Assembly (NCBI GenBank): GCA_050187415.1
Contig: JBFWXN010000014.1
Coordinates: 14,475 to 78,474 of the forward strand
Origin: Hyphomicrobiaceae bacterium
Lineage (GTDB): Bacteria > Pseudomonadota > Alphaproteobacteria > Rhizobiales > Hyphomicrobiaceae
Reading direction: 5' to 3'
DNA length: 64,000 nt
Below the pieces are notes generated by a model. That model worked only from the letters and a program-made list of their open reading frames with translations, was not told the origin of the DNA and searched no databases. Each line of letters opens with the position of its first letter. Within the stretch, counting starts at the first letter, position 1. This document shows, in pieces, positions 1 to 64,000 of the stretch. A program made the translations under genes and the position numbers.

Positions 1-156
1 TTCGGTGGTGCCCACGAAGGTTTAGTCATCGCCGAGATCGAGCTTCAGTCGACGGACCAGTCGTTCGATCGCCCGGAGTGGCTCGGCAAAGACGTGACGG
101 ACGACGAACGCTATTACAACGCAGCCCTGGCTCGGCATGCTCCCATCCGGAGTTGA
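1..156 (+). CDS. CYTH domain-containing protein, C-terminal fragment (5' end lies outside the window)
   Basis: Frame 1 reads FGGAHEGLVIAEIELQSTDQSFDRPEWLGKDVTDDERYYNAALARHAPIRS then TGA at 154-156. The GL-x-AEIEL ... PxWLGxxVTxDxRYxN pattern matches my recollection of CYTH/CyaB-like C-termini. Confidence 0.5.
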   Translation, partial: FGGAHEGLVIAEIELQSTDQSFDRPEWLGKDVTDDERYYNAALARHAPIRS

Positions 157-318
157 TGAGGCCCGTGGCAAAACCTTGCTGCCGCGCGCGATGCGCGGCC
201 GTCGCGAGCGACGTGCGCCGCCCCAGGCTCGCCGCACGTCCACCCACCTTTTGCCACGCCTAGAGACGAGTATCGTCCCAGGGTGCGTTCACGCGCATCG
301 CAGATTGGGAAAGACGAT

Positions 319-1686
319 ATGCGAACGAATAATTGGAAACGAAACGGTTGCCTCCTTGCCTGCCTGGCTGCGGCGCCCGCGATTGGCGGTGCTCCCTTGG
401 CAGCGCTCGCCTCTACCGCTCCCCCTCTCACGATCAATGCCGAGTTGGATCGGTCGGTCCTGACCGTCGGTGCGCCGCACCGGGCCTATCTCAGGGTCTC
501 GATCACGCCCGCGCGGCGTCCTGATGCCAAGCGCGCCCTCATGAACGTCGCACTCGTCGTCGACCGATCGGGCTCGATGGGTGCCCAAGCACGAATGGCC
601 AATGCACGGCGTGCCGCCACCATGGCAGTCGACCGGCTCGGCGCAGACGATATCCTGTCTGTCGTGAGCTACGACGACCGCGTCGAGGTGGATGTTCCCG
701 CGACCAAGGTGCTCGATCGCGCCGACGTGAAAGAGCGCATCAATCGTCTGACGCCTCGCGGCTCGACGGCAATCCACGCCGCGCTTTTGAAAGCGGCCGA
801 CGAGGTGCGAAAGTTCAAGTCGAAAGACCGCGTCAACCGCATCGTGCTCATTTCCGACGGCCTCGCCAACGTCGGACCATCGAAGCCGCACGATTTCGAG
901 AGCCTGGGTCGCGAGTTGGCGAGCGAAGGCATTACGGTCTCCACGATCGGCCTCGGCAATGGCTATAATGAGGATCTGATGGCCGGACTCGCCCGGAGCG
1001 CCGACGGCGGCCACGTCTTCGTACAGGAAAGCGCCGATCTGGCCGCCTTCCTCTCGCGTGAATTCGACGACGTCGCCGGTACGGTGGGCCAGGAGGCCGA
1101 GATCATCATCAAAGTGAAAGACGGTGTGCGTCCCATTCGATCGTTGGGACGCGACGCGCGCGTCGAGACGGACCGCATCGTCTATCGCGTGGGTGCACTT
1201 TACGGCGGAGTCGAGCAGATGCTGCTCGCCGAGTTGCAGATCGATCCATCAACTGGCGTGGGCGAAGGAACGGTTGCGGAAATCGAGGTCGCCTACACGA
1301 GCACCGAGACAGGCGCGCGGGCAACGGCAAATGGGTCAGCGGTGGTCCAATTCGACGCCGATGAAAAGGCGTCCGAGCGAAGCGTCAACGCATCGGTGAT
1401 GCGGGACGTCACGACATTGCTTTCGCGTGCCACTCGCGATGCGGCCATTAAGCTACGCGACGCCGGTCGCCTCGACGAGGCCCGCGCCAAATTCAATGCC
1501 AACGCCGCCTATTTGCGCAAACAGCAAAGCGCCTTCGACAAGAGCGGCGAATACGCTCCGCTCGCCAGTGAACTGAAGGCCACCGAAGAGGCTGCGGCCG
1601 CAGCGACCCCGGCGGAATGGTCGAAAGCCCGTAAGATCCAACGCGCGACCGACAGCAACAGCTTCGGCGCGAGCCAGAAGTATTGA
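319..1686 (+). CDS. secreted von Willebrand factor type A (VWA) domain protein
   Basis: ATG at 319 follows GGGAAAG. Signal peptide is MRTNNWKRNGCLLACLAAAPAIGGAPLAALA. MIDAS motif VVDRSGSMG, later TPRGSTAIH and VLISDGLANVG. Confidence 0.8.
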   Translation: MRTNNWKRNGCLLACLAAAPAIGGAPLAALASTAPPLTINAELDRSVLTVGAPHRAYLRVSITPARRPDAKRALMNVALVVDRSGSMGAQARMANARRAATMAVDRLGADDILSVVSYDDRVEVDVPATKVLDRADVKERINRLTPRGSTAIHAALLKAADEVRKFKSKDRVNRIVLISDGLANVGPSKPHDFESLGRELASEGITVSTIGLGNGYNEDLMAGLARSADGGHVFVQESADLAAFLSREFDDVAGTVGQEAEIIIKVKDGVRPIRSLGRDARVETDRIVYRVGALYGGVEQMLLAELQIDPSTGVGEGTVAEIEVAYTSTETGARATANGSAVVQFDADEKASERSVNASVMRDVTTLLSRATRDAAIKLRDAGRLDEARAKFNANAAYLRKQQSAFDKSGEYAPLASELKATEEAAAAATPAEWSKARKIQRATDSNSFGASQKY

Positions 1687-1791
1687 ACCGCAGGCGCACG
1701 CCGGGCCATCCCCAGCGACGCTCGGCTTGTGATCGCTGGCTGACGGACGCTATCCTCGCAGCGGACCCTACGTCCGCTGCCGGAGACACGC

Positions 1792-3018
1792 ATGAACCTC
1801 AGCTATTCGGACGCCTACCGGGCACTTCAAGAGGAAGTTCGCACATTCATCGCCACCAACAAGCAGGCCTCTCCGAGCGCAGTAGGCATCCGGCGCAAGC
1901 CCGATGCCAGGATCCTCGCGTGGCAGCGAATGCTGGTCGATAAGGGCTACGCCGCGCGCACCATCCCGAAGAAATATGGTGGCTTTGGCGCTGCTCCAGA
2001 CGTGATGGAGGCGGCGATCATCGCCGAGGAATTCTCGAAGGCCGGCGTTGCCCCGGGAATCATGAGCCAGGGCATCTCGATGCTCGTACCGACATTGCTC
2101 GAAGTCGGGACCGAGGCACAGCGCGAGCGCTGGATCAGGCCCACCATCTTTGGCGAGGTCGTCTGGTGCCAAGGCTATTCCGAACCCGGCGCCGGCTCGG
2201 ATCTCGCCAACGTTCAGACGAAGGCCGTTCTGGAGGGCGACCACTATGTGGTCAATGGCCAGAAGATCTGGACGTCGTCCGCCCACTACGCCGACATGAT
2301 GTTCCTGCTCTGTCGCACTGAACCCGACAGACCGAAGCATCAAGGCATGTCCTACTTGCTGCTCTCCATGCGGACGCCGGGAATCGAAGTGCGCCCGCTG
2401 CGGACCATGACCGGCAAGGCGACCTTCAACGAGGTCTTCTTCACCGATGTCCGCGTGCCCGCCGATCAGATCGTCATGGGTCGCGGGGACGGCTGGACGG
2501 TGGCCAATATTACTTTGAAATACGAGCGCATGATGCTGGGCGACGCCAACAAATTCGCACATCGCGTGCACCGCATCCGCGCGTTGATGGAGACCACACG
2601 CATCGATGGCGAGCGATTGATCGACAAGGCCGAATGGCGTGATCGCCTGGTGAGGCTGCAGGGTGAGGTAATGGCATCGAAATATCATCAGATGCGGCTG
2701 CTCACTGAAACCGCGAAAGGCGTGGACTCTGGTCTGCGACGCTTGATCGTCAAGCTTTATGGCACGGAGATGGGCTACCGCCTGACGGCTCTCGCGGTCG
2801 ATGTTTACGGAGTGGCGGGCCTGGCTTACGACCCGCATGACGAGGGCCAGGCCGGAGAGGACGACCCCGCCACCGCCTGGCACGCTGATCACATGTATGA
2901 CCTCGGCCTCATCATCGGCGGCGGCTCGAGCCAGATTCAGAAGAACATCATCTCGGAGCGCGGCCTCGGCATGCCGCGCGAGCCGAAACCGGCCCTGCAG
3001 GCCGCCGCAAAAGGCTGA
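1792..3018 (+). CDS. acyl-CoA dehydrogenase
   Basis: 408 aa with typical ACAD blocks (WCQGYSEPGAGSDLA, NGQKIWTSSA, C-terminal GGGSSQIQKNIISERGLG). GGAGA lies upstream of the ATG. Confidence 0.9.
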   Translation: MNLSYSDAYRALQEEVRTFIATNKQASPSAVGIRRKPDARILAWQRMLVDKGYAARTIPKKYGGFGAAPDVMEAAIIAEEFSKAGVAPGIMSQGISMLVPTLLEVGTEAQRERWIRPTIFGEVVWCQGYSEPGAGSDLANVQTKAVLEGDHYVVNGQKIWTSSAHYADMMFLLCRTEPDRPKHQGMSYLLLSMRTPGIEVRPLRTMTGKATFNEVFFTDVRVPADQIVMGRGDGWTVANITLKYERMMLGDANKFAHRVHRIRALMETTRIDGERLIDKAEWRDRLVRLQGEVMASKYHQMRLLTETAKGVDSGLRRLIVKLYGTEMGYRLTALAVDVYGVAGLAYDPHDEGQAGEDDPATAWHADHMYDLGLIIGGGSSQIQKNIISERGLGMPREPKPALQAAAKG

Positions 3019-3022
3019 TGCC

Positions 3023-4117
3023 ATGGATTTTGCACTGACCGACGAGCAGAGCATGCTCGATGAAAGCCTGCGCGGCCACCTCGCCCGCCAACTGCCGCTG
3101 GAGAAACTCAAGGTCCTCGCCGCGGACGCCCGCGGCTTCTCGGAGGAGCAGTGGCGCGCGCTGTCCGGGTTGGGCCTGCCGGGGCTCATGATTCCTGCCG
3201 AGTACGGTGGCTCCGACCTCGGACTTCTCGATGCAGCGGTCGCCGCCGAAGCCCTCGCCTACTACGCCGCGCCGACCGCATTCGCAGGCCCCGCCGTCAT
3301 GGCACCGATCGCGGTGCGGACGATGGCAAGCACGGCCCAGCATGCCGAATGGCTGCCCTTGATGGCCACCGGCGAGATGCGCGTGGCAGTCGCCTTCGCG
3401 GGCGGGACCGGCCAGACGGGCGCCTCCGACGTCGGCCTCGACGGCGGCAAACTGACGGGCCGCGTCGAGGGTGTGCTCGATTTAGCCGGCGCGACGCACG
3501 TGCTCGTCATCCTTGCCGATGGCCGGGCCGCGTTGACGCCCGTCGATGCCTCCGGGGTATCGGCCGAGCTCAAGCCGACGCTCGACCGTACGCGACCGCT
3601 GGCCGACGTCTCGTTCGCTAGCGCCGATGCCAGTGTCCTCAGCGCTTCGAATGATCCGGCTGCGGCAGCTCGCGCGGTGCGTGACGCCGGACGCGTGATG
3701 CTGGCAGCCGACACGCTTGGCGCCGCCCAGGCCATGCTTGACAAAGCTATTGCCTATTCGAAAGAGCGGGTGCAGTTCGGGCGCCCCATCGCCAGCTTCC
3801 AGGCCGTAAAGCACATGGCAGCGGAAATGGCCACCGAGCTCGAGCCGTGCCGTGCACTCGTCTGGTTCGCCGCCCATGCACATGACGCGATCCCCGAGGA
3901 GGCGCATGTCGCCGCCTGCCACGCCAAGGCACATCTTGCGGAGATCGGCCGTCACATCCAGACGAAGGCAACCGAGATGCACGGCGGAATGGGCTTCACC
4001 GAGCTGATGGGCCTCGAGCTCTGGTTCAAGCGCATCAGCCTCGACCGGCACGCACTCGGCGGTCCGGAGCGATGCAGGCATGAGGCAGCCGTCGCTCAGG
4101 GTTGGGTCCCCGCCTAG
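3023..4117 (+). CDS. acyl-CoA dehydrogenase family protein (probable partner subunit of 1792..3018)
   Basis: Internal ATG (MDFALTDEQSML) lies 4 nt after the stop of the upstream ACAD. The C-terminal domain is ACAD-like (YSKERVQFGRPIASFQAVKHMAAEM, TEMHGGMGFT). The longer track ORF from 2801 overlaps the upstream gene and is rejected. Confidence 0.85.
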   Translation: MDFALTDEQSMLDESLRGHLARQLPLEKLKVLAADARGFSEEQWRALSGLGLPGLMIPAEYGGSDLGLLDAAVAAEALAYYAAPTAFAGPAVMAPIAVRTMASTAQHAEWLPLMATGEMRVAVAFAGGTGQTGASDVGLDGGKLTGRVEGVLDLAGATHVLVILADGRAALTPVDASGVSAELKPTLDRTRPLADVSFASADASVLSASNDPAAAARAVRDAGRVMLAADTLGAAQAMLDKAIAYSKERVQFGRPIASFQAVKHMAAEMATELEPCRALVWFAAHAHDAIPEEAHVAACHAKAHLAEIGRHIQTKATEMHGGMGFTELMGLELWFKRISLDRHALGGPERCRHEAAVAQGWVPA

Positions 4118-4136
4118 GCGCCAAGCGGCGACGACG

Positions 4137-5102
4137 CTAATTGCGCTTTCGTTGCTCGGCAAACTGCGAGAGCACCATGTCGGGCGACGATGAGTTGTGC
4201 CGCGAGACGAACGCGCGCCCGGCCCACAAGTCAGTTGCCGTGCCGCCTTTGAACGCCATGACCGGCGTCTCGCTCCAACCGGTGGCGCCGGGCGCACGAA
4301 CGGCAACCCGCGCCACGTCGTTGTTGAACTCGGTAACATACATCGAGCGCAGAGCTGCAAATGGACCACCGGCCACTGGTCTGTCGAGCGCGACGTCGAG
4401 CACGTGCTTGTTTGTCGTGACCTCGCTCATGGTGATCTCGGCGCTGCCGCCGCGCTCGAACGAAATCGAGAAGCGCCGAGACTTGGGATCGAACGCAATT
4501 TCTTTCAGCTTCACGATAGGACGCACTTCGGTCTCGACCGGACCAACGAGAAACGACGTGCCAAAGGCTGTCGGTGCGCGCCCCTCCGGCGCGAGCGGCC
4601 GAATGCGCCAGTATCCGTCCTGCGGATAGAGGACCAGAACCTCCTCGCCCCCCATCGGCCGGATCATCCAGACTTGCACCAGATGCAGCCCCGTCTCGAC
4701 GCGATCGCCGATGCGAACGGTGGCCCTGGCCGGGCGCCAGAAGGTGGGCAACCTCCAGCCCACGACCCAGAGGGCCGGCTCCTCATACAAGGTCTGCCGG
4801 GTCGGGACCTTGACCTCGCTCGCGTGCGAGGCGTCCTTCGACATATCGCACGCCGTCCAGTCCGCCTCGAAGCTGTCGCGCGCCAGCATGCCAATGTATG
4901 ACGGATGGGCTGCCTCGATGCGGAAGCTGCGCACCTGCGATGAGGCAAAATCGAGCGTGACGTTGTCCTTTTCAGCGCAAAGCACCGGCTCCGAGCCGTT
5001 GCGCACCTCGACCGCAAACCCTTCGGCGGCCAAGGGGGCGCCGAGGCCGGCAAGTTGCAGCATCGATAGCGCAATTAGAAAATGGCACGATGATCGGCGC
5101 AT
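4137..5102 (-). CDS. hypothetical secreted protein
   Basis: ATG at 5102 gives signal peptide MRRSSCHFLIALSMLQLAGLGAPLAAEG. 321 aa with no motif I recognise. It is the only minus-strand gene inside the plus-strand catabolic block. Confidence 0.6.
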   Translation of the reverse strand: MRRSSCHFLIALSMLQLAGLGAPLAAEGFAVEVRNGSEPVLCAEKDNVTLDFASSQVRSFRIEAAHPSYIGMLARDSFEADWTACDMSKDASHASEVKVPTRQTLYEEPALWVVGWRLPTFWRPARATVRIGDRVETGLHLVQVWMIRPMGGEEVLVLYPQDGYWRIRPLAPEGRAPTAFGTSFLVGPVETEVRPIVKLKEIAFDPKSRRFSISFERGGSAEITMSEVTTNKHVLDVALDRPVAGGPFAALRSMYVTEFNNDVARVAVRAPGATGWSETPVMAFKGGTATDLWAGRAFVSRHNSSSPDMVLSQFAEQRKRN

Positions 5103-5306
5103 GGCGTCGGAAGCTCCGGGCACGAGAACGAACGGGGGCTGGGCGGCGCCGAGTTATCTCACACGTCACCCGATCGACAATATGGCGATGATCGACAGGA
5201 TGAACTCGATTGCCTGTCCGGCCGAGCCACGGATGTTGCCGGCTCACGCGGCTGGCGTATGCTTGCGACGAAATCAAATTAGAAAGCGGCCGGAGGAAAC
5301 CAACTC

Positions 5307-6368
5307 ATGACGAGCACCAACCGCTGGAAGAACCGACCGGAAGGTTCGACGTGGGGCGACTACGGCCCCGACGACCAGCTTGGCCGGCTGAACGAGATCA
5401 CCGCCGAGAAGGTGCTCCAGGGCATGGCCGAGGTAAGGGTCGGACAGACGTTCTGCCTGTCCATGCCGCTCGACCTTCCGGGTGGCAACGCCCTCAATCC
5501 GCGCCGCCATCCGCCGCAGATCCGCCCGACCCTCAGGAACGACAAGCCCAATTGGGGCTATCGCGCCGACTGGGATCATCCCGGCATGCAGGACGTCGTC
5601 AACGACGACATGGTGCTGCTGCACCTGCAATACTCGACCCAGTGGGACACCCTCGCTCATGTCGGCGCGCTGTTCGATGCCGATGGCGACGGCACCGCCG
5701 AGCCCGTGTTCTACAACGGTTATCGCCTCGGCAAGGAGATCGTCGGTCCGATCGACGGGAAAGATGCCGGCGGCGTACCCGGGACGATGGTTCCCGCCGT
5801 GTCCACCTCATCGGCTAACGCGCTCGGCGTCGAGAACATGGCGCAGAAATGCATTCAGGGTCGCGCCGTCCTGGTGGACCTCGAGGCGCATTTCGGTCGC
5901 GCCAAGAAGCCGGTCAACTACGACGATTTGATGCGCGTTTTCGCGGCCGACGGCATCAAGGTCCTTCCCGGCGACATGCTGTGTTTCCGTACGGGCTTCG
6001 ACGAGGTGATCTTCGAAGCCAAGGGCAAACCGACGCCCGAGTGGTTGCACGGCCATTGCTGCGGGCTCGACGGCCGCGACGATCGGCTGCTGCGATGGAT
6101 TTCGGATTCGAAAGTATCGGCGCTGATCGCCGACAACTACGCGGTCGAAATGTACGATGCGCCTCCGAAGCCCGGCCAGTGCGTGATGCTGCCGCTCCAC
6201 CACCACGCGCTTTTCAAACTGGGCGTCAACCTCGGCGAAATCTGGCGACTTTCCGAACTCGCCAATTGGCTGCGCAAGAACAACCGCTCGACATTCCTGA
6301 TGACCGCGCCGCCGCTCAACTTGCCAGGCGCCGTCGGCTCTCCCGCCAACGCCATCGCCACGGTCTGA
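5307..6368 (+). CDS. cyclase family protein (kynurenine formamidase/isatin hydrolase-like fold)
   Basis: GGAGGA lies 9 nt upstream of the ATG. The N-terminus WGDYGPDDQLGRLNEIT...GQTFCLSMPLD and LQYSTQWDTLAHVG resemble the putative cyclase family (PF04199) as I recall it. Confidence 0.75.
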   Translation: MTSTNRWKNRPEGSTWGDYGPDDQLGRLNEITAEKVLQGMAEVRVGQTFCLSMPLDLPGGNALNPRRHPPQIRPTLRNDKPNWGYRADWDHPGMQDVVNDDMVLLHLQYSTQWDTLAHVGALFDADGDGTAEPVFYNGYRLGKEIVGPIDGKDAGGVPGTMVPAVSTSSANALGVENMAQKCIQGRAVLVDLEAHFGRAKKPVNYDDLMRVFAADGIKVLPGDMLCFRTGFDEVIFEAKGKPTPEWLHGHCCGLDGRDDRLLRWISDSKVSALIADNYAVEMYDAPPKPGQCVMLPLHHHALFKLGVNLGEIWRLSELANWLRKNNRSTFLMTAPPLNLPGAVGSPANAIATV

Positions 6369-6441
6369 CGCAGAACGTCGAACTCCAGCTGACAACTCCC
6401 GCTTCGGTCTCTGCGGCTGAGGCGACACGCAAGGACGAACT

Positions 6442-8154
6442 ATGGACTACGACTATATCATCGTCGGTGGCGGCTCGGCTGGCTCGGTGCTCGCCAATCG
6501 CCTCACCGCACGTTCGGCCAATCGAGTGCTCGTCTGCGAGGCGGGAGAGGACACGCCGCCGGGGAAAGAGCCGGCCGAAGTGCTGGATTCCTATTCCGGC
6601 ACCGCCTACCTGAACAATCGCTTCCTCTGGTCCGAATTGAAGGTCACGACCGAGGTCACCTCGCACAACAACGACCCGACCGCACCCAAGCCGCGCCTGC
6701 GGAAGTATGAGCAGGCGCGCGTGCTCGGCGGCGGGTCGTCGATCAATGGCCAGATGGCCAACCGGGGTGCTCCGACCGACTACGACGAGTGGCACACGCG
6801 CGGAGCCACCGGTTGGGGATGGGAGAACGTGCTTCCCTACTTCAAGAAGCTCGAGCGTGATCTCGACGTCAATGACGAGTGGCACGGTCAGGACGGCCCC
6901 ATTCCCGTTCGACGCGTGCCCGAGAAATATTGGCCGGGACACGCCAAGGCCATCGTCAAGGCCTTCGACCGCGCGGGCTACAAGCGGCTTCAGGATCAGA
7001 ACGGCTTCTTCGAGGATGGCTATTTTCCGATCACAATCTCGAATGAGAACGAGCGCCGCGCGTCGGTCCCGATGGGCTACCTCACAACCGCGATCCGCCA
7101 GCGCCCGAACCTCACCATCTCGACGGAGACACAGGTCACCGAATTGCTGTTCGAAGGTCTCAACTGCGTCGGCGTAAAAGCACTCGTGCGCGGTCGACCG
7201 ACGGAGTTTCGCGCCAGGGAGATCATCCTGTCGTCGGGAGCCATTCATTCCCCGGCCCACCTGATGCGAGCCGGCATCGGGCCGGCGGCACACCTGCGCG
7301 ACCTCGATATTCCGGTGCGTCATGCGCTTGCCGGCGTCGGCCAGCGGCTGATGGACCATCCGTCGATCGCACTCGCGGCCTTCCTCAGGCCGAATGCGCG
7401 TGTCACCAACAAAGAGTCGCGCCGTCACCTCTATGTCGGCATGCGCTACTCATCGAACATTGGCGGCGCGCCTCCCGGCGATATGTTCGTCGTCGGCGCC
7501 ACCAAGACGTCGTGGCACGCCGTCGGTGAGCAGATTGGAACGTTCCTGCTGTTCGTCAACAAGACCTACTCCGAAACAGGTCAGGTGCGTCTCCAGAGCA
7601 GAAGCGTATCCGACGAGCCACAAGTCGACTTCAACCTGCTCTCGGACCGACGCGATCTCGAACGCCTCGCCGACGGCATCAGGCGGATGGCGCCCCTCTA
7701 TAACGACCCGGACGTGCGACAGGTAGCGGCCAATCCGTTTCCCGCGAGCTACTCCGACAAGGTCCGTCAAGTCGGCGATATCAACACCAAGAACAAGATC
7801 CTCACGACCATCATGGCCAAGCTGCTCGACGGTCCGGACTTCCTGCGCAAGATCCTCATCGAGAAGCTGATCATGGAAGGTTTTACCATCGACGGCGTGC
7901 AGAACGACGAGGACGAGGCGGAGGCCTTCATCCGCAGGGCTGCCGTTGGCGTATGGCATGCCTCGTGCACCTGTCGCATGGGCGCCCGCGACGATCCCAT
8001 GGCGGTCACCGACCCTAACGGCCGCCTGCGCGGCGTCGGCGGTTTGCGCATTGTCGACGCGTCGATCTTTCCTGTCGTACCCTGCGCCAACACGAACTTC
8101 CCGACCATCATGACGGCCGAGAAGATTGCCGATGCCATCCTGGCGGGCCATTGA
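6442..8154 (+). CDS. GMC family oxidoreductase (choline dehydrogenase-like flavoprotein)
   Basis: N-terminal FAD fold YDYIIVGGGSAGSVLANRLT. GMC signature GGSSINGQMANRG. C-terminal HASCTCRMG...LRIVDASIFP. Confidence 0.9.
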   Translation: MDYDYIIVGGGSAGSVLANRLTARSANRVLVCEAGEDTPPGKEPAEVLDSYSGTAYLNNRFLWSELKVTTEVTSHNNDPTAPKPRLRKYEQARVLGGGSSINGQMANRGAPTDYDEWHTRGATGWGWENVLPYFKKLERDLDVNDEWHGQDGPIPVRRVPEKYWPGHAKAIVKAFDRAGYKRLQDQNGFFEDGYFPITISNENERRASVPMGYLTTAIRQRPNLTISTETQVTELLFEGLNCVGVKALVRGRPTEFRAREIILSSGAIHSPAHLMRAGIGPAAHLRDLDIPVRHALAGVGQRLMDHPSIALAAFLRPNARVTNKESRRHLYVGMRYSSNIGGAPPGDMFVVGATKTSWHAVGEQIGTFLLFVNKTYSETGQVRLQSRSVSDEPQVDFNLLSDRRDLERLADGIRRMAPLYNDPDVRQVAANPFPASYSDKVRQVGDINTKNKILTTIMAKLLDGPDFLRKILIEKLIMEGFTIDGVQNDEDEAEAFIRRAAVGVWHASCTCRMGARDDPMAVTDPNGRLRGVGGLRIVDASIFPVVPCANTNFPTIMTAEKIADAILAGH

Positions 8155-8189
8155 GCCGCCACGCTGGCGCATCATCGGAGAGCGCCAGC

Positions 8190-9530
8190 ATGGCCCGTCG
8201 AAAAATGAACATCGGCATGTCTATCCGCGGCCTCGGATACCACGTCGCCGCGTGGCGGCATCCCGATGTGCCGGCCGACGGCACACTACGCTTCGAGCAC
8301 TACGCACGCAGTGCCAAAGCCGCGGAGCGGGGCAAGTGCGACCTCATCTTCTTCGCGGACGGCATCGGCATCCGGGAGCGCGACGTACCGCCCGGCTCGC
8401 TCACGCGCACAGGCTACGAGCTATTCGAGCTCGAACCGATGACGCTGTTGCCGGCGCTATCGGTCGTCACCAGCACCATCGGCCTCGTCACGACCGCCTC
8501 GACGACCTATAACGAGCCCTACAATCTCGCTCGCAAATTCGCGACGCTCGACTGGATCAGCAACGGTCGCGCCGGCTGGAACGTGGTCACATCTTGGTCC
8601 GATGCCGAGGCAGCCAACTTCGGGCGGAGCGAGCAACTCGACTACGACACGCGTTATGCGCGCGCCGCCGAATTCGTCGACGTCGTTCGCGGGCTCTGGG
8701 ATAGCTGGGAGGACGGCGCGCTTGTTTTTGATAAGCAGAACGCCCGTTTCTACGACGAAAGCAAGCTGCATACGCTGAACCACAAGGGTCGCTTTTTCAC
8801 GGTGAAAGGGCCGCTCAACGTGGCGCGACCTCCCCAGGGCCATCCTGTCATTGTACAGGCGGGCGCCTCCGAGCAGGGCCGCGAGTTGGCGGCCGAGACG
8901 GCAGACATCGTCTACGCCATTTATCCGACCAAGAACGCCGGCCGGGAGTTCTATGCAGACATCAAGCGACGCATGGCAAAATACGGACGCGGCACCGAGG
9001 ACCTGAAAGTGCTGCCCGCGTTGCGCCCCATCGTCGGGCGCACACGCGAGGAAGCCCGTGCCAAGTTCGACGCACTCCAACAGCTTCTCGACCCGCTCGC
9101 CGGCCTCAACAAGCTCGCCAACGCCTTCGGCGACCTGTCTGGCTTTCCACTCGACGAGCCGGTGCCACCCGAGGCCTTCGGTCCGTCCGGCATCAAAAGC
9201 CTCAGTCGCCAGCTTGCCGAACGCGTCGAACGCGAGCGACCGACGATCCGCCAGCTTTATGAACAAGTCGCCGGCCAGGGCAGCTTCTGCCTTATCGGAA
9301 CGCCGACCGACATCGTCGACGTGATGCAAGACTGGTTCGAGAACGAAGCCTGCGACGGCTTCAACATCACGCCCACCCATCTCCCTGCCGGGTGCGAGGA
9401 CTTCGTCGAACTGGTCACTCCCGAGTTGCAGCGACGTGGCCTCTTCCGCACTGGTTACGAGGGCACGACCTTGCGGGAGAACCTCGGCCTCAAGCCGGCC
9501 ATCAACCGCTTCGCGCGACCCGGCCGATAG
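8190..9530 (+). CDS. LLM class flavin-dependent monooxygenase, NtaA/SnaA/DszA family
   Basis: MARRKMNIGMSIRGLGYHVAAWRHP start, NEPYNLARKFATLDWISNGRAGWNVVTS, and length around 446 aa, typical of nitrilotriacetate-monooxygenase-type enzymes. No flavin reductase partner is visible nearby. Confidence 0.85.
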   Translation: MARRKMNIGMSIRGLGYHVAAWRHPDVPADGTLRFEHYARSAKAAERGKCDLIFFADGIGIRERDVPPGSLTRTGYELFELEPMTLLPALSVVTSTIGLVTTASTTYNEPYNLARKFATLDWISNGRAGWNVVTSWSDAEAANFGRSEQLDYDTRYARAAEFVDVVRGLWDSWEDGALVFDKQNARFYDESKLHTLNHKGRFFTVKGPLNVARPPQGHPVIVQAGASEQGRELAAETADIVYAIYPTKNAGREFYADIKRRMAKYGRGTEDLKVLPALRPIVGRTREEARAKFDALQQLLDPLAGLNKLANAFGDLSGFPLDEPVPPEAFGPSGIKSLSRQLAERVERERPTIRQLYEQVAGQGSFCLIGTPTDIVDVMQDWFENEACDGFNITPTHLPAGCEDFVELVTPELQRRGLFRTGYEGTTLRENLGLKPAINRFARPGR

Positions 9531-9542
9531 CAAGGCTGCCGC

Positions 9543-11231
9543 CTAGACGCGGTCCGGATCGAATGTCCCTTTGACGCCGCTGCCGTAGCGTCTCAGCGCA
9601 CCTTCGGGACCGACGGCGTTCGACCGCTGGAAAATCCAGTTCTGCCACGCGGTCAGCCGACCGAAAATTTTCGTCTCCATCGTCTCCGGACCGGCAAAGC
9701 GAAGATTCGCTTCGAGGCCCGTCAATGCGTCCGCCGAGAAGGAGGCGCGCTCCTCCAGGATCATGCGAACCTCGTCCTCCCAATCGACGTCGTCGAGGCT
9801 CTCGGTGACGAGGCCGAGGCTGGCGGCATCCGCAGCACCGAGCGCATCGCCCGTGCGCGACCTTGCCGCCTCGATACTCTCCGGTTCTCCGAGAAAACGC
9901 GCCTCCACGCGCGAAAGGCCGTTCGACATGCGATACCGGCCGAAATTCAGCTCGGAGAGCGCCAATGTGGCTTCGGAGCGATTATCGCCGCTGAGCCGTC
10001 CGTCCAGCATGTAGGAGCGGTCCGAGGCAAGGGCAATCTCGGCAAGCGTCCCTGAAAAACATGAACCCGGCTCGATCAGCGTGAGCAGCGACCGCGACGT
10101 GAGATCGATCCGCTTCAGGACGCGTTTCCAGTTGTTCAGGATCTCGCGCACCAGCCAATGCCCCTGATGCGCCGCCATCAGGGCATCGTAAGCCAGCACG
10201 CACGCCGCGTCGCCCTCCGATCGAAATACGATCGTGCCGATGGCTGGTTCATTGAAGCGCAGATGCAGGATCGCGTCGTCAAGCTCACGCGAAAGCCGCA
10301 GCGGATAGAAGGCAGCGCCTTCTGCCTTGATACCGGCCGCATCCGCGGGCGGTGGCGCGTCCGGACCCGACACCGTCACCACCGCGCGGCGGCCACCTCG
10401 ATCGATGTCGATGCGAACCGCGCTGTAGGTGATCGCATCGCCATCGATCGTACGCCCGAGCCCGGTCAAGGCGATACCCGCCTCCCCGGCCGGCCGGTCG
10501 GACGCCGACGCCAGCTCGTGCGCCAAATCGGCGGTCGCTTCCTCGAACGTCGAGCTTGTTGCGATACGGTCGACAAGGCGCCAGGCGACCGCGCGCTTTC
10601 CCTTCACACCTTCCTCTGTCGTGCAAAACGCGTCTGCCCGGTCGCGCCGCACTTTGCGCTTGTCCGTCACCCGCGTCAGGCCGCCCGTGCCGGGAAGCAC
10701 TGCGAGCAACGGCAACTCCGGCAGCGAGACCGTCGCGTTGCCGTCATCGGCAAGAAGGATCCGATCGCACGCCAAGGCCAGTTCGTAGCCGCCGCCCGCC
10801 GCCGTGCCCTTCACGGCACACAGGAACTTCTGGCCGGAATGCTCGGAGGAATCCTCCATCCCGTTCCGCGTTTCGTTGGTGAACTTGCAGAAGTTGACCT
10901 TGTGCCCATGCGTCGAAACCGCGAGCATGCGGATATTTGCACCCGCACAAAAAACGCGATCCTTGCCGGACTTCACCACCACCACCTTGACGCCCGGATG
11001 CTCGAATCTGAGCCGCTGCAGTGCGTCGGCAAGCTCGATATCGACGCCCAGATCATAGGAGTTGAGCTTCAGCTCATAGCCTTCGAAGAGCGTCGCGCGT
11101 TCGTCTACGTCCATGACCAGCTCGGCCATATCGCCATTCACCGCCAGCCGCCAATGACGATAGCTTTCAGGCGAACGCTCGAAATCGATGAGGCCCGAGG
11201 GCGCCGTCAATGATGGGGTCTCGTCTGCCAT
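9543..11231 (-). CDS. boxC: benzoyl-CoA-dihydrodiol lyase (BoxC-like, crotonase superfamily)
   Basis: ATG at 11231 follows GGAGGATCA. Long near-identical blocks to BoxC as I remember it: LKLNSYDLGVDIELADALQRLRFEHP, NFCKFTNETRNGMEDSS, GGGYELALACD, LPGTGGLTRVTDKRKVRRD. About 562 aa. Confidence 0.8.
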   Translation of the reverse strand: MADETPSLTAPSGLIDFERSPESYRHWRLAVNGDMAELVMDVDERATLFEGYELKLNSYDLGVDIELADALQRLRFEHPGVKVVVVKSGKDRVFCAGANIRMLAVSTHGHKVNFCKFTNETRNGMEDSSEHSGQKFLCAVKGTAAGGGYELALACDRILLADDGNATVSLPELPLLAVLPGTGGLTRVTDKRKVRRDRADAFCTTEEGVKGKRAVAWRLVDRIATSSTFEEATADLAHELASASDRPAGEAGIALTGLGRTIDGDAITYSAVRIDIDRGGRRAVVTVSGPDAPPPADAAGIKAEGAAFYPLRLSRELDDAILHLRFNEPAIGTIVFRSEGDAACVLAYDALMAAHQGHWLVREILNNWKRVLKRIDLTSRSLLTLIEPGSCFSGTLAEIALASDRSYMLDGRLSGDNRSEATLALSELNFGRYRMSNGLSRVEARFLGEPESIEAARSRTGDALGAADAASLGLVTESLDDVDWEDEVRMILEERASFSADALTGLEANLRFAGPETMETKIFGRLTAWQNWIFQRSNAVGPEGALRRYGSGVKGTFDPDRV

Positions 11232-11494
11232 TGATCCTCCGCGAGTCGCCGGACCTCGGTCCGCGTCAAGGTAGGGGCCTCTCGCGGGACAAGTCAAAGA
11301 GCCCTCGACCCGGTTGAACCGGGCATGCGATTTCGGCTGGCAGCAGTTCGGCTTGTCTGGACATGCGCCCGCACCTTGCTATCTTTTTCGCCAAGCCTGA
11401 TCTGAACGGGGCTCGACGCAACAATGGTCGGAATCGGCGGGGACGCGCGTGGCGTGACCTGTCGGTTTCGCGTGGGTGGAAACAAGGAGCGCAC

Positions 11495-13102
11495 ATGTAT
11501 CAGCACGCGGTAGACTTCATTGTCGTCGGAGCAGGCTCGGCCGGGTCCGCCCTAGCCTATCGGCTGACCGAAAACGGCAAGTATCGCGTGTTGCTGCTGG
11601 AAGCTGGCCAGGAAACGCACTGGCTTTCGCAGGTGCCGGTGTCATTCGCGCATTTCATCAATCGTCCAGGCGTCAATTGGCTCTTCGCATCCGAGGCGGA
11701 GAAGGCGACGGGTGGACGCCACATTCCCATCCCGCGTGGCAAGATGCTCGGGGGATCGAGTGCCATCAACGGCATGGTGTGGGTCCGCGGCCAGCGGCAG
11801 GACTTCGACACCTGGGCCCAACTCGGCAACCGCGGATGGAGCTACGAGGACGTGCTTCCCATCTTCAAGCGCCTCGAAAGCTACGAAGGCGGCAAGGCCG
11901 ACTTCCGCGGCCGCGAGGGGCCGGTGCGAATTTCCGATATTTTCGAAGGCGGACAGCTCTACGACTCATTTTTCGAGGCGGCCGAGACGGTCGGCATTCG
12001 TCGCAATGACGATTACAACGGGCCCGAGCAGGAAGGCATTGCCATGACGCAGGCGTCGATCCGCGGTGGGCGGCGCATGAGCACGTCGCGATGCTATCTC
12101 GAGCCGGCGCGCAAACGGCCCAACCTCGATATCGAGACCGGTGCCCTTGCCCAGCGACTGCTGTTCGACGGCAAGCGCTGCGTCGGCATTCGCTATCGTG
12201 TGGGCGATGAAGTGCGCGAAGCGCGCGCGGGCCGCGAGGTGATCGTGTCGACCGGTTCGATCTGCTCGCCGCAATTGCTGGAACTGTCGGGCATCGGCAA
12301 TCCCGCGCACCTGAAGTCTGTCGGCATCGATGTGTTGCATGCGTTGCCGGGCGTCGGAGAGAACCTGCGCGATCACTGGGCGCCACGGCTGAAATGGAAG
12401 GTCGGCCGCCACGGCGCGACCTATAACGAGAAGGCGCGGGGCATCAGCGCCATGGGGCAGGGCCTGCGCTACATTCTGACCGGCAAGGGCTTTCTCGCAC
12501 TCCCGGCGTCGCCTCTGCGCGCGTTTTTCAAGACGCGCGAGGGCCTCGCCAGCCCCGACGCGATGTTCATGCTCCAGCCGTTCCTGGTAACGCCCGACGT
12601 CAAGCTCGACAAAGAGGCCGGCATCACCATCATCACCCATCAGCAGCGGCCGGAGAGCAAAGGCTCTATCCACGTGTCGTCCAACGATGCCGCAAGGCCG
12701 CCTGCGGTTCGTTTCAATTTCCTGTCCGATCAGATCGATCGCGACTGCGTCGTCGCGGCGATGCGGACCGTGCGCAAGGTCGTCGAGGCCAAGCCTCTCG
12801 AGTGGCTGGAAGCCAAGGAATTCGGTCCCGGCAAGCAGGCCCAGAGCGATGATGAGCTGATCGACTACGTGACACGCACGGCCGAGACCGCCTATCACCC
12901 GATCGGCACCTGCAAGATGGGACCGGACACCGATCCCAACGCCGTCGTCGACGACAGGCTGCGCGTGCGCGGCATCGATGGCCTTCGCATCGCTGATGCC
13001 TCGGTCATGCCGACGCTGACGTCCGGCAACACCAATGCGCCTTCCATCATGATCGGCGAGAAGTGCTCGTCGATGGTACTCGAGACGGCCGAGGCGGCCT
13101 GA
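11495..13102 (+). CDS. GMC family oxidoreductase
   Basis: ATG at 11495 lies 5 nt after AAGGAG. VDFIVVGAGSAGSALAYRLT, GGSSAINGMVWVRG, YHPIGTCKMG, LRIADASVMP. Paralogous in type to 6442..8154. Confidence 0.9.
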   Translation: MYQHAVDFIVVGAGSAGSALAYRLTENGKYRVLLLEAGQETHWLSQVPVSFAHFINRPGVNWLFASEAEKATGGRHIPIPRGKMLGGSSAINGMVWVRGQRQDFDTWAQLGNRGWSYEDVLPIFKRLESYEGGKADFRGREGPVRISDIFEGGQLYDSFFEAAETVGIRRNDDYNGPEQEGIAMTQASIRGGRRMSTSRCYLEPARKRPNLDIETGALAQRLLFDGKRCVGIRYRVGDEVREARAGREVIVSTGSICSPQLLELSGIGNPAHLKSVGIDVLHALPGVGENLRDHWAPRLKWKVGRHGATYNEKARGISAMGQGLRYILTGKGFLALPASPLRAFFKTREGLASPDAMFMLQPFLVTPDVKLDKEAGITIITHQQRPESKGSIHVSSNDAARPPAVRFNFLSDQIDRDCVVAAMRTVRKVVEAKPLEWLEAKEFGPGKQAQSDDELIDYVTRTAETAYHPIGTCKMGPDTDPNAVVDDRLRVRGIDGLRIADASVMPTLTSGNTNAPSIMIGEKCSSMVLETAEAA

Positions 13103-13443
13103 GCCCCCGTCCACCGTCTCGTCTCCAAGGTCGAGCCGCGCGTCGACCGGCGGCGCGCGCAAGGCGCATTCGACGGAGCGCTGATGCGTATCGCACAGGG
13201 AAACGCGCGCGTCGCGACGCGCGTATCTGGAGCGCAATGGAATCGAGGCGACCTGAGTGCCGTCGCCCGCGAGGGCCGGCATCGACGCCGCAACTTGCCG
13301 CGCCGATGACAAGCTTCCGCCATCGGCGGACGTAATTACGGCCCATTGCCGCCGAAACGGCCGTTTAGTCTGCACCGAGATCGTATTCGTCGACGTCGCG
13401 CCGCGTCCTGCCGGCGCCCTCGGCGCTTAACGATCCGTCAAGG

Positions 13444-13459
13444 TTAACCATAATTTAAC
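13444..13459. promoter_or_regulatory. perfect CtrA-type box TTAA-N7-TTAAC upstream of the extensin-family gene
   Basis: TTAACCATAATTTAAC lies 24 nt upstream of ATG 13483. A second, degenerate box TTAACGATCCGTCAA is at 13427..13441. TTAA tetramers are rare in this high-GC window. Confidence 0.5.
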
Positions 13460-13482
13460 ACTTCATCGATAAACGACCGCCC

Positions 13483-14181
13483 ATGTCTGTATCGCGTCTG
13501 GTTCGTGTGTCGGCGGTGATTTCAGCCCTTCTTGTTCTCTGGGGCTGCGCCCGCGTGGGCTCGTTCACACCAAGCGGACCGGCTTTCAGGCAGTCCCGGA
13601 TGCCGGAAACGTGGCGCCGCACCGAGGAAAGCCGATGTATGGCACTGGGGCTCGCGCGCCCCTCCCCATTCCTTGCGCAACGCAGCTCCCTCGGCGGTCC
13701 CGGACGATGCGGCGCCTCCTATCCCTTCGAAATGTCCGGGGCATTGGGCGGGCGTGTCGCCATGCACCCGGCGGCGACGCTACGCTGCGAAATGATTCCC
13801 GCAGTCGACAAGTGGATGGCCGAGGTCGTGCTGCCGATCGCTCGCCGGCACTTCGGCTCCTCCGTGGTGGAGATCAAGGTGGCCGCCTCCTATTCGTGCC
13901 GCCCCATGAACAACGTCTGGGGTGCAAAGTTGTCGGAGCATGGCCATGCCAACGCCCTCGATGTTTCGGCATTCAAGCTCGCGGACGGCCGCTGGATCGC
14001 GGTGAAGAGCGGCTGGAACGGTGATCCGGACGAACGCTCGTTCCTGCGCGACGTCCACGATGGAGCATGCAAAATCTTCACCACCGTGCTCGGCCCGCTG
14101 GCGGATCGTCATCATCACGACCATTTCCACCTGGACCTTGCCCGGCACGGACGGGACGGGCGCATGATGATCTGCCGGTAG
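13483..14181 (+). CDS. extensin family protein; lipoprotein with LAS-type (HxxxxxxD / HxH) zinc-peptidase signature
   Basis: Lipobox-like LLVLWGC. C-terminal domain has SYSCRPMNN, SEHGHANALDV (H-x6-D) and HHHDHFHLDL (HxH), the extensin-like C-terminal family as I recall it. Confidence 0.75.
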   Translation: MSVSRLVRVSAVISALLVLWGCARVGSFTPSGPAFRQSRMPETWRRTEESRCMALGLARPSPFLAQRSSLGGPGRCGASYPFEMSGALGGRVAMHPAATLRCEMIPAVDKWMAEVVLPIARRHFGSSVVEIKVAASYSCRPMNNVWGAKLSEHGHANALDVSAFKLADGRWIAVKSGWNGDPDERSFLRDVHDGACKIFTTVLGPLADRHHHDHFHLDLARHGRDGRMMICR

Positions 14182-14383
14182 CAGCGGCGAGTAGCCAACA
14201 TTCCCATCTCAAGCGGCCGGCTCCACGGCACCGCTCGTTTGCCACGAGTCGAGTGCGTGACCTGGGGCGGCGACGTCGCCACCCTCCGACCGGACAACAT
14301 CAGGTCCAGCGTATTGACGCAGAACGCTTGCCTCACTCATGATGAGCCGAACGCAGGCGCGCTCGGCAGCCCGTGCCGCTTGC

Positions 14384-15583
14384 CTATCGCTCCGCAGCCC
14401 GAATCCGCCTCGCTCGCACGGCTTCGAATGCGTTCGTGAAGGCGATCGCGCCGGACTTCCGCAGGCCATGGTTCATCCGGTCGTCGAGCGCAGCCAGCAA
14501 TTCGGCTGATGTGCGATCCCGCACGATTGAATTGCGATTGTACGCGTTCTCGGCGAAGAAGTTGGACGTCGGCATCGTGCGGCCGACCGTATCCATCATG
14601 TCGAGCCCCGTCTGCGGCCCGGCGAGATTCATCAACTCGATCTCGGCGCCATTGAGGTGCGGGCGGCCAGCCTTTTCGGCGTATTCACGCAAACCTTGCA
14701 ACTTGACCGTCTGCAGCCAAGGACCGATGTCACCGTCGAGATTGAGAGCGTGGATACCAAGCCCTCTTGCGGTGTGGGAGAAAGCCACGTGCGCACTCCA
14801 CCGGTTGGGCACGGAGCGCGCGCCCTTGAGCATGCGCCGTACGACCGTGGCCTTGGCCAGAAGCTCGGCCCGCCGCCGCCCGCCGGCGCGCGCCGCGAGC
14901 GACCGCAGGCGCGATACGAACGTGGTCCCGTGCTTCACCAACTCGTCGACCGAGTTGGCCGCGAGAAGCTGGGCATAGCCGAGCGCCGACGAAATCGGCC
15001 GCCCCTTCTTCGTATCAGGATCGATCCCGGCCTGCATGTCGTAGGTGCCGCGCCCTCCTGTTTCGAGAGCGTAGACTCGCACGACCTGATCCTTCGTGAG
15101 GCCGAGCGAAAGCGCCTCCTCGGCATAGCGCAGCTTGAACTCGTCTTCCGAGACGCGAATTGGCACGAAGCCGTAAACCCTGCGCGCCTGCAGAAGGAAA
15201 TCGGAGAGGTCCGCCATCGTCGACGAGGGTGGTTCCGACGGCGGCGCGAGACCGGCGATGATCTTGGCCACATCCGGAGGCATGGCGGGTCCAGCATACT
15301 TCGGAGGCTTCACGGCGACGAAGTCATCGGTCGTGAAAGCTTGCTTGGCCGAGCGCTTGCGCCGCCGCTGCTGCTTCAATTCCTCGATCACGGCCCAATA
15401 GGCATCCGTCTCTTTGGCGTGTTGGGACTTGGCCCTGAGATAGAGCACATAGGCGCGCGTCTGCGCCTCGCTCAATCTGCCCGCCAGATCCTCGCCGATG
15501 CGCTGCGCGCTAGCTTCGCCGCAGAAGGCTGCAGCCATCAGCAAGAGGGCGACCCCACGGGTGATCAAGTTTGCCATGAGCAC
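14384..15583 (-). CDS. secreted protein, possibly lysozyme-like/lytic transglycosylase fold
   Basis: GTG at 15583 lies 9 nt after GGGAGG (ATG alternative at 15577). Signal peptide LITRGVALLLMAAAFCGEASA. YALETGGRG...SSALGYAQLL is weakly reminiscent of SLT catalytic Glu and GxxQ motifs. The function is tentative. Confidence 0.5.
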   Translation of the reverse strand: MLMANLITRGVALLLMAAAFCGEASAQRIGEDLAGRLSEAQTRAYVLYLRAKSQHAKETDAYWAVIEELKQQRRRKRSAKQAFTTDDFVAVKPPKYAGPAMPPDVAKIIAGLAPPSEPPSSTMADLSDFLLQARRVYGFVPIRVSEDEFKLRYAEEALSLGLTKDQVVRVYALETGGRGTYDMQAGIDPDTKKGRPISSALGYAQLLAANSVDELVKHGTTFVSRLRSLAARAGGRRRAELLAKATVVRRMLKGARSVPNRWSAHVAFSHTARGLGIHALNLDGDIGPWLQTVKLQGLREYAEKAGRPHLNGAEIELMNLAGPQTGLDMMDTVGRTMPTSNFFAENAYNRNSIVRDRTSAELLAALDDRMNHGLRKSGAIAFTNAFEAVRARRIRAAER

Positions 15584-15715
15584 GCGCGATCACCTCCCTC
15601 GCGATCCGGCCGGCACATCGGCGGCGTCAACGGCCGCTCATCGAGGGTAAGGGCCACAGAAATGTGAGCCTGACAAGGCAAGCTGGACTGGAGGTATGGC
15701 AAATCGAGAGGTGCC

Positions 15716-15814
15716 CCGGACGGCAATGGGGGAGGGGAGATTGCCATCCGGGGATTGGCCCACCGGCCGCGGGGAGTCGGCCTTATGAGCCGCGCCACCG
15801 CGGGGGACGGTGGC
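15716..15814 (-). ncRNA. three consecutive hairpins with C/U-rich (anti-SD-like) loops; candidate sRNA or 5'-UTR element
   Basis: Read on the minus strand, GCCACCG-UCCCCCG-CGGUGGC is at 15814..15794 and GGCCG-ACUCCCCG-CGGCC at 15783..15766. CCGGAUGGCAAU-CUCCCCUCCCCC-AUUGCCGUCCGG is at 15751..15716. Confidence 0.25.
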
Positions 15815-16028
15815 AAGTGCTGCACGTCTATGAACTGGCCGGACCGGAGATAGTTCCACGTGGCAACCACTGCCATGGAGGAGCCGTCGAAGCCAACACC
15901 ACGAGGATCTTTCAGGCCGGTCCGGCCATGCACCTGAGATAGTTGCGCGTGGCCGAACTACGAGGCCGCCGTTGATCAACGTCGTTCACGAATTCGTTTT
16001 CGGGATAAACAGGGTTTGCTGTGCCGCC

Positions 16029-16056
16029 TTGCAGCAAACCTTGTCGTGCCTATAGT
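16029..16056 (+). promoter_or_regulatory. candidate sigma-70-type promoter for argG
   Basis: TTGCAG (16029..16034), a 16-nt spacer, then TATAGT (16051..16056), 34 nt upstream of the argG ATG. It overlaps a 9-bp inverted repeat GGTTTGCTG/CAGCAAACC (16013..16040). Confidence 0.3.
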
Positions 16057-16089
16057 GCGCGCCATCGACGAGGCTCGGGAGAGTATGAG

Positions 16090-17343
16090 ATGGCGATCAG
16101 CGCTGAAGGCAGCCAAGATCTCAAAGGCAAGGTGAGGCGCGTCGTGCTGGCCTACTCCGGTGGCCTCGATACATCGATCATTTTGAAATGGCTTCAGGAA
16201 ACATACGGCTGCGAGGTCGTCACCTTTACCGCCGACCTCGGCCAGGGCGAGGAACTGGGGCCCGCCCGCGAGAAGGCGCTGATGCTTGGCATCAAGCCTG
16301 AGCATATCTTCATCGAAGACCTGCGTGAGGAGTTCGTCCGCGACTTCGTCTTCCCGATGTTCCGTGCCAACGCACTGTATGAGGGCGTCTACCTGCTCGG
16401 AACCTCGATCGCACGCCCCCTCATCTCGAAGGCGCAGATCGATATCGCGCGCAAGGTCGGAGCAGACGCGGTTTGCCATGGCGCAACGGGCAAGGGCAAT
16501 GATCAGGTTCGGTTCGAACTGTCGTACTACGCACTCGAGCCGTCGATCCGCATCATAGCGCCCTGGCGCGAGTGGACGTTCAAGAGCCGCACGGACCTTC
16601 TCGAGTTCGCCCGCAGCCATCAGATCCCGATCGCCAAGGACAAAGAGGGCGATGCCCCGTTCTCGGTCGACGCCAACCTCCTGCACTCCTCGTCGGAGGG
16701 CAAGGTTCTGGAAGACCCCGCCGTCAAGCCGCCGGAGATGGTCTACCAGCGCACAATTTCGCCGATGGCCGCGCCGGACAAGGTGACGACGGTCCGAATC
16801 GGCTTTTCCAAGGGCGACGCCGTTTCGATCGACGGCAAGCCGATGAGCCCCGCCACCGTGCTGAAAGCGCTCAATGACCTTGGTCGCGACAACGGCATCG
16901 GCCGCCTCGATCTGGTCGAGAACCGGTTCGTCGGCATGAAGAGCCGCGGCGTCTACGAAACCCCGGGCGGTACGATCCTGATTGCGGCGCACAGGGCCAT
17001 CGAGTCGATCACACTCGATCGCGGCGCAGCCCATCTCAAGGACGAGTTGATGCCGCGCTATGCCGAGCTGATCTATAACGGCTTCTGGTTCTCGCCCGAG
17101 CGCGAGATGCTCCAGGCGCTGATCGACAGGAGCCAGGAGCACGTCGAGGGCGAGGTGACGCTCGAACTCTACAAAGGCAACGTCATGGTCACCGGGCGCG
17201 AGAGCCCGCAGTCACTCTATTCGCCCACGCTCGTCACTTTCGAGGACGACCGCGGTGCCTACGACCAGAAGGATGCCGCCGGCTTCATCCGCCTCAATGC
17301 GTTGCGATTGAGAACGCTGGGGCAAAGGCACCGAGAGGGCTGA
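16090..17343 (+). CDS. argG: argininosuccinate synthase
   Basis: [13 protein letters not shown]-loop-like motif, [37 protein letters not shown]. 417 aa. Confidence 0.95.
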
Positions 17344-17445
17344 GCCGCGGGACGGCTGACGGCGATGCCGCATTCGATCCCCCTCGACGTGTCGCCAGCG
17401 CGACCGGCCAATGTTTGTCCGAACGACCTGCGGAGCATAGACGGC

Positions 17446-17718
17446 ATGACCGCGTCCGAAACTTCCTATCCCGCCATGCGGGCCAGGCGCAAGCTGCCGC
17501 CACAATACGCCGGCATCGTCCTGCCGCTGTTGCTGTCGATCATAATGACGTGGGTCGTTTCGTTCATCAGCACGGCACACGCCATCGGCCTCGTCGCTGG
17601 CTTGTGGCAGGCATGGCTTTCGGCCTGGATGCTGTCGTGGCTCGTCGCGTTCCCCGTATTGCTTGTCGTCCTGCCCGTTGTGCGTCGACTGACAAATCTG
17701 CTGGTTCGTCCGGCATGA
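17446..17718 (+). CDS. DUF2798-like small membrane protein
   Basis: RKLPPQYAGIVLPLLLSIIMTWVVSFIST...AWLSAWMLSWLVAFPVLLVVLPVVRRL. Two hydrophobic helices in the pattern I associate with DUF2798. The start is uncertain (ATG 17446 after GGAG; track ORF from 17365). Confidence 0.6.
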   Translation: MTASETSYPAMRARRKLPPQYAGIVLPLLLSIIMTWVVSFISTAHAIGLVAGLWQAWLSAWMLSWLVAFPVLLVVLPVVRRLTNLLVRPA

Positions 17719-17737
17719 GAAACCATGGAACCAGACC

Positions 17738-18418
17738 ATGATCACCCGCTTCGAGCTTGGCCGTATCGCCGGCGTGCCGATCTACCTCGACATGATCCTG
17801 GTGCTGATCCTTATTCTATTCAGCCATCGGTACTTCACGAGCGGCGACGCGCAACTCATGTCGGCCGGGATACTGATCATCATCGGCATTCTTTTCTCCA
17901 TCCTCCTGCACGAGTTGGGGCACATGCTCGCTGCGCGCATCTGGAGGGTGAGGACAGACGAGATCGAGATCGGCGGCCTCGGCGGCATTGCTCGCTTCTC
18001 GTCGTCCCTGCCGAGATCGGTCATGGCCCAGACTGTGATCTATCTCGCCGGTCCAGCCGCCAATCTTCTATTATGGAAGGGCTTCGGCGCACTGACGATC
18101 GAGGCTTGGGACCAGGGCAAGCCGATGCTTGGCATCGCGCTCGCCTCGCTTTCCGGCATCAACTTCTGGCTGATGATCTTCAATCTGCTGCCGGCCTTTC
18201 CGCTCGACGGCGGCCGCACCCTGGAGGCCTGGTTGACCGCGGCGCTCGGTTATGTGTGGGCCATCCGCATCGTGGCTGCCCTCGGACTGGTCGTCACCGC
18301 GCTTGTCGTTTGGATGGCGCTGCCGCTTAATATCTGGCTGCTTTTCGTGGCCTTCGCTTTGTTTCAAGCCAATTGGGGAGCGCTCGACACGGTGGGCGGA
18401 TTCAGAGGCCGGCGCTGA
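17738..18418 (+). CDS. site-2 protease (peptidase M50) family protein
   Basis: HELGHMLAAR (HExxH) inside a TM helix, a downstream NLLPAFPLDGG motif, and multiple TM segments. Confidence 0.8.
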   Translation: MITRFELGRIAGVPIYLDMILVLILILFSHRYFTSGDAQLMSAGILIIIGILFSILLHELGHMLAARIWRVRTDEIEIGGLGGIARFSSSLPRSVMAQTVIYLAGPAANLLLWKGFGALTIEAWDQGKPMLGIALASLSGINFWLMIFNLLPAFPLDGGRTLEAWLTAALGYVWAIRIVAALGLVVTALVVWMALPLNIWLLFVAFALFQANWGALDTVGGFRGRR

Positions 18419-18652
18419 TGCATCGGAGATCGCATGCGGGCCATGTCTCGGAAGGCTCTCTGCCGCACGCAAGGTTCAAAGACGCTTGAGAATCATGGCG
18501 TTCCAAAGCAACGGACGCGCAACCCGACAGGGTCGTCACCGACGCTTGCTGTCCGGACTTTTCGGCGCGACCCGTTTGGCCTAGCCTGGAGCGCTCATAA
18601 GGTGCCCGGTGCACGACATCGGCCGCCAGAAGACTTGCGAGGAGAATGTCCA

Positions 18653-19540
18653 ATGGGTGTTTCCATTCGCCAACTCACGCCTGTGGTCGCAGGCGAGGTG
18701 TCGGGTGTCGATCTGACCAAACCCCTTTCGAAGGACGAAGTCGCCGCCATCGAGGCCGGCATGGACAAGTACGCCGTTCTCGTCTTCCACGGCCAGAAAA
18801 TCACCGATGAGCAGCAGCAGGCGTTTTCCAAGAACTTCGGCCCGCTTGAAAATGCCCGCGGCGGGAATGTCACGAAAGCAGAGGACAAACGCCTCAGCGA
18901 CGGCATGAACGACGTGTCGAACCTGGGCAAGGATGGCAAGCCCCTGCCGAAGGACAGCCGGCAGCATCTCTTCAACATCGGCAACATGCTTTGGCATTCG
19001 GACAGCTCCTTCCGGCCCATCCCTGCCAAGTATTCGCTGCTGTCGTGCCGCGTGCTCAACACCGTCGGCGGCAATACCGAGTTTGCGGATATGCGCGCAG
19101 CCTACGACGATCTCGACGCGGCAACAAAGGCCGAGATCGAGGACATGATCTGCGAGCATTCCTTGATGTACTCACGCGGCTCGCTCGGCTTCCTCGATTT
19201 CACCGAGGAGGAGAAACAGATGTTCAAGCCGGTACGCCAGCGCCTCGTGCGCAGCCATCCGGTGACGGGTAGAAAGTCACTCTATCTCTCATCGCATGCG
19301 GGTACCATTCTTGGATACTCGATGCCTGAAGCGCGCATCATCCTGCGGGACCTCACCGAGCACGCAACACAGCCGAAATACGTCTATTCGCACACTTGGC
19401 AGCTCGACGATTTCGTCATGTGGGACAACCGCCAAGTGTTGCACCGCGTGCGTCGGTACGATGCAAGTCAGCCGCGTGACATGCGCCGCACCACGGTCGC
19501 TGGCGATACGATGACCACGCCACAGGCGGAGGCGGCCTGA
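18653..19540 (+). CDS. TauD/TfdA family Fe(II)/2-oxoglutarate dioxygenase
   Basis: MGVSIRQLTPVVAGEVSGVDL start, WHSDSSF (HxD), GGNTEFADM, MWDNRQVLHR. TfdA-like layout, 295 aa. Confidence 0.85.
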   Translation: MGVSIRQLTPVVAGEVSGVDLTKPLSKDEVAAIEAGMDKYAVLVFHGQKITDEQQQAFSKNFGPLENARGGNVTKAEDKRLSDGMNDVSNLGKDGKPLPKDSRQHLFNIGNMLWHSDSSFRPIPAKYSLLSCRVLNTVGGNTEFADMRAAYDDLDAATKAEIEDMICEHSLMYSRGSLGFLDFTEEEKQMFKPVRQRLVRSHPVTGRKSLYLSSHAGTILGYSMPEARIILRDLTEHATQPKYVYSHTWQLDDFVMWDNRQVLHRVRRYDASQPRDMRRTTVAGDTMTTPQAEAA

Positions 19541-19586
19541 GCAAGACGGCCGCAGGCGGGACGATGAAGTCCCGCCTCGTTGCCGC

Positions 19587-20960
19587 CTAGCCGAAGACAT
19601 CCCTGACGAGACGGGGATATTTTGCGCCCAGCGCGATTGCGCGAGCCAGGAACAGCACGATGTAGGATGCCCACAGACCATGGTTTCCCAAGGATCGCCC
19701 CAGCATCCAGTAAAACAGTAGAAAAATGCCGATCGAAACGACCATCGTATTGCGCAATTCTCGCGTACGGGTCGCGCCGGTAAAAATGCCGTCGAGCTGA
19801 AAGCACCACACTCCCGCGATCGGCGAAACCGCCACCCAAGCGAGAAATGCGAGCGCCACCGCCTGGACCTCGATACTTTTGGCGCTGAACCCGACAATCG
19901 CAGGCCCGGCAATCCAGACGACAACGCCCAGCGCCGCGGCGAAAACGGCGGCCCAGCCGGTTGAAATGACCACCGCGCGATCAAAACCCGCACGGTCGCG
20001 CGCTCCGACGCTGCGCCCGACCAGAGCTTCAGCCGCGAACGCGAAGCCATCGAGCAGATAGATCATGATGGCCATCATGCCGTAGAGCAGCGCATTGGCG
20101 GCGAGCGTCACGTCGCCCGACCGAGCGCCCTCCGACGTAAACACGACGAGCGCCGCGTAGCCGATGAACGACCGCACCACGAGATCGCGGTTGATTGCAA
20201 GCGACCGCCCAAGCCTGGCCTTATCGAAGGCATCCAAGAGGGGAGCGCGGGCGGTCATTTTCTGGGCGATCCGGAAAGCAAGGCCCAACCCGGTGAGCGC
20301 GGCCACGTTCTCCGCGACGAGCGCGGCCGATGCCACGCCGGCAACGCCTCCGCCGAGGGCGAGGCCGAACAGCACCGCAAGGCCGATATTGAGCAGATTG
20401 AGAAAGAGCTGGAGACAGAACGCCGTTCCAGCGCGCCCGAGCCCGATCAGCCATCCGAGCAGAGCGAAATTGACGAGCCCTGCCGGAGCCGCCCAGATGC
20501 GAATATCGAAATAGGTCGTGGCCGCCCGGAGAACCTCGGGCGATCCACCCGTCAGCCAGAACGCCGCGTTCCGGATCGGCATCTGCAATAGGACGAGACC
20601 GACGCCCGAGACCAGCGCAACCATCAATGCACGCAGCAGATGCCCTGCGATCTCACGGCCGTCGCCGGTACCCAGCGCCTGCGCCGTCAGCCCGGTCGTC
20701 CCCATCCTGAGGAATGAGAACGTCCAGTAGAGCATGTTGAAGATAACGGAACCTATGGCGACCGCACCCATCAGATGCGGAACCCCGAGCTGCCCCACCA
20801 CCGCCGTGTCGATAAAGCCGATGAGTGGCACCGTCGCATTCGACAGCGTGATTGGCAGCGCGATCGCCAAAACCGCCGCATGGCCGATCCGAGCCGGATT
20901 ACCCCGGCGAACCGTCTCGCACGCGGCACCCCCCTGCGTGCCGACCGGCGCGTCTGTCAC
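19587..20960 (-). CDS. MATE family efflux transporter
   Basis: About 12 TM helices. The N-terminus LAIALPITLSNATVPLIGFIDTAVVGQLG is typical of MATE. The GTG start at 20960 overlaps the upstream stop as GTGA. The Arg/His-rich 5' extension of the 558-aa track ORF is rejected. Confidence 0.85.
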   Translation of the reverse strand: MTDAPVGTQGGAACETVRRGNPARIGHAAVLAIALPITLSNATVPLIGFIDTAVVGQLGVPHLMGAVAIGSVIFNMLYWTFSFLRMGTTGLTAQALGTGDGREIAGHLLRALMVALVSGVGLVLLQMPIRNAAFWLTGGSPEVLRAATTYFDIRIWAAPAGLVNFALLGWLIGLGRAGTAFCLQLFLNLLNIGLAVLFGLALGGGVAGVASAALVAENVAALTGLGLAFRIAQKMTARAPLLDAFDKARLGRSLAINRDLVVRSFIGYAALVVFTSEGARSGDVTLAANALLYGMMAIMIYLLDGFAFAAEALVGRSVGARDRAGFDRAVVISTGWAAVFAAALGVVVWIAGPAIVGFSAKSIEVQAVALAFLAWVAVSPIAGVWCFQLDGIFTGATRTRELRNTMVVSIGIFLLFYWMLGRSLGNHGLWASYIVLFLARAIALGAKYPRLVRDVFG

Positions 20961-21319
20961 TCGCCGCGGCCTCCGCGCCCGCCAAGTGCTCCCAAGATCC
21001 GCGCTATGATCCACACCGGTATCACGATCACCGCACCGAGCAGGAAGTAGCCGATGGCGCCCTCGAACACGCCGAAGCCCAGCGTCGATATGCGATGAAT
21101 GAGCATCTGGACGTGGTAGAAGATGTTCTCGGGCCTGATGTTGAGCGCCGACATGACGATGCCCACGATGATCGAGAGCACGATGAGACGCACGATCACG
21201 CCGATGGGATTGCCCCCGAATAAGCTGTTCCTGTCCAAGCCTCGCTCCCAGACCGAGCCCCATCCGGCCAGAGACTCCAGCCGCCGGGGGATTGCACGAT
21301 CGAGCGGTTCCGATATCAC
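20957..21319 (-). CDS. small membrane protein (DUF6460-like)
   Basis: NPIGVIVRLIVLSIIVGIVMSALNIRPENIFYHV...GYFLLGAVIVIPVWIIARIL matches my memory of DUF6460 proteins. The start is uncertain (GTG 21319 or TTG 21238 after GGGAGCGAGG). Confidence 0.6.
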   Translation of the reverse strand: MISEPLDRAIPRRLESLAGWGSVWERGLDRNSLFGGNPIGVIVRLIVLSIIVGIVMSALNIRPENIFYHVQMLIHRISTLGFGVFEGAIGYFLLGAVIVIPVWIIARILGALGGRGGRGE

Positions 21320-21376
21320 GAACCGGCGTCCGCCGCGACCGGTCGCGACACCATCTCGACGCGCGAGAACCGCTGC

Positions 21377-23995
21377 ATGGCCAGCGGCCCGTTGAGTTCG
21401 AACCGTAGCGGCGCCAAACGCCCCGCCGCCCCCCGGAAACGACTTGCGCCTGCTCCAGCTGGTCCGGTGACGTGTCTCCCGAAGCCGGTCGCCGACTGGT
21501 TCAGGTCACGGGGCTGGACACCTCGCTCGCACCAAATCGCGCTGCTCGAGCAGGCGCGCAAAAAGCGCTCGACCCTGCTGATTGCTCCCACGGGCGCCGG
21601 AAAGACGCTGGCGGGTTTCCTGCCGAGCCTTGTCGCGGCAAGCGAAGCCCAGCCCATCGAGCGCAGGGGCGCGGGGCTGAAGACGCTTTACGTCTCGCCA
21701 TTGAAGGCGCTGGCGGTCGACATTGCGCGCAACCTTACGCACCCCATCGCGGAGATGGGACTGCCATTGCGCGTCGAGACGCGCACAGGCGACACACCGC
21801 AATCGCGCCGCACCAGACAACGCACCAGGCCGCCCGATATCCTGCTGACGACTCCAGAACAGGTCGCACTCCTGATCTCGGGAGAGGACGCGGGCTATCT
21901 TTTCGCTGACCTCGAGACCGTCATACTCGACGAGTTGCACGCACTCGTACCATCGAAGCGCGGGGACCTTCTGGCTCTCGGGTTGGCGCGGCTACGCCAC
22001 TTGGCACCGAACGTGACGCTAACCGGTCTTTCGGCAACCGTTGCGCGCCCGAGCGAGCTGCGTGCCTGGCTTGCCCCCCAAAACGAGCCCGTGGAGGCGC
22101 GCCAGACCACGATCCATCTGGCCGACGCCATCGAGTTGAGCGGCGGCAGTCGGCCTGACATCTCGATCCTCGAGACGGAGGACGCCCTTCCTTGGGCATC
22201 GCACTCCGCTCGCTATGCCGTGCCCGAGGTGCTGGCGGCAATTGCGGCTCACCGTCTGTCGATCGTGTTCGTCAACACGCGCCTCCAGGCGGAGCTGATG
22301 TTCCATGAATTGTGGAAGGCCAACGAGACGAGCTTACCTATCGCGTTGCACCACGGCTCGCTGGCCGTGGCACAGCGCCGCAAGGTTGAGGCGGCCATGG
22401 CGGCGGGCAAGCTGCGCGCGGTCGTCGCGACATCGACACTCGATCTCGGCATCGACTGGGGCGACGTCGACCTCGTCATCCACATTGGCGCACCGAAGGG
22501 TGCGAGCCGCCTCATCCAGCGCATCGGCCGCGCCAATCACCGCCTCGACGAGCCCTCGAAAGCGTTGCTCGTACCGGCCAACCGGTTCGAGGTCCTCGAA
22601 TGCCGCGCCGCACTCGAGGCGGCAGAGGCTGGGGCGCAGGATGCCGTTGTCAATCGGCGGGGCGGTCTCGATGTTCTCGCCCAGCACGTCCTCGGGGTGG
22701 CCTGCGCCAGCCCATTCGATCCGGACTCGGTCTATGCCGAGGTGTCGACCGCGCTGCCCTACGCGGACCTTTCGCGACCCGACTTCGACCGCGTCGTCGA
22801 TCTGGTCGCGACCGGCGGCTACGCCCTTCGGTCCTACGACCGTTTCGCCCGCCTGAAGCCGACCGACGACGGTCGCCTGCGCATCGCCCACCCCCGCATC
22901 GCTCAGCAATATCGACTGAACATTGGAACCATCGTCGAAAGTCCGATGGTGAAGGTGCGGCTCGTTGGCCGGCGAGGCGCATCCGGACGGGCAAAGGGTA
23001 AGCCCCTCGCGGGAGGCCGGGTCGTCGGCGAGATCGACGAGTGGTTCGCGGGAGAGCTGACGCCCGGTGATGCGTTCGTTCTGGGTGGCGAAACGCTGCG
23101 CGCCGAAGGCTTTCGCGACAACGAGATGTTCGTCTCGCGAGCAACCGCCAAGGACCCGATCGTACCGAGCTATCCCGGCGGACGATTTCCACTGTCGACG
23201 CACCTTGCGCGCAGAGTGCGCGAGATCCTGGCCAACCCGGACCGGTGGCAGCGCTTGCCCACTCCGGTTGCCGACTGGCTACACCTGCAAGAGCAGCATT
23301 CGTCGCTGCCGGGTCCTGACGAGGTGCTGATCGAAACATTCTTACACGGCAGCCGCCATCACATGATCGTCTACCCGTTCGAGGGCCGTCTCGCTCACCA
23401 GACGCTCGGCATGCTGCTCACGCGTCGCCTCGAGCGAGCCGGAGCCAAGCCGCTCGGATTCCTCGCCAACGACTACGCCATGGGGATCTGGGGGCTCGGC
23501 GATCTCAACGCCATGGTCGCGTCCGGCACGCTGGATCTCGACGCCCTATTCTCAGAGGACATGCTGGGCGACGACCTGGATGCCTGGCTCGCCGAAACCA
23601 GCCTGATGCGGCGCACCTTCCGCCATTGCGCCATGATCGCCGGATTGATCGAGCGGCGACATCCGGGGAAGGAGAAAAGCGGCCGCCAACTGACCGTATC
23701 CGCTAGCCTCATCTATGACGTTTTGCGCCGGCACGATCCGCATCATATCCTGCTCGAAGCAGCTTACAGGGATGCGGCGACAGGCCTCTTGGACATTGCG
23801 CGGCTGGCGGAGTTCCTTCACCGCATCCGTGGGCGGGTGCGCTATACTCCACTCGATCGGGCGTCTCCCCTTGCGGTGCCGATTCTCCTCGAATTGGGAC
23901 GCGAGGCGGTTGGCGGCGAGGCCCGCGAGGCGGCTTTACGCGATGCGGCCGAGCAGCTCCTGCGAACGGCCGGCATCTCCGGGCCGAGACAGTAA
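21377..23995 (+). CDS. ligase-associated DNA damage response DEXH-box helicase (Lhr-like)
   Basis: Walker A APTGAGKT, DELH box (ILDELHAL), SAT (GLSATV), helicase C-terminal motifs (VATSTLDLGIDWGDVDLVIHIG, QRIGRANH). 872 aa, followed by PdeM. Confidence 0.9.
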   Translation: MASGPLSSNRSGAKRPAAPRKRLAPAPAGPVTCLPKPVADWFRSRGWTPRSHQIALLEQARKKRSTLLIAPTGAGKTLAGFLPSLVAASEAQPIERRGAGLKTLYVSPLKALAVDIARNLTHPIAEMGLPLRVETRTGDTPQSRRTRQRTRPPDILLTTPEQVALLISGEDAGYLFADLETVILDELHALVPSKRGDLLALGLARLRHLAPNVTLTGLSATVARPSELRAWLAPQNEPVEARQTTIHLADAIELSGGSRPDISILETEDALPWASHSARYAVPEVLAAIAAHRLSIVFVNTRLQAELMFHELWKANETSLPIALHHGSLAVAQRRKVEAAMAAGKLRAVVATSTLDLGIDWGDVDLVIHIGAPKGASRLIQRIGRANHRLDEPSKALLVPANRFEVLECRAALEAAEAGAQDAVVNRRGGLDVLAQHVLGVACASPFDPDSVYAEVSTALPYADLSRPDFDRVVDLVATGGYALRSYDRFARLKPTDDGRLRIAHPRIAQQYRLNIGTIVESPMVKVRLVGRRGASGRAKGKPLAGGRVVGEIDEWFAGELTPGDAFVLGGETLRAEGFRDNEMFVSRATAKDPIVPSYPGGRFPLSTHLARRVREILANPDRWQRLPTPVADWLHLQEQHSSLPGPDEVLIETFLHGSRHHMIVYPFEGRLAHQTLGMLLTRRLERAGAKPLGFLANDYAMGIWGLGDLNAMVASGTLDLDALFSEDMLGDDLDAWLAETSLMRRTFRHCAMIAGLIERRHPGKEKSGRQLTVSASLIYDVLRRHDPHHILLEAAYRDAATGLLDIARLAEFLHRIRGRVRYTPLDRASPLAVPILLELGREAVGGEAREAALRDAAEQLLRTAGISGPRQ

Positions 23996-24024
23996 TCGAT
24001 GCGAGCGCACCGGGGACCAAGCGC

Positions 24025-24750
24025 ATGGGCACAGGCATCGCCGAGATTGCGGCATTGGAGACGTCATTCGAAACGCGCACGATGCAGGTCGGCGAGACCG
24101 AAATCGTGGCCGATCGCACCGGTGCCCTTTACGTGCCGTGCGAGGGCACCCTCATCGTCGCCGACCTGCATCTGGAGAAGGGCTCGTCCTACGCAGCGCG
24201 GGGTATCTTTCTTCCGCCCTACGACACACTCGACACATTGCAGCGCCTTGACAAAGTGATCCGACGCTTCCGTCCTCGTCGAGTGATCGCATTGGGTGAC
24301 AGTTTTCACGATCGCCGCGCCGCAGACAGGCTTGGTACCGAAGCGCTCGCGATCCTGCGCCGCCAGCAACGAGGCCGCGAGTGGGTCTGGATTACCGGCA
24401 ACCACGATCCTGACATCCGTCCGGCGATCGGCGGTCACGTGCACGACCACATTGCTCTCGGCCGCCTCGTCCTTCACCATGAGCCCGTTCCAGGGCCGGT
24501 CGACGGCGAGATCGCGGGCCATCTTCACCCGGCCGCTCGCGTCGCCATCGGGGGTGCGGGGTTGCGCCGGCCGTGCTTCGTCGCAAGTCAGACGAGGCTC
24601 GTGCTGCCCGCATTCGGTTCCTTCACGGGCGGCCTCAACGTCCTCGACCCGGCATTCGAACCCCTCTTCGACGGCGACAACTTCGACGTACACGTCCTCG
24701 GCCAGGCCGGGGTCTATCCGATCGCCCGGTCGAGCCTCACCGTCGATTGA
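24025..24750 (+). CDS. pdeM: ligase-associated DNA damage response endonuclease/phosphoesterase PdeM
   Basis: LIVADLHLEKGSS, ALGDSFHD and TGNHD metallophosphoesterase motifs. It lies 30 nt downstream of the helicase. Confidence 0.8.
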   Translation: MGTGIAEIAALETSFETRTMQVGETEIVADRTGALYVPCEGTLIVADLHLEKGSSYAARGIFLPPYDTLDTLQRLDKVIRRFRPRRVIALGDSFHDRRAADRLGTEALAILRRQQRGREWVWITGNHDPDIRPAIGGHVHDHIALGRLVLHHEPVPGPVDGEIAGHLHPAARVAIGGAGLRRPCFVASQTRLVLPAFGSFTGGLNVLDPAFEPLFDGDNFDVHVLGQAGVYPIARSSLTVD

Positions 24751-24796
24751 ATTTGGCGGGTCGAACCTGGAAACTGCGGCATCCGGTGCCGCAGGC

Positions 24797-25714
24797 TCAA
24801 CGCCCGCTGCCGCGGAACGCCATCGCCGCGAGCAAGCCGGCGCTCATTGCTATGACGATGATCGATAGCCCGTAGATCAGCGGCTTGCGGAAAGCCAAGC
24901 CATACATGATGGCTTCGAAGCCTTGCCGATGCAGCTCGAGCTTCGTCGTATACTGGCTCAGCAGCTCGCCATTCCGAAACAGGAAGACGCGCGTCTCGAA
25001 GGGACCGACGACGACGTTGGCCGGCACGTCGATCGACGCGCGAAACAAGCTGCGACCGATAAACGCCACCGAATATTCACTTGTGGTGTAAAGACGATCC
25101 TTGTTCTTCAGGCTGACGATGGCCTGCCGGAACTCCCTCACTTCGGCCGCAGTCCTGCTGGCTGCACTCTTGGAGAGCTCCATCGGCACATAGGCAAAAC
25201 CGATGTTGGTCGACTTCAGCACCTCGGGCGAGGCGATCTCGTCGAGCGGCCTCGTCGAAGCGATCGCATAATAGCTCGGCACACTAGCCATGGTCATGGA
25301 ATCGGTATTGAGCCAGAGGCCGGCCACTCGACCCTTCTTGCGGACGGTAAGCCGCGTGGGCGTCCCGACGACGACGATGACCACATCGTAGAGGCCGGCC
25401 TCGGCACTCGACTGCCGGCTATGATCCACCGCGCCGAAAACAACGATCTCGGTTCCTGAAAAATTCGACGTAACCGGCACGTTGCGTGTGGAGACATCGG
25501 CCTGCACGGTCTCGCGGGGCAGTGCCGGTGCTGCCTCACCGCCGGGATTGGGCGGTGAGGGCTCGATCCGTTGTGGGACAGGAACGGGGATTGGAGTTGG
25601 GCGCTGGTTCTGCTGCGCTTCGGCGACCGAAACGACAAGTCCACCTGCCCAGGCCGCTACCACGAAGATGAGCACGAACCTCGCGCACATCCTCCATTGC
25701 AGCCTGTCTCGCAT
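24797..25714 (-). CDS. TIGR02186 / Alph_Pro_TM family membrane protein
   Basis: N-terminal TM/signal ARFVLIFVVAAWAGGLVV, a long periplasmic middle and a C-terminal TM LIYGLSIIVIAMSAGLLAAMAF. This architecture and context are as I recall for the alphaproteobacterial family. Confidence 0.6.
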   Translation of the reverse strand: MRDRLQWRMCARFVLIFVVAAWAGGLVVSVAEAQQNQRPTPIPVPVPQRIEPSPPNPGGEAAPALPRETVQADVSTRNVPVTSNFSGTEIVVFGAVDHSRQSSAEAGLYDVVIVVVGTPTRLTVRKKGRVAGLWLNTDSMTMASVPSYYAIASTRPLDEIASPEVLKSTNIGFAYVPMELSKSAASRTAAEVREFRQAIVSLKNKDRLYTTSEYSVAFIGRSLFRASIDVPANVVVGPFETRVFLFRNGELLSQYTTKLELHRQGFEAIMYGLAFRKPLIYGLSIIVIAMSAGLLAAMAFRGSGR

Positions 25715-25894
25715 GTCAGATTTCCGTCCCGGACGACCGCCCCGGCGATCGAACGCAAAGGACACACAAAGCCTGCCATTTGGCAAGCCATGAAGCCGCC
25801 AGAAGCACGGTTTTCGCTTGATCGAGGCTCCTAGACGAGAAACGGCCCAGGATGGGAGCGTGAGCACCCCAACCATCCCGAGCCGATCCCCGAG

Positions 25895-28870
25895 CTAACG
25901 AATGACGGCTTTGGTTCGACCGTCCATCGATGCGCTGACGGCGACCCGTGCATTATTCGCCGCCTCGTCCGCAGGCATCGCCCGCCAAGCCGCGATCTGC
26001 GTGTCCATGGCTTGGAGCGTCTCCGGTGGCAGACGTGAGATCAGCATGTCGCGACGGCGCGCAGCCACAGTATCGCCGCCGCGTGCGGCAAGTGAATACC
26101 ACTTGTATGCTGCTGCATGATCCTTCGGCACGCCGAGGCCGCTCTCATAGAGGACGCCAAGATTGTATTGGCTGTCGTGCAGGCCATGCTCTGCCGCGCT
26201 GGTGAACAATCGAGCGGCCGTGATGTAGTCGGGCGATCCACCGGTCGGGCTCGCGCTGATCACCGCGAGGTTATGCATGGCCTTCAGATTGCCCTGCCGC
26301 CCCGCCTTCTCGTAAAGTGCCCGCGCTTTGTTACGGTCGGCCTTCACGCCCATCCCGCGCTCGTAGAGCGTCGCGAGGCGGTATTGCGCGATTGGCTGCC
26401 CTTGATCGGCGGCGTGCTCGTACCATCGGGCGGCCTCGGCGAAATTCTGCCGGACGCCTTTGCCTTCGGCGAGACGGGTCGCAACCTCGAGTTGGGCTGC
26501 AGCGTCGCCCTGCGCGGCTGCGAGCCGCAGCGAAAGTGGTCCGGTCATTGCGGGCGGCAGGTTGAGGTGCCGCCGGTCCTGGCCGCCGGTCCCTGGCGCC
26601 GACCCCGAATTCTGATCAACAGAGGACGTTGATATGGCGGTTGTCGTCTTCGAGTGCGACGGAGCCTGTGGCTGCGTCTCGGTCGAAGACGGGCCGCCCG
26701 CTACTCCGTTCGAGTTCGCGGCCGAGAACGCAGCACGCTGAGACAGCCCCGCCAGGCGCGCACGCTCGCGGGCCTTGATCACGGTGTCGTACGTTGCCGG
26801 TGACGTTCCGAAAGAAACGGCCATACCCGGCCCAGCAGCGGTCTCGGGAGCGGTATTTACAGCCTGTTCGGCGGCTTCCGGCGCGGGCACCGACTGCGCC
26901 GCAGCTATTTTGCTCGGGGCGGGCAGCTCTGGTGTCGCCTCATTGTGGACCCCGCTGATCTTCTCCGCTTCCTTCGTCTCAGCCTGCTCGATGGCCACCG
27001 ACGCGGACGAATTGAATAATCCGTGCTTTTGCCCGAACAGGAACCAATAGCCCGCAAACAGCACGGCAGCGATCGCGACGATCAGCACGCCGGGGCGAAT
27101 AACGCCCGTCGCGGCAAGGCCGCCGGTCACGCCCTTGGTAGTCCAGGCTTTCTCGAGCTTGCCTTTGGCTGCTGCGTCTGCTTCGGCGTTTGGCCGCTCT
27201 GCAGCCTGACGCGCCATCGCGATGAAAGCCCGCCTATCGGTGCTCGTCGAGGGAGTGTCGGCAGGCGCACCTTGTTCCGGCGCTTCGTCCGAGGGGAGCT
27301 CGGAGCCGCCTCGGGCCTCACTGATGGCTCGATGCGAACGCCGGACAGGAAAGAAAGCGTCGGTGGGTCGTGGCAAGTCAACATCGGACCGGCCCCGGCG
27401 TTCCGCGTCCGCCCTGCCTTCCGGTCGATAGACCCGATCGGCTGGCATGCTGTAGCTCTCAGCCGAAAGATCGGCCGCGCCTTGTCTAGCCGTCAGGTTG
27501 ACCAGCCCTTCCAACGGATCGTCAAACCCTGATTGCCCATCGTCCGTTGCACGCGCGTCGTCTAACTGCCCGATGCGAGGAGTGGGCGACACTTGGTCCG
27601 CCTCGACGGAGGATGGAGCGTGGGCTGGCTCATGACCCGGGATCGCCAGCGGCGGAGGCTGCGCAACGTGCTTCCCACCAGCCTCGGCGCGCTCGAGTTT
27701 GTCGAGAACATGCTGCATGGCCAGTTGCAGCGTCTCCAGGGCCTCGAGAGTGCCGGCTTCGTTGCGCCGCCGCTCGTCCATGAACGAGCCGACGATCTCA
27801 CTGAGCGAGGCAAGCTGACTGCCTGTCGCCAGGGCCGACATGGCCTCGAGGGTCGGCTGGGCTTCCGCGACTGGTGAAGTGTCACGTGCGTACGCCGCGA
27901 GCACACGCTCTGCCGCACGCCCGGCGGCGTCTTCGGCAAACTGGGTAAGCTCGTCCGCGGTCGGCACGAGCGCTCCGAACAGATTGAGAACTTTCTCGTC
28001 GGTAAGATTCTGACCTATCTCGCCAAGCCTTTGCTCGATGCCGTCGAGCCGGGCGAGTTCACCACCCGAACGCCGAACCTCGCCCTCCAGCGTTCCGAGA
28101 CGCTCGCCGAGGGCATCGACAGCCTCCCTCGGCGCGAGGCGATCGAGCACTGTTTCAACGCGTCGGGCCGCCTCGAAAAGCCGGGACTGTGCCACGTCGA
28201 TAGCGGCATGGTCGATGCTGCCGCCAAGGCCGGAATATGCGAACGTATCGCCGGCCTTCTCGGCTTCGCCGGTGAACGCGGTAGGGCGCGTCATGGCATC
28301 CAGCACGCTCCGCAGAGGCGGTACACCGTCCTCCGCCTCGTAGCTCCGCGTCAGGGCCTCGGCGGTCTCGTTGTCCCAGGGCTCATCGTCACGATGGTGC
28401 CTTCCGAGTGGCGAATCGCCATTGGGAAATTCCTGTTGGTCAGAGCCCGATAAAGGCGTCTCGCGTTCGCCCTCATTGGCTGCGGACACTTCTGGGCGCC
28501 GCCCATCGTGCCGCTCTGCCCCGCCCTCCGGATGCGCGAAACGGTTGGCTCCGCCCGGCAGCCCGAAACGAAAAGCCGGTGGCTCGCGATCGGATGTCGT
28601 GAAGAGCGGGCCATGGCTGTCGTCGTCATCTTCCGGCGCTACCCCATGCGGCGCAACGGATCCAGGAGCCGGCTCGCCGTGCGGTTGTTTACCACTGGAG
28701 GCCGTCGGCGCAACGTCACTGGGCGCCGCCTCCTCTTTCGCACCGGCCGCCCCCTCCACCTGAGCGATGTGGGCTGCAATGCGATGCAGGAGTTGGTCCA
28801 GCTCTTCCCGCCGCTGCGCAGGCATGTCGATTTCGCGACGTCCCCTGCCAGATCGCTCCGAATCCGCCAT
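25895..28870 (-). CDS. PodJ-like polar localisation factor (coiled-coil cytoplasmic region, one TM, periplasmic Sel1 repeats)
   Basis: 991 aa with low-complexity/coiled-coil N-terminal two thirds. TM helix is GVLIVAIAAVLFAGYWFLF. The C-terminus has tandem Sel1 repeats (AQLEVATRLAEGKGVRQNFAEAARWYEHAADQG, AQYRLATLYERGMGV, AMHNLAV, SQYNLGVLYESGLGVPKD...WYSLAA). Confidence 0.6.
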   Translation of the reverse strand: MADSERSGRGRREIDMPAQRREELDQLLHRIAAHIAQVEGAAGAKEEAAPSDVAPTASSGKQPHGEPAPGSVAPHGVAPEDDDDSHGPLFTTSDREPPAFRFGLPGGANRFAHPEGGAERHDGRRPEVSAANEGERETPLSGSDQQEFPNGDSPLGRHHRDDEPWDNETAEALTRSYEAEDGVPPLRSVLDAMTRPTAFTGEAEKAGDTFAYSGLGGSIDHAAIDVAQSRLFEAARRVETVLDRLAPREAVDALGERLGTLEGEVRRSGGELARLDGIEQRLGEIGQNLTDEKVLNLFGALVPTADELTQFAEDAAGRAAERVLAAYARDTSPVAEAQPTLEAMSALATGSQLASLSEIVGSFMDERRRNEAGTLEALETLQLAMQHVLDKLERAEAGGKHVAQPPPLAIPGHEPAHAPSSVEADQVSPTPRIGQLDDARATDDGQSGFDDPLEGLVNLTARQGAADLSAESYSMPADRVYRPEGRADAERRGRSDVDLPRPTDAFFPVRRSHRAISEARGGSELPSDEAPEQGAPADTPSTSTDRRAFIAMARQAAERPNAEADAAAKGKLEKAWTTKGVTGGLAATGVIRPGVLIVAIAAVLFAGYWFLFGQKHGLFNSSASVAIEQAETKEAEKISGVHNEATPELPAPSKIAAAQSVPAPEAAEQAVNTAPETAAGPGMAVSFGTSPATYDTVIKARERARLAGLSQRAAFSAANSNGVAGGPSSTETQPQAPSHSKTTTAISTSSVDQNSGSAPGTGGQDRRHLNLPPAMTGPLSLRLAAAQGDAAAQLEVATRLAEGKGVRQNFAEAARWYEHAADQGQPIAQYRLATLYERGMGVKADRNKARALYEKAGRQGNLKAMHNLAVISASPTGGSPDYITAARLFTSAAEHGLHDSQYNLGVLYESGLGVPKDHAAAYKWYSLAARGGDTVAARRRDMLISRLPPETLQAMDTQIAAWRAMPADEAANNARVAVSASMDGRTKAVIR

Positions 28871-29180
28871 TTTAGTCCTCGTCGACAAAGTCGTTCCCAG
28901 GGGCCAGCAAGCTGGGGCGTATGATTTCGAAGCCTGCGTCTATTAGTTGTTCACTAATGTTCGCATGTCCCAGCTAGTTGCATTAACAAGGCCCTGACTG
29001 TGAACAAGAAAAAGCCATCGACAATCAACGTGTCTGCATCGTGTAAAAGAACGGTTAAGTATCGTTATCTTCTGTTACGGTCTTGAAATTGTGCCCGGAT
29101 TGCCACAATTGCGCACTACGCTGATGCTTCGTCTCGGCGGCCTCCGGGACGTGCATGCTTTCTACGGTTGGGAGAAGACG

Positions 29181-29645
29181 ATGCGTGTCCGGATTTTGAC
29201 GGCGACAGCACTTGCCGTGACGCTGGCGGGCGCCGCCATGGCCACCACCCCCGGCGCCGATAGCAAAGCCGGCCGGTTCACCATGCAGCCAGTCGACGGA
29301 GGCTATCTGAGGCTCGATACGGCCACGGGCGACATGTCGCTCTGCACGGGCGCAGGCGGCACCTTCGAGTGCAAGCCGGTGAAGGACGACCGCGACCTCC
29401 AATCCGAGATTGCTCGCCTCTCGGATGAGAACAAAGCGCTGAAGGCGGACATCAAGCGCCTCGAGGATTTGCAGGCCCACGGCGGTGGCATCGCACCACC
29501 AGCCCCGAAATTCGAATTGCCGAGTGAGGCCGAGGTCGACAAGGCGCTGACCTACATGGAGCGCGTGTTCAAGAAATTCCGCGAAAAACTCAAGGAACTC
29601 GACAAGCCGCTCGACACCCCCGGCCAAAAAGGCACGCCCATGTAG
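29181..29645 (+). CDS. hypothetical secreted protein with short coiled coil
   Basis: GGGAGAAG precedes the ATG. Signal peptide MRVRILTATALAVTLAGAAMA. Has a Cys pair and LQSEIARLSDENKALKADIKRLEDL. Confidence 0.55.
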   Translation: MRVRILTATALAVTLAGAAMATTPGADSKAGRFTMQPVDGGYLRLDTATGDMSLCTGAGGTFECKPVKDDRDLQSEIARLSDENKALKADIKRLEDLQAHGGGIAPPAPKFELPSEAEVDKALTYMERVFKKFREKLKELDKPLDTPGQKGTPM

Positions 29646-29725
29646 AGTTGTAGGCGCGAATTTCGGCGTGCGCGAGCCGCCGAGGCAGGCGCGCGGACAC
29701 CTGACCCCAGATGCCCCGGAAAGGA

Positions 29726-30685
29726 TCAGCCGCTCAGGCGACGCGTCGCGGAGACAATCTCGTGAACGATACCAGGCTCGGTCATGGCATGGCCGGCATC
29801 GGGTACGATAATCAGCTCCGCCCTCGGCCAGTGCGACTTTAGGTCGAAGGCCGACTTGATCGGCGTGACGACGTCGTAGCGACCGTGCACGATCACACCG
29901 GGAATCTCGGCGAGACGGGCCGCATCGGACAGAAGCTGGCCATCATGGTCGAAGAAACCCCTGTTTACGAAGTAGTGGCACTCGATACGGGCGAAAGCGA
30001 GCGCATACGAATCAGCGCTGAACTGACGGATCCGATCCGGATCTGGCGTCAGCGACAGCGTCGAGGCCTCCCAAAGGCTCCAGGCTCGGGCCGCCGCCAG
30101 CTGAACCCGCATATCCGGATGAGTGAGGCGCCGATAGTAGGCGCCGATGATGTCACCCCGCTCGGTCTTCGGGATCGGCCCGGTGAACTCCGCGAACGCA
30201 TCCGGAAAGAGCCAACTCGCGCCGTCCCGATAGAACCAGTCGAGCTCGGCCCGGCGGAGGAGGAATATCCCCCTCAGAATCAACGCGTCGACACGCTGCG
30301 GATGGGTCTCTGCGTAGGCTAGGCTCAGCGTGGAGCCCCATGATCCGCCGACCAGCTGCCAGCTCGAGATCCCGAGCCTTTTCCTCAGCCGCTCCATATC
30401 GTCGATCAGATGCCACGTCGTATTGACGTCGATCGAGGCATGCGGCAGCGACCGACCGCATCCCCGTTGATCCAACAAGATGATCCGGTGGCGGGACGGA
30501 TCGTGTAGTCGTCGCATGGTCGGATTGCTGCCGCCGCCCGGCCCTCCATGCACGATCAGAACCGGCTGGCCATGGCGATTGCCGCTTTCCTCGAAGTAGA
30601 TCTCGTGACCGTCGCCGACGTCGAGGCGGCCCCGCGCATAGGGTTCAATCGGCGGATAAAGGCCAAGCCGCTCGTGTGCCGTCAT
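29726..30685 (-). CDS. pip: prolyl aminopeptidase (proline iminopeptidase)
   Basis: LYPPIEPY...L.VGDGHEIYFEESGN..G.PVLIVHGGPGGG, nucleophile elbow GGSWGSTL, C-terminal VPDAGH. Confidence 0.9.
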   Translation of the reverse strand: MTAHERLGLYPPIEPYARGRLDVGDGHEIYFEESGNRHGQPVLIVHGGPGGGSNPTMRRLHDPSRHRIILLDQRGCGRSLPHASIDVNTTWHLIDDMERLRKRLGISSWQLVGGSWGSTLSLAYAETHPQRVDALILRGIFLLRRAELDWFYRDGASWLFPDAFAEFTGPIPKTERGDIIGAYYRRLTHPDMRVQLAAARAWSLWEASTLSLTPDPDRIRQFSADSYALAFARIECHYFVNRGFFDHDGQLLSDAARLAEIPGVIVHGRYDVVTPIKSAFDLKSHWPRAELIIVPDAGHAMTEPGIVHEIVSATRRLSG

Positions 30686-30796
30686 CTTTCCTTGTATCCC
30701 GCGACCAGAATCCCCGCATTACGCCGCGGGAACGGCGGCGGGAGATATCCCACCTCGAGGCATCGCCTCGCCGCAGTTGCATGCGCAAGCGTCGCC

Positions 30797-32629
30797 TCAG
30801 CGAGCCCGCTGACCACGCTGGCGCGCCTGCCGCAATTCCCGATCATGAATCGTTTCACCACCCGGAATCCGCAGGTCGCGCACCATCTCCAGAATGTGCC
30901 GACCGGGCACCGGCGTCAAATAGCTCCCGATCCCCGCAGCGATCAGCGCGGCGGGCACGGCGACGACGGGTGCGAGCAGGCCGGGAAGGCCGAAAGACGA
31001 GAGATCTGCCAGCAGAACAGCGAATGCCGTGAACAGTCCCGTCGCCAGGCTTGCGATCGCTCCACCAGTGGACAGGCGCTTCCACCAGATCGAAAGCAGG
31101 ACGACGGGGAATATGGCCGAGCCCGAGATCACGATCGCATAGAGCATCAGCAGGAACGGATCGCCTTTGGCGCTGACCGCTCCCATCCCCGCCACGGCAA
31201 TCACCCCGACAAGGGCGAGGCGACATGCGAGAATGCACCTTTGATCGCTCGCCTTCCAGCGATCCGGCCCATTGGCCACGTCGTCACCGAGAATGACGCC
31301 CATCTGGGTGAGGCTGGTGGCGGCACCGATCAATGCGGCAGCCATTACGCCCGCGGCGACAAGATTGACCACCGCGAGCGGCATGCCCATCATCAGCGGC
31401 AGTGCGACAAGCGCGCCATCGCGATCGAAAAGAAGCGAATTTACGGTAATGCGCGCGGACTGTCCGTCAGCGGCAGCGAGGCCGACGTCGATCAATCTCT
31501 GAAGTGCAACAGGCGGCGCGGCCGTGGCATGACCGACGAAGCTGCTGACGAGGACGTCTCGCTCGAAGACGGCGACGCTGGAAAACGTCAGCAGAAGAAT
31601 TCCGACGATTGCCACCGCCCAGCCGACCGACTTGCGTGTGTCGTAGACACTCGGCGTCGTCACCGAGCGCGACAGGATTGCCGGCGAACCGACCACGCCG
31701 ACCAGAACAGAGAGTGTCATGAGGGCGTAGGCGAGCGGACCGACGCTGCCGAACGTCGTCGCAAAACGGCCAACGATCGGTTGCAGCCCCGCGCCCGGCA
31801 ACTCAAGCGCCATCAGTCCCGCCACCGGCACCGGCACGCTCTGCAACGCCTCGAGCCGTCCAACGGTGCGAATGATCGGACCATGGCTCAATTGGCCGAA
31901 CGGCAGGTTCGTTTCCATCGCGGCGGCGATGGCCGCAGGCAGCAGTATCGCGATCAACACTGCCAGTGCCTGCGCCGCGCCGGACCAGGACAGCGAACGC
32001 ACACCACCCGGCAGCACTGTGATTGCCACGACCAGCACGATCAGCCCGCAAGCGGCCTCCGGTGGTACCGGCAGCAGCCACATCAAGCTCATCATGCCAA
32101 TCTTGATTTCCGCGATGGCGAGCAGCATCAGAGGAACGATGCAAACCATGGCCGCGAAAAGCCTCAGTGCTCCGCTCTCGAATCGTTGCCCGAGATAAGA
32201 CGGAATTGTCGGCGCGCCGAATTTCCTGAGGTAGGGCGCGACGAGCATGACCGAAACAGTTAGGCCAGCGACGATGCCCACTCCCACGCAAAGCATATCG
32301 AAGCCCGCGAGAAACAGCGTCCCCGGGATGGCGGTAATGCCTGCGGAGCCAAGCGATATGACGGCGAGCGCGGTACCGTTGTAGACGGCCGGCACGCGCC
32401 GTCCCGAGAACAAGAACTCTCGCGCGCGACGTGTGTGGGCCCCTGCTCCAATGGCAGCGAAGAGAACGACCGAGATAACGACCATGCCCGCCTTCAGCGA
32501 CGCCTCGGTAACGCCAAGTTGCTCAAAGATCAAAAGAAGAACGACACCAGCCGCCAGGCAAGCCGCAAAGATGCCGAAGTAGACACCGAGCAATGGGTTG
32601 GAAATCGATGTCCCATGCGGGGGTGTCAT
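30797..32629 (-). CDS. sodium:solute symporter family protein (large subunit of DUF4212-associated type)
   Basis: 610 aa with about 13-14 TM helices. The ATG lies 3 nt after the stop of the DUF4212 gene (TAGCCAATG). Confidence 0.8.
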   Translation of the reverse strand: MTPPHGTSISNPLLGVYFGIFAACLAAGVVLLLIFEQLGVTEASLKAGMVVISVVLFAAIGAGAHTRRAREFLFSGRRVPAVYNGTALAVISLGSAGITAIPGTLFLAGFDMLCVGVGIVAGLTVSVMLVAPYLRKFGAPTIPSYLGQRFESGALRLFAAMVCIVPLMLLAIAEIKIGMMSLMWLLPVPPEAACGLIVLVVAITVLPGGVRSLSWSGAAQALAVLIAILLPAAIAAAMETNLPFGQLSHGPIIRTVGRLEALQSVPVPVAGLMALELPGAGLQPIVGRFATTFGSVGPLAYALMTLSVLVGVVGSPAILSRSVTTPSVYDTRKSVGWAVAIVGILLLTFSSVAVFERDVLVSSFVGHATAAPPVALQRLIDVGLAAADGQSARITVNSLLFDRDGALVALPLMMGMPLAVVNLVAAGVMAAALIGAATSLTQMGVILGDDVANGPDRWKASDQRCILACRLALVGVIAVAGMGAVSAKGDPFLLMLYAIVISGSAIFPVVLLSIWWKRLSTGGAIASLATGLFTAFAVLLADLSSFGLPGLLAPVVAVPAALIAAGIGSYLTPVPGRHILEMVRDLRIPGGETIHDRELRQARQRGQRAR

Positions 32630-32632
32630 TGG

Positions 32633-32893
32633 CTAGAGGTCCTCGTGCGCACCATGCCAGTGATCGATCGCATCCTGTCGATTGATGTAGGCGAACGTCG
32701 TAATGACCGCGATCAGCACCAGCCCGTGGCATGCTAAAAAGTAGCCCAACGGGAATCCGAGTATCCGTCGTGAGTTGAGCTGGTCGGCATAAAGCGGCAG
32801 CACCAGCAGCGCCGCCAGGAACGGCAGCAAACTCGTCAACATTTGCCACTTGGTGTGGCGCCAATAGGGCTTGCGCTCCTTGCGCTCGATCAT
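32633..32893 (-). CDS. DUF4212 domain protein (putative solute:sodium symporter small subunit)
   Basis: 86 aa. YWRHTKWQMLTSLLPFLAALLVLPLYADQLN...ILGFPLGYFLACHGLVLIAVITTFAY fits the family pattern. It is translationally coupled to the symporter. Confidence 0.8.
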   Translation of the reverse strand: MIERKERKPYWRHTKWQMLTSLLPFLAALLVLPLYADQLNSRRILGFPLGYFLACHGLVLIAVITTFAYINRQDAIDHWHGAHEDL

Positions 32894-33270
32894 GCATCAC
32901 CCCCTGGGCCGCTCCGCAATCCGGCCACTCTGCAAACTCCCACCCGCGCACCCGCGTAAAGCTCTATCCGCTCGGCCATTGCCGCACCAGAACGTCTTGG
33001 CCATCATCCCCCACCCATTGTCGTCACGCTCGCCTTCGAATATCGGGCCCGAAGTCCGCGTCCGTTGCAGCCATATGCCAATTCTATCCACGTACGAGAG
33101 TAATGTCAGGGTGCAGAGCTGATTGCTCGGCAGATGCTCCCGGATTAATGTCCGTCGCCTCGGCGTCGCCAAACGTCCCGTCACAAAGCGTTTTCGTATG
33201 TCGGCAAACGTCCGAGCAGGACGACCACGTGCGGCCGGCGCAGGCATTCACACAGCCAGAAGGGGCGGAC

Positions 33271-33675
33271 ATGTCGTTGCTATCCGAATTCAGGGAATTT
33301 GCCCTCAAGGGTAACGTCGTCGATCTGGCGGTCGGCGTGATCGTTGGTGCCGCGTTCGGCAAGATCGTGGATTCCCTTGTCAAGAATGTGCTGATGCCGC
33401 CGATCGGCTACGTTATCGGCGGCGTGAATTTCGCGGATCTCGCCGTCAATCTCCCTACTCCGACAGGCGATCCGGTGCTGCTGAAGTACGGTGCGTTTTT
33501 GCAGACGGTGATCGACTTCACCATCATCGCCTTCGTGCTGTTCATGGTCATCAAGGCCATCAACACCGCCAAGAAGCGGTTCGAGAAGCAGCAGGACGCG
33601 GTCCCGATCGCTCCGTCGCCGAGCGAAGTCTATCTCAAGGAGATCCGCGACGCTCTCGTGGACGGCAAGAAGTAG
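33271..33675 (+). CDS. mscL: large-conductance mechanosensitive channel
   Basis: MSLLSEFREFALKGNVVDLAVGVIVGAAFGKIVDSLVKNVLMPPIG is near-consensus MscL. 134 aa. Confidence 0.95.
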   Translation: MSLLSEFREFALKGNVVDLAVGVIVGAAFGKIVDSLVKNVLMPPIGYVIGGVNFADLAVNLPTPTGDPVLLKYGAFLQTVIDFTIIAFVLFMVIKAINTAKKRFEKQQDAVPIAPSPSEVYLKEIRDALVDGKK

Positions 33676-33764
33676 CGTCTCTCGCGCCTCCAGCCTCGAG
33701 CAGGCACATGCCGCACGGTCGAGCCGCATCGGGGTCGCACCGAGGCGTTACGCACGCCTGTGCG

Positions 33765-34748
33765 CTATGAGCAGCTGCCGCCGCCGAGCACACAGAACTT
33801 CGCACAGTGCGGATGGCAGAGCTTGACTGCGCCCTTGTCGAACATTCCTGAATCGGCCGCTCCTGCCTCCGCGAACGTGCCCCCCATCTCGAACGCGCGC
33901 TCGTACGGAAGGAGCGTGCAGGGAAGAATGACGGGTGCGGCCGCGCCCTTGCGCTTCACGACCATGCGGCTCTTGGCGCACATCATATCGGCGGGCGACT
34001 TGTGGAGGATGCCCCAGCATGCCGTGGTGATCTCGGGCACGTCGTAGCTGCCGTCCATCTCCGGCAAAAGCATGAGCTGCTTTGGATTGGCGGGATCGAT
34101 GCGCCAGCCGCGCATCGCAATGAGAGCTGCATATCCGTTGCGCTCCTCGCCCTCCCCTTCGTCCCAGCACGTGCGCCCTGCGATGGCGATCTCGAATCCG
34201 TTGGCATTGAGCCAATCAAGCCCGGCAATGGCTTTGCCCCACGTCTTGACGCCGCGTTCCGCCTCGTGCAGCTCCGGGGTGAAATGGTCGAGGCTGACCC
34301 TGATGCGCAGTCGTGCCCCATGTTTCTCCCGGAGCGCGATCAACCCCCGCTTGATCGGGGCCCGCTGCATCGGCTGCATGGCATTGGTCAGCACGAGCAC
34401 ATCGAAGCCTCGCTCGAGGGTCACTGCGAGAATGTCTAGAAATTCAGGATTCATGAAGGGCTCACCACCGGTGAACCCGATCTCGCTGGTGCCGTAGTCG
34501 TCGCGCAGTAGCTCGTCGAGGAGCGCCGTCACTTCCGCCGCAGAGAGGTAGACGAGCCGATCGTTCTTCGGGCTCGAGTCGATGTAACAGTTGGCGCACG
34601 TGATGTTACAGAGCGTGCCGGTGTTGAACCACACCGTCTCAAGTCGTTCCAAACCCACGCTCGCGCGACGCTCTCCCTTGGCCGTGAGGTCGGGGTTCTC
34701 GAATTTGGCGACATTGGGCACTCCCAATGCTTGCGCTGGCTCGTTCAC
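33765..34748 (-). CDS. radical SAM protein with Cys-rich C-terminal domain (ArsS/DUF3641-like?)
   Basis: CNITCANCY is CX3CX2C. FTGGEPF glycine-rich SAM motif. C-terminal Cys cluster ...CWGIL..MCAKS..LPCTL..LCHPHCAKFCVLGGGSCS. The preferred start is GTG 34748, 6 nt after GAGGGAAAG; the alternative is GTG 34799. Confidence 0.8.
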   Translation of the reverse strand: MNEPAQALGVPNVAKFENPDLTAKGERRASVGLERLETVWFNTGTLCNITCANCYIDSSPKNDRLVYLSAAEVTALLDELLRDDYGTSEIGFTGGEPFMNPEFLDILAVTLERGFDVLVLTNAMQPMQRAPIKRGLIALREKHGARLRIRVSLDHFTPELHEAERGVKTWGKAIAGLDWLNANGFEIAIAGRTCWDEGEGEERNGYAALIAMRGWRIDPANPKQLMLLPEMDGSYDVPEITTACWGILHKSPADMMCAKSRMVVKRKGAAAPVILPCTLLPYERAFEMGGTFAEAGAADSGMFDKGAVKLCHPHCAKFCVLGGGSCS

Positions 34749-34860
34749 TATGCGCTTTCCCTCGTTGTGCCGAATGACAGGCGCTCCCCAACGCCTCACT
34801 ACTCATTTCCGGCAGCCCGACCTACCATGCTCATGCTCGGCTGCGGTACTCACGATGACT

Positions 34861-37155
34861 TTATTGCGCGGTGAGCCGGACATCGGACGTGACATCCGGA
34901 CGCTCCTGCGGCACTTCCCTCAAGCTCTTCACGACGCGAAGCCGGCCGCGACATGACCGCGCCTCGTCACGGCGGTGAACGCGCCCGACGATCGAGACCG
35001 ACAATCCGGCACTCGCAAGTGCAGCGACCGCCGCTTCGGCCTTGTCTGAAGGAAGGCCGGCGAGCAGACCGCCTGAGGTCTGCGGGTCGAAAAGCAGCGC
35101 CAGAGCGGCGGCCGTATCCTCGACGTCGACCGTGATCTGCGCGGCAACCGCCAGATTGTCGGGCAGCAGGCTCGATCGCACGCCGGCTGAAATCAATCGG
35201 TCGACGCCCGGATAGCGATGACACTGAGCAAGCCCGATCGTGGCCGACAGGTCCGACGCTTCAAGCATTTCCAAGAGATGCCCCGCGAGACCAAACCCCG
35301 TCACATCTGTTACGGCGATCGCCGCATGCCGCCGGAGTATCCTGGCGGCGAGTGCGCTCACCGCCCGCATACCGCCAAGCGCCGCCGAGACCTCGCTCGC
35401 CTTGGCGAGGCCTCGCATCCACCCGGCAAATACGATGCCCGTGCCGAGCGGCTTGGTCAGAATGAGCACCTCGTCGCCTCCGAGACCGCCCTTGAGCCAC
35501 ACCTCGTCGCGGCCGACGCCTCCCGATGCGAAGAACCCGATGGCGAGTTGATCGGCTCTCGCCGTATGACCGCCGACGATGCCAATGCCTTCCGGCGCGA
35601 GAACAGCGCGCGCCCCGGCCAGCAGCTGAAAAAGATCATCCTCCGCAAGATGCGCCGCTGCGGGCGGCAGTCCCGCTAGCGCGAGCACATGGTCGGGCTT
35701 TCCTCCTTTCGCGAGCACGTCGCCGACCGCGTGTGCAGCCGCAATCTCGCCCAACACGTAGGGCTCCGGCCAGATCGCCGGGAAATGGTCGATCGTTTCC
35801 AGGCGCAACTGGTCCCCACCGAGATCGAGCAGGGCCGCGTCGTCATGCGGCGCGAGATTTCGCACCGCCTCGGGCGGCTGCATCGTCTCGCTCTCGGCAA
35901 ACCTATGCAGCGCTCGCGCGAGGGAGGCCGGACCAAGCTTGGCGGCACAGCCTGCGCACAGCATCTCGTCCACGCTCTGGCCGTTTGGCATCGGCTGCGG
36001 CAGGACCTGGAACATGCGCATGAAGCGACGGTCGATCCAATCCTTGAGCCGCCATGCCCAGGCGCCACTTGCCGCGAAGGGTCCGCGAGCGGCAATGGCT
36101 CGCTTGTCGCCACAGGCCATAAGCGTCAGGAACTGCGTCTGCGGCCTGAAGGGTCGGGGCGCCATGCCCTTGGCTCGCAGTCGAATGTTGCGAACGAGCG
36201 GTGGCCCCTGTCGCACCGCGAACACGCCTGCTTTCTCCCGCGGATACTCGAGCACTCCGGCGCAGTCGCCGACTGCGAAAATGTCAGCTTCGCCCTTGAC
36301 CTGAAGCGTCGGCTCGACCGCCAGGAAGCCCTGCGAGTCGAGCGCAAGGCCCGTCCCGGCGAACCAGCCAGGTGCTGCAGCCTTCGTTGTCACGAGCGTT
36401 GCGTCGCTCTCCACCGTCCGTCCGCTGGCCAAGCGAACGGATTGCCGCCCGATCTCGACCACCGCGTCCATCTCGACCAGTGTTACGCCGGCCCCCGCGA
36501 GTTCCTTTTCGGCCAGACGTCGCGCCCGCTCATTGTGGCCCGGGAGCAGGAGGCCGCTGCCGATAAGCGCGAATTTGAAGGCATCGGGCGCGATGCCGTG
36601 GTGCGGCGCCTCGTGGCGCAGCCGGTGTCGTATGGCTAGGACCAGTTCGAATCCGGCCGCTCCAGTGCCAACCAGCACAATGCGCCTCGGCCCATGCGGG
36701 GTCAGGGCGCGCGCCTCGAGATCGTTCCACCGGGGCGCAAACTCGGAAACCGGCTTCACCGCGATCGCATGCTCGACGGCGCCCACGATGTCGTCGATCG
36801 CGGGCGTGATACCGGTATCGATGGAAAGCAGATCGTAGGCTATCGACGGGCGCCCAGCGATCTGCACGCGTCGCATCGCCCGATCGATGCCGATGGCTTC
36901 TCCATGAATGACGCGCGCGCCCGCGAATTGAGCCAGACGAATCAGATCGATATGGCAGGCGTCGAGGTCGTAGTGGCCGGCCACGTATCCGGGCAGCATT
37001 CCCGAATAAGGAGCGTCGAGCTCCTTCGCCAACAGGGTAATGTCGAGGCCGGGTTCACGCTCCATGGCGAGCGCCCGCAGAACCGTCACATGCGCGTGTC
37101 CGCCTCCGATCAGCACCAATCGCCGGCTGGCGCTCACGGTCTCATTGAGATGCAT
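34861..37155 (-). CDS. selD: bifunctional FAD/NAD(P)-dependent oxidoreductase (NDH-2-like) / selenide, water dikinase
   Basis: N-terminus RRLVLIGGGHAHV plus a second dinucleotide fold VLVGTGAAGFE. The C-terminal half aligns by eye to E. coli SelD: LCAGCAAKLGP (Cys17 and Lys20 equivalents kept), DDAALL, KPLGTG, TDVTGFGLAGHL, DPQTSGGLL. ATG at 37155. Confidence 0.85.
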   Translation of the reverse strand: MHLNETVSASRRLVLIGGGHAHVTVLRALAMEREPGLDITLLAKELDAPYSGMLPGYVAGHYDLDACHIDLIRLAQFAGARVIHGEAIGIDRAMRRVQIAGRPSIAYDLLSIDTGITPAIDDIVGAVEHAIAVKPVSEFAPRWNDLEARALTPHGPRRIVLVGTGAAGFELVLAIRHRLRHEAPHHGIAPDAFKFALIGSGLLLPGHNERARRLAEKELAGAGVTLVEMDAVVEIGRQSVRLASGRTVESDATLVTTKAAAPGWFAGTGLALDSQGFLAVEPTLQVKGEADIFAVGDCAGVLEYPREKAGVFAVRQGPPLVRNIRLRAKGMAPRPFRPQTQFLTLMACGDKRAIAARGPFAASGAWAWRLKDWIDRRFMRMFQVLPQPMPNGQSVDEMLCAGCAAKLGPASLARALHRFAESETMQPPEAVRNLAPHDDAALLDLGGDQLRLETIDHFPAIWPEPYVLGEIAAAHAVGDVLAKGGKPDHVLALAGLPPAAAHLAEDDLFQLLAGARAVLAPEGIGIVGGHTARADQLAIGFFASGGVGRDEVWLKGGLGGDEVLILTKPLGTGIVFAGWMRGLAKASEVSAALGGMRAVSALAARILRRHAAIAVTDVTGFGLAGHLLEMLEASDLSATIGLAQCHRYPGVDRLISAGVRSSLLPDNLAVAAQITVDVEDTAAALALLFDPQTSGGLLAGLPSDKAEAAVAALASAGLSVSIVGRVHRRDEARSCRGRLRVVKSLREVPQERPDVTSDVRLTAQ

Positions 37156-37377
37156 GCTGGCGAAAACCTCCGGAGCGGCAGCGCTATCGATCGGGCGCGA
37201 CACGCACCGGCGGAGACCGGACAAGGGTCTTCGCGGCAAGAACCAAAGTCTCTGGCACATCCGACGACACGACGAGCAACGAACTACGTCAACCGCCGCG
37301 GCGACACCAGTGCCAAGTGGCCGGCAAAAGGGGGAACGCGGATATGCCGACCGCAAGGCCGCATAGACCGGTGTGCC

Positions 37378-37857
37378 TCATTTGAGCGTGGGATAGGACT
37401 CGACAAGCTGTGCCAAGGCAGTCGTGACACTCGCCATATCCGCCCCGCTGAACGACGCACGAAGGCGCTCCTCGGCCCGCTTGGCTGCCGGCTCGGCCTC
37501 ACCCAGCAGCGCCTCGCCCGCCTCGGTCAGCCGCACCGCATAGGCCCTCGCGTCGAGGCGCGTGCGCTTGCGCTTGATGAGGTCGCGCCGGAGGAGACGC
37601 TTGACGATCTCGGCAACGGTCGATCGATCGATCCCGGTCGCTTGAACGAGTCCGGTCTGGCTCACATCACGGGTGTTTGCCACCGCCACCAGCACCGCGA
37701 ATTGCCGGGTCGTGAGCCCCGTCTTTGCGGCCTCTTCATTGAACACGCTATCGGCAACCTGACAGGCGCGATGGAGCAGGTGCGTCAGCGAAGCGGCCAG
37801 CGCACCTTTGGGCCGTTCGTCGGACGACTCACTGCGCTCGGTCTGGTTTATGAGCAT
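37378..37857 (-). CDS. MarR family transcriptional regulator
   Basis: GGGAGG lies 5 nt upstream of the ATG. LTTRQFAVLVAVAN...VSQTGLVQATGIDRSTVAEIVKRLLRRDLIKR is a winged HTH. Confidence 0.85.
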   Translation of the reverse strand: MLINQTERSESSDERPKGALAASLTHLLHRACQVADSVFNEEAAKTGLTTRQFAVLVAVANTRDVSQTGLVQATGIDRSTVAEIVKRLLRRDLIKRKRTRLDARAYAVRLTEAGEALLGEAEPAAKRAEERLRASFSGADMASVTTALAQLVESYPTLK

Positions 37858-38052
37858 GGGGCCTCCCTCAAACAAGGCAGTCGGCAATGCACGTTACGGT
37901 CACCGACGGGACTACGCGCGAACCGCAGACGTCGAAGTGAGCATTGCCTGCGCGTCGCTGCGACACTTGGCAGGCGACTGCAAGTCAGACATCCTCATGT
38001 TTGGTAACGTGCACGTGAACGGCCGCCAGTTCCATTCGCAATTTGTGTACAA

Positions 38053-38949
38053 ATGAGCATGAAAAATAGTTCAGCTCGACTGGACTGGGAGGATTTGCGA
38101 GTCCTTGTCGAGTTGGCTCGTCGCGGCAGCCTGTCGGCGACGGCCCGCGTGCTGGGCGTCACGCATGTGACTGTCAGCCGCCGGATCGCCAACCTCGAGG
38201 CCGACCTGGGACAACCGCTTTTCTCCCGCGAATCAGGCCGGTATGTGCTGACGGAGGCCGGTAAGCGGGTGCTCGAGCTTGCAGGCCCCATGGCCGAGCA
38301 GGCCGACGCGATCGTCCGCGCCGCGTCCGGTTTCCACGAGACCATTTCCGGTCCCGTGCGCATTACTGCGACCGAGGCTGTCGGCCTCTACCTCCTCGTT
38401 CCCAGCCTGAAGGCGATCCGCGACCGCTACCCTGACGTCGATCTCGATGTGCGCATCACTCAACAGAACCTCAGTCTTGCCCGCAGCGACGCCGAGATTG
38501 CCCTGCGCCTGGCTGGCCCATCGCCGGATTCGGGCGTTCTCGGCGTCAAGGTCGCCGACCTGCTCTATCATCTCTACGGTGCGCGATCCTATGTCGATCG
38601 CCGCAAGCCCGAACTGTTCGAGTATATCGGGTATGCTCCGGAGTTTGCGAATTGGCCCGAGGCCCAGGCTCTCGATCGCGTCGCCAAGGGGGGACGAACC
38701 GCGGTGCGCGTCAACCATCTCGGAAACCGCATCGAAGCGGCGAGATGGGGCCTTGGCCTGGCTCTCTTGCCGACCATCATGGCCGAGCCGTGGCCAGAGC
38801 TGGTGCGCGTCTCGCACGGCACGCCCGTGATGCGACGCGAGACCTGGGTGCTGGTGCATCAGGATTTGAAGGACGTTCCGCGCATCAAGGCGTGTGTGGA
38901 GCTCATCGTCGAGGACATTCGGAACCGCTACCCCTCGACGACGGAATGA
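38053..38949 (+). CDS. LysR family transcriptional regulator
   Basis: LDWEDLRVLVELARRGSLSATARVLGVTHVTVSRRIANLE HTH, about 298 aa. It is divergent from the MarR/SelD operon. Confidence 0.9.
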   Translation: MSMKNSSARLDWEDLRVLVELARRGSLSATARVLGVTHVTVSRRIANLEADLGQPLFSRESGRYVLTEAGKRVLELAGPMAEQADAIVRAASGFHETISGPVRITATEAVGLYLLVPSLKAIRDRYPDVDLDVRITQQNLSLARSDAEIALRLAGPSPDSGVLGVKVADLLYHLYGARSYVDRRKPELFEYIGYAPEFANWPEAQALDRVAKGGRTAVRVNHLGNRIEAARWGLGLALLPTIMAEPWPELVRVSHGTPVMRRETWVLVHQDLKDVPRIKACVELIVEDIRNRYPSTTE

Positions 38950-39071
38950 ACTCCGGGTTGACCGTGCATTGTCGGCATTGGTCGCCCGCGCTGGACATTG
39001 CGACCGCAAGGCGCAATCGTTGACGTCTGAGCCCGGCGCGGCTCGCAGGATTGCACGCAAGAGGAACGGCC

Positions 39072-39947
39072 ATGAGCAGTGCCATCGAGATCGGCGACAT
39101 CAAGATCCGGCGAATTGTCGAGCAGGAAGGCCCGTTCTTCCCTGTTCACGACTTCTTCCCGAACTTTACGCCCGAGATGATGGCCGAGAACAGTCATTGG
39201 CTGCAGCCGCGCTTTGTCGACAAGAACGGGATGCTGATCCTTTGCATCCAGAGCTACGTCATCGAAACTCCGCACCATAAAATTCTCGTCGATACCTGCG
39301 TGGGCAATCACAAGCCGCGCCCGCACCGCGCCTTCTGGGACATGCTGTCGAGCGACCGCTACGAGAAGAACCTGGCTGCGACCGGCCTCGGGGTCGAGGA
39401 CATCGACTTTGTGATGTGCACGCATCTCCACGTCGATCATGTAGGATGGAACACGCGCCTCGAGAACGGCCGGTGGGTGCCGACGTTTCCGAATGCACGC
39501 TATGTGTTCTCAGACCGCGAGCTCGAGTTTTGGACCGAGCGGCAGAAGCAGAACCCCGAGGCAACAGCCTGGATCGCCGACAGCGTGCTTCCCGTCGTTG
39601 CGGCAGGTCGCGTCGACTTGGTGAAAAGCGACTACGCCTTCAACGATCACGTCCAACTACTTCCGGCGCCAGGGCATACGATCGATCAGTTCAACGTGCT
39701 CGCCGGCAAGCCCGGGCACGACGCTCTTGTGACGGGCGATATGGTCCATTCTCCGATCCAGGTGCGATACCCGGAAATCGGCATGATGTCGGACTGGGAT
39801 TCCAAAATCGCAGGCGAGTCGCGCAATCGGTTGTTCTCGCGGTTTTGCGATACGTCGACACTCATCTGCACAGGTCATTTTCCCTCACCCTCGGCCGGAC
39901 GGATTACCCGCGGAAAGGACGGTCACTTCCAATTCATCGAGAGCTGA
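39072..39947 (+). CDS. MBL fold metallo-hydrolase
   Basis: HLHVDHVGW (HxHxDH), downstream LLPAPGHT and TGHF. GAGGAA precedes ATG 39072. Confidence 0.8.
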   Translation: MSSAIEIGDIKIRRIVEQEGPFFPVHDFFPNFTPEMMAENSHWLQPRFVDKNGMLILCIQSYVIETPHHKILVDTCVGNHKPRPHRAFWDMLSSDRYEKNLAATGLGVEDIDFVMCTHLHVDHVGWNTRLENGRWVPTFPNARYVFSDRELEFWTERQKQNPEATAWIADSVLPVVAAGRVDLVKSDYAFNDHVQLLPAPGHTIDQFNVLAGKPGHDALVTGDMVHSPIQVRYPEIGMMSDWDSKIAGESRNRLFSRFCDTSTLICTGHFPSPSAGRITRGKDGHFQFIES

Positions 39948-39978
39948 GCCGGTCGACGCGCGAATTGGCGGCGCAGCG

Positions 39979-40887
39979 TCAGTGAAGCGCGGTTGCACGA
40001 ACCCACCAAGACGGGCGGTTTGCGGCAAGCCAACGCGCACCCTCGCCGGCCGCTTCGGCGTTCGCGAACAGCGCGAAACACGTCGGACCGCTTCCTGACA
40101 TGCGAGCCAGGAGGCAGCCGTCGAGCCCGTTCAGAAGCGACAACGCTTCGGCGATGGCCGGACAAAGGCATTTGGCCGGCAGCTCGAGGTGATTTGTCAT
40201 GCCGGCGGCGAAATCAATCAATGCCGAAAGGCCCGGGAATTGTGGCACGACCGGCCGAGCCTCTAGGCTGTCACCTTGCCGTACCGCCGCTGCCGACAAC
40301 GCGCGAAAAACATCGGCAGTCGAAAGCGGTGTGCCTGGGTTCGCCAGCACGGCCCAGACCGACGGAAAGTCGGGCAGAGGCGCCACGCAGGTGCCCAATC
40401 CCCACATCAGTGACGCTCTGCTCTCATAGCAGACAGGCACATCGGCTCCGATGGTCGCGGCGAGCCCCTGCCAGTCGACCTTGTCGGCAAGGTCTGGGTT
40501 CGAGCGGCGCAGCAGACGCAGTGTTGCCGCAGCGTCAGCCGATCCGCCGCCGATCCCCGCGGCAACAGGCAAGTACTTACGAAGTCGGAACGTGCCTGTT
40601 TCGGCCAGCGGAGCTTCGCGCAGGACCGCCGCGGCCGCCCGTGCGACGAGGTTCGATTGAGGCGTGTCGTCGGCGAGGGCGATGGCGGCGGCGCCGCTCA
40701 GCTCGAGGCGGAAGGGGCCGCCCGGGGCCAGCTCCAATGTGTCTGAAGCCGGCGCGCCAGCAAATGCGACCAGGCTTTCGAGCTGATGGTATCCGTCGGA
40801 CCGTCGTCCGTGGACGACGAGTGTGAGATTGATTTTGGCGGGCGCCACTTCAACGAGGGGGGCGCCGGCACGACCCGATCGGACCAA
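39979..40887 (-). CDS. ispE: 4-(cytidine 5'-diphospho)-2-C-methyl-D-erythritol kinase
   Basis: APAKINLTLVVHGRRSDGYHQLESLV, KYLPVAAGIGGGSADAAA (GHMP motif). The start codon is non-ATG (TTG 40887), so the exact start is uncertain. Confidence 0.9.
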   Translation of the reverse strand: MVRSGRAGAPLVEVAPAKINLTLVVHGRRSDGYHQLESLVAFAGAPASDTLELAPGGPFRLELSGAAAIALADDTPQSNLVARAAAAVLREAPLAETGTFRLRKYLPVAAGIGGGSADAAATLRLLRRSNPDLADKVDWQGLAATIGADVPVCYESRASLMWGLGTCVAPLPDFPSVWAVLANPGTPLSTADVFRALSAAAVRQGDSLEARPVVPQFPGLSALIDFAAGMTNHLELPAKCLCPAIAEALSLLNGLDGCLLARMSGSGPTCFALFANAEAAGEGARWLAANRPSWWVRATALH

Positions 40888-40932
40888 TCGACCAGCCCTT
40901 TCTTACCACTCGCGACACCCACGAGCAGGCGC

Positions 40933-42753
40933 TTACCGGATACCGGGCGCCTGCGGTGTCAGGCGACTCTCGACGCGCTTGCGGGGTGTCTGGCGAGTCA
41001 CAGCGCGCGCCCGCTTTCCCTTCTGCGCCCTGGCATCTGGCAATGCCGGAAGACCATTGGCGACCTTGGCCTTTATCTTGGCGGCATCATCGGGCTCGGG
41101 TTTCAACGTCAACGCCTGGGCCCACTGGAATTTCGCTTCCCGTTCACGCCCCACGCGCCAATAGGCGTCACCGAGATGATCGTTCAGCGTAGGGTCTTCG
41201 GGCCTGAGCTCGACGGCCCGCTCCAGATACTTTGTGGCCTGCTTGTAGTTTCCGAGGCGGAAATGCGCCCACCCAAGGCTATCGACGATGTAGCCGTCGT
41301 CAGGCTTGAGCTGCACGGCGCGCTCGATCAGTTTCAGGCCCTTTTTCAAGTGCACGCCCTGATCGACCCACGAATAGCCCAGATAATTGAGAACGAGTGA
41401 TTGGTTCGGCGAAAGTTGGAGCGCCTTCTCTAGATCCGCCTCCGCCAGCGGCCACTTTTTGATGCGCTCGTAGCTTGTTCCCCGCGCATAATAATACGGC
41501 CAGTGCTTGGCCTCCGGCTTCTTGATGAGCCCGATCACCTTCGTGTAGTAACCGACCGCTTCCTCGTAGCGCTTGTGCCCACGCATCATGTTTCCGAGCG
41601 CGTCGAACGCCTTCGGATCCGTGGGATCCCGCGCGGCCTGCTTTTCCAGCAAGGCTTTCGCCTCTTCGACCCGGTCGAGCAGATTGAGGTTCTGGGCTTT
41701 GCGGATATCGATGGCCTGTTGCAGAGCCGTGCCCTCGGGAATCCGGTCGTAAGCCTCTATCGCAGCCTTGTAGTTCTTCGTTGTCTCGTAAACATTGGCG
41801 AGCGCGGCGAGGGCGAACGGAGACTTCGGCTCGAGGTAGAGCGCCATCTGGAGGTAAACGGCGCCGACGCTGATTCCGCCCTCACTCGCGAGAGCCTCCC
41901 CCAGTCCATAAAAGATCTCGGCCAGCCCCTCGTTGGGAGTCTTGACGATCAAATCCAGGGGCTTGCCGGCCGCGAGCTGCTCCATCAAGCCCTTGGCAAC
42001 CGGATGATGGACACCACCCGTTTTCTTGGCATGCTCCTCCAAAATCGAAAGAGCGAGCTTGGAATTGCCTGCTGCCGCGGCATGCCGGGCGTAAGCCAGC
42101 GCGACGCGGAAGGACTTCGTGTCGCTGTTGAAAATGCGCTCGTAGGTCTGCTGCGCCTCGGCGCTCTGCCCGGCCACGTCGTACATCAACGCCTTGTGGT
42201 AGCGCACATAGAAGCGCGCCCACTCCGCCTGATTGACTTTTTCTGCCTCCGCGATGGCACCCGGCACATCGTTCTGACCGAGCTTCATCCAGCCTCTGGC
42301 GAGCGCGAGCGTGAGTTGTTCCATCACGCCGTTGCCGGGAGCTTTGAAGTGGTTGAACGCCTCTTCGTAGCGCTTGTTTTTTGCGGCTTCGAGGCCGAGC
42401 ACAAGTCTTGCCATCCTGTGATCGGCGAAATTCTCGATCAGGCGGCGCGAGAGTTCGACCGCCCGGTCGAACCGACCCTCCGTCGCCTCCATCAACAGCG
42501 ACTGTTCGGTCAGTGGCATGTTGTCCGGATCGCGCTCGAGCGCAGCACGATAGTATTCGGAGGCGGCCACGCTGTCGTGTTGCCCGCGCGCTATGCGCCC
42601 CGCCAGATAGCTGCCGAGGAGCGAGTTCGCCTCGTCCGGCTCGGCACCCGTGCGAGCCGTCGCGACACCCGCGCTCAGCGAGCACAGCAGCGGAATGGCC
42701 AGCAAGAGCCTGGTAGATCCGAACACTCCCCTGGCGGTGGCTCGCTTCCACAT
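40933..42753 (-). CDS. secreted tetratricopeptide repeat protein
   Basis: Signal peptide MWKRATARGVFGSTRLLLAIPLLCSLSAGVATA, then many TPR units (e.g. YYARGTSYERIKKWPLAEADLEKALQLSPN). It lies upstream of ispE. Confidence 0.8.
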   Translation of the reverse strand: MWKRATARGVFGSTRLLLAIPLLCSLSAGVATARTGAEPDEANSLLGSYLAGRIARGQHDSVAASEYYRAALERDPDNMPLTEQSLLMEATEGRFDRAVELSRRLIENFADHRMARLVLGLEAAKNKRYEEAFNHFKAPGNGVMEQLTLALARGWMKLGQNDVPGAIAEAEKVNQAEWARFYVRYHKALMYDVAGQSAEAQQTYERIFNSDTKSFRVALAYARHAAAAGNSKLALSILEEHAKKTGGVHHPVAKGLMEQLAAGKPLDLIVKTPNEGLAEIFYGLGEALASEGGISVGAVYLQMALYLEPKSPFALAALANVYETTKNYKAAIEAYDRIPEGTALQQAIDIRKAQNLNLLDRVEEAKALLEKQAARDPTDPKAFDALGNMMRGHKRYEEAVGYYTKVIGLIKKPEAKHWPYYYARGTSYERIKKWPLAEADLEKALQLSPNQSLVLNYLGYSWVDQGVHLKKGLKLIERAVQLKPDDGYIVDSLGWAHFRLGNYKQATKYLERAVELRPEDPTLNDHLGDAYWRVGREREAKFQWAQALTLKPEPDDAAKIKAKVANGLPALPDARAQKGKRARAVTRQTPRKRVESRLTPQAPGIR

Positions 42754-42897
42754 CGCTTGCACCTCACGGGACTTGCAGACTGCGCCCGTCTTGAGTGATT
42801 CAATGCCGAGAACAGTAGCAAAGCTGCGCCGTTCCTGGCCATGAGCATCGCCGCCGCGGTCAGGCCGCGCAACGGCGGCATACCAACCGCACCGTGT

Positions 42898-43881
42898 CTA
42901 CAGGATAGGCGTTTCGCCGTTAAGAACGCGCGCCAATACCGGTCTATCCACATTTCCCCCCGAAAGTATGACGCCGAGCCGCGCTCCGCGTTTCCTCCGG
43001 CCGTCTTTCAGCAACGCAGCCATGGCCGCCGCTCCGGCTCCTTCTGCCACGTTGTGCGTCGTCTCGTATATGAGGCGAATAGCATCTGCAATCTCATCCT
43101 CGGAGACGCGCACGATATCTGCAGCCCCTCTGCGCATAACGGTGAGCGCATCCGAATTCGGGTCCCGGCAGGCCATGCCGTCCGCAAACGTTTTCGCGCT
43201 ATTGGTCGACACCGGCCGCCCTGCCTCGAACGACATCGCAACGGCCGGCGCAGCCTCCGCCACGACTCCGACGATCTCGGTCGCAATCTGCAAGGCATCG
43301 CGCGCCGCAATGAGACCCGAGATCCCCGACCCCATGCCGATCGGAACATAGACTGCATCGAGCGGCCCGGCGGCCGCGAAAAGCTCGAGCGCGTAGGATG
43401 CGACACCCTTCACCAGCGCCGGATGAAAGGATGGCACCATGTGCAGCCCTTCCGCCGCCGCCAAACGCGCCGCTTCGTCCTTGGCCTCGTCGAAATCGAC
43501 GCCGTGCTCGATGAGGCGCGCACCGAACGCCCGCATCGCGGCGTTCTTCTCAAGCGAATTGCCATGTGGCACCAGAATCGTAGACGCAAGGCCTACGGCC
43601 GCCGCCGCTCGCGCGATCGACTGCCCATGGTTGCCCCGCGTTGCCGTGATCACGCCGTTGACCGGAACGCCGCTGCGCCGAAGCTCGTCCATATAGACGA
43701 TGCCGCCGCGTACCTTGAAGGCGCCGATCGGCGTGTGGTTCTCATGCTTGACCCAGATTTCGGCGCCGGCCCGCTGCGCGATCAGCGGCCAGACGTAGGC
43801 CGGAGTTGCCGGCATGTGCTCGTGCACGAGCAAAGCCGCAGCCTCCAGTTCTGAACGGTCGAAAGAATAGGCATCCGTCAT
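42898..43881 (-). CDS. threonine/serine dehydratase family PLP enzyme
   Basis: KHENHTPIGAFKVRGG (PLP-Lys), ATRGNHGQS, GMGSGISG. 327 aa, single domain with no ACT domain. Confidence 0.8.
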   Translation of the reverse strand: MTDAYSFDRSELEAAALLVHEHMPATPAYVWPLIAQRAGAEIWVKHENHTPIGAFKVRGGIVYMDELRRSGVPVNGVITATRGNHGQSIARAAAAVGLASTILVPHGNSLEKNAAMRAFGARLIEHGVDFDEAKDEAARLAAAEGLHMVPSFHPALVKGVASYALELFAAAGPLDAVYVPIGMGSGISGLIAARDALQIATEIVGVVAEAAPAVAMSFEAGRPVSTNSAKTFADGMACRDPNSDALTVMRRGAADIVRVSEDEIADAIRLIYETTHNVAEGAGAAAMAALLKDGRRKRGARLGVILSGGNVDRPVLARVLNGETPIL

Positions 43882-44031
43882 CACGCAAGCTCCAGCCCGG
43901 GCCGTGGCACAGCGCTATCATAAGCATTCGTCGCGCCGCATCTCGGCCGTCGATCTGCGTCAATCTGCCCAGTGCCCGTTTCCAGCCCGATCAGGACTAT
44001 CCCGCCGGCACTTCGCCTGGGGGACGCTGAC

Positions 44032-44622
44032 ATGTCGATGGGTGAAATCAGCGATCTGAAGGCCGAGGCCGACAGCCGCTCGAAATGGATCGGGGTCTAT
44101 GTCGGCGTTCTGGCCACGCTGCTCGCAATTTGCGGCGTCGGCGGCGGCAATGCCGCCAAGGATGCGACCCGTGCCAACATCGACTTGACGAATATGTGGG
44201 GGTTTTTCCAGGCGAAGAACATCAGGCGCACGGCGTTCACGCTCGCCGGCGATGAACTGGAATTGACGCTGAAAGCGAGCCCCACGGTGCCGGACGAGGC
44301 TCGCCGCGCCCTGGAGGAGAAGATCCAGACCTATCGCGAAACCGTGGCGCGCTTCACAAGCGACAAGAAAAGCAACGAAGGCCTCGACGAGCTTTTCGTC
44401 CGGGCCAAGGCGCTCGAAGCCGAGCGCGACATCGCCCTGCGCAAGGACCCCTACTTCGATCTATCGGCAGCCCTCCTCCAGATTGCCATCGTCCTCGCCT
44501 CGGTCGCCCTTATCGCCGGCACGAATGCGTTGCTTTTCGTCAGCGGAGGTCTCGCTCTCGCCGGCACCATTCTGATGATCAATGGCTTCACGCTGTGGTA
44601 CGCGCTGCCACTCCTCGGCTGA
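44032..44622 (+). CDS. DUF4337 domain-containing membrane protein
   Basis: KWIGVYVGVLATLLAICGVGGGNAAKDATRANI...WGFFQAKNIRR and two C-terminal TM helices fit my recollection of DUF4337. Confidence 0.65.
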   Translation: MSMGEISDLKAEADSRSKWIGVYVGVLATLLAICGVGGGNAAKDATRANIDLTNMWGFFQAKNIRRTAFTLAGDELELTLKASPTVPDEARRALEEKIQTYRETVARFTSDKKSNEGLDELFVRAKALEAERDIALRKDPYFDLSAALLQIAIVLASVALIAGTNALLFVSGGLALAGTILMINGFTLWYALPLLG

Positions 44623-44637
44623 CGGCCGGTGCACAGC

Positions 44638-45522
44638 TCAAAGCGGGCGCGGCGGCAGCTTCGTCACGGTCCCATAGCGATCGGACCAGAGGCCGGTGTC
44701 GTGCGTGAACAGCCGGGGTGGCTCGAGCAGCCGATGCGAGATGCTCGTCCCGTCGAGCGTCCACTCGACGTATCCGGATCGCGCAAACCCGCCGAAGCGC
44801 TTCAGCCACTTGGCAATGTTGACGAACGACGTGCACGGTGCCCAGACGATATCCATGCCCTGCCACGTCATGCGTCGGTAGACGTGCAGATGTCCGCAGG
44901 CAATCGCGCGGACGCCGCCTTGCAGGCACGTCTCGAGAAATTGCAGGCGCCCTTCGAACGGAATGCAGGATGTCGTTGCGCCCGGGTCCTCCGGATCGTC
45001 GACGAACGGCGGCATATGCATGAAGATGAGCACCGGACGGCCCCGACGCGTCGCCAGTGCCTCGTCGAGGAAGGCGATCTGCTCGGCCTCGTCGGACCGG
45101 CGGCTGGCAAACAGCGACGTATCGAGCCCGACCAGACGCCACGCCCCCACATCCTCCGTCCACCACGTCGGCCCGAATACGTCGCGCCACGCGGCAATGC
45201 GCGCATCTGTCAGCGGTTGCTCGAGCCGCGAATGGGGTGGCGCCTCGCCGACGTCGTGGTTGCCGGGAATGATCCGCCAGCGTGTGCTGATTCGGCCCAT
45301 TTCGGCCCGCGAGAAGGCGAGATCGGCGACCGCGGCGGGACCGTTGAACGAAACATCGCCCGAGTGCACCACCAGGTCCGGCGCCGCTTTCGCCACTTCG
45401 TCCGTGAGCACGCGGAAATTGTCGACGAAGTAGGCGTGCGTCTCCGACAGATGCGAGTCGGAGATCTGTGCAATACGGATGACCTCGCCCTTGCGAGATG
45501 ATGCATCGTCTGTGTGGCTCAT
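44638..45522 (-). CDS. metallophosphoesterase
   Basis: IAQISDSHL, HSGDVSF, GNHDVGE, MHMPPF and CGHLHV are the calcineurin-like phosphoesterase motif set. Confidence 0.8.
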   Translation of the reverse strand: MSHTDDASSRKGEVIRIAQISDSHLSETHAYFVDNFRVLTDEVAKAAPDLVVHSGDVSFNGPAAVADLAFSRAEMGRISTRWRIIPGNHDVGEAPPHSRLEQPLTDARIAAWRDVFGPTWWTEDVGAWRLVGLDTSLFASRRSDEAEQIAFLDEALATRRGRPVLIFMHMPPFVDDPEDPGATTSCIPFEGRLQFLETCLQGGVRAIACGHLHVYRRMTWQGMDIVWAPCTSFVNIAKWLKRFGGFARSGYVEWTLDGTSISHRLLEPPRLFTHDTGLWSDRYGTVTKLPPRPL

Positions 45523-45632
45523 AGGTGTTGGCCTCGCCGCCGCTCCGTCCGCTCCATGCTAACGGTGGAAGGTCAGGCAGGCGAGGCCGCAGCAGGACGA
45601 TCGAGCCGAGAAATTCCGCACGTGGCCTGTCG

Positions 45633-45932
45633 CTATTCCGCCGCGTCCAGCATCTCGTCGTCGGACGACATCGGCGCGGACGGATCAAACAGCATGCCGA
45701 GTGCGTGCAGATAGGTCTCCAGCACTGCATCCTCCTCCTGCCGCTCCGACTTCGAGCGTCGGCGGAGCGAGATCACCTTCTTCATGATCTTCGGATCGAA
45801 GCCCTCGGCCTTGGCCTCGAGGAATTTGTCGCGGATATCAGCCGCGAGCGCCTTTTTTTCTTCCTCGAGGCGCTCGATCTGCTCGATGTATTGGCGAAGT
45901 TGAGCCTGCGAGGTCGCCTGCAGTGTCGTCAT
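45633..45932 (-). CDS. gapR: GapR / DUF2312 (UPF0335) nucleoid-associated protein
   Basis: ATG 45932 follows AAGGTGGA. LRQYIEQIERLEEEKKALAADIRDKFLEAKAEGFDPKIMKKVISLRRRSKSERQEEDAVLETYLHALGM parallels Caulobacter GapR. Confidence 0.8.
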   Translation of the reverse strand: MTTLQATSQAQLRQYIEQIERLEEEKKALAADIRDKFLEAKAEGFDPKIMKKVISLRRRSKSERQEEDAVLETYLHALGMLFDPSAPMSSDDEMLDAAE

Positions 45933-46100
45933 CGTGTCCACCTTCGATCACCTGACATTTACCGGTACGCTTACGCGCACATTTGGCGTGATCAAGACTG
46001 CAGGCGCGCTCGCCCACCAAATCCACATGCCCCTTGCCTCGGTACCGGGATAACTTGACAGTGGTGTTTTCGCTCATGCCGCGCGCGAGGGAGACACGAC

Positions 46101-47183
46101 ATGCAGCCCGGCTTTCGCCCGCTCGAGGGCGTCAAGGTGATCGACGTCAGCCACGTCATTGCCGGACCATTCGCCACATTTCATCTCGCGCAGATGGGCG
46201 CCGACGTCTTGAAGGTCGAGAGCCCCGGCGGCGACGTCATGCGTCGCGGCGCACGCGGACCTCAAGCGTTCGCCGCCTTGAACGCGGGCAAGCGCAAGAT
46301 CCGCCTCGATCTGTCGAAACCCGACGCACTGGCCCGCATCAAAGCCGAGATCGCCGGCGCAGACGTTTTCGTCGACAATCTGCGACCGGGCTCCAGCGAG
46401 CGGCTGGGCCTGGGATGGCAGGCGTTGAAGACCGTCAATCCACGTCTCGTCTACTGCTCGATTTCGGGGTTCGGCCGCGATACGCCTCGGCCCGCCTATG
46501 ACCACGTCGTCCAGGCCGCAACCGGCATGACGCTTGCTTCCGGCGCCGATACGGACCCACCGCAGAAAATCGGCTTTCCGCTGATCGACACGGGTGCCGG
46601 CATCATCGCCGCACTGGCCGTCGTAGCGGCCTTGCGCGAGCGTGATCGCCGCGGCGAGGGCATGCTGCTCGACGTATCGATGGCGGGAGCCGCCTTGCAG
46701 CTCATGTATCCTCTCACCTGCGAGGCACTGACCAGTGGCACCCGACCGGTGCGCCAGGGCAGCCAGGCGTTCTCCGGAAGCCCCGCGGCCGACCTGTTTC
46801 CGACCCGCGACGGTGGCCAGATCGCCTTCGCAGCCAACACGCCGCGCCAGTTCATCGCCCTTCTCGGCGTGCTGGGAATCCCGGATGTCGCCGGCGACCC
46901 GGCCTTGTTCGACGAACCCCTCTCGGCCGATGCGCCGGCGGCATTCCTGCGGACAAGGGATGCAACCGCGGTAAAACGGCTGCTCGCCGCCGCCACCCGT
47001 CAGCGCGATGGATCCGATATCGAGCGCCAATGTGCGGAAGCTCGCGTCCCCGCCGCCGTCGTGCGTCCGCTCGACGATTTCGTGCGGAAATCCGTCGAGA
47101 CCGGCGCGCTCGCAACCGTCACCCTCGAGGATGAAGGCACCCGCATCGTGTCTCCCGGCCTTGGTTTCAAGGTCAGCCGCTGA
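46101..47183 (+). CDS. CaiB/BaiF family III CoA-transferase
   Basis: LEGVKVIDVSHVIAGPFATFHLAQMGADVLKVE, SISGFG and the later Asp-containing core. 360 aa. Confidence 0.85.
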   Translation: MQPGFRPLEGVKVIDVSHVIAGPFATFHLAQMGADVLKVESPGGDVMRRGARGPQAFAALNAGKRKIRLDLSKPDALARIKAEIAGADVFVDNLRPGSSERLGLGWQALKTVNPRLVYCSISGFGRDTPRPAYDHVVQAATGMTLASGADTDPPQKIGFPLIDTGAGIIAALAVVAALRERDRRGEGMLLDVSMAGAALQLMYPLTCEALTSGTRPVRQGSQAFSGSPAADLFPTRDGGQIAFAANTPRQFIALLGVLGIPDVAGDPALFDEPLSADAPAAFLRTRDATAVKRLLAAATRQRDGSDIERQCAEARVPAAVVRPLDDFVRKSVETGALATVTLEDEGTRIVSPGLGFKVSR

Positions 47184-47271
47184 CGAGCAGTCGTGGCAAT
47201 CGCCTGCCGGCCAGAAGTGGATTATGGCCCGGCTCCGAGTGTGCCGGCAACGAGCCCGTCCTCGAGCGAGG

Positions 47272-49497
47272 TCAAAGGAAGCTGTAAGGATCGATATCGA
47301 CGGTCAGCCGCAGATCCCCCTTCACCTCGGGCAGGCGCGACAGCCACTCACGTATGTAGGCCTGCACGTCGATCTCGCGCGAGGCCTTCAACAGCAGCCG
47401 CCAGCGATACCGCCCGCGTATGACGGCAATCGGCGCCTCCGCGGGGCCCAGCACCTCGATCTGCTCAGCCGCAGGCGCGCGCCGTGCGATCTCGCGTGCC
47501 AGCGCCTGCGCCGCCTCCCGATGTCTGGCCGACACGATCAACGCCACCAGGCGCCCGTAGGGCGGCAACAGTGCCGCGTGCCGCAACTGGATTTCGTGAT
47601 TGAGGAAGGCCTCGCGGTCGCTCGCCACAATCGCCTGCATGACCGGGTTGTCCGGCATGTGGGTCTGCACCAGCCCACGCCCCCGCGCGAACGAGCGCCC
47701 GGCCCGGCCCGTCACCTGGTGTAGAAGCTGGAAGGTGCGCTCGCCGGCACGCGGATCGGCGCCCTGCGCCAGCCCCAGATCGCCATCGACGACGCCGACC
47801 GTGGCCAGATCCGGAAAGTGATGGCCCTTAGCCACGATTTGCGTACCGATAATGATATCGGCATCGCCATTCTCGATCTTTTTGATGATCGCCCGCATCT
47901 CGGCCAGGCCGGGGATGAGATCCGATGACAGAATCAGCGTGCGCGCATCCGGCCAGCGCTCTGCCACCTCCTCCGCCACGCGCTCCACGCCCGGTCCGCA
48001 AGCGACCAGCGTGTCTTCATTCTCGCATTTGGGGCAGCGCTTCGGCAACGGCAGCGAAAATCCGCAATGGTGGCAGTTGAGACGCCCGCGGAAGCGGTGC
48101 TCGACGAGCCAGGCAGTGCACTGCGGACACTCGATGCGATGCCCGCACGTTCGGCAGAGGGTCAGCGGCGCATACCCGCGACGATTGAGAAACAGCAACG
48201 TCTGCTGGCTTTTCGCGAGCGTCTCGTTCACGGCCTCGACCAACGGCGGCGCCAGCCACTTGCCGCGCTCCGGCGGCGTCTTGCGCATGTCGATCGCCGT
48301 GATCTCGGGCAACTCGGTGCCGTGGTAGCGCCCCGGCAGCAAGAGATGGCGATAGCGGCCGTTGCGCGCATTGACGTGGCTCTCGATCGAGGGCGTCGCG
48401 GACGCCAGCACGATCGGGAAATCGCCGATGTGCGCCCGCACGATTGCCATGTCGCGGCCTTGATAGTGGACGCGATCTTCCTGCTTGAAGCCCGGATCGT
48501 GCTCTTCGTCGATGACGATCAGCCCGAGATCGCGAAACGGCAGGAACAGTGCCGACCGAGCGCCGACGATGCAGCGCGCCTCGCCCGTGGCGGCAGCCTT
48601 CCACGTCCGTCCCCGATCCCCCGGAGACAATGCCGAATGCCATTCGGCCGGCGGCGCTCCGAACCGCGCCTTGAAGCGGTCCATGAACTGGCTCGTCAAC
48701 GCGATCTCCGGCAGCAGGATCAGCACTTGACGCCCCTTGGCAAGGGCATGCGCCACCGCCTCGTAGTAGACTTCCGTCTTGCCCGAACCCGTCACGCCAT
48801 CGAGCAGCGAAACCGAGAAAGCGTCGGCGTCTATGGCGGATCGCAGGGCATGCGCAGCCGCCGCCTGATCCGGCGAGAGCGCCACCTCGGCATGCCCATG
48901 CGAGGGCACCGCGAAGCGCTTCTCGGGGATCGCCGTCTCGACCAGGCAGCCCGCCTTGACGAGCCCGTCGACGACCCCGTTGGTGCAGCCGGCCTCCTGC
49001 GCCAGTGCCGACTTCGCGCGAACCAGACCGTCAGCCGCAATCTCCAGCGCACGGTGCCGCTCGGGCGTCATCCGGGGAGGCAATTGGGCGTCCGGCACGC
49101 TTGTTACGCCAAAGCGCGGCTTGACCGGCTCGAAGGCCGCCTGCGCGCTCATCATCATGCGCACGACCATGCCGAGCGGCCCGAGCGTGTAGCGCGCAAC
49201 CCATTCCGCAAAACGCAACGAGGACACCGGCAGTGGCGGCACCTCCAGCCGCTCGGTGACGGCTTTCATCTTACGCGGATCGACCAGCTTGCCGTCACCG
49301 ACCGGCCGGTCCCAGACAATGCCGATCCGAACCTGCGGGCCGAACGGAACCAGGACAAAACACCCCGGTTCCAGATGCACGTGGGCTGGCGCGAGATAGT
49401 CGTACGTCTGGTCGAGCGCCACCGGCAGCAGTACCGGCACTTGCGGGGCGCCATTCGCCCCGTTCGCCTCACCGTCGCGCTCGAGCAGGTCTTCCAA
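47272..49497 (-). CDS. priA: primosomal protein N' (replication restart helicase PriA)
   Basis: GVTGSGKTEVY Walker A, DEEHD, two CxxC zinc-knuckle pairs (CRTCGHRIECPQC...CHHCG...CPKC). Start is non-ATG (TTG 49497 or GTG 49440). Confidence 0.9.
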   Translation of the reverse strand: MEDLLERDGEANGANGAPQVPVLLPVALDQTYDYLAPAHVHLEPGCFVLVPFGPQVRIGIVWDRPVGDGKLVDPRKMKAVTERLEVPPLPVSSLRFAEWVARYTLGPLGMVVRMMMSAQAAFEPVKPRFGVTSVPDAQLPPRMTPERHRALEIAADGLVRAKSALAQEAGCTNGVVDGLVKAGCLVETAIPEKRFAVPSHGHAEVALSPDQAAAAHALRSAIDADAFSVSLLDGVTGSGKTEVYYEAVAHALAKGRQVLILLPEIALTSQFMDRFKARFGAPPAEWHSALSPGDRGRTWKAAATGEARCIVGARSALFLPFRDLGLIVIDEEHDPGFKQEDRVHYQGRDMAIVRAHIGDFPIVLASATPSIESHVNARNGRYRHLLLPGRYHGTELPEITAIDMRKTPPERGKWLAPPLVEAVNETLAKSQQTLLFLNRRGYAPLTLCRTCGHRIECPQCTAWLVEHRFRGRLNCHHCGFSLPLPKRCPKCENEDTLVACGPGVERVAEEVAERWPDARTLILSSDLIPGLAEMRAIIKKIENGDADIIIGTQIVAKGHHFPDLATVGVVDGDLGLAQGADPRAGERTFQLLHQVTGRAGRSFARGRGLVQTHMPDNPVMQAIVASDREAFLNHEIQLRHAALLPPYGRLVALIVSARHREAAQALAREIARRAPAAEQIEVLGPAEAPIAVIRGRYRWRLLLKASREIDVQAYIREWLSRLPEVKGDLRLTVDIDPYSFL

Positions 49498-49624
49498 GCG
49501 TCGCGCCTTCCGACTAGAACGTCACGGTCCGGGGCCGAATCGCCGTTTTGGACAAATCGGTAAATTCTAGCGCAATGTGCCGCTTTCGAGGCACCCCATA
49601 TCGCGAACCTGGAGGGCCGGAATC

Positions 49625-50281
49625 ATGGACTTCTTCGTCGACACCGCCGACGTGACCGAAATCCGCGAACTCGCCGCTCTCGGCCTTCTCGATGGCGTGA
49701 CCACGAACCCCTCGCTGATCGCAAAGGCCGGCCGGGACTTCAAGACCATCATTGCCGAGATCTGCGAAATCGTCTCGGGTCCCGTCTCGGCCGAGGTCGC
49801 GGCGCTCGACACCGAAGGCATGCTCGCCGAGGGCCGGACGCTGGCAAAAATCGCCAAGAATGTCGCCGTCAAGGTGCCGCTCACCTGGGACGGCCTCAAA
49901 GCCTGCCGCACCCTGACGAGCGAAGGCACGATGGTCAACGTGACGCTCTGCTTCTCGGGCAACCAGGCATTGCTGGCCGCCAAGGCCGGCGCCACGTTCG
50001 TATCGCCGTTCATTGGCCGGCTCGACGACATCGGCCTCGACGGCATGGATCTCATCCGCGAAATCCGCACCATCTACGACAACTACACAGCGATCGAGAC
50101 CAAGATCCTGGCTGCCTCGATCCGCTCTGTGAACCACGTCCGGGACGCAGCCCTTGTCGGCGCCGACGTCGCCACTGTACCGCCAGCCACGCTGAAAGCG
50201 CTCGCCGCGCACCCCCTCACCGACAAAGGCCTCGAAGCCTTCCTCGCCGACTGGAAGAAGACCGGACAGAAGATCATCTGA
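49625..50281 (+). CDS. fsa: fructose-6-phosphate aldolase / short (type 3B) transaldolase
   Basis: [54 protein letters not shown]. 218 aa. Confidence 0.9.
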
Positions 50282-50361
50282 GGGCGCACGCGTCTCGCGC
50301 AGCTCGGCAGGCGCCCCGCAAGCCATGTGGCACATCGAACGCCGCACGCCGGACGCCGCGA

Positions 50362-50580
50362 TCATCCGAGAGCCGATCGGACCTCGGCATCGTCGGGAAA
50401 TCGTCCCGTTTGCGCCTTCGAAAACACCAGACGGCCGTCAACGCGAATTTCAAAGACGCCGCCGCCGGATCGTCGCAGCGTCACGTCCGCGTTGGGATGG
50501 GATTTGACAATGACACTCTGCACCGCACGGGCGCGCTTGTCATAGCCTCACGCACCGCAGTATTCGATCTCGACTTTCAT
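50362..50580 (-). CDS. SelW-like (Rdx family) selenoprotein with in-frame UGA = Sec at codon 11
   Basis: ATG 50580 follows AAGGGAGAAGGG. Reading through TGA (50550..50548) gives MKVEIEYCGAUGYDKRARAVQSVIVKSHPNADVTLRRSGGGVFEIRVDGRLVFSKAQTGRFPDDAEVRSALG, ending at TGA 50364..50362. Compare human SelW VVYCGAUGYKSKY...GFFEVMVAGKLIHSKK. It is absent from the ORF track because of the internal TGA. Confidence 0.8.
50510..50543 (-). promoter_or_regulatory. candidate bacterial SECIS hairpin downstream of the Sec-UGA
   Basis: On the mRNA the outer stem AUGACA (50543..50538) pairs with UGUCAU (50515..50510). A GC-rich inner stem (GCGC/GUGC region) closes a small G/U-containing apical loop about 20-25 nt after the UGA. 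Confidence 0.45.
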
Positions 50581-50605
50581 CGGCCACCCTTCTCCCTTAC
50601 CGCAC

Positions 50606-50632
50606 GGTGGCAGTCGAAATTCGGCTGCCACC
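50606..50632 (-). other. perfect 8-bp hairpin between the hydroxyacid dehydrogenase stop and the SelW-like start
   Basis: GGTGGCAG (50606..50613), an 11-nt loop, then CTGCCACC (50625..50632). No U-tract follows on the minus-strand transcript, so it is not a canonical terminator. Confidence 0.4.
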
Positions 50633-50682
50633 GCCCATATGGGCATAGTTGACCGTCCCGCAAGGATCAGTTGGGCCGCTAC

Positions 50683-51687
50683 TCAGCCAAATACGATCGA
50701 ATTGACCGCATTTTCCTTGCGCGGCACCCCGTCGAACACCGAGAGCACGTTTTTGGCCGCTTCGACCGCCATGCGCTGCATCGATTCCGCAGTAACCCCG
50801 GCTATGTGCGGCGCCATGACGATGTTCGGCAGCTTGAAAAGCGGATTTTCCGTATCCGGCGGCTCGCGGTCGAACACATCGAGTGCGGCGGCCGGCAGTG
50901 TCCCGTCCGTGAGAGCTGCATGCAAAGCCAATTCGTCGATGATGCCGCCGCGCGCGGTCGAAACGAGATAGGCCGTCCGCTTCATTTTCTTCATTCGATC
51001 GGCATTGAACATGCCGATGGTCTCTGGCGTCTTCGGGCAGTGAATTGTGATGAAATCGGCCCTCGGCAGCGCCGCATCGAGATCGGAGACCGGCTCACAA
51101 CCGGCAGCCGCAATCGTCTCGGATTTCACGTACGGGTCGTAGACGAGGACGTGCATCTCCATGGCAAGACAGCGCTTCGCCGTCCGGGTGCCGATCCGTC
51201 CGAAGCCGATGATCAGCACAGTCTTTTCGAACATGTCGGTGGCGACGTTCTCGGGCTTCAGGCGGTCCGCCCAACGCCCTTCCGCAACCAGTTTCGTCAG
51301 TTGCGGACCCTTCCGGGCGAGCGTCAGCATGAACGTCATCGCCTGCTCGGCCACCGATGGAGAATTGGCGGTCCCAGCGATCATGACGGGAACCTTGTGC
51401 GCCGTCATGCGAGGAATATCGATGGCGTCATAACCGACGCCCGTCCGTGCGACGACTTCGATGCCGTTCGAGGCCGCCAACTCGGCCTCGCCAAACGGGG
51501 TCCCGCCGAGGACAACCGCATGTACCGGTGCGTGCGACTTGAGCAGATCCTGATACTCCGCCCCTTTCATGAAGTAATTGAAGGCGATCGCCTCCACATC
51601 GTCGCGCCCGCGCAGGATTTCGATCCCGTCCGATCCCATGGAGTCAGTGTACAGCACCTTCTTCTTATTGGTCGTCATGCGCCTCAT
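50683..51687 (-). CDS. D-isomer-specific 2-hydroxyacid dehydrogenase family protein
   Basis: NAD fold IIGFGRIGTRTAKR, catalytic region STARGGIIDE...APHIAGVT. A second ATG lies at 51678. Confidence 0.85.
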   Translation of the reverse strand: MRRMTTNKKKVLYTDSMGSDGIEILRGRDDVEAIAFNYFMKGAEYQDLLKSHAPVHAVVLGGTPFGEAELAASNGIEVVARTGVGYDAIDIPRMTAHKVPVMIAGTANSPSVAEQAMTFMLTLARKGPQLTKLVAEGRWADRLKPENVATDMFEKTVLIIGFGRIGTRTAKRCLAMEMHVLVYDPYVKSETIAAAGCEPVSDLDAALPRADFITIHCPKTPETIGMFNADRMKKMKRTAYLVSTARGGIIDELALHAALTDGTLPAAALDVFDREPPDTENPLFKLPNIVMAPHIAGVTAESMQRMAVEAAKNVLSVFDGVPRKENAVNSIVFG

Positions 51688-51886
51688 CCCTGTCCAGCTC
51701 GAGCGTCATCAGTAGTCCGCCATTTGGCGGTCGCGCAAGCTTCGCCGTGACCCGAACGGCTGACCGATGCTCCGTGCAGCAACTTGGGGTGCATGACGAA
51801 TCTACTTGTCGCGACCAAAATTTTGGCACACGCAGTTGTGATTGCAGCGCGTCGGAAGCAGGCCCGGGAGGTAAAGAGAGCCGCCG

Positions 51887-52603
51887 ATGGGTTGGATCGA
51901 GTACTGGGACGATAAGCCCACCATCTACGTCAACAGGCGACACAGGGAAGCACATTATCGAGGCGTGGCTGACGGCCTGATCGCCAATCTGGGCGATGGC
52001 TTTCCGGTCGTGCTCGACTATGGGTGCGGAGAAGCGTTGTTTGCAGGCGACGTCGCGCGCCGGTGCAAGTGGCTGTATCTCTGTGACGCAGCGCCAAACG
52101 TGCGCGCCGAGTTGCGAAGCCGGTTCGAGTCGATCGCGAACATCAGCGTCGTGGCGCCCGAGGATCTCGCAGCCCTGCCGGCAGGATCGCTTGACCTGAT
52201 CGTGGCGAACTCCGTAATCCAATACCTCTCGACGGCCGAGACCGACCAATGCCTCGATGAGTGGCATCGCCTACTCGCGCCCGCGGGCCGCCTGCTAGTC
52301 GCAGATGTCATTCCACCCTCGGTCGGGCCCCTGACCGACGCCCTCGCGCTCCTCGATTTTGGCCGCCGCCAGGGCTTCCTTTTCGCCGCCGGAATAGGCT
52401 TGGTTCGAACGTTCTTTTCCAATTACCGGAAAGTGCGCGCATCCCTCGGCTTGCGGCAATACGAAGCCGACGCGTTGATCGCCCGTCTCGCCGCGCACGG
52501 TCTCACCGCACGGCGACACTATCCCAACCTCGGGCACAATCGGTCGCGCATGGCCTTTATCGGCACGCGGGCCAATGCGGAGGTGCCGCCCCTGCATGTC
52601 TAG
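51887..52603 (+). CDS. class I SAM-dependent methyltransferase
   Basis: Motif I VVLDYGCGEALF and post-I LYLCDA. 238 aa. Its stop overlaps the next gene start (ATGTCTAG). Confidence 0.75.
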   Translation: MGWIEYWDDKPTIYVNRRHREAHYRGVADGLIANLGDGFPVVLDYGCGEALFAGDVARRCKWLYLCDAAPNVRAELRSRFESIANISVVAPEDLAALPAGSLDLIVANSVIQYLSTAETDQCLDEWHRLLAPAGRLLVADVIPPSVGPLTDALALLDFGRRQGFLFAAGIGLVRTFFSNYRKVRASLGLRQYEADALIARLAAHGLTARRHYPNLGHNRSRMAFIGTRANAEVPPLHV

Positions 52604-55073
52604 CGTCACGTCGCCCGACGCCGGCCTCGGCGCCCCTCGCGTCGCCGGTAGCGAACTGCAACAGGCCTGGCGAACCTCATCCTGGATCGTGCTCGGGCTG
52701 TGGATGCTTTACGCCTCCCCATGGCTGCTCGGACGAGTGACCATCCCATATGACGCCAAGGCGCTGTTCCAGGCTCAGCTCCAGTTCCTCGCCAATGCCT
52801 TGCACAGCGGCCAATCGCCGGCCTGGAACCCGCACACGTTCGTGGGCATCCCTCAGATCGCCGACCCGCAATCGCTGATCTTCTCACCGGCGCTACTGCT
52901 TGCAGCCTTGACCAAGAGCCCGAGTTTCTGGCTGCTTGATTTCTACGTCTTCGCAATGCTCGGCCTCGGTGCGGCAGCCGTCCTCCTTTTCTTTCGCGAT
53001 CGCGGCTGGCATCCCGGCGGCGCAGCCGTAGCCGCCCTCTGTTTTGCTTTCGGTGGCTCGGCGTCCTGGCGGATGCAGCACATCGGCCAGATCCAGAGCT
53101 ACGCCCTCTTCGCTGTCACGTTGTGGCTCCTGTTCCGGGCGCGTGATCGTCACAGTCTGGTTTGGGGAGCCGCAGCGGGTTTCTCGGCAGGGCTGATGCT
53201 GGCCGGGCCGAACCAGGTCGCGCTGCTGGCGAGCTATCTCCTTGTCGTCATCGCGATCGCTGATTGGCTGACAGCGCCATCGCCTTGGCACGCATTCCGC
53301 CGCGACGTTTGGCTCTATGGCGTGGCAGCGATGGTCGCGCTGGCCGTTGCCGCGCTGCCGTTGCTGCTGGCCTACGCCTTCCTGGAAACGTCAAATCGTC
53401 CGTCGATTGCCTTCCATGAGGCAGCGCGCGGCTCGCTGCATCCGGCTTCGCTGCTGACATTTCTATTGCCGGACCTGTTCGGGATCACCGACACCACGTC
53501 TGGATATTGGGGGCCCTACAGTGAGGCTTGGGATCGCAACGAACTGACCCTGTCGCCAAACATGAGCCAACTCTACATGGGGGCGCTTCCATGTCTTGCG
53601 CTGCTTCGCGGAGCGCTTACGCGCGGCACACTGCGCCGAACCGAAGTCGTCGGCGTTTCGACGGCCGCCTTGATAGCGCTCGTCTACGCGCTCGGCAGCT
53701 TCACGCCACTTTTCCATCTGGCCTACGATGCAATCCCCGGCGTTGACCTGTTTCGCCGTCCGGCCGACGCGACCTTTCTTCTTGGGGGACTTGCAGCAAT
53801 CCTCGCCGGCTACGTCATCCATTGCCATCTCGAAGCCCCGCCACGGCCGGCGCCAGCAGCCGCACGACTGGCTTGGATCATCGTCGCGACCGCGATTGTG
53901 GTGGGCGCCGGCCTCGCCTTGGCGCATGGCCGGCTTTCGACAAGCCTCGTCCCGATCGCGCGAGGCGTCGCAATGCTCGCCCTCGCCGGAGGCATTCTGG
54001 CTCTTTCGCCGGCACGGCTCACCGCAGCGGGCCGCTTCGCCGCCTTCATTCCAGCGCTCCTGGTCGGCGCCGATCTCATCATCAGCAATGGCCCGAGCGA
54101 AGCGACAGGCAAACCGGCTGACCGCGCCCAGGAGGCTCTGCGTCTCGAGACGCACAACGAGACCGTCGCCTTCCTGTCGCGAAACGTCCGGCGAGCAACC
54201 GGAACCCCATGGCGCGATCGTATCGAAATGGCGGGAGTGGGCTTCGACTGGCAGAATAACGCCGAGGCACATGGGCTTGACCAGACACTCGGCTACAATC
54301 CGCTTCGCACGGACCTTGTCACGCGGGCACTCGGCGCCGACGACTACATTGCAGGATACGACCAACGTCGATTCAGTCGGTTGTTTCCATCCTACCGCTG
54401 CCGGCTGGCGGATCTCCTCGGGCTGCGCTTTATCGCGACGCCGGTGCCCATCCGTCGTCTCGACCCCCGCATCCATGACGACGATCTGAACTTCGTCGCC
54501 CACACGCTCGACGCCTACATCTACGAGAACCCCCGCACCCTACCCCGCGTGCTGTTTGCCGAGCATGCCAGGACAGCAGACTTCGAGCGCATTCTGTCCG
54601 ATGGCCGGTGGCCCGACTTCGATCCGCGCCAAACGGTTCTTTTCGACCTGGTTGAGAAACCGGTTCTGACCCATCGCCAGGCACTTCGGACGATGAGCAG
54701 CTTTCCCGCGGCAACACCGCCAGCCGAGTCTCGGCTATCGACGACGTCACCGGTCGACTGGAGCGAGCTGGCACCCGTCGAAAAGCGGAGCGAACAAACG
54801 GAAGAACCCGAAGCCGTCATCACGCGCTACGAAAACACGCGCGTCGAAATCGAAGTCAACGCGCCGCGACCGGGCTTCCTCGTGTTGAACGACGTGTGGC
54901 ATCCCTGGTGGCGGGCAACCGTCGATGGCGCAACCGCACGCATCCGACGCGCCAATGTCCTGTTCCGCGCCGTCGCCGTCCAGTCGGGCCGGCATAGGGT
55001 GCGCTTTACGTTTCATCCGATCTCGGGCGCGCTTTCCGGACTTTGGAGCAAGCCGCTGCCGCCCCCCCGATAG
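52596..55073 (+). CDS. large polytopic membrane protein, YfhO-like (putative glycosyl/lipid-linked transferase)
   Basis: About 12 or more TM helices in the N-terminal 500 aa, then a soluble C-terminal domain ending LNDVWHPWWRATVDG...VLFRAVAVQSGRHRVRFTFHP, a pattern I associate with YfhO-type proteins. Confidence 0.6.
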   Translation: MSSVTSPDAGLGAPRVAGSELQQAWRTSSWIVLGLWMLYASPWLLGRVTIPYDAKALFQAQLQFLANALHSGQSPAWNPHTFVGIPQIADPQSLIFSPALLLAALTKSPSFWLLDFYVFAMLGLGAAAVLLFFRDRGWHPGGAAVAALCFAFGGSASWRMQHIGQIQSYALFAVTLWLLFRARDRHSLVWGAAAGFSAGLMLAGPNQVALLASYLLVVIAIADWLTAPSPWHAFRRDVWLYGVAAMVALAVAALPLLLAYAFLETSNRPSIAFHEAARGSLHPASLLTFLLPDLFGITDTTSGYWGPYSEAWDRNELTLSPNMSQLYMGALPCLALLRGALTRGTLRRTEVVGVSTAALIALVYALGSFTPLFHLAYDAIPGVDLFRRPADATFLLGGLAAILAGYVIHCHLEAPPRPAPAAARLAWIIVATAIVVGAGLALAHGRLSTSLVPIARGVAMLALAGGILALSPARLTAAGRFAAFIPALLVGADLIISNGPSEATGKPADRAQEALRLETHNETVAFLSRNVRRATGTPWRDRIEMAGVGFDWQNNAEAHGLDQTLGYNPLRTDLVTRALGADDYIAGYDQRRFSRLFPSYRCRLADLLGLRFIATPVPIRRLDPRIHDDDLNFVAHTLDAYIYENPRTLPRVLFAEHARTADFERILSDGRWPDFDPRQTVLFDLVEKPVLTHRQALRTMSSFPAATPPAESRLSTTSPVDWSELAPVEKRSEQTEEPEAVITRYENTRVEIEVNAPRPGFLVLNDVWHPWWRATVDGATARIRRANVLFRAVAVQSGRHRVRFTFHPISGALSGLWSKPLPPPR

Positions 55074-55202
55074 GCGCTTTGGCGCAGTCAGTCCTGATCC
55101 TGTTGCAATGATCGGCTCGCGCTGGTTGTTTGCTGGCATGCGACGCCAGTCGGTTCCGGCATTCGCCGGCCCCACCAAGAACCGAAACGACGAGAGGCCC
55201 GA

Positions 55203-55733
55203 GTGAGACGTCAAGTCCTGATCGCCATCTATCGTGCACTCGGCGCTGGCATCGCCATCGGCGTCATGGAAATTCTGGCCTACGTCGCTCGTGAACCGAT
55301 GGTTCGCGTACCGTTCGTCACGTCGATTGTTCTCGCCATGGCGTTGCCGGACAGCGAGCCCGCGCAGCCGCGCGCAATCATCGGCGGCCACCTGCTCTCC
55401 TGCCTCGCGGGCTACATCGCGTTGATCGCGGTCCACGCGGGCGAGGGCGCCAGCGCCATTGCGGTCGGCCTCTCGACGTTGCTGATGATCGCCTCGCGCA
55501 CGCTCCATCCGCCGGCCGGCATCGATGCGTTCATGGTCGCCTCCTACGGACTGCCGTGGGATTGGGTACTGAACCCTGTTTTGATCGGTGCGCTATTGCT
55601 GTCGGGCTTTGGGCTTGGCTGGCGCGCGCTCGAGCGGCGACTTTTCTTCCCGGCGGATCGCAAGGCCGCGCCGCAATTCTGGTCAATCGAGCGAATTCGC
55701 GCCCTCACGCCGCCTTGGCGAGCTCGCCATTGA
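55203..55733 (+). CDS. HPP family membrane protein
   Basis: Four TM helices and the eponymous LHPPAG motif. GTG start. The 3' end overlaps the convergent lysK by 29 nt. Confidence 0.75.
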
Positions 55734-57324
55734 GCGCTTTCGCAATCAGCTTCCGTGTTTCCGCCACGCTGTAGAGCTCGATGAACGAGCCGAACCGCGG
55801 CCCCTGCGTTTGGCCGAGCAGCACCTCGTAGATCGCCTGGAACCACTGGCGCAGCCTGTCACCGAAGCCGTGCGCCTTGCCCGCCTCATAGACGATGGTC
55901 TGCAGCTCCTCCGCACTCGCGTCGGCTGGCGCCCCGGCCAGCGCCTGATCAAGCGCCTCGAGGGCAACTCGTTCCTCGGGGGTGGCGATACGGAACGTCT
56001 TCGCCGGCTTCACGAAAGCGTCGTAGTAGGCAATGGCGTATCCGACCAGCTGATCGAGCAGTGGAAATTGCTCCGCCGTCGCACCCGGCGCATGGCGCCG
56101 GATGAACCCCCAGAGAACGTCCTTGTCGTGCGCGTTCGATGCCGAAACGAGATTGAGCAGGAGGCCGAACGAAATTGGCAACTCTGCCTCCGGCGGCGCC
56201 CCGCCATGCACGTGCCAAACTGGATTTTCGAGACGCGCCCTCCCCTCCTCGGCTGGAAACTTGGCCAGAAAGGTCAGGTACTCGTCGACCGCGCGAGGAA
56301 TGACATCGAAGTAGAGTCTCTTGGCCGCCTTGGGCTTCTGGAACATATAGAGCGCCAGGCTCTCGGGGCTGGCGTAGGTCAACCAATCCTCGATAGTCAG
56401 CCCGTTGCCCTTCGACTTCGAGATCTTCTGACCGTTTTCATCCAGAAACAGCTCGTAGTTGAAACCTTCCGGTGGCGTACCGCCGAGTGCACGACAAATC
56501 TTCGACGACAGACTGACGGAATCGATCAGGTCCTTGCCGGCCATCTCATAGTCGACGTCGAGTGCTCGCCAGCGCAGCGCCCAGTCGGCCTTCCATTGGC
56601 ACTTCACCGCCCCACCCGTCACGGCCGTCTCGACCTTCTTGCCCGTCTCGGGATCGACATAGACCACCGTTCCTTTGGCGGGATGCCGCTCGACCATCGG
56701 TACGTAGAGCACCCTACCCGTCCGCGGCGAAATCGGCAGAAACGGCGAATAGGTCGCGCGCCGCTCCGGTCCGAGCGTCGGCAGGATGATATCCATCACC
56801 TTGTCGTAGACCTCGAGCATGCGCAGCAGCGTCTCGTCCATCGCCCCCGACTTGTAGACCTCGGTAGCGGAGAAAAATTCGTACTCGAAGCCGAAGCGAT
56901 CGAGGAAGGCGCGCAGGCGGGCGTTATTATGATGCGCGAAGCTCTGGTATTGGTTCGAGAACGGATCGGGTACACTCGTCAGCGGTACGTCGATGAAGCT
57001 CGCCAGCATCGCCTGGTTCGGCACATTGCCGGGCACCTTGCGAAAGCCGTCCATATCGTCCGAGAAGCAGATCAGCCGCGTCTTGCGCCGGCCTTCGGCC
57101 AGCACCTCGAAGGCGTGTCGCACCATGCTCGTTCGCGCAACCTCACCGAAGGTGCCGATGTGCGGCAACCCCGACGGCCCGTAACCTGTCTCGAAGATGA
57201 CCGTTTTCTCTTTCCCGTCCGGCAACCTGTCGAGGCGTTGGATGAGGCGGCGCGCCTCTTCGAACGGCCAGGCGCGAGCCTCGGCAGCGGCGGCGAAATC
57301 GGCGGAAGATAAGGGTGCTGTCAT
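55705..57324 (-). CDS. lysK: lysine--tRNA ligase, class I
   Basis: [29 protein letters not shown] (HIGH-type), KISKSKGNG (KMSKS-type). About 539 aa. An alternative ATG lies at 57372. Confidence 0.9.
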
Positions 57325-57453
57325 GGAGTTTGCTTCGGTTATGTGGCGCGCGGACCGTATGTGGCCGAACATCCTGCGTCAATCGAGCCTTGCCTTGCTG
57401 AGGTTCGATCAATCGTATCTTCGCAGCGTTCGTGCCATCGATCGGAGATCCAG

Positions 57454-57906
57454 ATGTCCACGCTTTCGCCCGAGGAAGGGCTGATCTACGCCATGCTCAC
57501 CACGGCCGCAGTTGATGGGCGGATCACTGACGACGAGTTGTTTCGCATCGGCTCGATCGTGAAGGAGCTGCCGCCGTTTCTGAGCTACGATCATGAATGG
57601 CTCGTCAATGAAGCGCGGGACTGCAGCAAGGTCCTGGCCGGCGACGGCGGTCTCGACAGCGTGCTGGACCTGATCGTGGGCTCGCTGCCGAAGCACCTCG
57701 AGGAGACGGCTTATGTCCTCTGCGCCGAGGTGGCCGCGACCGACCTCAAAGTCCGTGTCGAAGAAATCCGCTTTCTCGAGCTGCTGGCAGGTCGGCTCAA
57801 ACTCGACAAGCTGATTTGTGCGGCCCTCGAGCGAAGCGCCAAGGCCCGGCATCAGAAAATCGATCCGACCACGCCGACCCGTCCGTGGCTTCCATCGGGA
57901 CAATAA
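57454..57906 (+). CDS. TerB (tellurite resistance) family protein
   Basis: LIYAMLTTAAVDGRITDDELFRIGSIV and YVLCAEVAATDLKVRVEEIRFLELLAGRLKLD are the two TerB-like helical hairpins with acidic ligand residues. Confidence 0.65.
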   Translation: MSTLSPEEGLIYAMLTTAAVDGRITDDELFRIGSIVKELPPFLSYDHEWLVNEARDCSKVLAGDGGLDSVLDLIVGSLPKHLEETAYVLCAEVAATDLKVRVEEIRFLELLAGRLKLDKLICAALERSAKARHQKIDPTTPTRPWLPSGQ

Positions 57907-58031
57907 GCAAAAGAGGCACGCGAGACGTACCTCGACCCTTCAAGGTTCCGACCGAGCTCGCCACTCGGCGCCTAGCACGTTTCTTTTGACGCACTGCTAT
58001 CCATCGTGACATCAGCAATGGACGTCCCGCT

Positions 58032-59456
58032 TCAAAACGTCCCCCCGGTTTCGAAATCGCGCCCTGAGCGGCTTGGCTGTCCGCCCCCGCCGCCCCAGCT
58101 CCCACCCATTGAGCCACCAGGGAAACCATCGAACGGCGGTAGGCCGGATTGCCGTCGCCAGGGATCGCCGGGCCGCTGCCGCCAGTGTTGCTGCCGCTGC
58201 ATACGAATCCAATATTCGGCCGCCGTAATGGCGCCGCGCAGCAGCATTTGAAGCAGATCATCGACGCCGGGACTGTCTTCGAACTCGGAACCGACGTCGT
58301 CATACCTCTGCCGGCGGAAGTTCGAGGCGAGCCGCTGCAGCTCCATCTTGCGTTCCGAGAGTTGGTCGAGCCGACGTCTGCGGCTCGCGTTGGCAGCTTC
58401 GAGCGCCTCGAGCGCGCTCGCCAAACCGCGAACCTCTTCGACGACCTGATCGTCCTCTCGAGTTTCGGTTGCGGCTGCATCGCCCATCAGGCGGCGTAGC
58501 GGCTCACGTTCGAGAAATGCGGCATAGGCGGCCACCGCCGCAATGAAGGATTGATCCTCGCCCTTGGCATAGGTCTTCAATTGATGGCCGGTCTCAGTCA
58601 ATTCGGAGGTAACCTTCTCGAGTTGTCCAGCAAGCTCGGTCTGCCGTTCGCGCTCGCTCTTCAGCTCCGCAATCAGATCCGCCCCCGCCAGCTCCCGGGT
58701 CCGCGCTGCCTCGACCTCGTCGAGCCTCAACTTGGCTTCCCCAGCTTGTCGCCTGACATCCTCGGCATGCGCACGCAGCCTGACGGGGATCTCCGTCAGC
58801 AAAGCATAGTTGGCACGTGCACCCGGGTACTGGACGAGCCTCGCCACCCACTCGTCGAGCACACGGGTGAGCCCCGTCGCCTGATACGCCGGCGTGCCCA
58901 TTTTTCGCTGCCAGAGGTACATGAAAAGCGGGTCGCTACGGTAAGGTAGTCCCTTCTCGTGCTCGTCCCGCGTGACCTGCTCGGCCTTTTCGATCGCTTT
59001 GTCGAGCGTGGCGGCGAGGGCGTCGTGCGCCTCCGAAAGTTCGCGATATTCCGAATCTTGCTGCAGCACCGTGCGTGCCTCGGTCCCAAAGCGATCGAGC
59101 TGCGCCTCGAGTTCCGCAATCCGGCGCGACAGCCCATCCTGCCGTGCGACGTGCGCGGCTCTTTCGGCTTCGGCCTTCTCCTGCCGATCGGCGAGAGCCG
59201 CAACCGTCCTCAGGCGCGCTTCGAGGATGCCGCGTACCTGATGCGTGAGATTGTCGGCTTCGTCGATGACACTGTCCGACATCGCATCGCGCGCGCGAAT
59301 GGCCGCAAGCCGCCGCAGCGCCTCCAGCCGGTTGGCGATGATGCCGACCCGCTCGTTGTTGGTCGTCTCCAACTCGCGCGCCAGCGTCGCCTCCTGGCCC
59401 TTGAGCTCGCGCAGCGCCTCCTCGATCCCCGCCAGCGTGTCACGACCGCTTTGCAT
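58032..59456 (-). CDS. hypothetical long coiled-coil protein with Gly/Trp-rich C-terminal tail
   Basis: 474 aa. ATG 59456 lies 2 nt after the upstream stop (TAGGGATG). Heptad-rich segments flank a conserved-looking core (DPLFMYLWQRKMGTPAYQATGLTRVLDEWVARL). The tail is GGSMGGSWGGGGGQPSRSG. Confidence 0.6.
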   Translation of the reverse strand: MQSGRDTLAGIEEALRELKGQEATLARELETTNNERVGIIANRLEALRRLAAIRARDAMSDSVIDEADNLTHQVRGILEARLRTVAALADRQEKAEAERAAHVARQDGLSRRIAELEAQLDRFGTEARTVLQQDSEYRELSEAHDALAATLDKAIEKAEQVTRDEHEKGLPYRSDPLFMYLWQRKMGTPAYQATGLTRVLDEWVARLVQYPGARANYALLTEIPVRLRAHAEDVRRQAGEAKLRLDEVEAARTRELAGADLIAELKSERERQTELAGQLEKVTSELTETGHQLKTYAKGEDQSFIAAVAAYAAFLEREPLRRLMGDAAATETREDDQVVEEVRGLASALEALEAANASRRRRLDQLSERKMELQRLASNFRRQRYDDVGSEFEDSPGVDDLLQMLLRGAITAAEYWIRMQRQQHWRQRPGDPWRRQSGLPPFDGFPGGSMGGSWGGGGGQPSRSGRDFETGGTF

Positions 59457-59458
59457 CC

Positions 59459-60397
59459 CTACCACCTCGTCAGCGCGCCGCCGGACACCTCGCGCCGCCA
59501 CGTCGGCTCGAGGTCGCCACGCGCTTTCGCGCCGATGACCGCGCCCTGAATTATTCCATCGTCGAGCTTGTCGGCCTGCACCGCATCGAACACCGACTTC
59601 GGAACGCGCAGCGCCCATTTCTTCACGGTCTCGCGTTCGCCCGTCTCCTCGTTGAGGATCGACTGCGCAACCGCACTGCCGGAGGCGTCGATCCCTTCGA
59701 CCACCAGGTAGTAATTGCGGCTCAGCGGATTCACCCGCGGCACCCTCCATAGCCCGGTGATCTCGCCCTGACGATTGACGATCCGTATCTCATAGGCAGA
59801 ACGGATTTTCGCGAGCATCACCTTCAAGCGTTCTTCGGCCGCGCGAGCCGCCGTCGCGTCTCCACCGCCCGCCGCCGAGCGCGCGCTTTCCGCCAACTGG
59901 CGAGCCTCGTCCAGAGCGGCAGGGGACTTTGCCTCGCGTTCGATCTGGCTCGTCAGACCACTGACGCGCGCCGGCAGGTCGTGGCCCAGTTCTCGCTCGA
60001 CGGCAGCCCTTTCGAGCGCCTTTGGTCGTTCATAGGCAAGATACCAGCCTCCGCTTCCGGCAACCGCCGCCACCGCCACGATGCCAGCTCGTTTTCCCCA
60101 TCGCTCGCGTGCCACATAAAGGCGCGCGAGACGGACCTCGAACGAAGATGGCGGCGGCGTATAGACGAAGCGCTTTTCCTCGAGCGCCTTGACACCTTCC
60201 TCGAGGATGCTGTCGGGCACGTCGATGCCCTGGCCCTTGTAGATCTCGCGCAGACGCTCGATCAGTTCGGCGCGGCGATACGAATCGTCGAGTTCGCGCT
60301 CAACCAGACGCTTGTCGTGGCGCAACGTATCGACGACGTCCATGGCAATCATGACGTCGTCGAGCGGCCTCGAGGATTTCGCGTCGGCATTGGCCAT
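59459..60397 (-). CDS. hypothetical single-pass membrane protein
   Basis: 312 aa with a cytoplasmic helical N-terminus, TM helix AGIVAVAAVAGSGGWYLAY and a C-terminal beta-rich domain (YEIRIVNRQGEITGLWRVPRVNP...YYLVVEGIDASG). Confidence 0.6.
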   Translation of the reverse strand: MANADAKSSRPLDDVMIAMDVVDTLRHDKRLVERELDDSYRRAELIERLREIYKGQGIDVPDSILEEGVKALEEKRFVYTPPPSSFEVRLARLYVARERWGKRAGIVAVAAVAGSGGWYLAYERPKALERAAVERELGHDLPARVSGLTSQIEREAKSPAALDEARQLAESARSAAGGGDATAARAAEERLKVMLAKIRSAYEIRIVNRQGEITGLWRVPRVNPLSRNYYLVVEGIDASGSAVAQSILNEETGERETVKKWALRVPKSVFDAVQADKLDDGIIQGAVIGAKARGDLEPTWRREVSGGALTRW

Positions 60398-60534
60398 GAC
60401 TTCGATTGCCCCTGCGTCGTCGAGCGGTCGGCCCTCAGCGGCGTGGGCGCATATCCGCAGCGGGTATCAGCGCCGGGTCGCGAACGCCAAGGATTCGATC
60501 GTTTCCTTGTCTCATCGGAGCGTCGCCCCGCGGC

Positions 60535-61695
60535 TCAGTTGAGCGTCGCTGCGTCGACGGAGAGCTGCGCGAGACGCCGCTTTCCGTCCTCGACGGCCTC
60601 GTTGATCTCCTCCGAGTTGCGGCTCGCCATGACGCGCATTTCCTTGATGATCTGCCGCGAGCGCTCCTGAAACGACACGACCGAGTCGACAAGCTTCTTG
60701 ACCGCATCGGCGCGGACTGTCGGCCCATAGCCCGCCTTGACCGCCGCCTCCTGCACCTTGTTGCCGATCTCGCCGATCGTCTCGAGACTATCGGACACGC
60801 CCTTCTTCATGGCCTCGAGCGTCTCCGTCGACTCGTGCAACCCGAACAGCCCCGTGAACGACGCCTTGAGCGCCGTCAGGACCGCCTCGTTCGTCGAAAA
60901 AAAAGTGATCGCCTGCTGATAAACGCGCTCCTTGGCGTTTGTCGTTTGCAGCAGCCGCGTCATGATCACTTCGGTTGTATTATAGCCGATCGTCAGGTTG
61001 TCGGCGAGGTCTTTGGTAATCTGATACCGTTTGTCTTCGTCCTGCATGATCCGCAACTTCTCGTCGCGCGCCAACTCCAGCTTCGCCCGCTCCGACGGAT
61101 CGCTGCCGGCAAATCCGGAAACGGCATCCGATGCGGCCGCCAGCGCTGTTTTGGTAGCATCGAGCCTGGCCTCCGCCGTCTTCAGCACTTCGAGCGCGAG
61201 GATCTGCCCTTGCTTATAGGCGCCGCGATAATCCTGGTAGGCAGCCAGAATGCGCTGCTCCCGCTTGATCTGGTCGGCACTGTCTGCCGCGACGGAGAGG
61301 TAGGATTTCTGGATCTTGTCGAAACGCTGCGAGACATCCCCGCGGGACACCTTCATCCACACGTTGTTCACGCGTTCGAACGTCGAGATACGGCCGTCAT
61401 CGAGTTGATCCACCAGCGTTTTCGCGTCATCCCGGATCGAGTTGAAACTCTCGACGATATCGTTGTAGCGCTCCCCCACCTTCATTGCCGAGATCTCATT
61501 GCGCACGATTTCGTTGAAGGTTGATGCCTCGGCCAACGTGCGCGCGATGATCGTCACCTTGTCCTTGTCGAGGTCGACGATTTGCTCGAGCAGCGCCACG
61601 ATCGGATCCTGGCCCGAGCTTTCCACCTTGAGACCCAGGTCGCGCACCTGGGAAATGGCCCTGTCGAGATACTGAAGCGCGGGAAGCGTGGCCAT
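60535..61695 (-). CDS. TelA-like (toxic anion resistance family?) all-helical protein
   Basis: 386 aa, GGAGATG before the ATG, no TM. Length and helical block order resemble TelA/YceH as I recall them, but residue identity by eye is low. Confidence 0.5.
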   Translation of the reverse strand: MATLPALQYLDRAISQVRDLGLKVESSGQDPIVALLEQIVDLDKDKVTIIARTLAEASTFNEIVRNEISAMKVGERYNDIVESFNSIRDDAKTLVDQLDDGRISTFERVNNVWMKVSRGDVSQRFDKIQKSYLSVAADSADQIKREQRILAAYQDYRGAYKQGQILALEVLKTAEARLDATKTALAAASDAVSGFAGSDPSERAKLELARDEKLRIMQDEDKRYQITKDLADNLTIGYNTTEVIMTRLLQTTNAKERVYQQAITFFSTNEAVLTALKASFTGLFGLHESTETLEAMKKGVSDSLETIGEIGNKVQEAAVKAGYGPTVRADAVKKLVDSVVSFQERSRQIIKEMRVMASRNSEEINEAVEDGKRRLAQLSVDAATLN

Positions 61696-61871
61696 CGGTC
61701 ATCTCCATTTCAGGGCGCCCCACACGGCGTCCCGCCTACGAAGTGTGGCCGGCCGGCCGTGGCGTCAAGATGTGCGCCGGCCAATCATCTGCATTCCAAC
61801 CTTTGATCCGTCCCTTCTCGAAATGCACCGAGCCGCCAATCCCATCGATGGAATCGCGTGCCAACCTGCTG

Positions 61872-62552
61872 TTACCGCCCGTTCGTCGGCGCCTGTCGCT
61901 TCCAGCCCATCTCCCAGAAATCCGCTTCCAGCCGCGTCGCCTCCCGAAAAATAGCTTCGAGCTCGCGTCGGCGCCCCGGGGTCAGATACCGTTCCGCGAG
62001 CCGATCCAGATGGCCACGGGCGGCGTTGGCGACATCCTGGTAGGCTTGACCGGCATATTCTGCGATCCACACACGATAGGGATTCGATGGGTCATCGCCT
62101 TTTGGCAGCTTGGCCAATCGCGTCGCGATCTCCGCATAGCCGATGACGCACGGCGCGAGCGCGACCTTGAGCGAGAGCAGGTCCCCGCGCATGCCCGCAT
62201 CGAGCACGTAGCGCGTGTAAGCGAGCGTCTCCGGCTCCGAAGGCGCACTCTCGAGATCCTCGGGCGACAAGCCCCACGCCGCGCAGAGCTTGACGTGCAG
62301 GCCCATTTCGACATCGAGAATGGCCGAGATGCCGCCTGCGCCCTCACGCATGTCCGCCAATGTCGGCGCCTTGTACACGGCGAGCGCATAGGCCCGCGCG
62401 AATTCGATCAGGAACAGGTAGTCCTGCACCAAGTAGTGCCGGAATGCCGGCTCGGGCAGCGTGCCGTGACCCATCGCGTTTGTGAACGGATGCTCGGCGT
62501 AGCGTCGCCATTCGTCCGCTCCCGACGCCTTGAGCGTCTCGAAGAAATCCAT
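61872..62552 (-). CDS. tenA: TenA family protein (aminopyrimidine aminohydrolase / thiaminase II)
   Basis: HPFTNAMGHGTLPEPAFRHYLVQDYLFL, LAPCVIGYAEI (catalytic Cys position), EADFWEMG. Confidence 0.8.
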   Translation of the reverse strand: MDFFETLKASGADEWRRYAEHPFTNAMGHGTLPEPAFRHYLVQDYLFLIEFARAYALAVYKAPTLADMREGAGGISAILDVEMGLHVKLCAAWGLSPEDLESAPSEPETLAYTRYVLDAGMRGDLLSLKVALAPCVIGYAEIATRLAKLPKGDDPSNPYRVWIAEYAGQAYQDVANAARGHLDRLAERYLTPGRRRELEAIFREATRLEADFWEMGWKRQAPTNGR

Positions 62553-62742
62553 CGCAGGTGCACCCGTACAGTTCGCCGAATGGAGGTCATCCCATGATGT
62601 ACGCCCGACGCTGCCCTCGGCCAATCTGGAGCACCAGACCTCGGCCGGAAGACCGAACGGCCATGCGGCGGCCGTCGCGATTTCCAAGACATCAAACCGT
62701 CATCGTCGCGCGCGCCACGGAGCCTCGCTGATCCCCGCCTCG

Positions 62743-63874
62743 CTAATCGATGTCCTCGACCTCGGCCGGGCCACCGCCTTTGATACGATGCGCCAGCGCG
62801 GCCTCGATGAAGGGATCGAGATCGCCATCGAGCGCACCGGCTGTGTCGCTGGTTTGCACGCCTGTCCGCAAATCCTTCACCATCTGATACGGCTGCAAGA
62901 CATACGAGCGGATCTGATGGCCCCAACCGATGTCGGACTTCGCCGCCTGCTCTGCCAGCGCCTTCGCCTCCCGTTTCTTCAACTCCATCTCGTAGAGGCG
63001 CGCCTTCAACCGCTTCATTGCAATATCGCGGTTCTGGTGCTGCGAGCGCTGCTCTTGGGCGAAGATGATGATGTTGGTCGGCTTGTGGACGAGCCGAACG
63101 GCGGATTCGGTACGGTTCACGGACTGTCCGCCCGCGCCCTGCGAACGCGTATATGAAATGTCGAGGTCCGCAGGATTGATCTCGATTTCGATAGTATCAT
63201 CGATGACCGGATAAACCGTGACGCTCGAAAAGGACGTGTGTCGGCGTGCATTGGAATCGTAGGGCGAAATCCGCACCAGGCGATGCACGCCCGCCTCCGT
63301 CTTCAGCCACCCGTACGCGTTCTCGCCCTTGACCTCGATCGTCGCACTCTTGATGCCGGCCTCCTCGCCGTCGCTCCGATCGTGGAGGACGACCTTGAAC
63401 CCGCGCCGTTCCGCCCAGCGCGTGTACATGCGCAGGAGCATCTCCGCCCAGTCCTGGCTCTCTGTGCCGCCAGCGCCGGCGTGCACCTCGAGGTAGGCAT
63501 CCATGCCATCGGCCTCTCCCGACAGCAGCGCCTCGACTTCCTGCCGCTGAACTTCCTTCACCAAGCGTTTCAGACCCGCCTCGGCCTCGCCCAGCGTCGC
63601 TTGGTCAGCCTCGGCCTCGGCGAGTTCGAGCAGCGTCAGATTGTCGTCAAGCTCCCGCTCGAGCTGCTTGAAGCTTGCGACGGCGCGCTCCAGCGATTGG
63701 CGCTGACGCATGACCTTTTGGGCTCGCTGCGGATTGGACCACAGGTTGGGGTCTTCGCTGTCGCGGTTCAGTGACGCGAGGCGATCTTCGGCAGTCTCCC
63801 AGTCAAAGAGACCTCCGCAGAAGGGCCAGCGACTCCTGAATGTCGCTGACGAGCTTCTCATGCTCGGCGCGCAT
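62743..63874 (-). CDS. prfB: peptide chain release factor 2 (two reading frames joined by +1 programmed frameshift)
   Basis: Frame 0 is ATG 63874 [23 protein letters not shown] then TGA. The +1 frame continues DWETAEDRL...SPYDS...GAGGQ... to 62743. Confidence 0.9.
63802..63814 (-). other. RF2 +1 frameshift site with upstream SD-like element
   Basis: The minus strand reads CGGAGG TCT CTT TGA C. CTT TGA C is the conserved slippery/stop context and GGAGG lies 3 nt upstream of CTT, as in E. coli prfB. Confidence 0.85.
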
Positions 63875-64000
63875 GGGTATCTCCGTTGAATTGATTGAGC
63901 AGCTTGCGAGCCGATATAGGCCCCAGCGGTGGTCCACGCAACGTGCGTGAACGCCGATCGTCAAAGTCGCGACTCGAGGCCTCCGCGCTGATAAGCCTCT

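Follow-up and report, generated by a model that had tools for sequence, protein, structure and literature searches.

The window, a 64-kb stretch of DNA (64,000 nucleotides) from a Hyphomicrobiaceae bacterium, contains on its minus strand a reading frame that runs from ATG 50580 through a single in-frame TGA (50550-50548) to a terminal TGA (50364-50362), and whose 72-codon product reads MKVEIEYCGA-U-GYDKRARAVQSVIVKSHPNADVTLRRSGGGVFEIRVDGRLVFSKAQTGRFPDDAEVRSALG, where U is the predicted selenocysteine (Sec) residue (Table 1). This is the read-through frame that had been proposed from inspection of the DNA, and its start, internal TGA and stop are all confirmed. A 2-hydroxyacid dehydrogenase gene of the same orientation ends 102 nt upstream of this gene, which is convergent with a transaldolase gene; priA is located beyond the latter. 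A Shine-Dalgarno-like motif (GGAG, GAGG, AGGA or GGGA) is found at positions -16 to -4 in 67 of 78 orthologous loci.

Table 1. Features of the SelW-like locus and of the Ndh-SelD fusion gene in the 64-kb window.
Feature	Position	Strand	Description or basis
SelW-like (Rdx family) selenoprotein gene	50362..50580	minus	72 codons + stop; predicted Sec at codon 11
Predicted Sec codon UGA (codon 11), in redox motif C8-G-A-U11	50548..50550	minus	80/80 orthologous loci + window
Predicted bSECIS hairpin	50506..50547	minus	fold of the window sequence, MFE -18.6 kcal/mol; start within about 3 nt of UGA
Purine-rich Shine-Dalgarno-like stretch AAGGGAGAAGGG	50587..50598	minus	6 nt upstream of ATG
Truncated 53-aa ORF, GTG start at 50523	50362..50523	minus	what a standard caller would report instead
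Intergenic hairpin GGTGGCAG-(11 nt)-CTGCCACC, 8-bp GC	50606..50632	minus	between the 2-hydroxyacid dehydrogenase gene and the SelW-like ribosome-binding site
Ndh-SelD fusion (selenophosphate synthetase + N-terminal pyridine-nucleotide-disulfide oxidoreductase)	34861..37356	minus	domain and HMM hits

The mechanical list of open reading frames has no ORF of 60 aa or more in the frame of the SelW-like gene and represents it by two fragments only (50548-50646, 32 aa; 50362-50523, 53 aa, from a GTG start), so that a standard gene caller misses or truncates the gene, as the original prediction had anticipated. A spurious 283-aa antisense ORF (49514-50365) overlaps only the last 4 bases of the gene. 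Orthologues in public databases are mostly truncated or mistranslated: 12 of 18 database homologues are fragments of 48-60 aa that start after the UGA, and two homologues (P0001 and P0013) carry tryptophan at the Sec position. Truncated orthologues have already been labelled 'selT/selW/selH-like putative selenoprotein' by JGI.

Family searches, run with Sec written as Cys, identify the product as a member of the Rdx/SelW-like family, in agreement with the initial assignment: it matches Pfam Rdx (PF10262, E=1.6e-20, 73.5 bits vs a cutoff of 22.6) over residues 2-69, spanning the TGA, and NCBIfam TIGR02174 (CXXU_selWTH, 66.4 bits vs a curated cutoff of 34.2). It does not belong to the subfamily of the narrower equivalog NF041051 (SelTWH_Campy, 78.2 bits, under the cutoff of 88). 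The window protein keeps all invariant family residues. The CxxU redox motif that had been pointed out is present as C8-G-A-U11, and in alignments with solved Rdx proteins (2LJK, 2FA8 and 3DEX among them) the TGA codon coincides with the second Cys of their CxxC. The nearest solved protein by sequence is human MIEN1/C17orf37 (2LJK, E=1.3e-11), and further sequence matches among solved structures are Atu0228 (2FA8), SAV_2001 (3DEX), 2P0G and 2OKA.

The AlphaFold model considered here is that of a full-length homologue 60% identical to the window protein (P0002), not of the window protein itself. This model (pLDDT 93.4) consists of the elements E-H-E-E-E-H-H, with beta1 at residues 2-8, alpha1 at residues 13-27, three more strands and C-terminal helices, and predicts a thioredoxin-like beta-alpha-beta-beta-beta-alpha fold for this family member. 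Its best match in the PDB is the SelW-related structure 2FA8 (TM 0.90, rmsd 1.2 Å), and SelW-related, Rdx, MIEN1 and SelW structures account for all of its top 23 matches, mouse SelW ranking 23rd (TM 0.67). The CxxU motif is placed by the model at the beta1-alpha1 junction, which is the usual redox position in the thioredoxin-like fold. The gene has every testable defining feature of the Rdx/SelW-like family.

The CxxC Rdx proteins of known structure (Atu0228, 2FA8; P. fluorescens, 2OBK; P. aeruginosa, 2OKA; V. cholerae, 2P0G; SAV_2001, 3DEX) have the same fold as the P0002 model (TM 0.86-0.90, rmsd 1.2-1.5 Å) and likewise carry the redox motif at the beta1-alpha1 junction, but they have Cys in place of Sec, are about 80-105 aa long with extra termini, and are only 26-35% identical. 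Human MIEN1 (Rdx12) is a member of the same Rdx family that differs by its CxxC motif and its C-terminal prenylation extension. Mammalian SelW (mouse, 2NPB) shares C-x-x-U and the GxFE...G.L.FSK block with the window protein; in eukaryotic SelW, however, the SECIS is located in the 3'-UTR, whereas the window gene has a predicted recoding hairpin inside its coding region, and no Rfam match to a eukaryote-type SECIS was found in the window. The parallel with mammalian SelW drawn in the original prediction thus holds as far as the Rdx family is concerned but does not extend to orthology: the window protein is a SelW-like family member and not a SelW orthologue, its closest solved relatives being MIEN1 by sequence and bacterial Rdx proteins by fold.

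With one genome scanned per GTDB species, 293 relatives were found, from which the best 80 loci were kept. These are from Alphaproteobacteria (Hyphomicrobiales, Xanthobacteraceae, Acetobacteraceae and Rhodopila), including the cultured Rhodopila globiformis DSM 161. All 80 of the best loci among the 293 relatives have TGA at the same codon within C-x-x-TGA (81 of 81 with the window), and neither TGC nor TGT is found at the Sec codon among these best 80. Taken with the Rdx match across the TGA, this puts the pattern well outside what chance would produce. A sequencing error as the source of the TGA was rejected on the strength of its presence in all 81 sequences. A single metagenomic contig (L081) has CGA at the Sec position.

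Per-position nucleotide conservation rises from 0.39-0.44 before the ATG to 0.86 over codons 1-10, reaches 1.0 at the TGA, stays at 0.89 over codons 12-22 (the hairpin) and at 0.70-0.84 over the remaining codons, and drops to 0.43 beyond codon 72. Variation is greatest at third codon positions, in the gene as a whole and also when only the ten codons preceding the TGA are considered. This pattern points to a single frame that is read from the ATG, across the UGA, as far as the stop. A lack of conservation downstream of the TGA in orthologous loci had been named beforehand as an observation that would speak against the gene; conservation instead persists past the TGA and ends at the stop. The terminal stop is itself TGA in 62 of 81 family members, the window gene included, so that the same codon apparently has two meanings in one mRNA.

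The window encodes release factor RF2 (prfB, 496 bits vs a cutoff of 370), and TGA is the commonest stop codon of its annotated genes (21 of 34) as well as the stop of the SelW-like gene. Therefore, the genetic code has not been reassigned and UGA is otherwise a normal stop; a code in which TGA specifies Trp is excluded by the same two observations.

The sole component of selenium machinery seen within the 64-kb window is an Ndh-SelD fusion, with a Pyr_redox_2 domain at residues 79-371 and AIRS/AIRS_C domains at residues 505-797. It scores 245 (vs 125) with the selD model TIGR00476 and 444 (vs 310) with TIGR03169 (Nterm_to_SelD), and 436 with the look-alike model TIGR04369 ('fusion_not_SelD'), below the cutoff of 700. 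Its active site, C-A-G-C-A-A-K, has both the catalytic Cys and the catalytic Lys, and its true start is probably Met68, near 37155. The selD fusion that had been noticed at 34.9-37.2 kb is therefore real and of the known Ndh-SelD type, a class that is always CxxC (PMC2398784). It is part of a cluster at 33.8-37.9 kb with a MarR gene and an unclassified radical-SAM gene.

No selA, selB or tRNA-Sec gene was found in the 64-kb window (annotated ORFs and HMMs) or in the sequence flanking the 80 loci; a tRNA search of the window gave 0 tRNAs with ARAGORN and 0 hits with Rfam, and the 3-kb flanks of the 80 loci contain no tRNA. The genes for selA, selB and tRNA-Sec need not be linked to a selenoprotein gene. 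SelD also serves selenouridine and other uses of selenium (PMC2432076), so that the case for Sec decoding comes from the selenoprotein gene itself. The assertion that the organism decodes selenocysteine accordingly stands as a strong prediction and falls short of a demonstration, as SelD alone is insufficient and selA, selB and tRNA-Sec were not found in the 64 kb; the gene and the Ndh-SelD fusion together predict a Sec-decoding trait in the organism and its relatives.

Directly after the UGA, the mRNA is predicted to fold into a hairpin with lower stems GGC/GUC and AUGACA/UGUCAU, an upper stem CGCGCC/GGUGC(A)G and a 5-nt apical loop, CGUGC (50529-50525), separated from the UGA by 18 nt. The position and the loop features match the published description of bSECIS elements (PMC1088965). 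The window hairpin departs from the family consensus by encoding D-K for E-P and by having one bulged A and one G-U pair. Two alternative registers of the upper stem are paired in 87-89% of cells across the family, versus 24-60% in slid controls; this pairing is high because the sequences are identical there. Compensatory covariation is not significant (one compensatory pair; of 500 shuffles, 108-180 score at least as high as the real alignment in the two registers), and an RNAalifold consensus retains only 3 pairs, with no significant compensatory signal.

Generic tests for such hairpins have little power in this DNA. Lenient bSECIS-style criteria accept 72% of the real sites, yet 53% of randomly chosen in-frame positions in this 64% GC DNA pass as well, and ordinary TGA stops in the window are followed by folds of comparable stability (mean -15.2 kcal/mol); therefore, the presence of a hairpin is weak evidence here, and fold energy alone was rejected as evidence of a SECIS. 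A strict bSECIS-like filter, which is arbitrary, does separate the two sets (22% versus 1%), the window failing it on a technicality of stem count. In GC-rich genomes, generic bSECIS hairpin criteria are thus almost without specificity, and it is synonymous-site conservation that discriminates.

The hairpin might accordingly be a mere by-product of the peptide E-P-R-A-R-A-A-R at the start of helix alpha1, and Sec insertion, if any, might depend on another signal. Besides the non-specific criteria and the lack of significant covariation, this reading draws on the family-wide recoding test, in which native sequences fold no better than protein-identical recodings (mean z=-0.41), a flat result because the conserved peptide forces GC-rich, self-complementary codons. 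Peptide conservation cannot explain, however, why codon choice is frozen specifically in hairpin codons 15-21 (entropy 0-0.88 bits vs 0.6-2.2 bits in other conserved four- or sixfold degenerate codons; Mann-Whitney p=6.8e-5), or why CGT, a disfavoured codon, provides the loop U as the Arg codon in 65 of 69 sequences, when 9.9% of the Arg codons of flanking genes are CGT and the four conserved Arg columns outside the hairpin use it 1-6 times. Within the window itself the peptide has changed relative to the closest relative, L001 (E-P to D-K and L to V in the hairpin segment), yet the 6-bp lower stem AUGACA/UGUCAU has been gained, which is consistent with maintenance of a long hairpin, and the native hairpin is more stable than all of 200 protein-identical recodings (-18.6 vs -11.7 +/- 2.1 kcal/mol, z=-3.2; 0/200 as stable). 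Together with the agreement of position and loop with the published bSECIS description, these observations make a by-product unlikely; the real support for a SECIS is the combination of frozen synonymous sites and a fixed register.

Two further alternatives concern the UGA itself. If it were a true stop, the locus would be a shortened relic of an Rdx gene (the 53-aa ORF that starts at GTG 50523), with the ten codons before the TGA left out of its product, or a pseudogene in decay, as would fit the exact fragment that standard callers yield, SelD as the only Sec-related machinery seen in the window, and the divergence of the window hairpin from the family consensus. Such a remnant would lack strand beta1 and the CxxU/CxxC motif, which define the fold, and it would leave unexplained the conservation of the ten codons before the TGA (0.86, with coding periodicity, against 0.39-0.44 upstream of the ATG); a pseudogene would have gathered other lesions, but the TGA is kept in 80 of 80 loci across several alphaproteobacterial families and the invariant family residues are all intact in the window protein. 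A true stop is therefore highly improbable. Hardly credible is a UGA read as Trp or Cys, through a reassigned code or near-cognate or suppressor decoding. The tryptophan of the two database entries, which would favour it as would the lack of significant covariation in the hairpin, is a caller artefact, because P0001 also renders its terminal TGA as W when compared with the DNA of locus L065. RF2 is encoded and TGA terminates most annotated genes of the window and the SelW-like gene itself; the position is that of the catalytic Cys of CxxC, where Trp would be non-functional; decoding as Cys would predict some TGC or TGT among the 80 loci, which have none; and the frozen synonymous sites after the UGA need an explanation at the RNA level. 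The remaining reading, that this is a genuine Sec-encoding SelW-like gene, has a probability of about 0.9, and the in-frame TGA almost certainly encodes selenocysteine. The locus should be annotated as a 72-codon selenoprotein gene, with codon 11 marked as a translation exception, instead of as a 53-aa fragment.

If the gene follows the known bacterial route to Sec, codon 11 (UGA) would be recoded to Sec during translation. SelB-GTP-Sec-tRNA(Sec) would bind the hairpin, with its CGUGC loop 18 nt downstream, and bring Sec to the ribosome in competition with RF2, and the terminal UGA, having no such element in register, would direct normal termination. Selenophosphate for the synthesis of Sec-tRNA may be supplied by the Ndh-SelD fusion 13 kb away. 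The product, judging from family knowledge only, presumably cycles between the selenol/thiol and selenenylsulfide states as a small thiol-dependent oxidoreductase. E. coli fdhF, with its bSECIS and SelB, similarly has a hairpin within the coding region directly after the UGA and a small apical loop with G and U, but its hairpin is unrelated in sequence to that of the window, where no selB was found; by this analogy, the window gene may be recoded in the manner of fdhF.

Bacterial SelW-like CxxU selenoproteins with bSECIS elements, the subject of work by Zhang, Gladyshev and colleagues (PMC1088965, PMC1794560, PMC2398784), were described in 2005. No known bacterial selenoprotein family is more abundant: the GOS data contain 427 Sec forms versus 56 Cys forms (PMC2398784), and Sec-using organisms have few or no Cys homologues of these proteins (PMC1794560). 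The presence of TGA in all 81 sequences agrees with this known predominance of Sec. Like the window gene, members of the bacterial SelW-like family (PF10262, formerly PF05169; TIGR02174) are about 70-80 aa long, with an N-terminal CxxU and a bSECIS directly after the UGA, and their Sec forms outnumber their Cys forms, so that there is no difference in kind. The window clade comes from soil and peat Alphaproteobacteria (Hyphomicrobiales and Acetobacteraceae/Rhodopila), whereas the genomes originally surveyed were those of marine bacteria and anaerobes, and it has traits of its own in the motif spacer G-[A/M/Q/L] and in a hairpin largely encoded by the conserved E-P-R-A-R-A-A-R. The gene is a new but ordinary representative of a family that, like its mechanism, is well characterised and has been known since about 2005, and nothing here alters existing knowledge of selenoproteins.

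A broader reading, tentative and on the whole doubtful, is that the clade constitutes an obligately Sec-containing SelW-like subfamily in which the need for a SECIS shaped the start of helix alpha1, that the window variant is a natural experiment in SECIS remodelling, and that, separately, the 33.8-37.9 kb cluster serves a non-Sec use of selenium. Obligate use of Sec would fit the TGA in 81 of 81 sequences and the lack of a Cys form among the best 80 loci; in sequence, the clade also resembles human MIEN1 more closely than it does the bacterial Rdx proteins of known structure. If this were true, the RNA element would dictate the protein sequence (E-P-R-A-R-A-A-R), not the reverse.

Among the 80 loci, only L001 (JAWKWD01, a Hyphomicrobiaceae MAG whose neighbouring genes are about 89% identical) shares the synteny of the window, and no conserved neighbour is common to the 80 loci. 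As the other loci have unrelated neighbours, the neighbourhood gives no indication of function. A scan of 50250-50800 for promoters and terminators found no promoter or canonical terminator. The leader containing the upstream intergenic hairpin folds at z=-3.6. This hairpin is probably a terminator or an mRNA-stabilising hairpin and may or may not belong to the SelW-like gene; in L001, the corresponding upstream position is occupied by a hairpin that differs in sequence.

The SelW-like protein encoded at window positions 50362-50580 (-) is only about 68% identical to its counterpart in the closest relative, a Hyphomicrobiaceae metagenome-assembled genome (locus L001, JAWKWD01, 3001-3219), while the flanking genes of the two loci are about 89% identical. 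The DNA of the first 25 codons, which comprise the active site and the predicted bSECIS hairpin, is near-identical in the two genomes. On this sequence comparison, the small selenoprotein is changing faster than its neighbour genes, except in those first 25 codons.

In public protein collections, orthologues of the SelW-like protein are mostly truncated. Fragments of 48-60 aa that begin after the UGA make up 12 of the 18 database matches, and two entries (P0001 and P0013) have tryptophan at the selenocysteine position, one of which (P0001) also has a terminal tryptophan at the stop TGA, indicating that these entries were translated with a table in which TGA encodes tryptophan. An orthologous metagenomic locus (L081, 3031-3033, JGI 3300037849 contig) has CGA (arginine) in place of the selenocysteine TGA, with the rest of the gene intact. 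As it occurs on a single contig of 3.7 kb, the change must be an error of sequencing or else a rare variant that inactivates the protein.

Upstream of the SelW-like gene, and distinct from the hairpin within it, the spacer contains an inverted repeat (see the table). Possible roles are a terminator that lacks a U-tract and a regulatory leader. In the relative L001, the same position (about 2965-2990) is occupied by a GC hairpin whose sequence, GCGGGCGG...CCGCCCGC, is unrelated to that repeat. In the window, the 105-nt leader has a folding z-score of -3.6, and its Shine-Dalgarno region is paired in the MFE structure.

Features of the SelW-like leader, the selD neighbourhood and other parts of the window
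Feature	Position	Strand	Remarks
Inverted repeat, perfect over 8 bp, GGTGGCAG-(11 nt)-CTGCCACC	50606-50632	-	In the spacer, 5' of the ribosome-binding site of the SelW-like gene
MarR-type regulator	37381-37893	-	First gene of possible operon
Ndh-SelD fusion	34861-37356	-	Second gene of possible operon
Radical-SAM protein, unclassified	33765-34799	-	Third gene of possible operon
prfB (RF2)	62743-63861	-	496 bits, cutoff 370
Class-I lysyl-tRNA synthetase	55705-57372 / 30797-32896, joint with next row	-	PF01921
DUF4212 small protein, then sodium:solute symporter	55705-57372 / 30797-32896, joint with previous row	-	

The Ndh-SelD fusion, a selenophosphate synthetase with an N-terminal oxidoreductase domain, resembles all published Ndh-SelD fusions in having a CxxC active-site motif (PMC2398784). 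As listed, its open reading frame has a TTG start and 78 residues ahead of the oxidoreductase domain; residues 1-67 look like non-coding read-in, and the true start is likely Met68, near 37155. The fusion may form an operon with the MarR-type regulator and the radical-SAM gene (33765-37893), the latter following after a gap of 62 nt. The top NCBIfam matches of the radical-SAM protein are far under cutoff (88 versus 380 for the Rv1681 family; 59 versus 300 for the arsenosugar ArsS radical SAM (seleno)protein). This selD-adjoining enzyme could point to a use of selenium other than in selenocysteine.

Elsewhere in the window, several large open reading frames have coding-like GC3 (4137-5123, 14384-15583, 42841-43854, 58032-59750 and 60535-61695); at the thresholds applied, none of them matched a family in Pfam or NCBIfam. 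The class-I lysyl-tRNA synthetase and the pair of DUF4212 protein and sodium:solute symporter look like ordinary alphaproteobacterial features. The open frame of prfB, a gene in which a programmed +1 frameshift is usual, reaches upstream as far as 63960.
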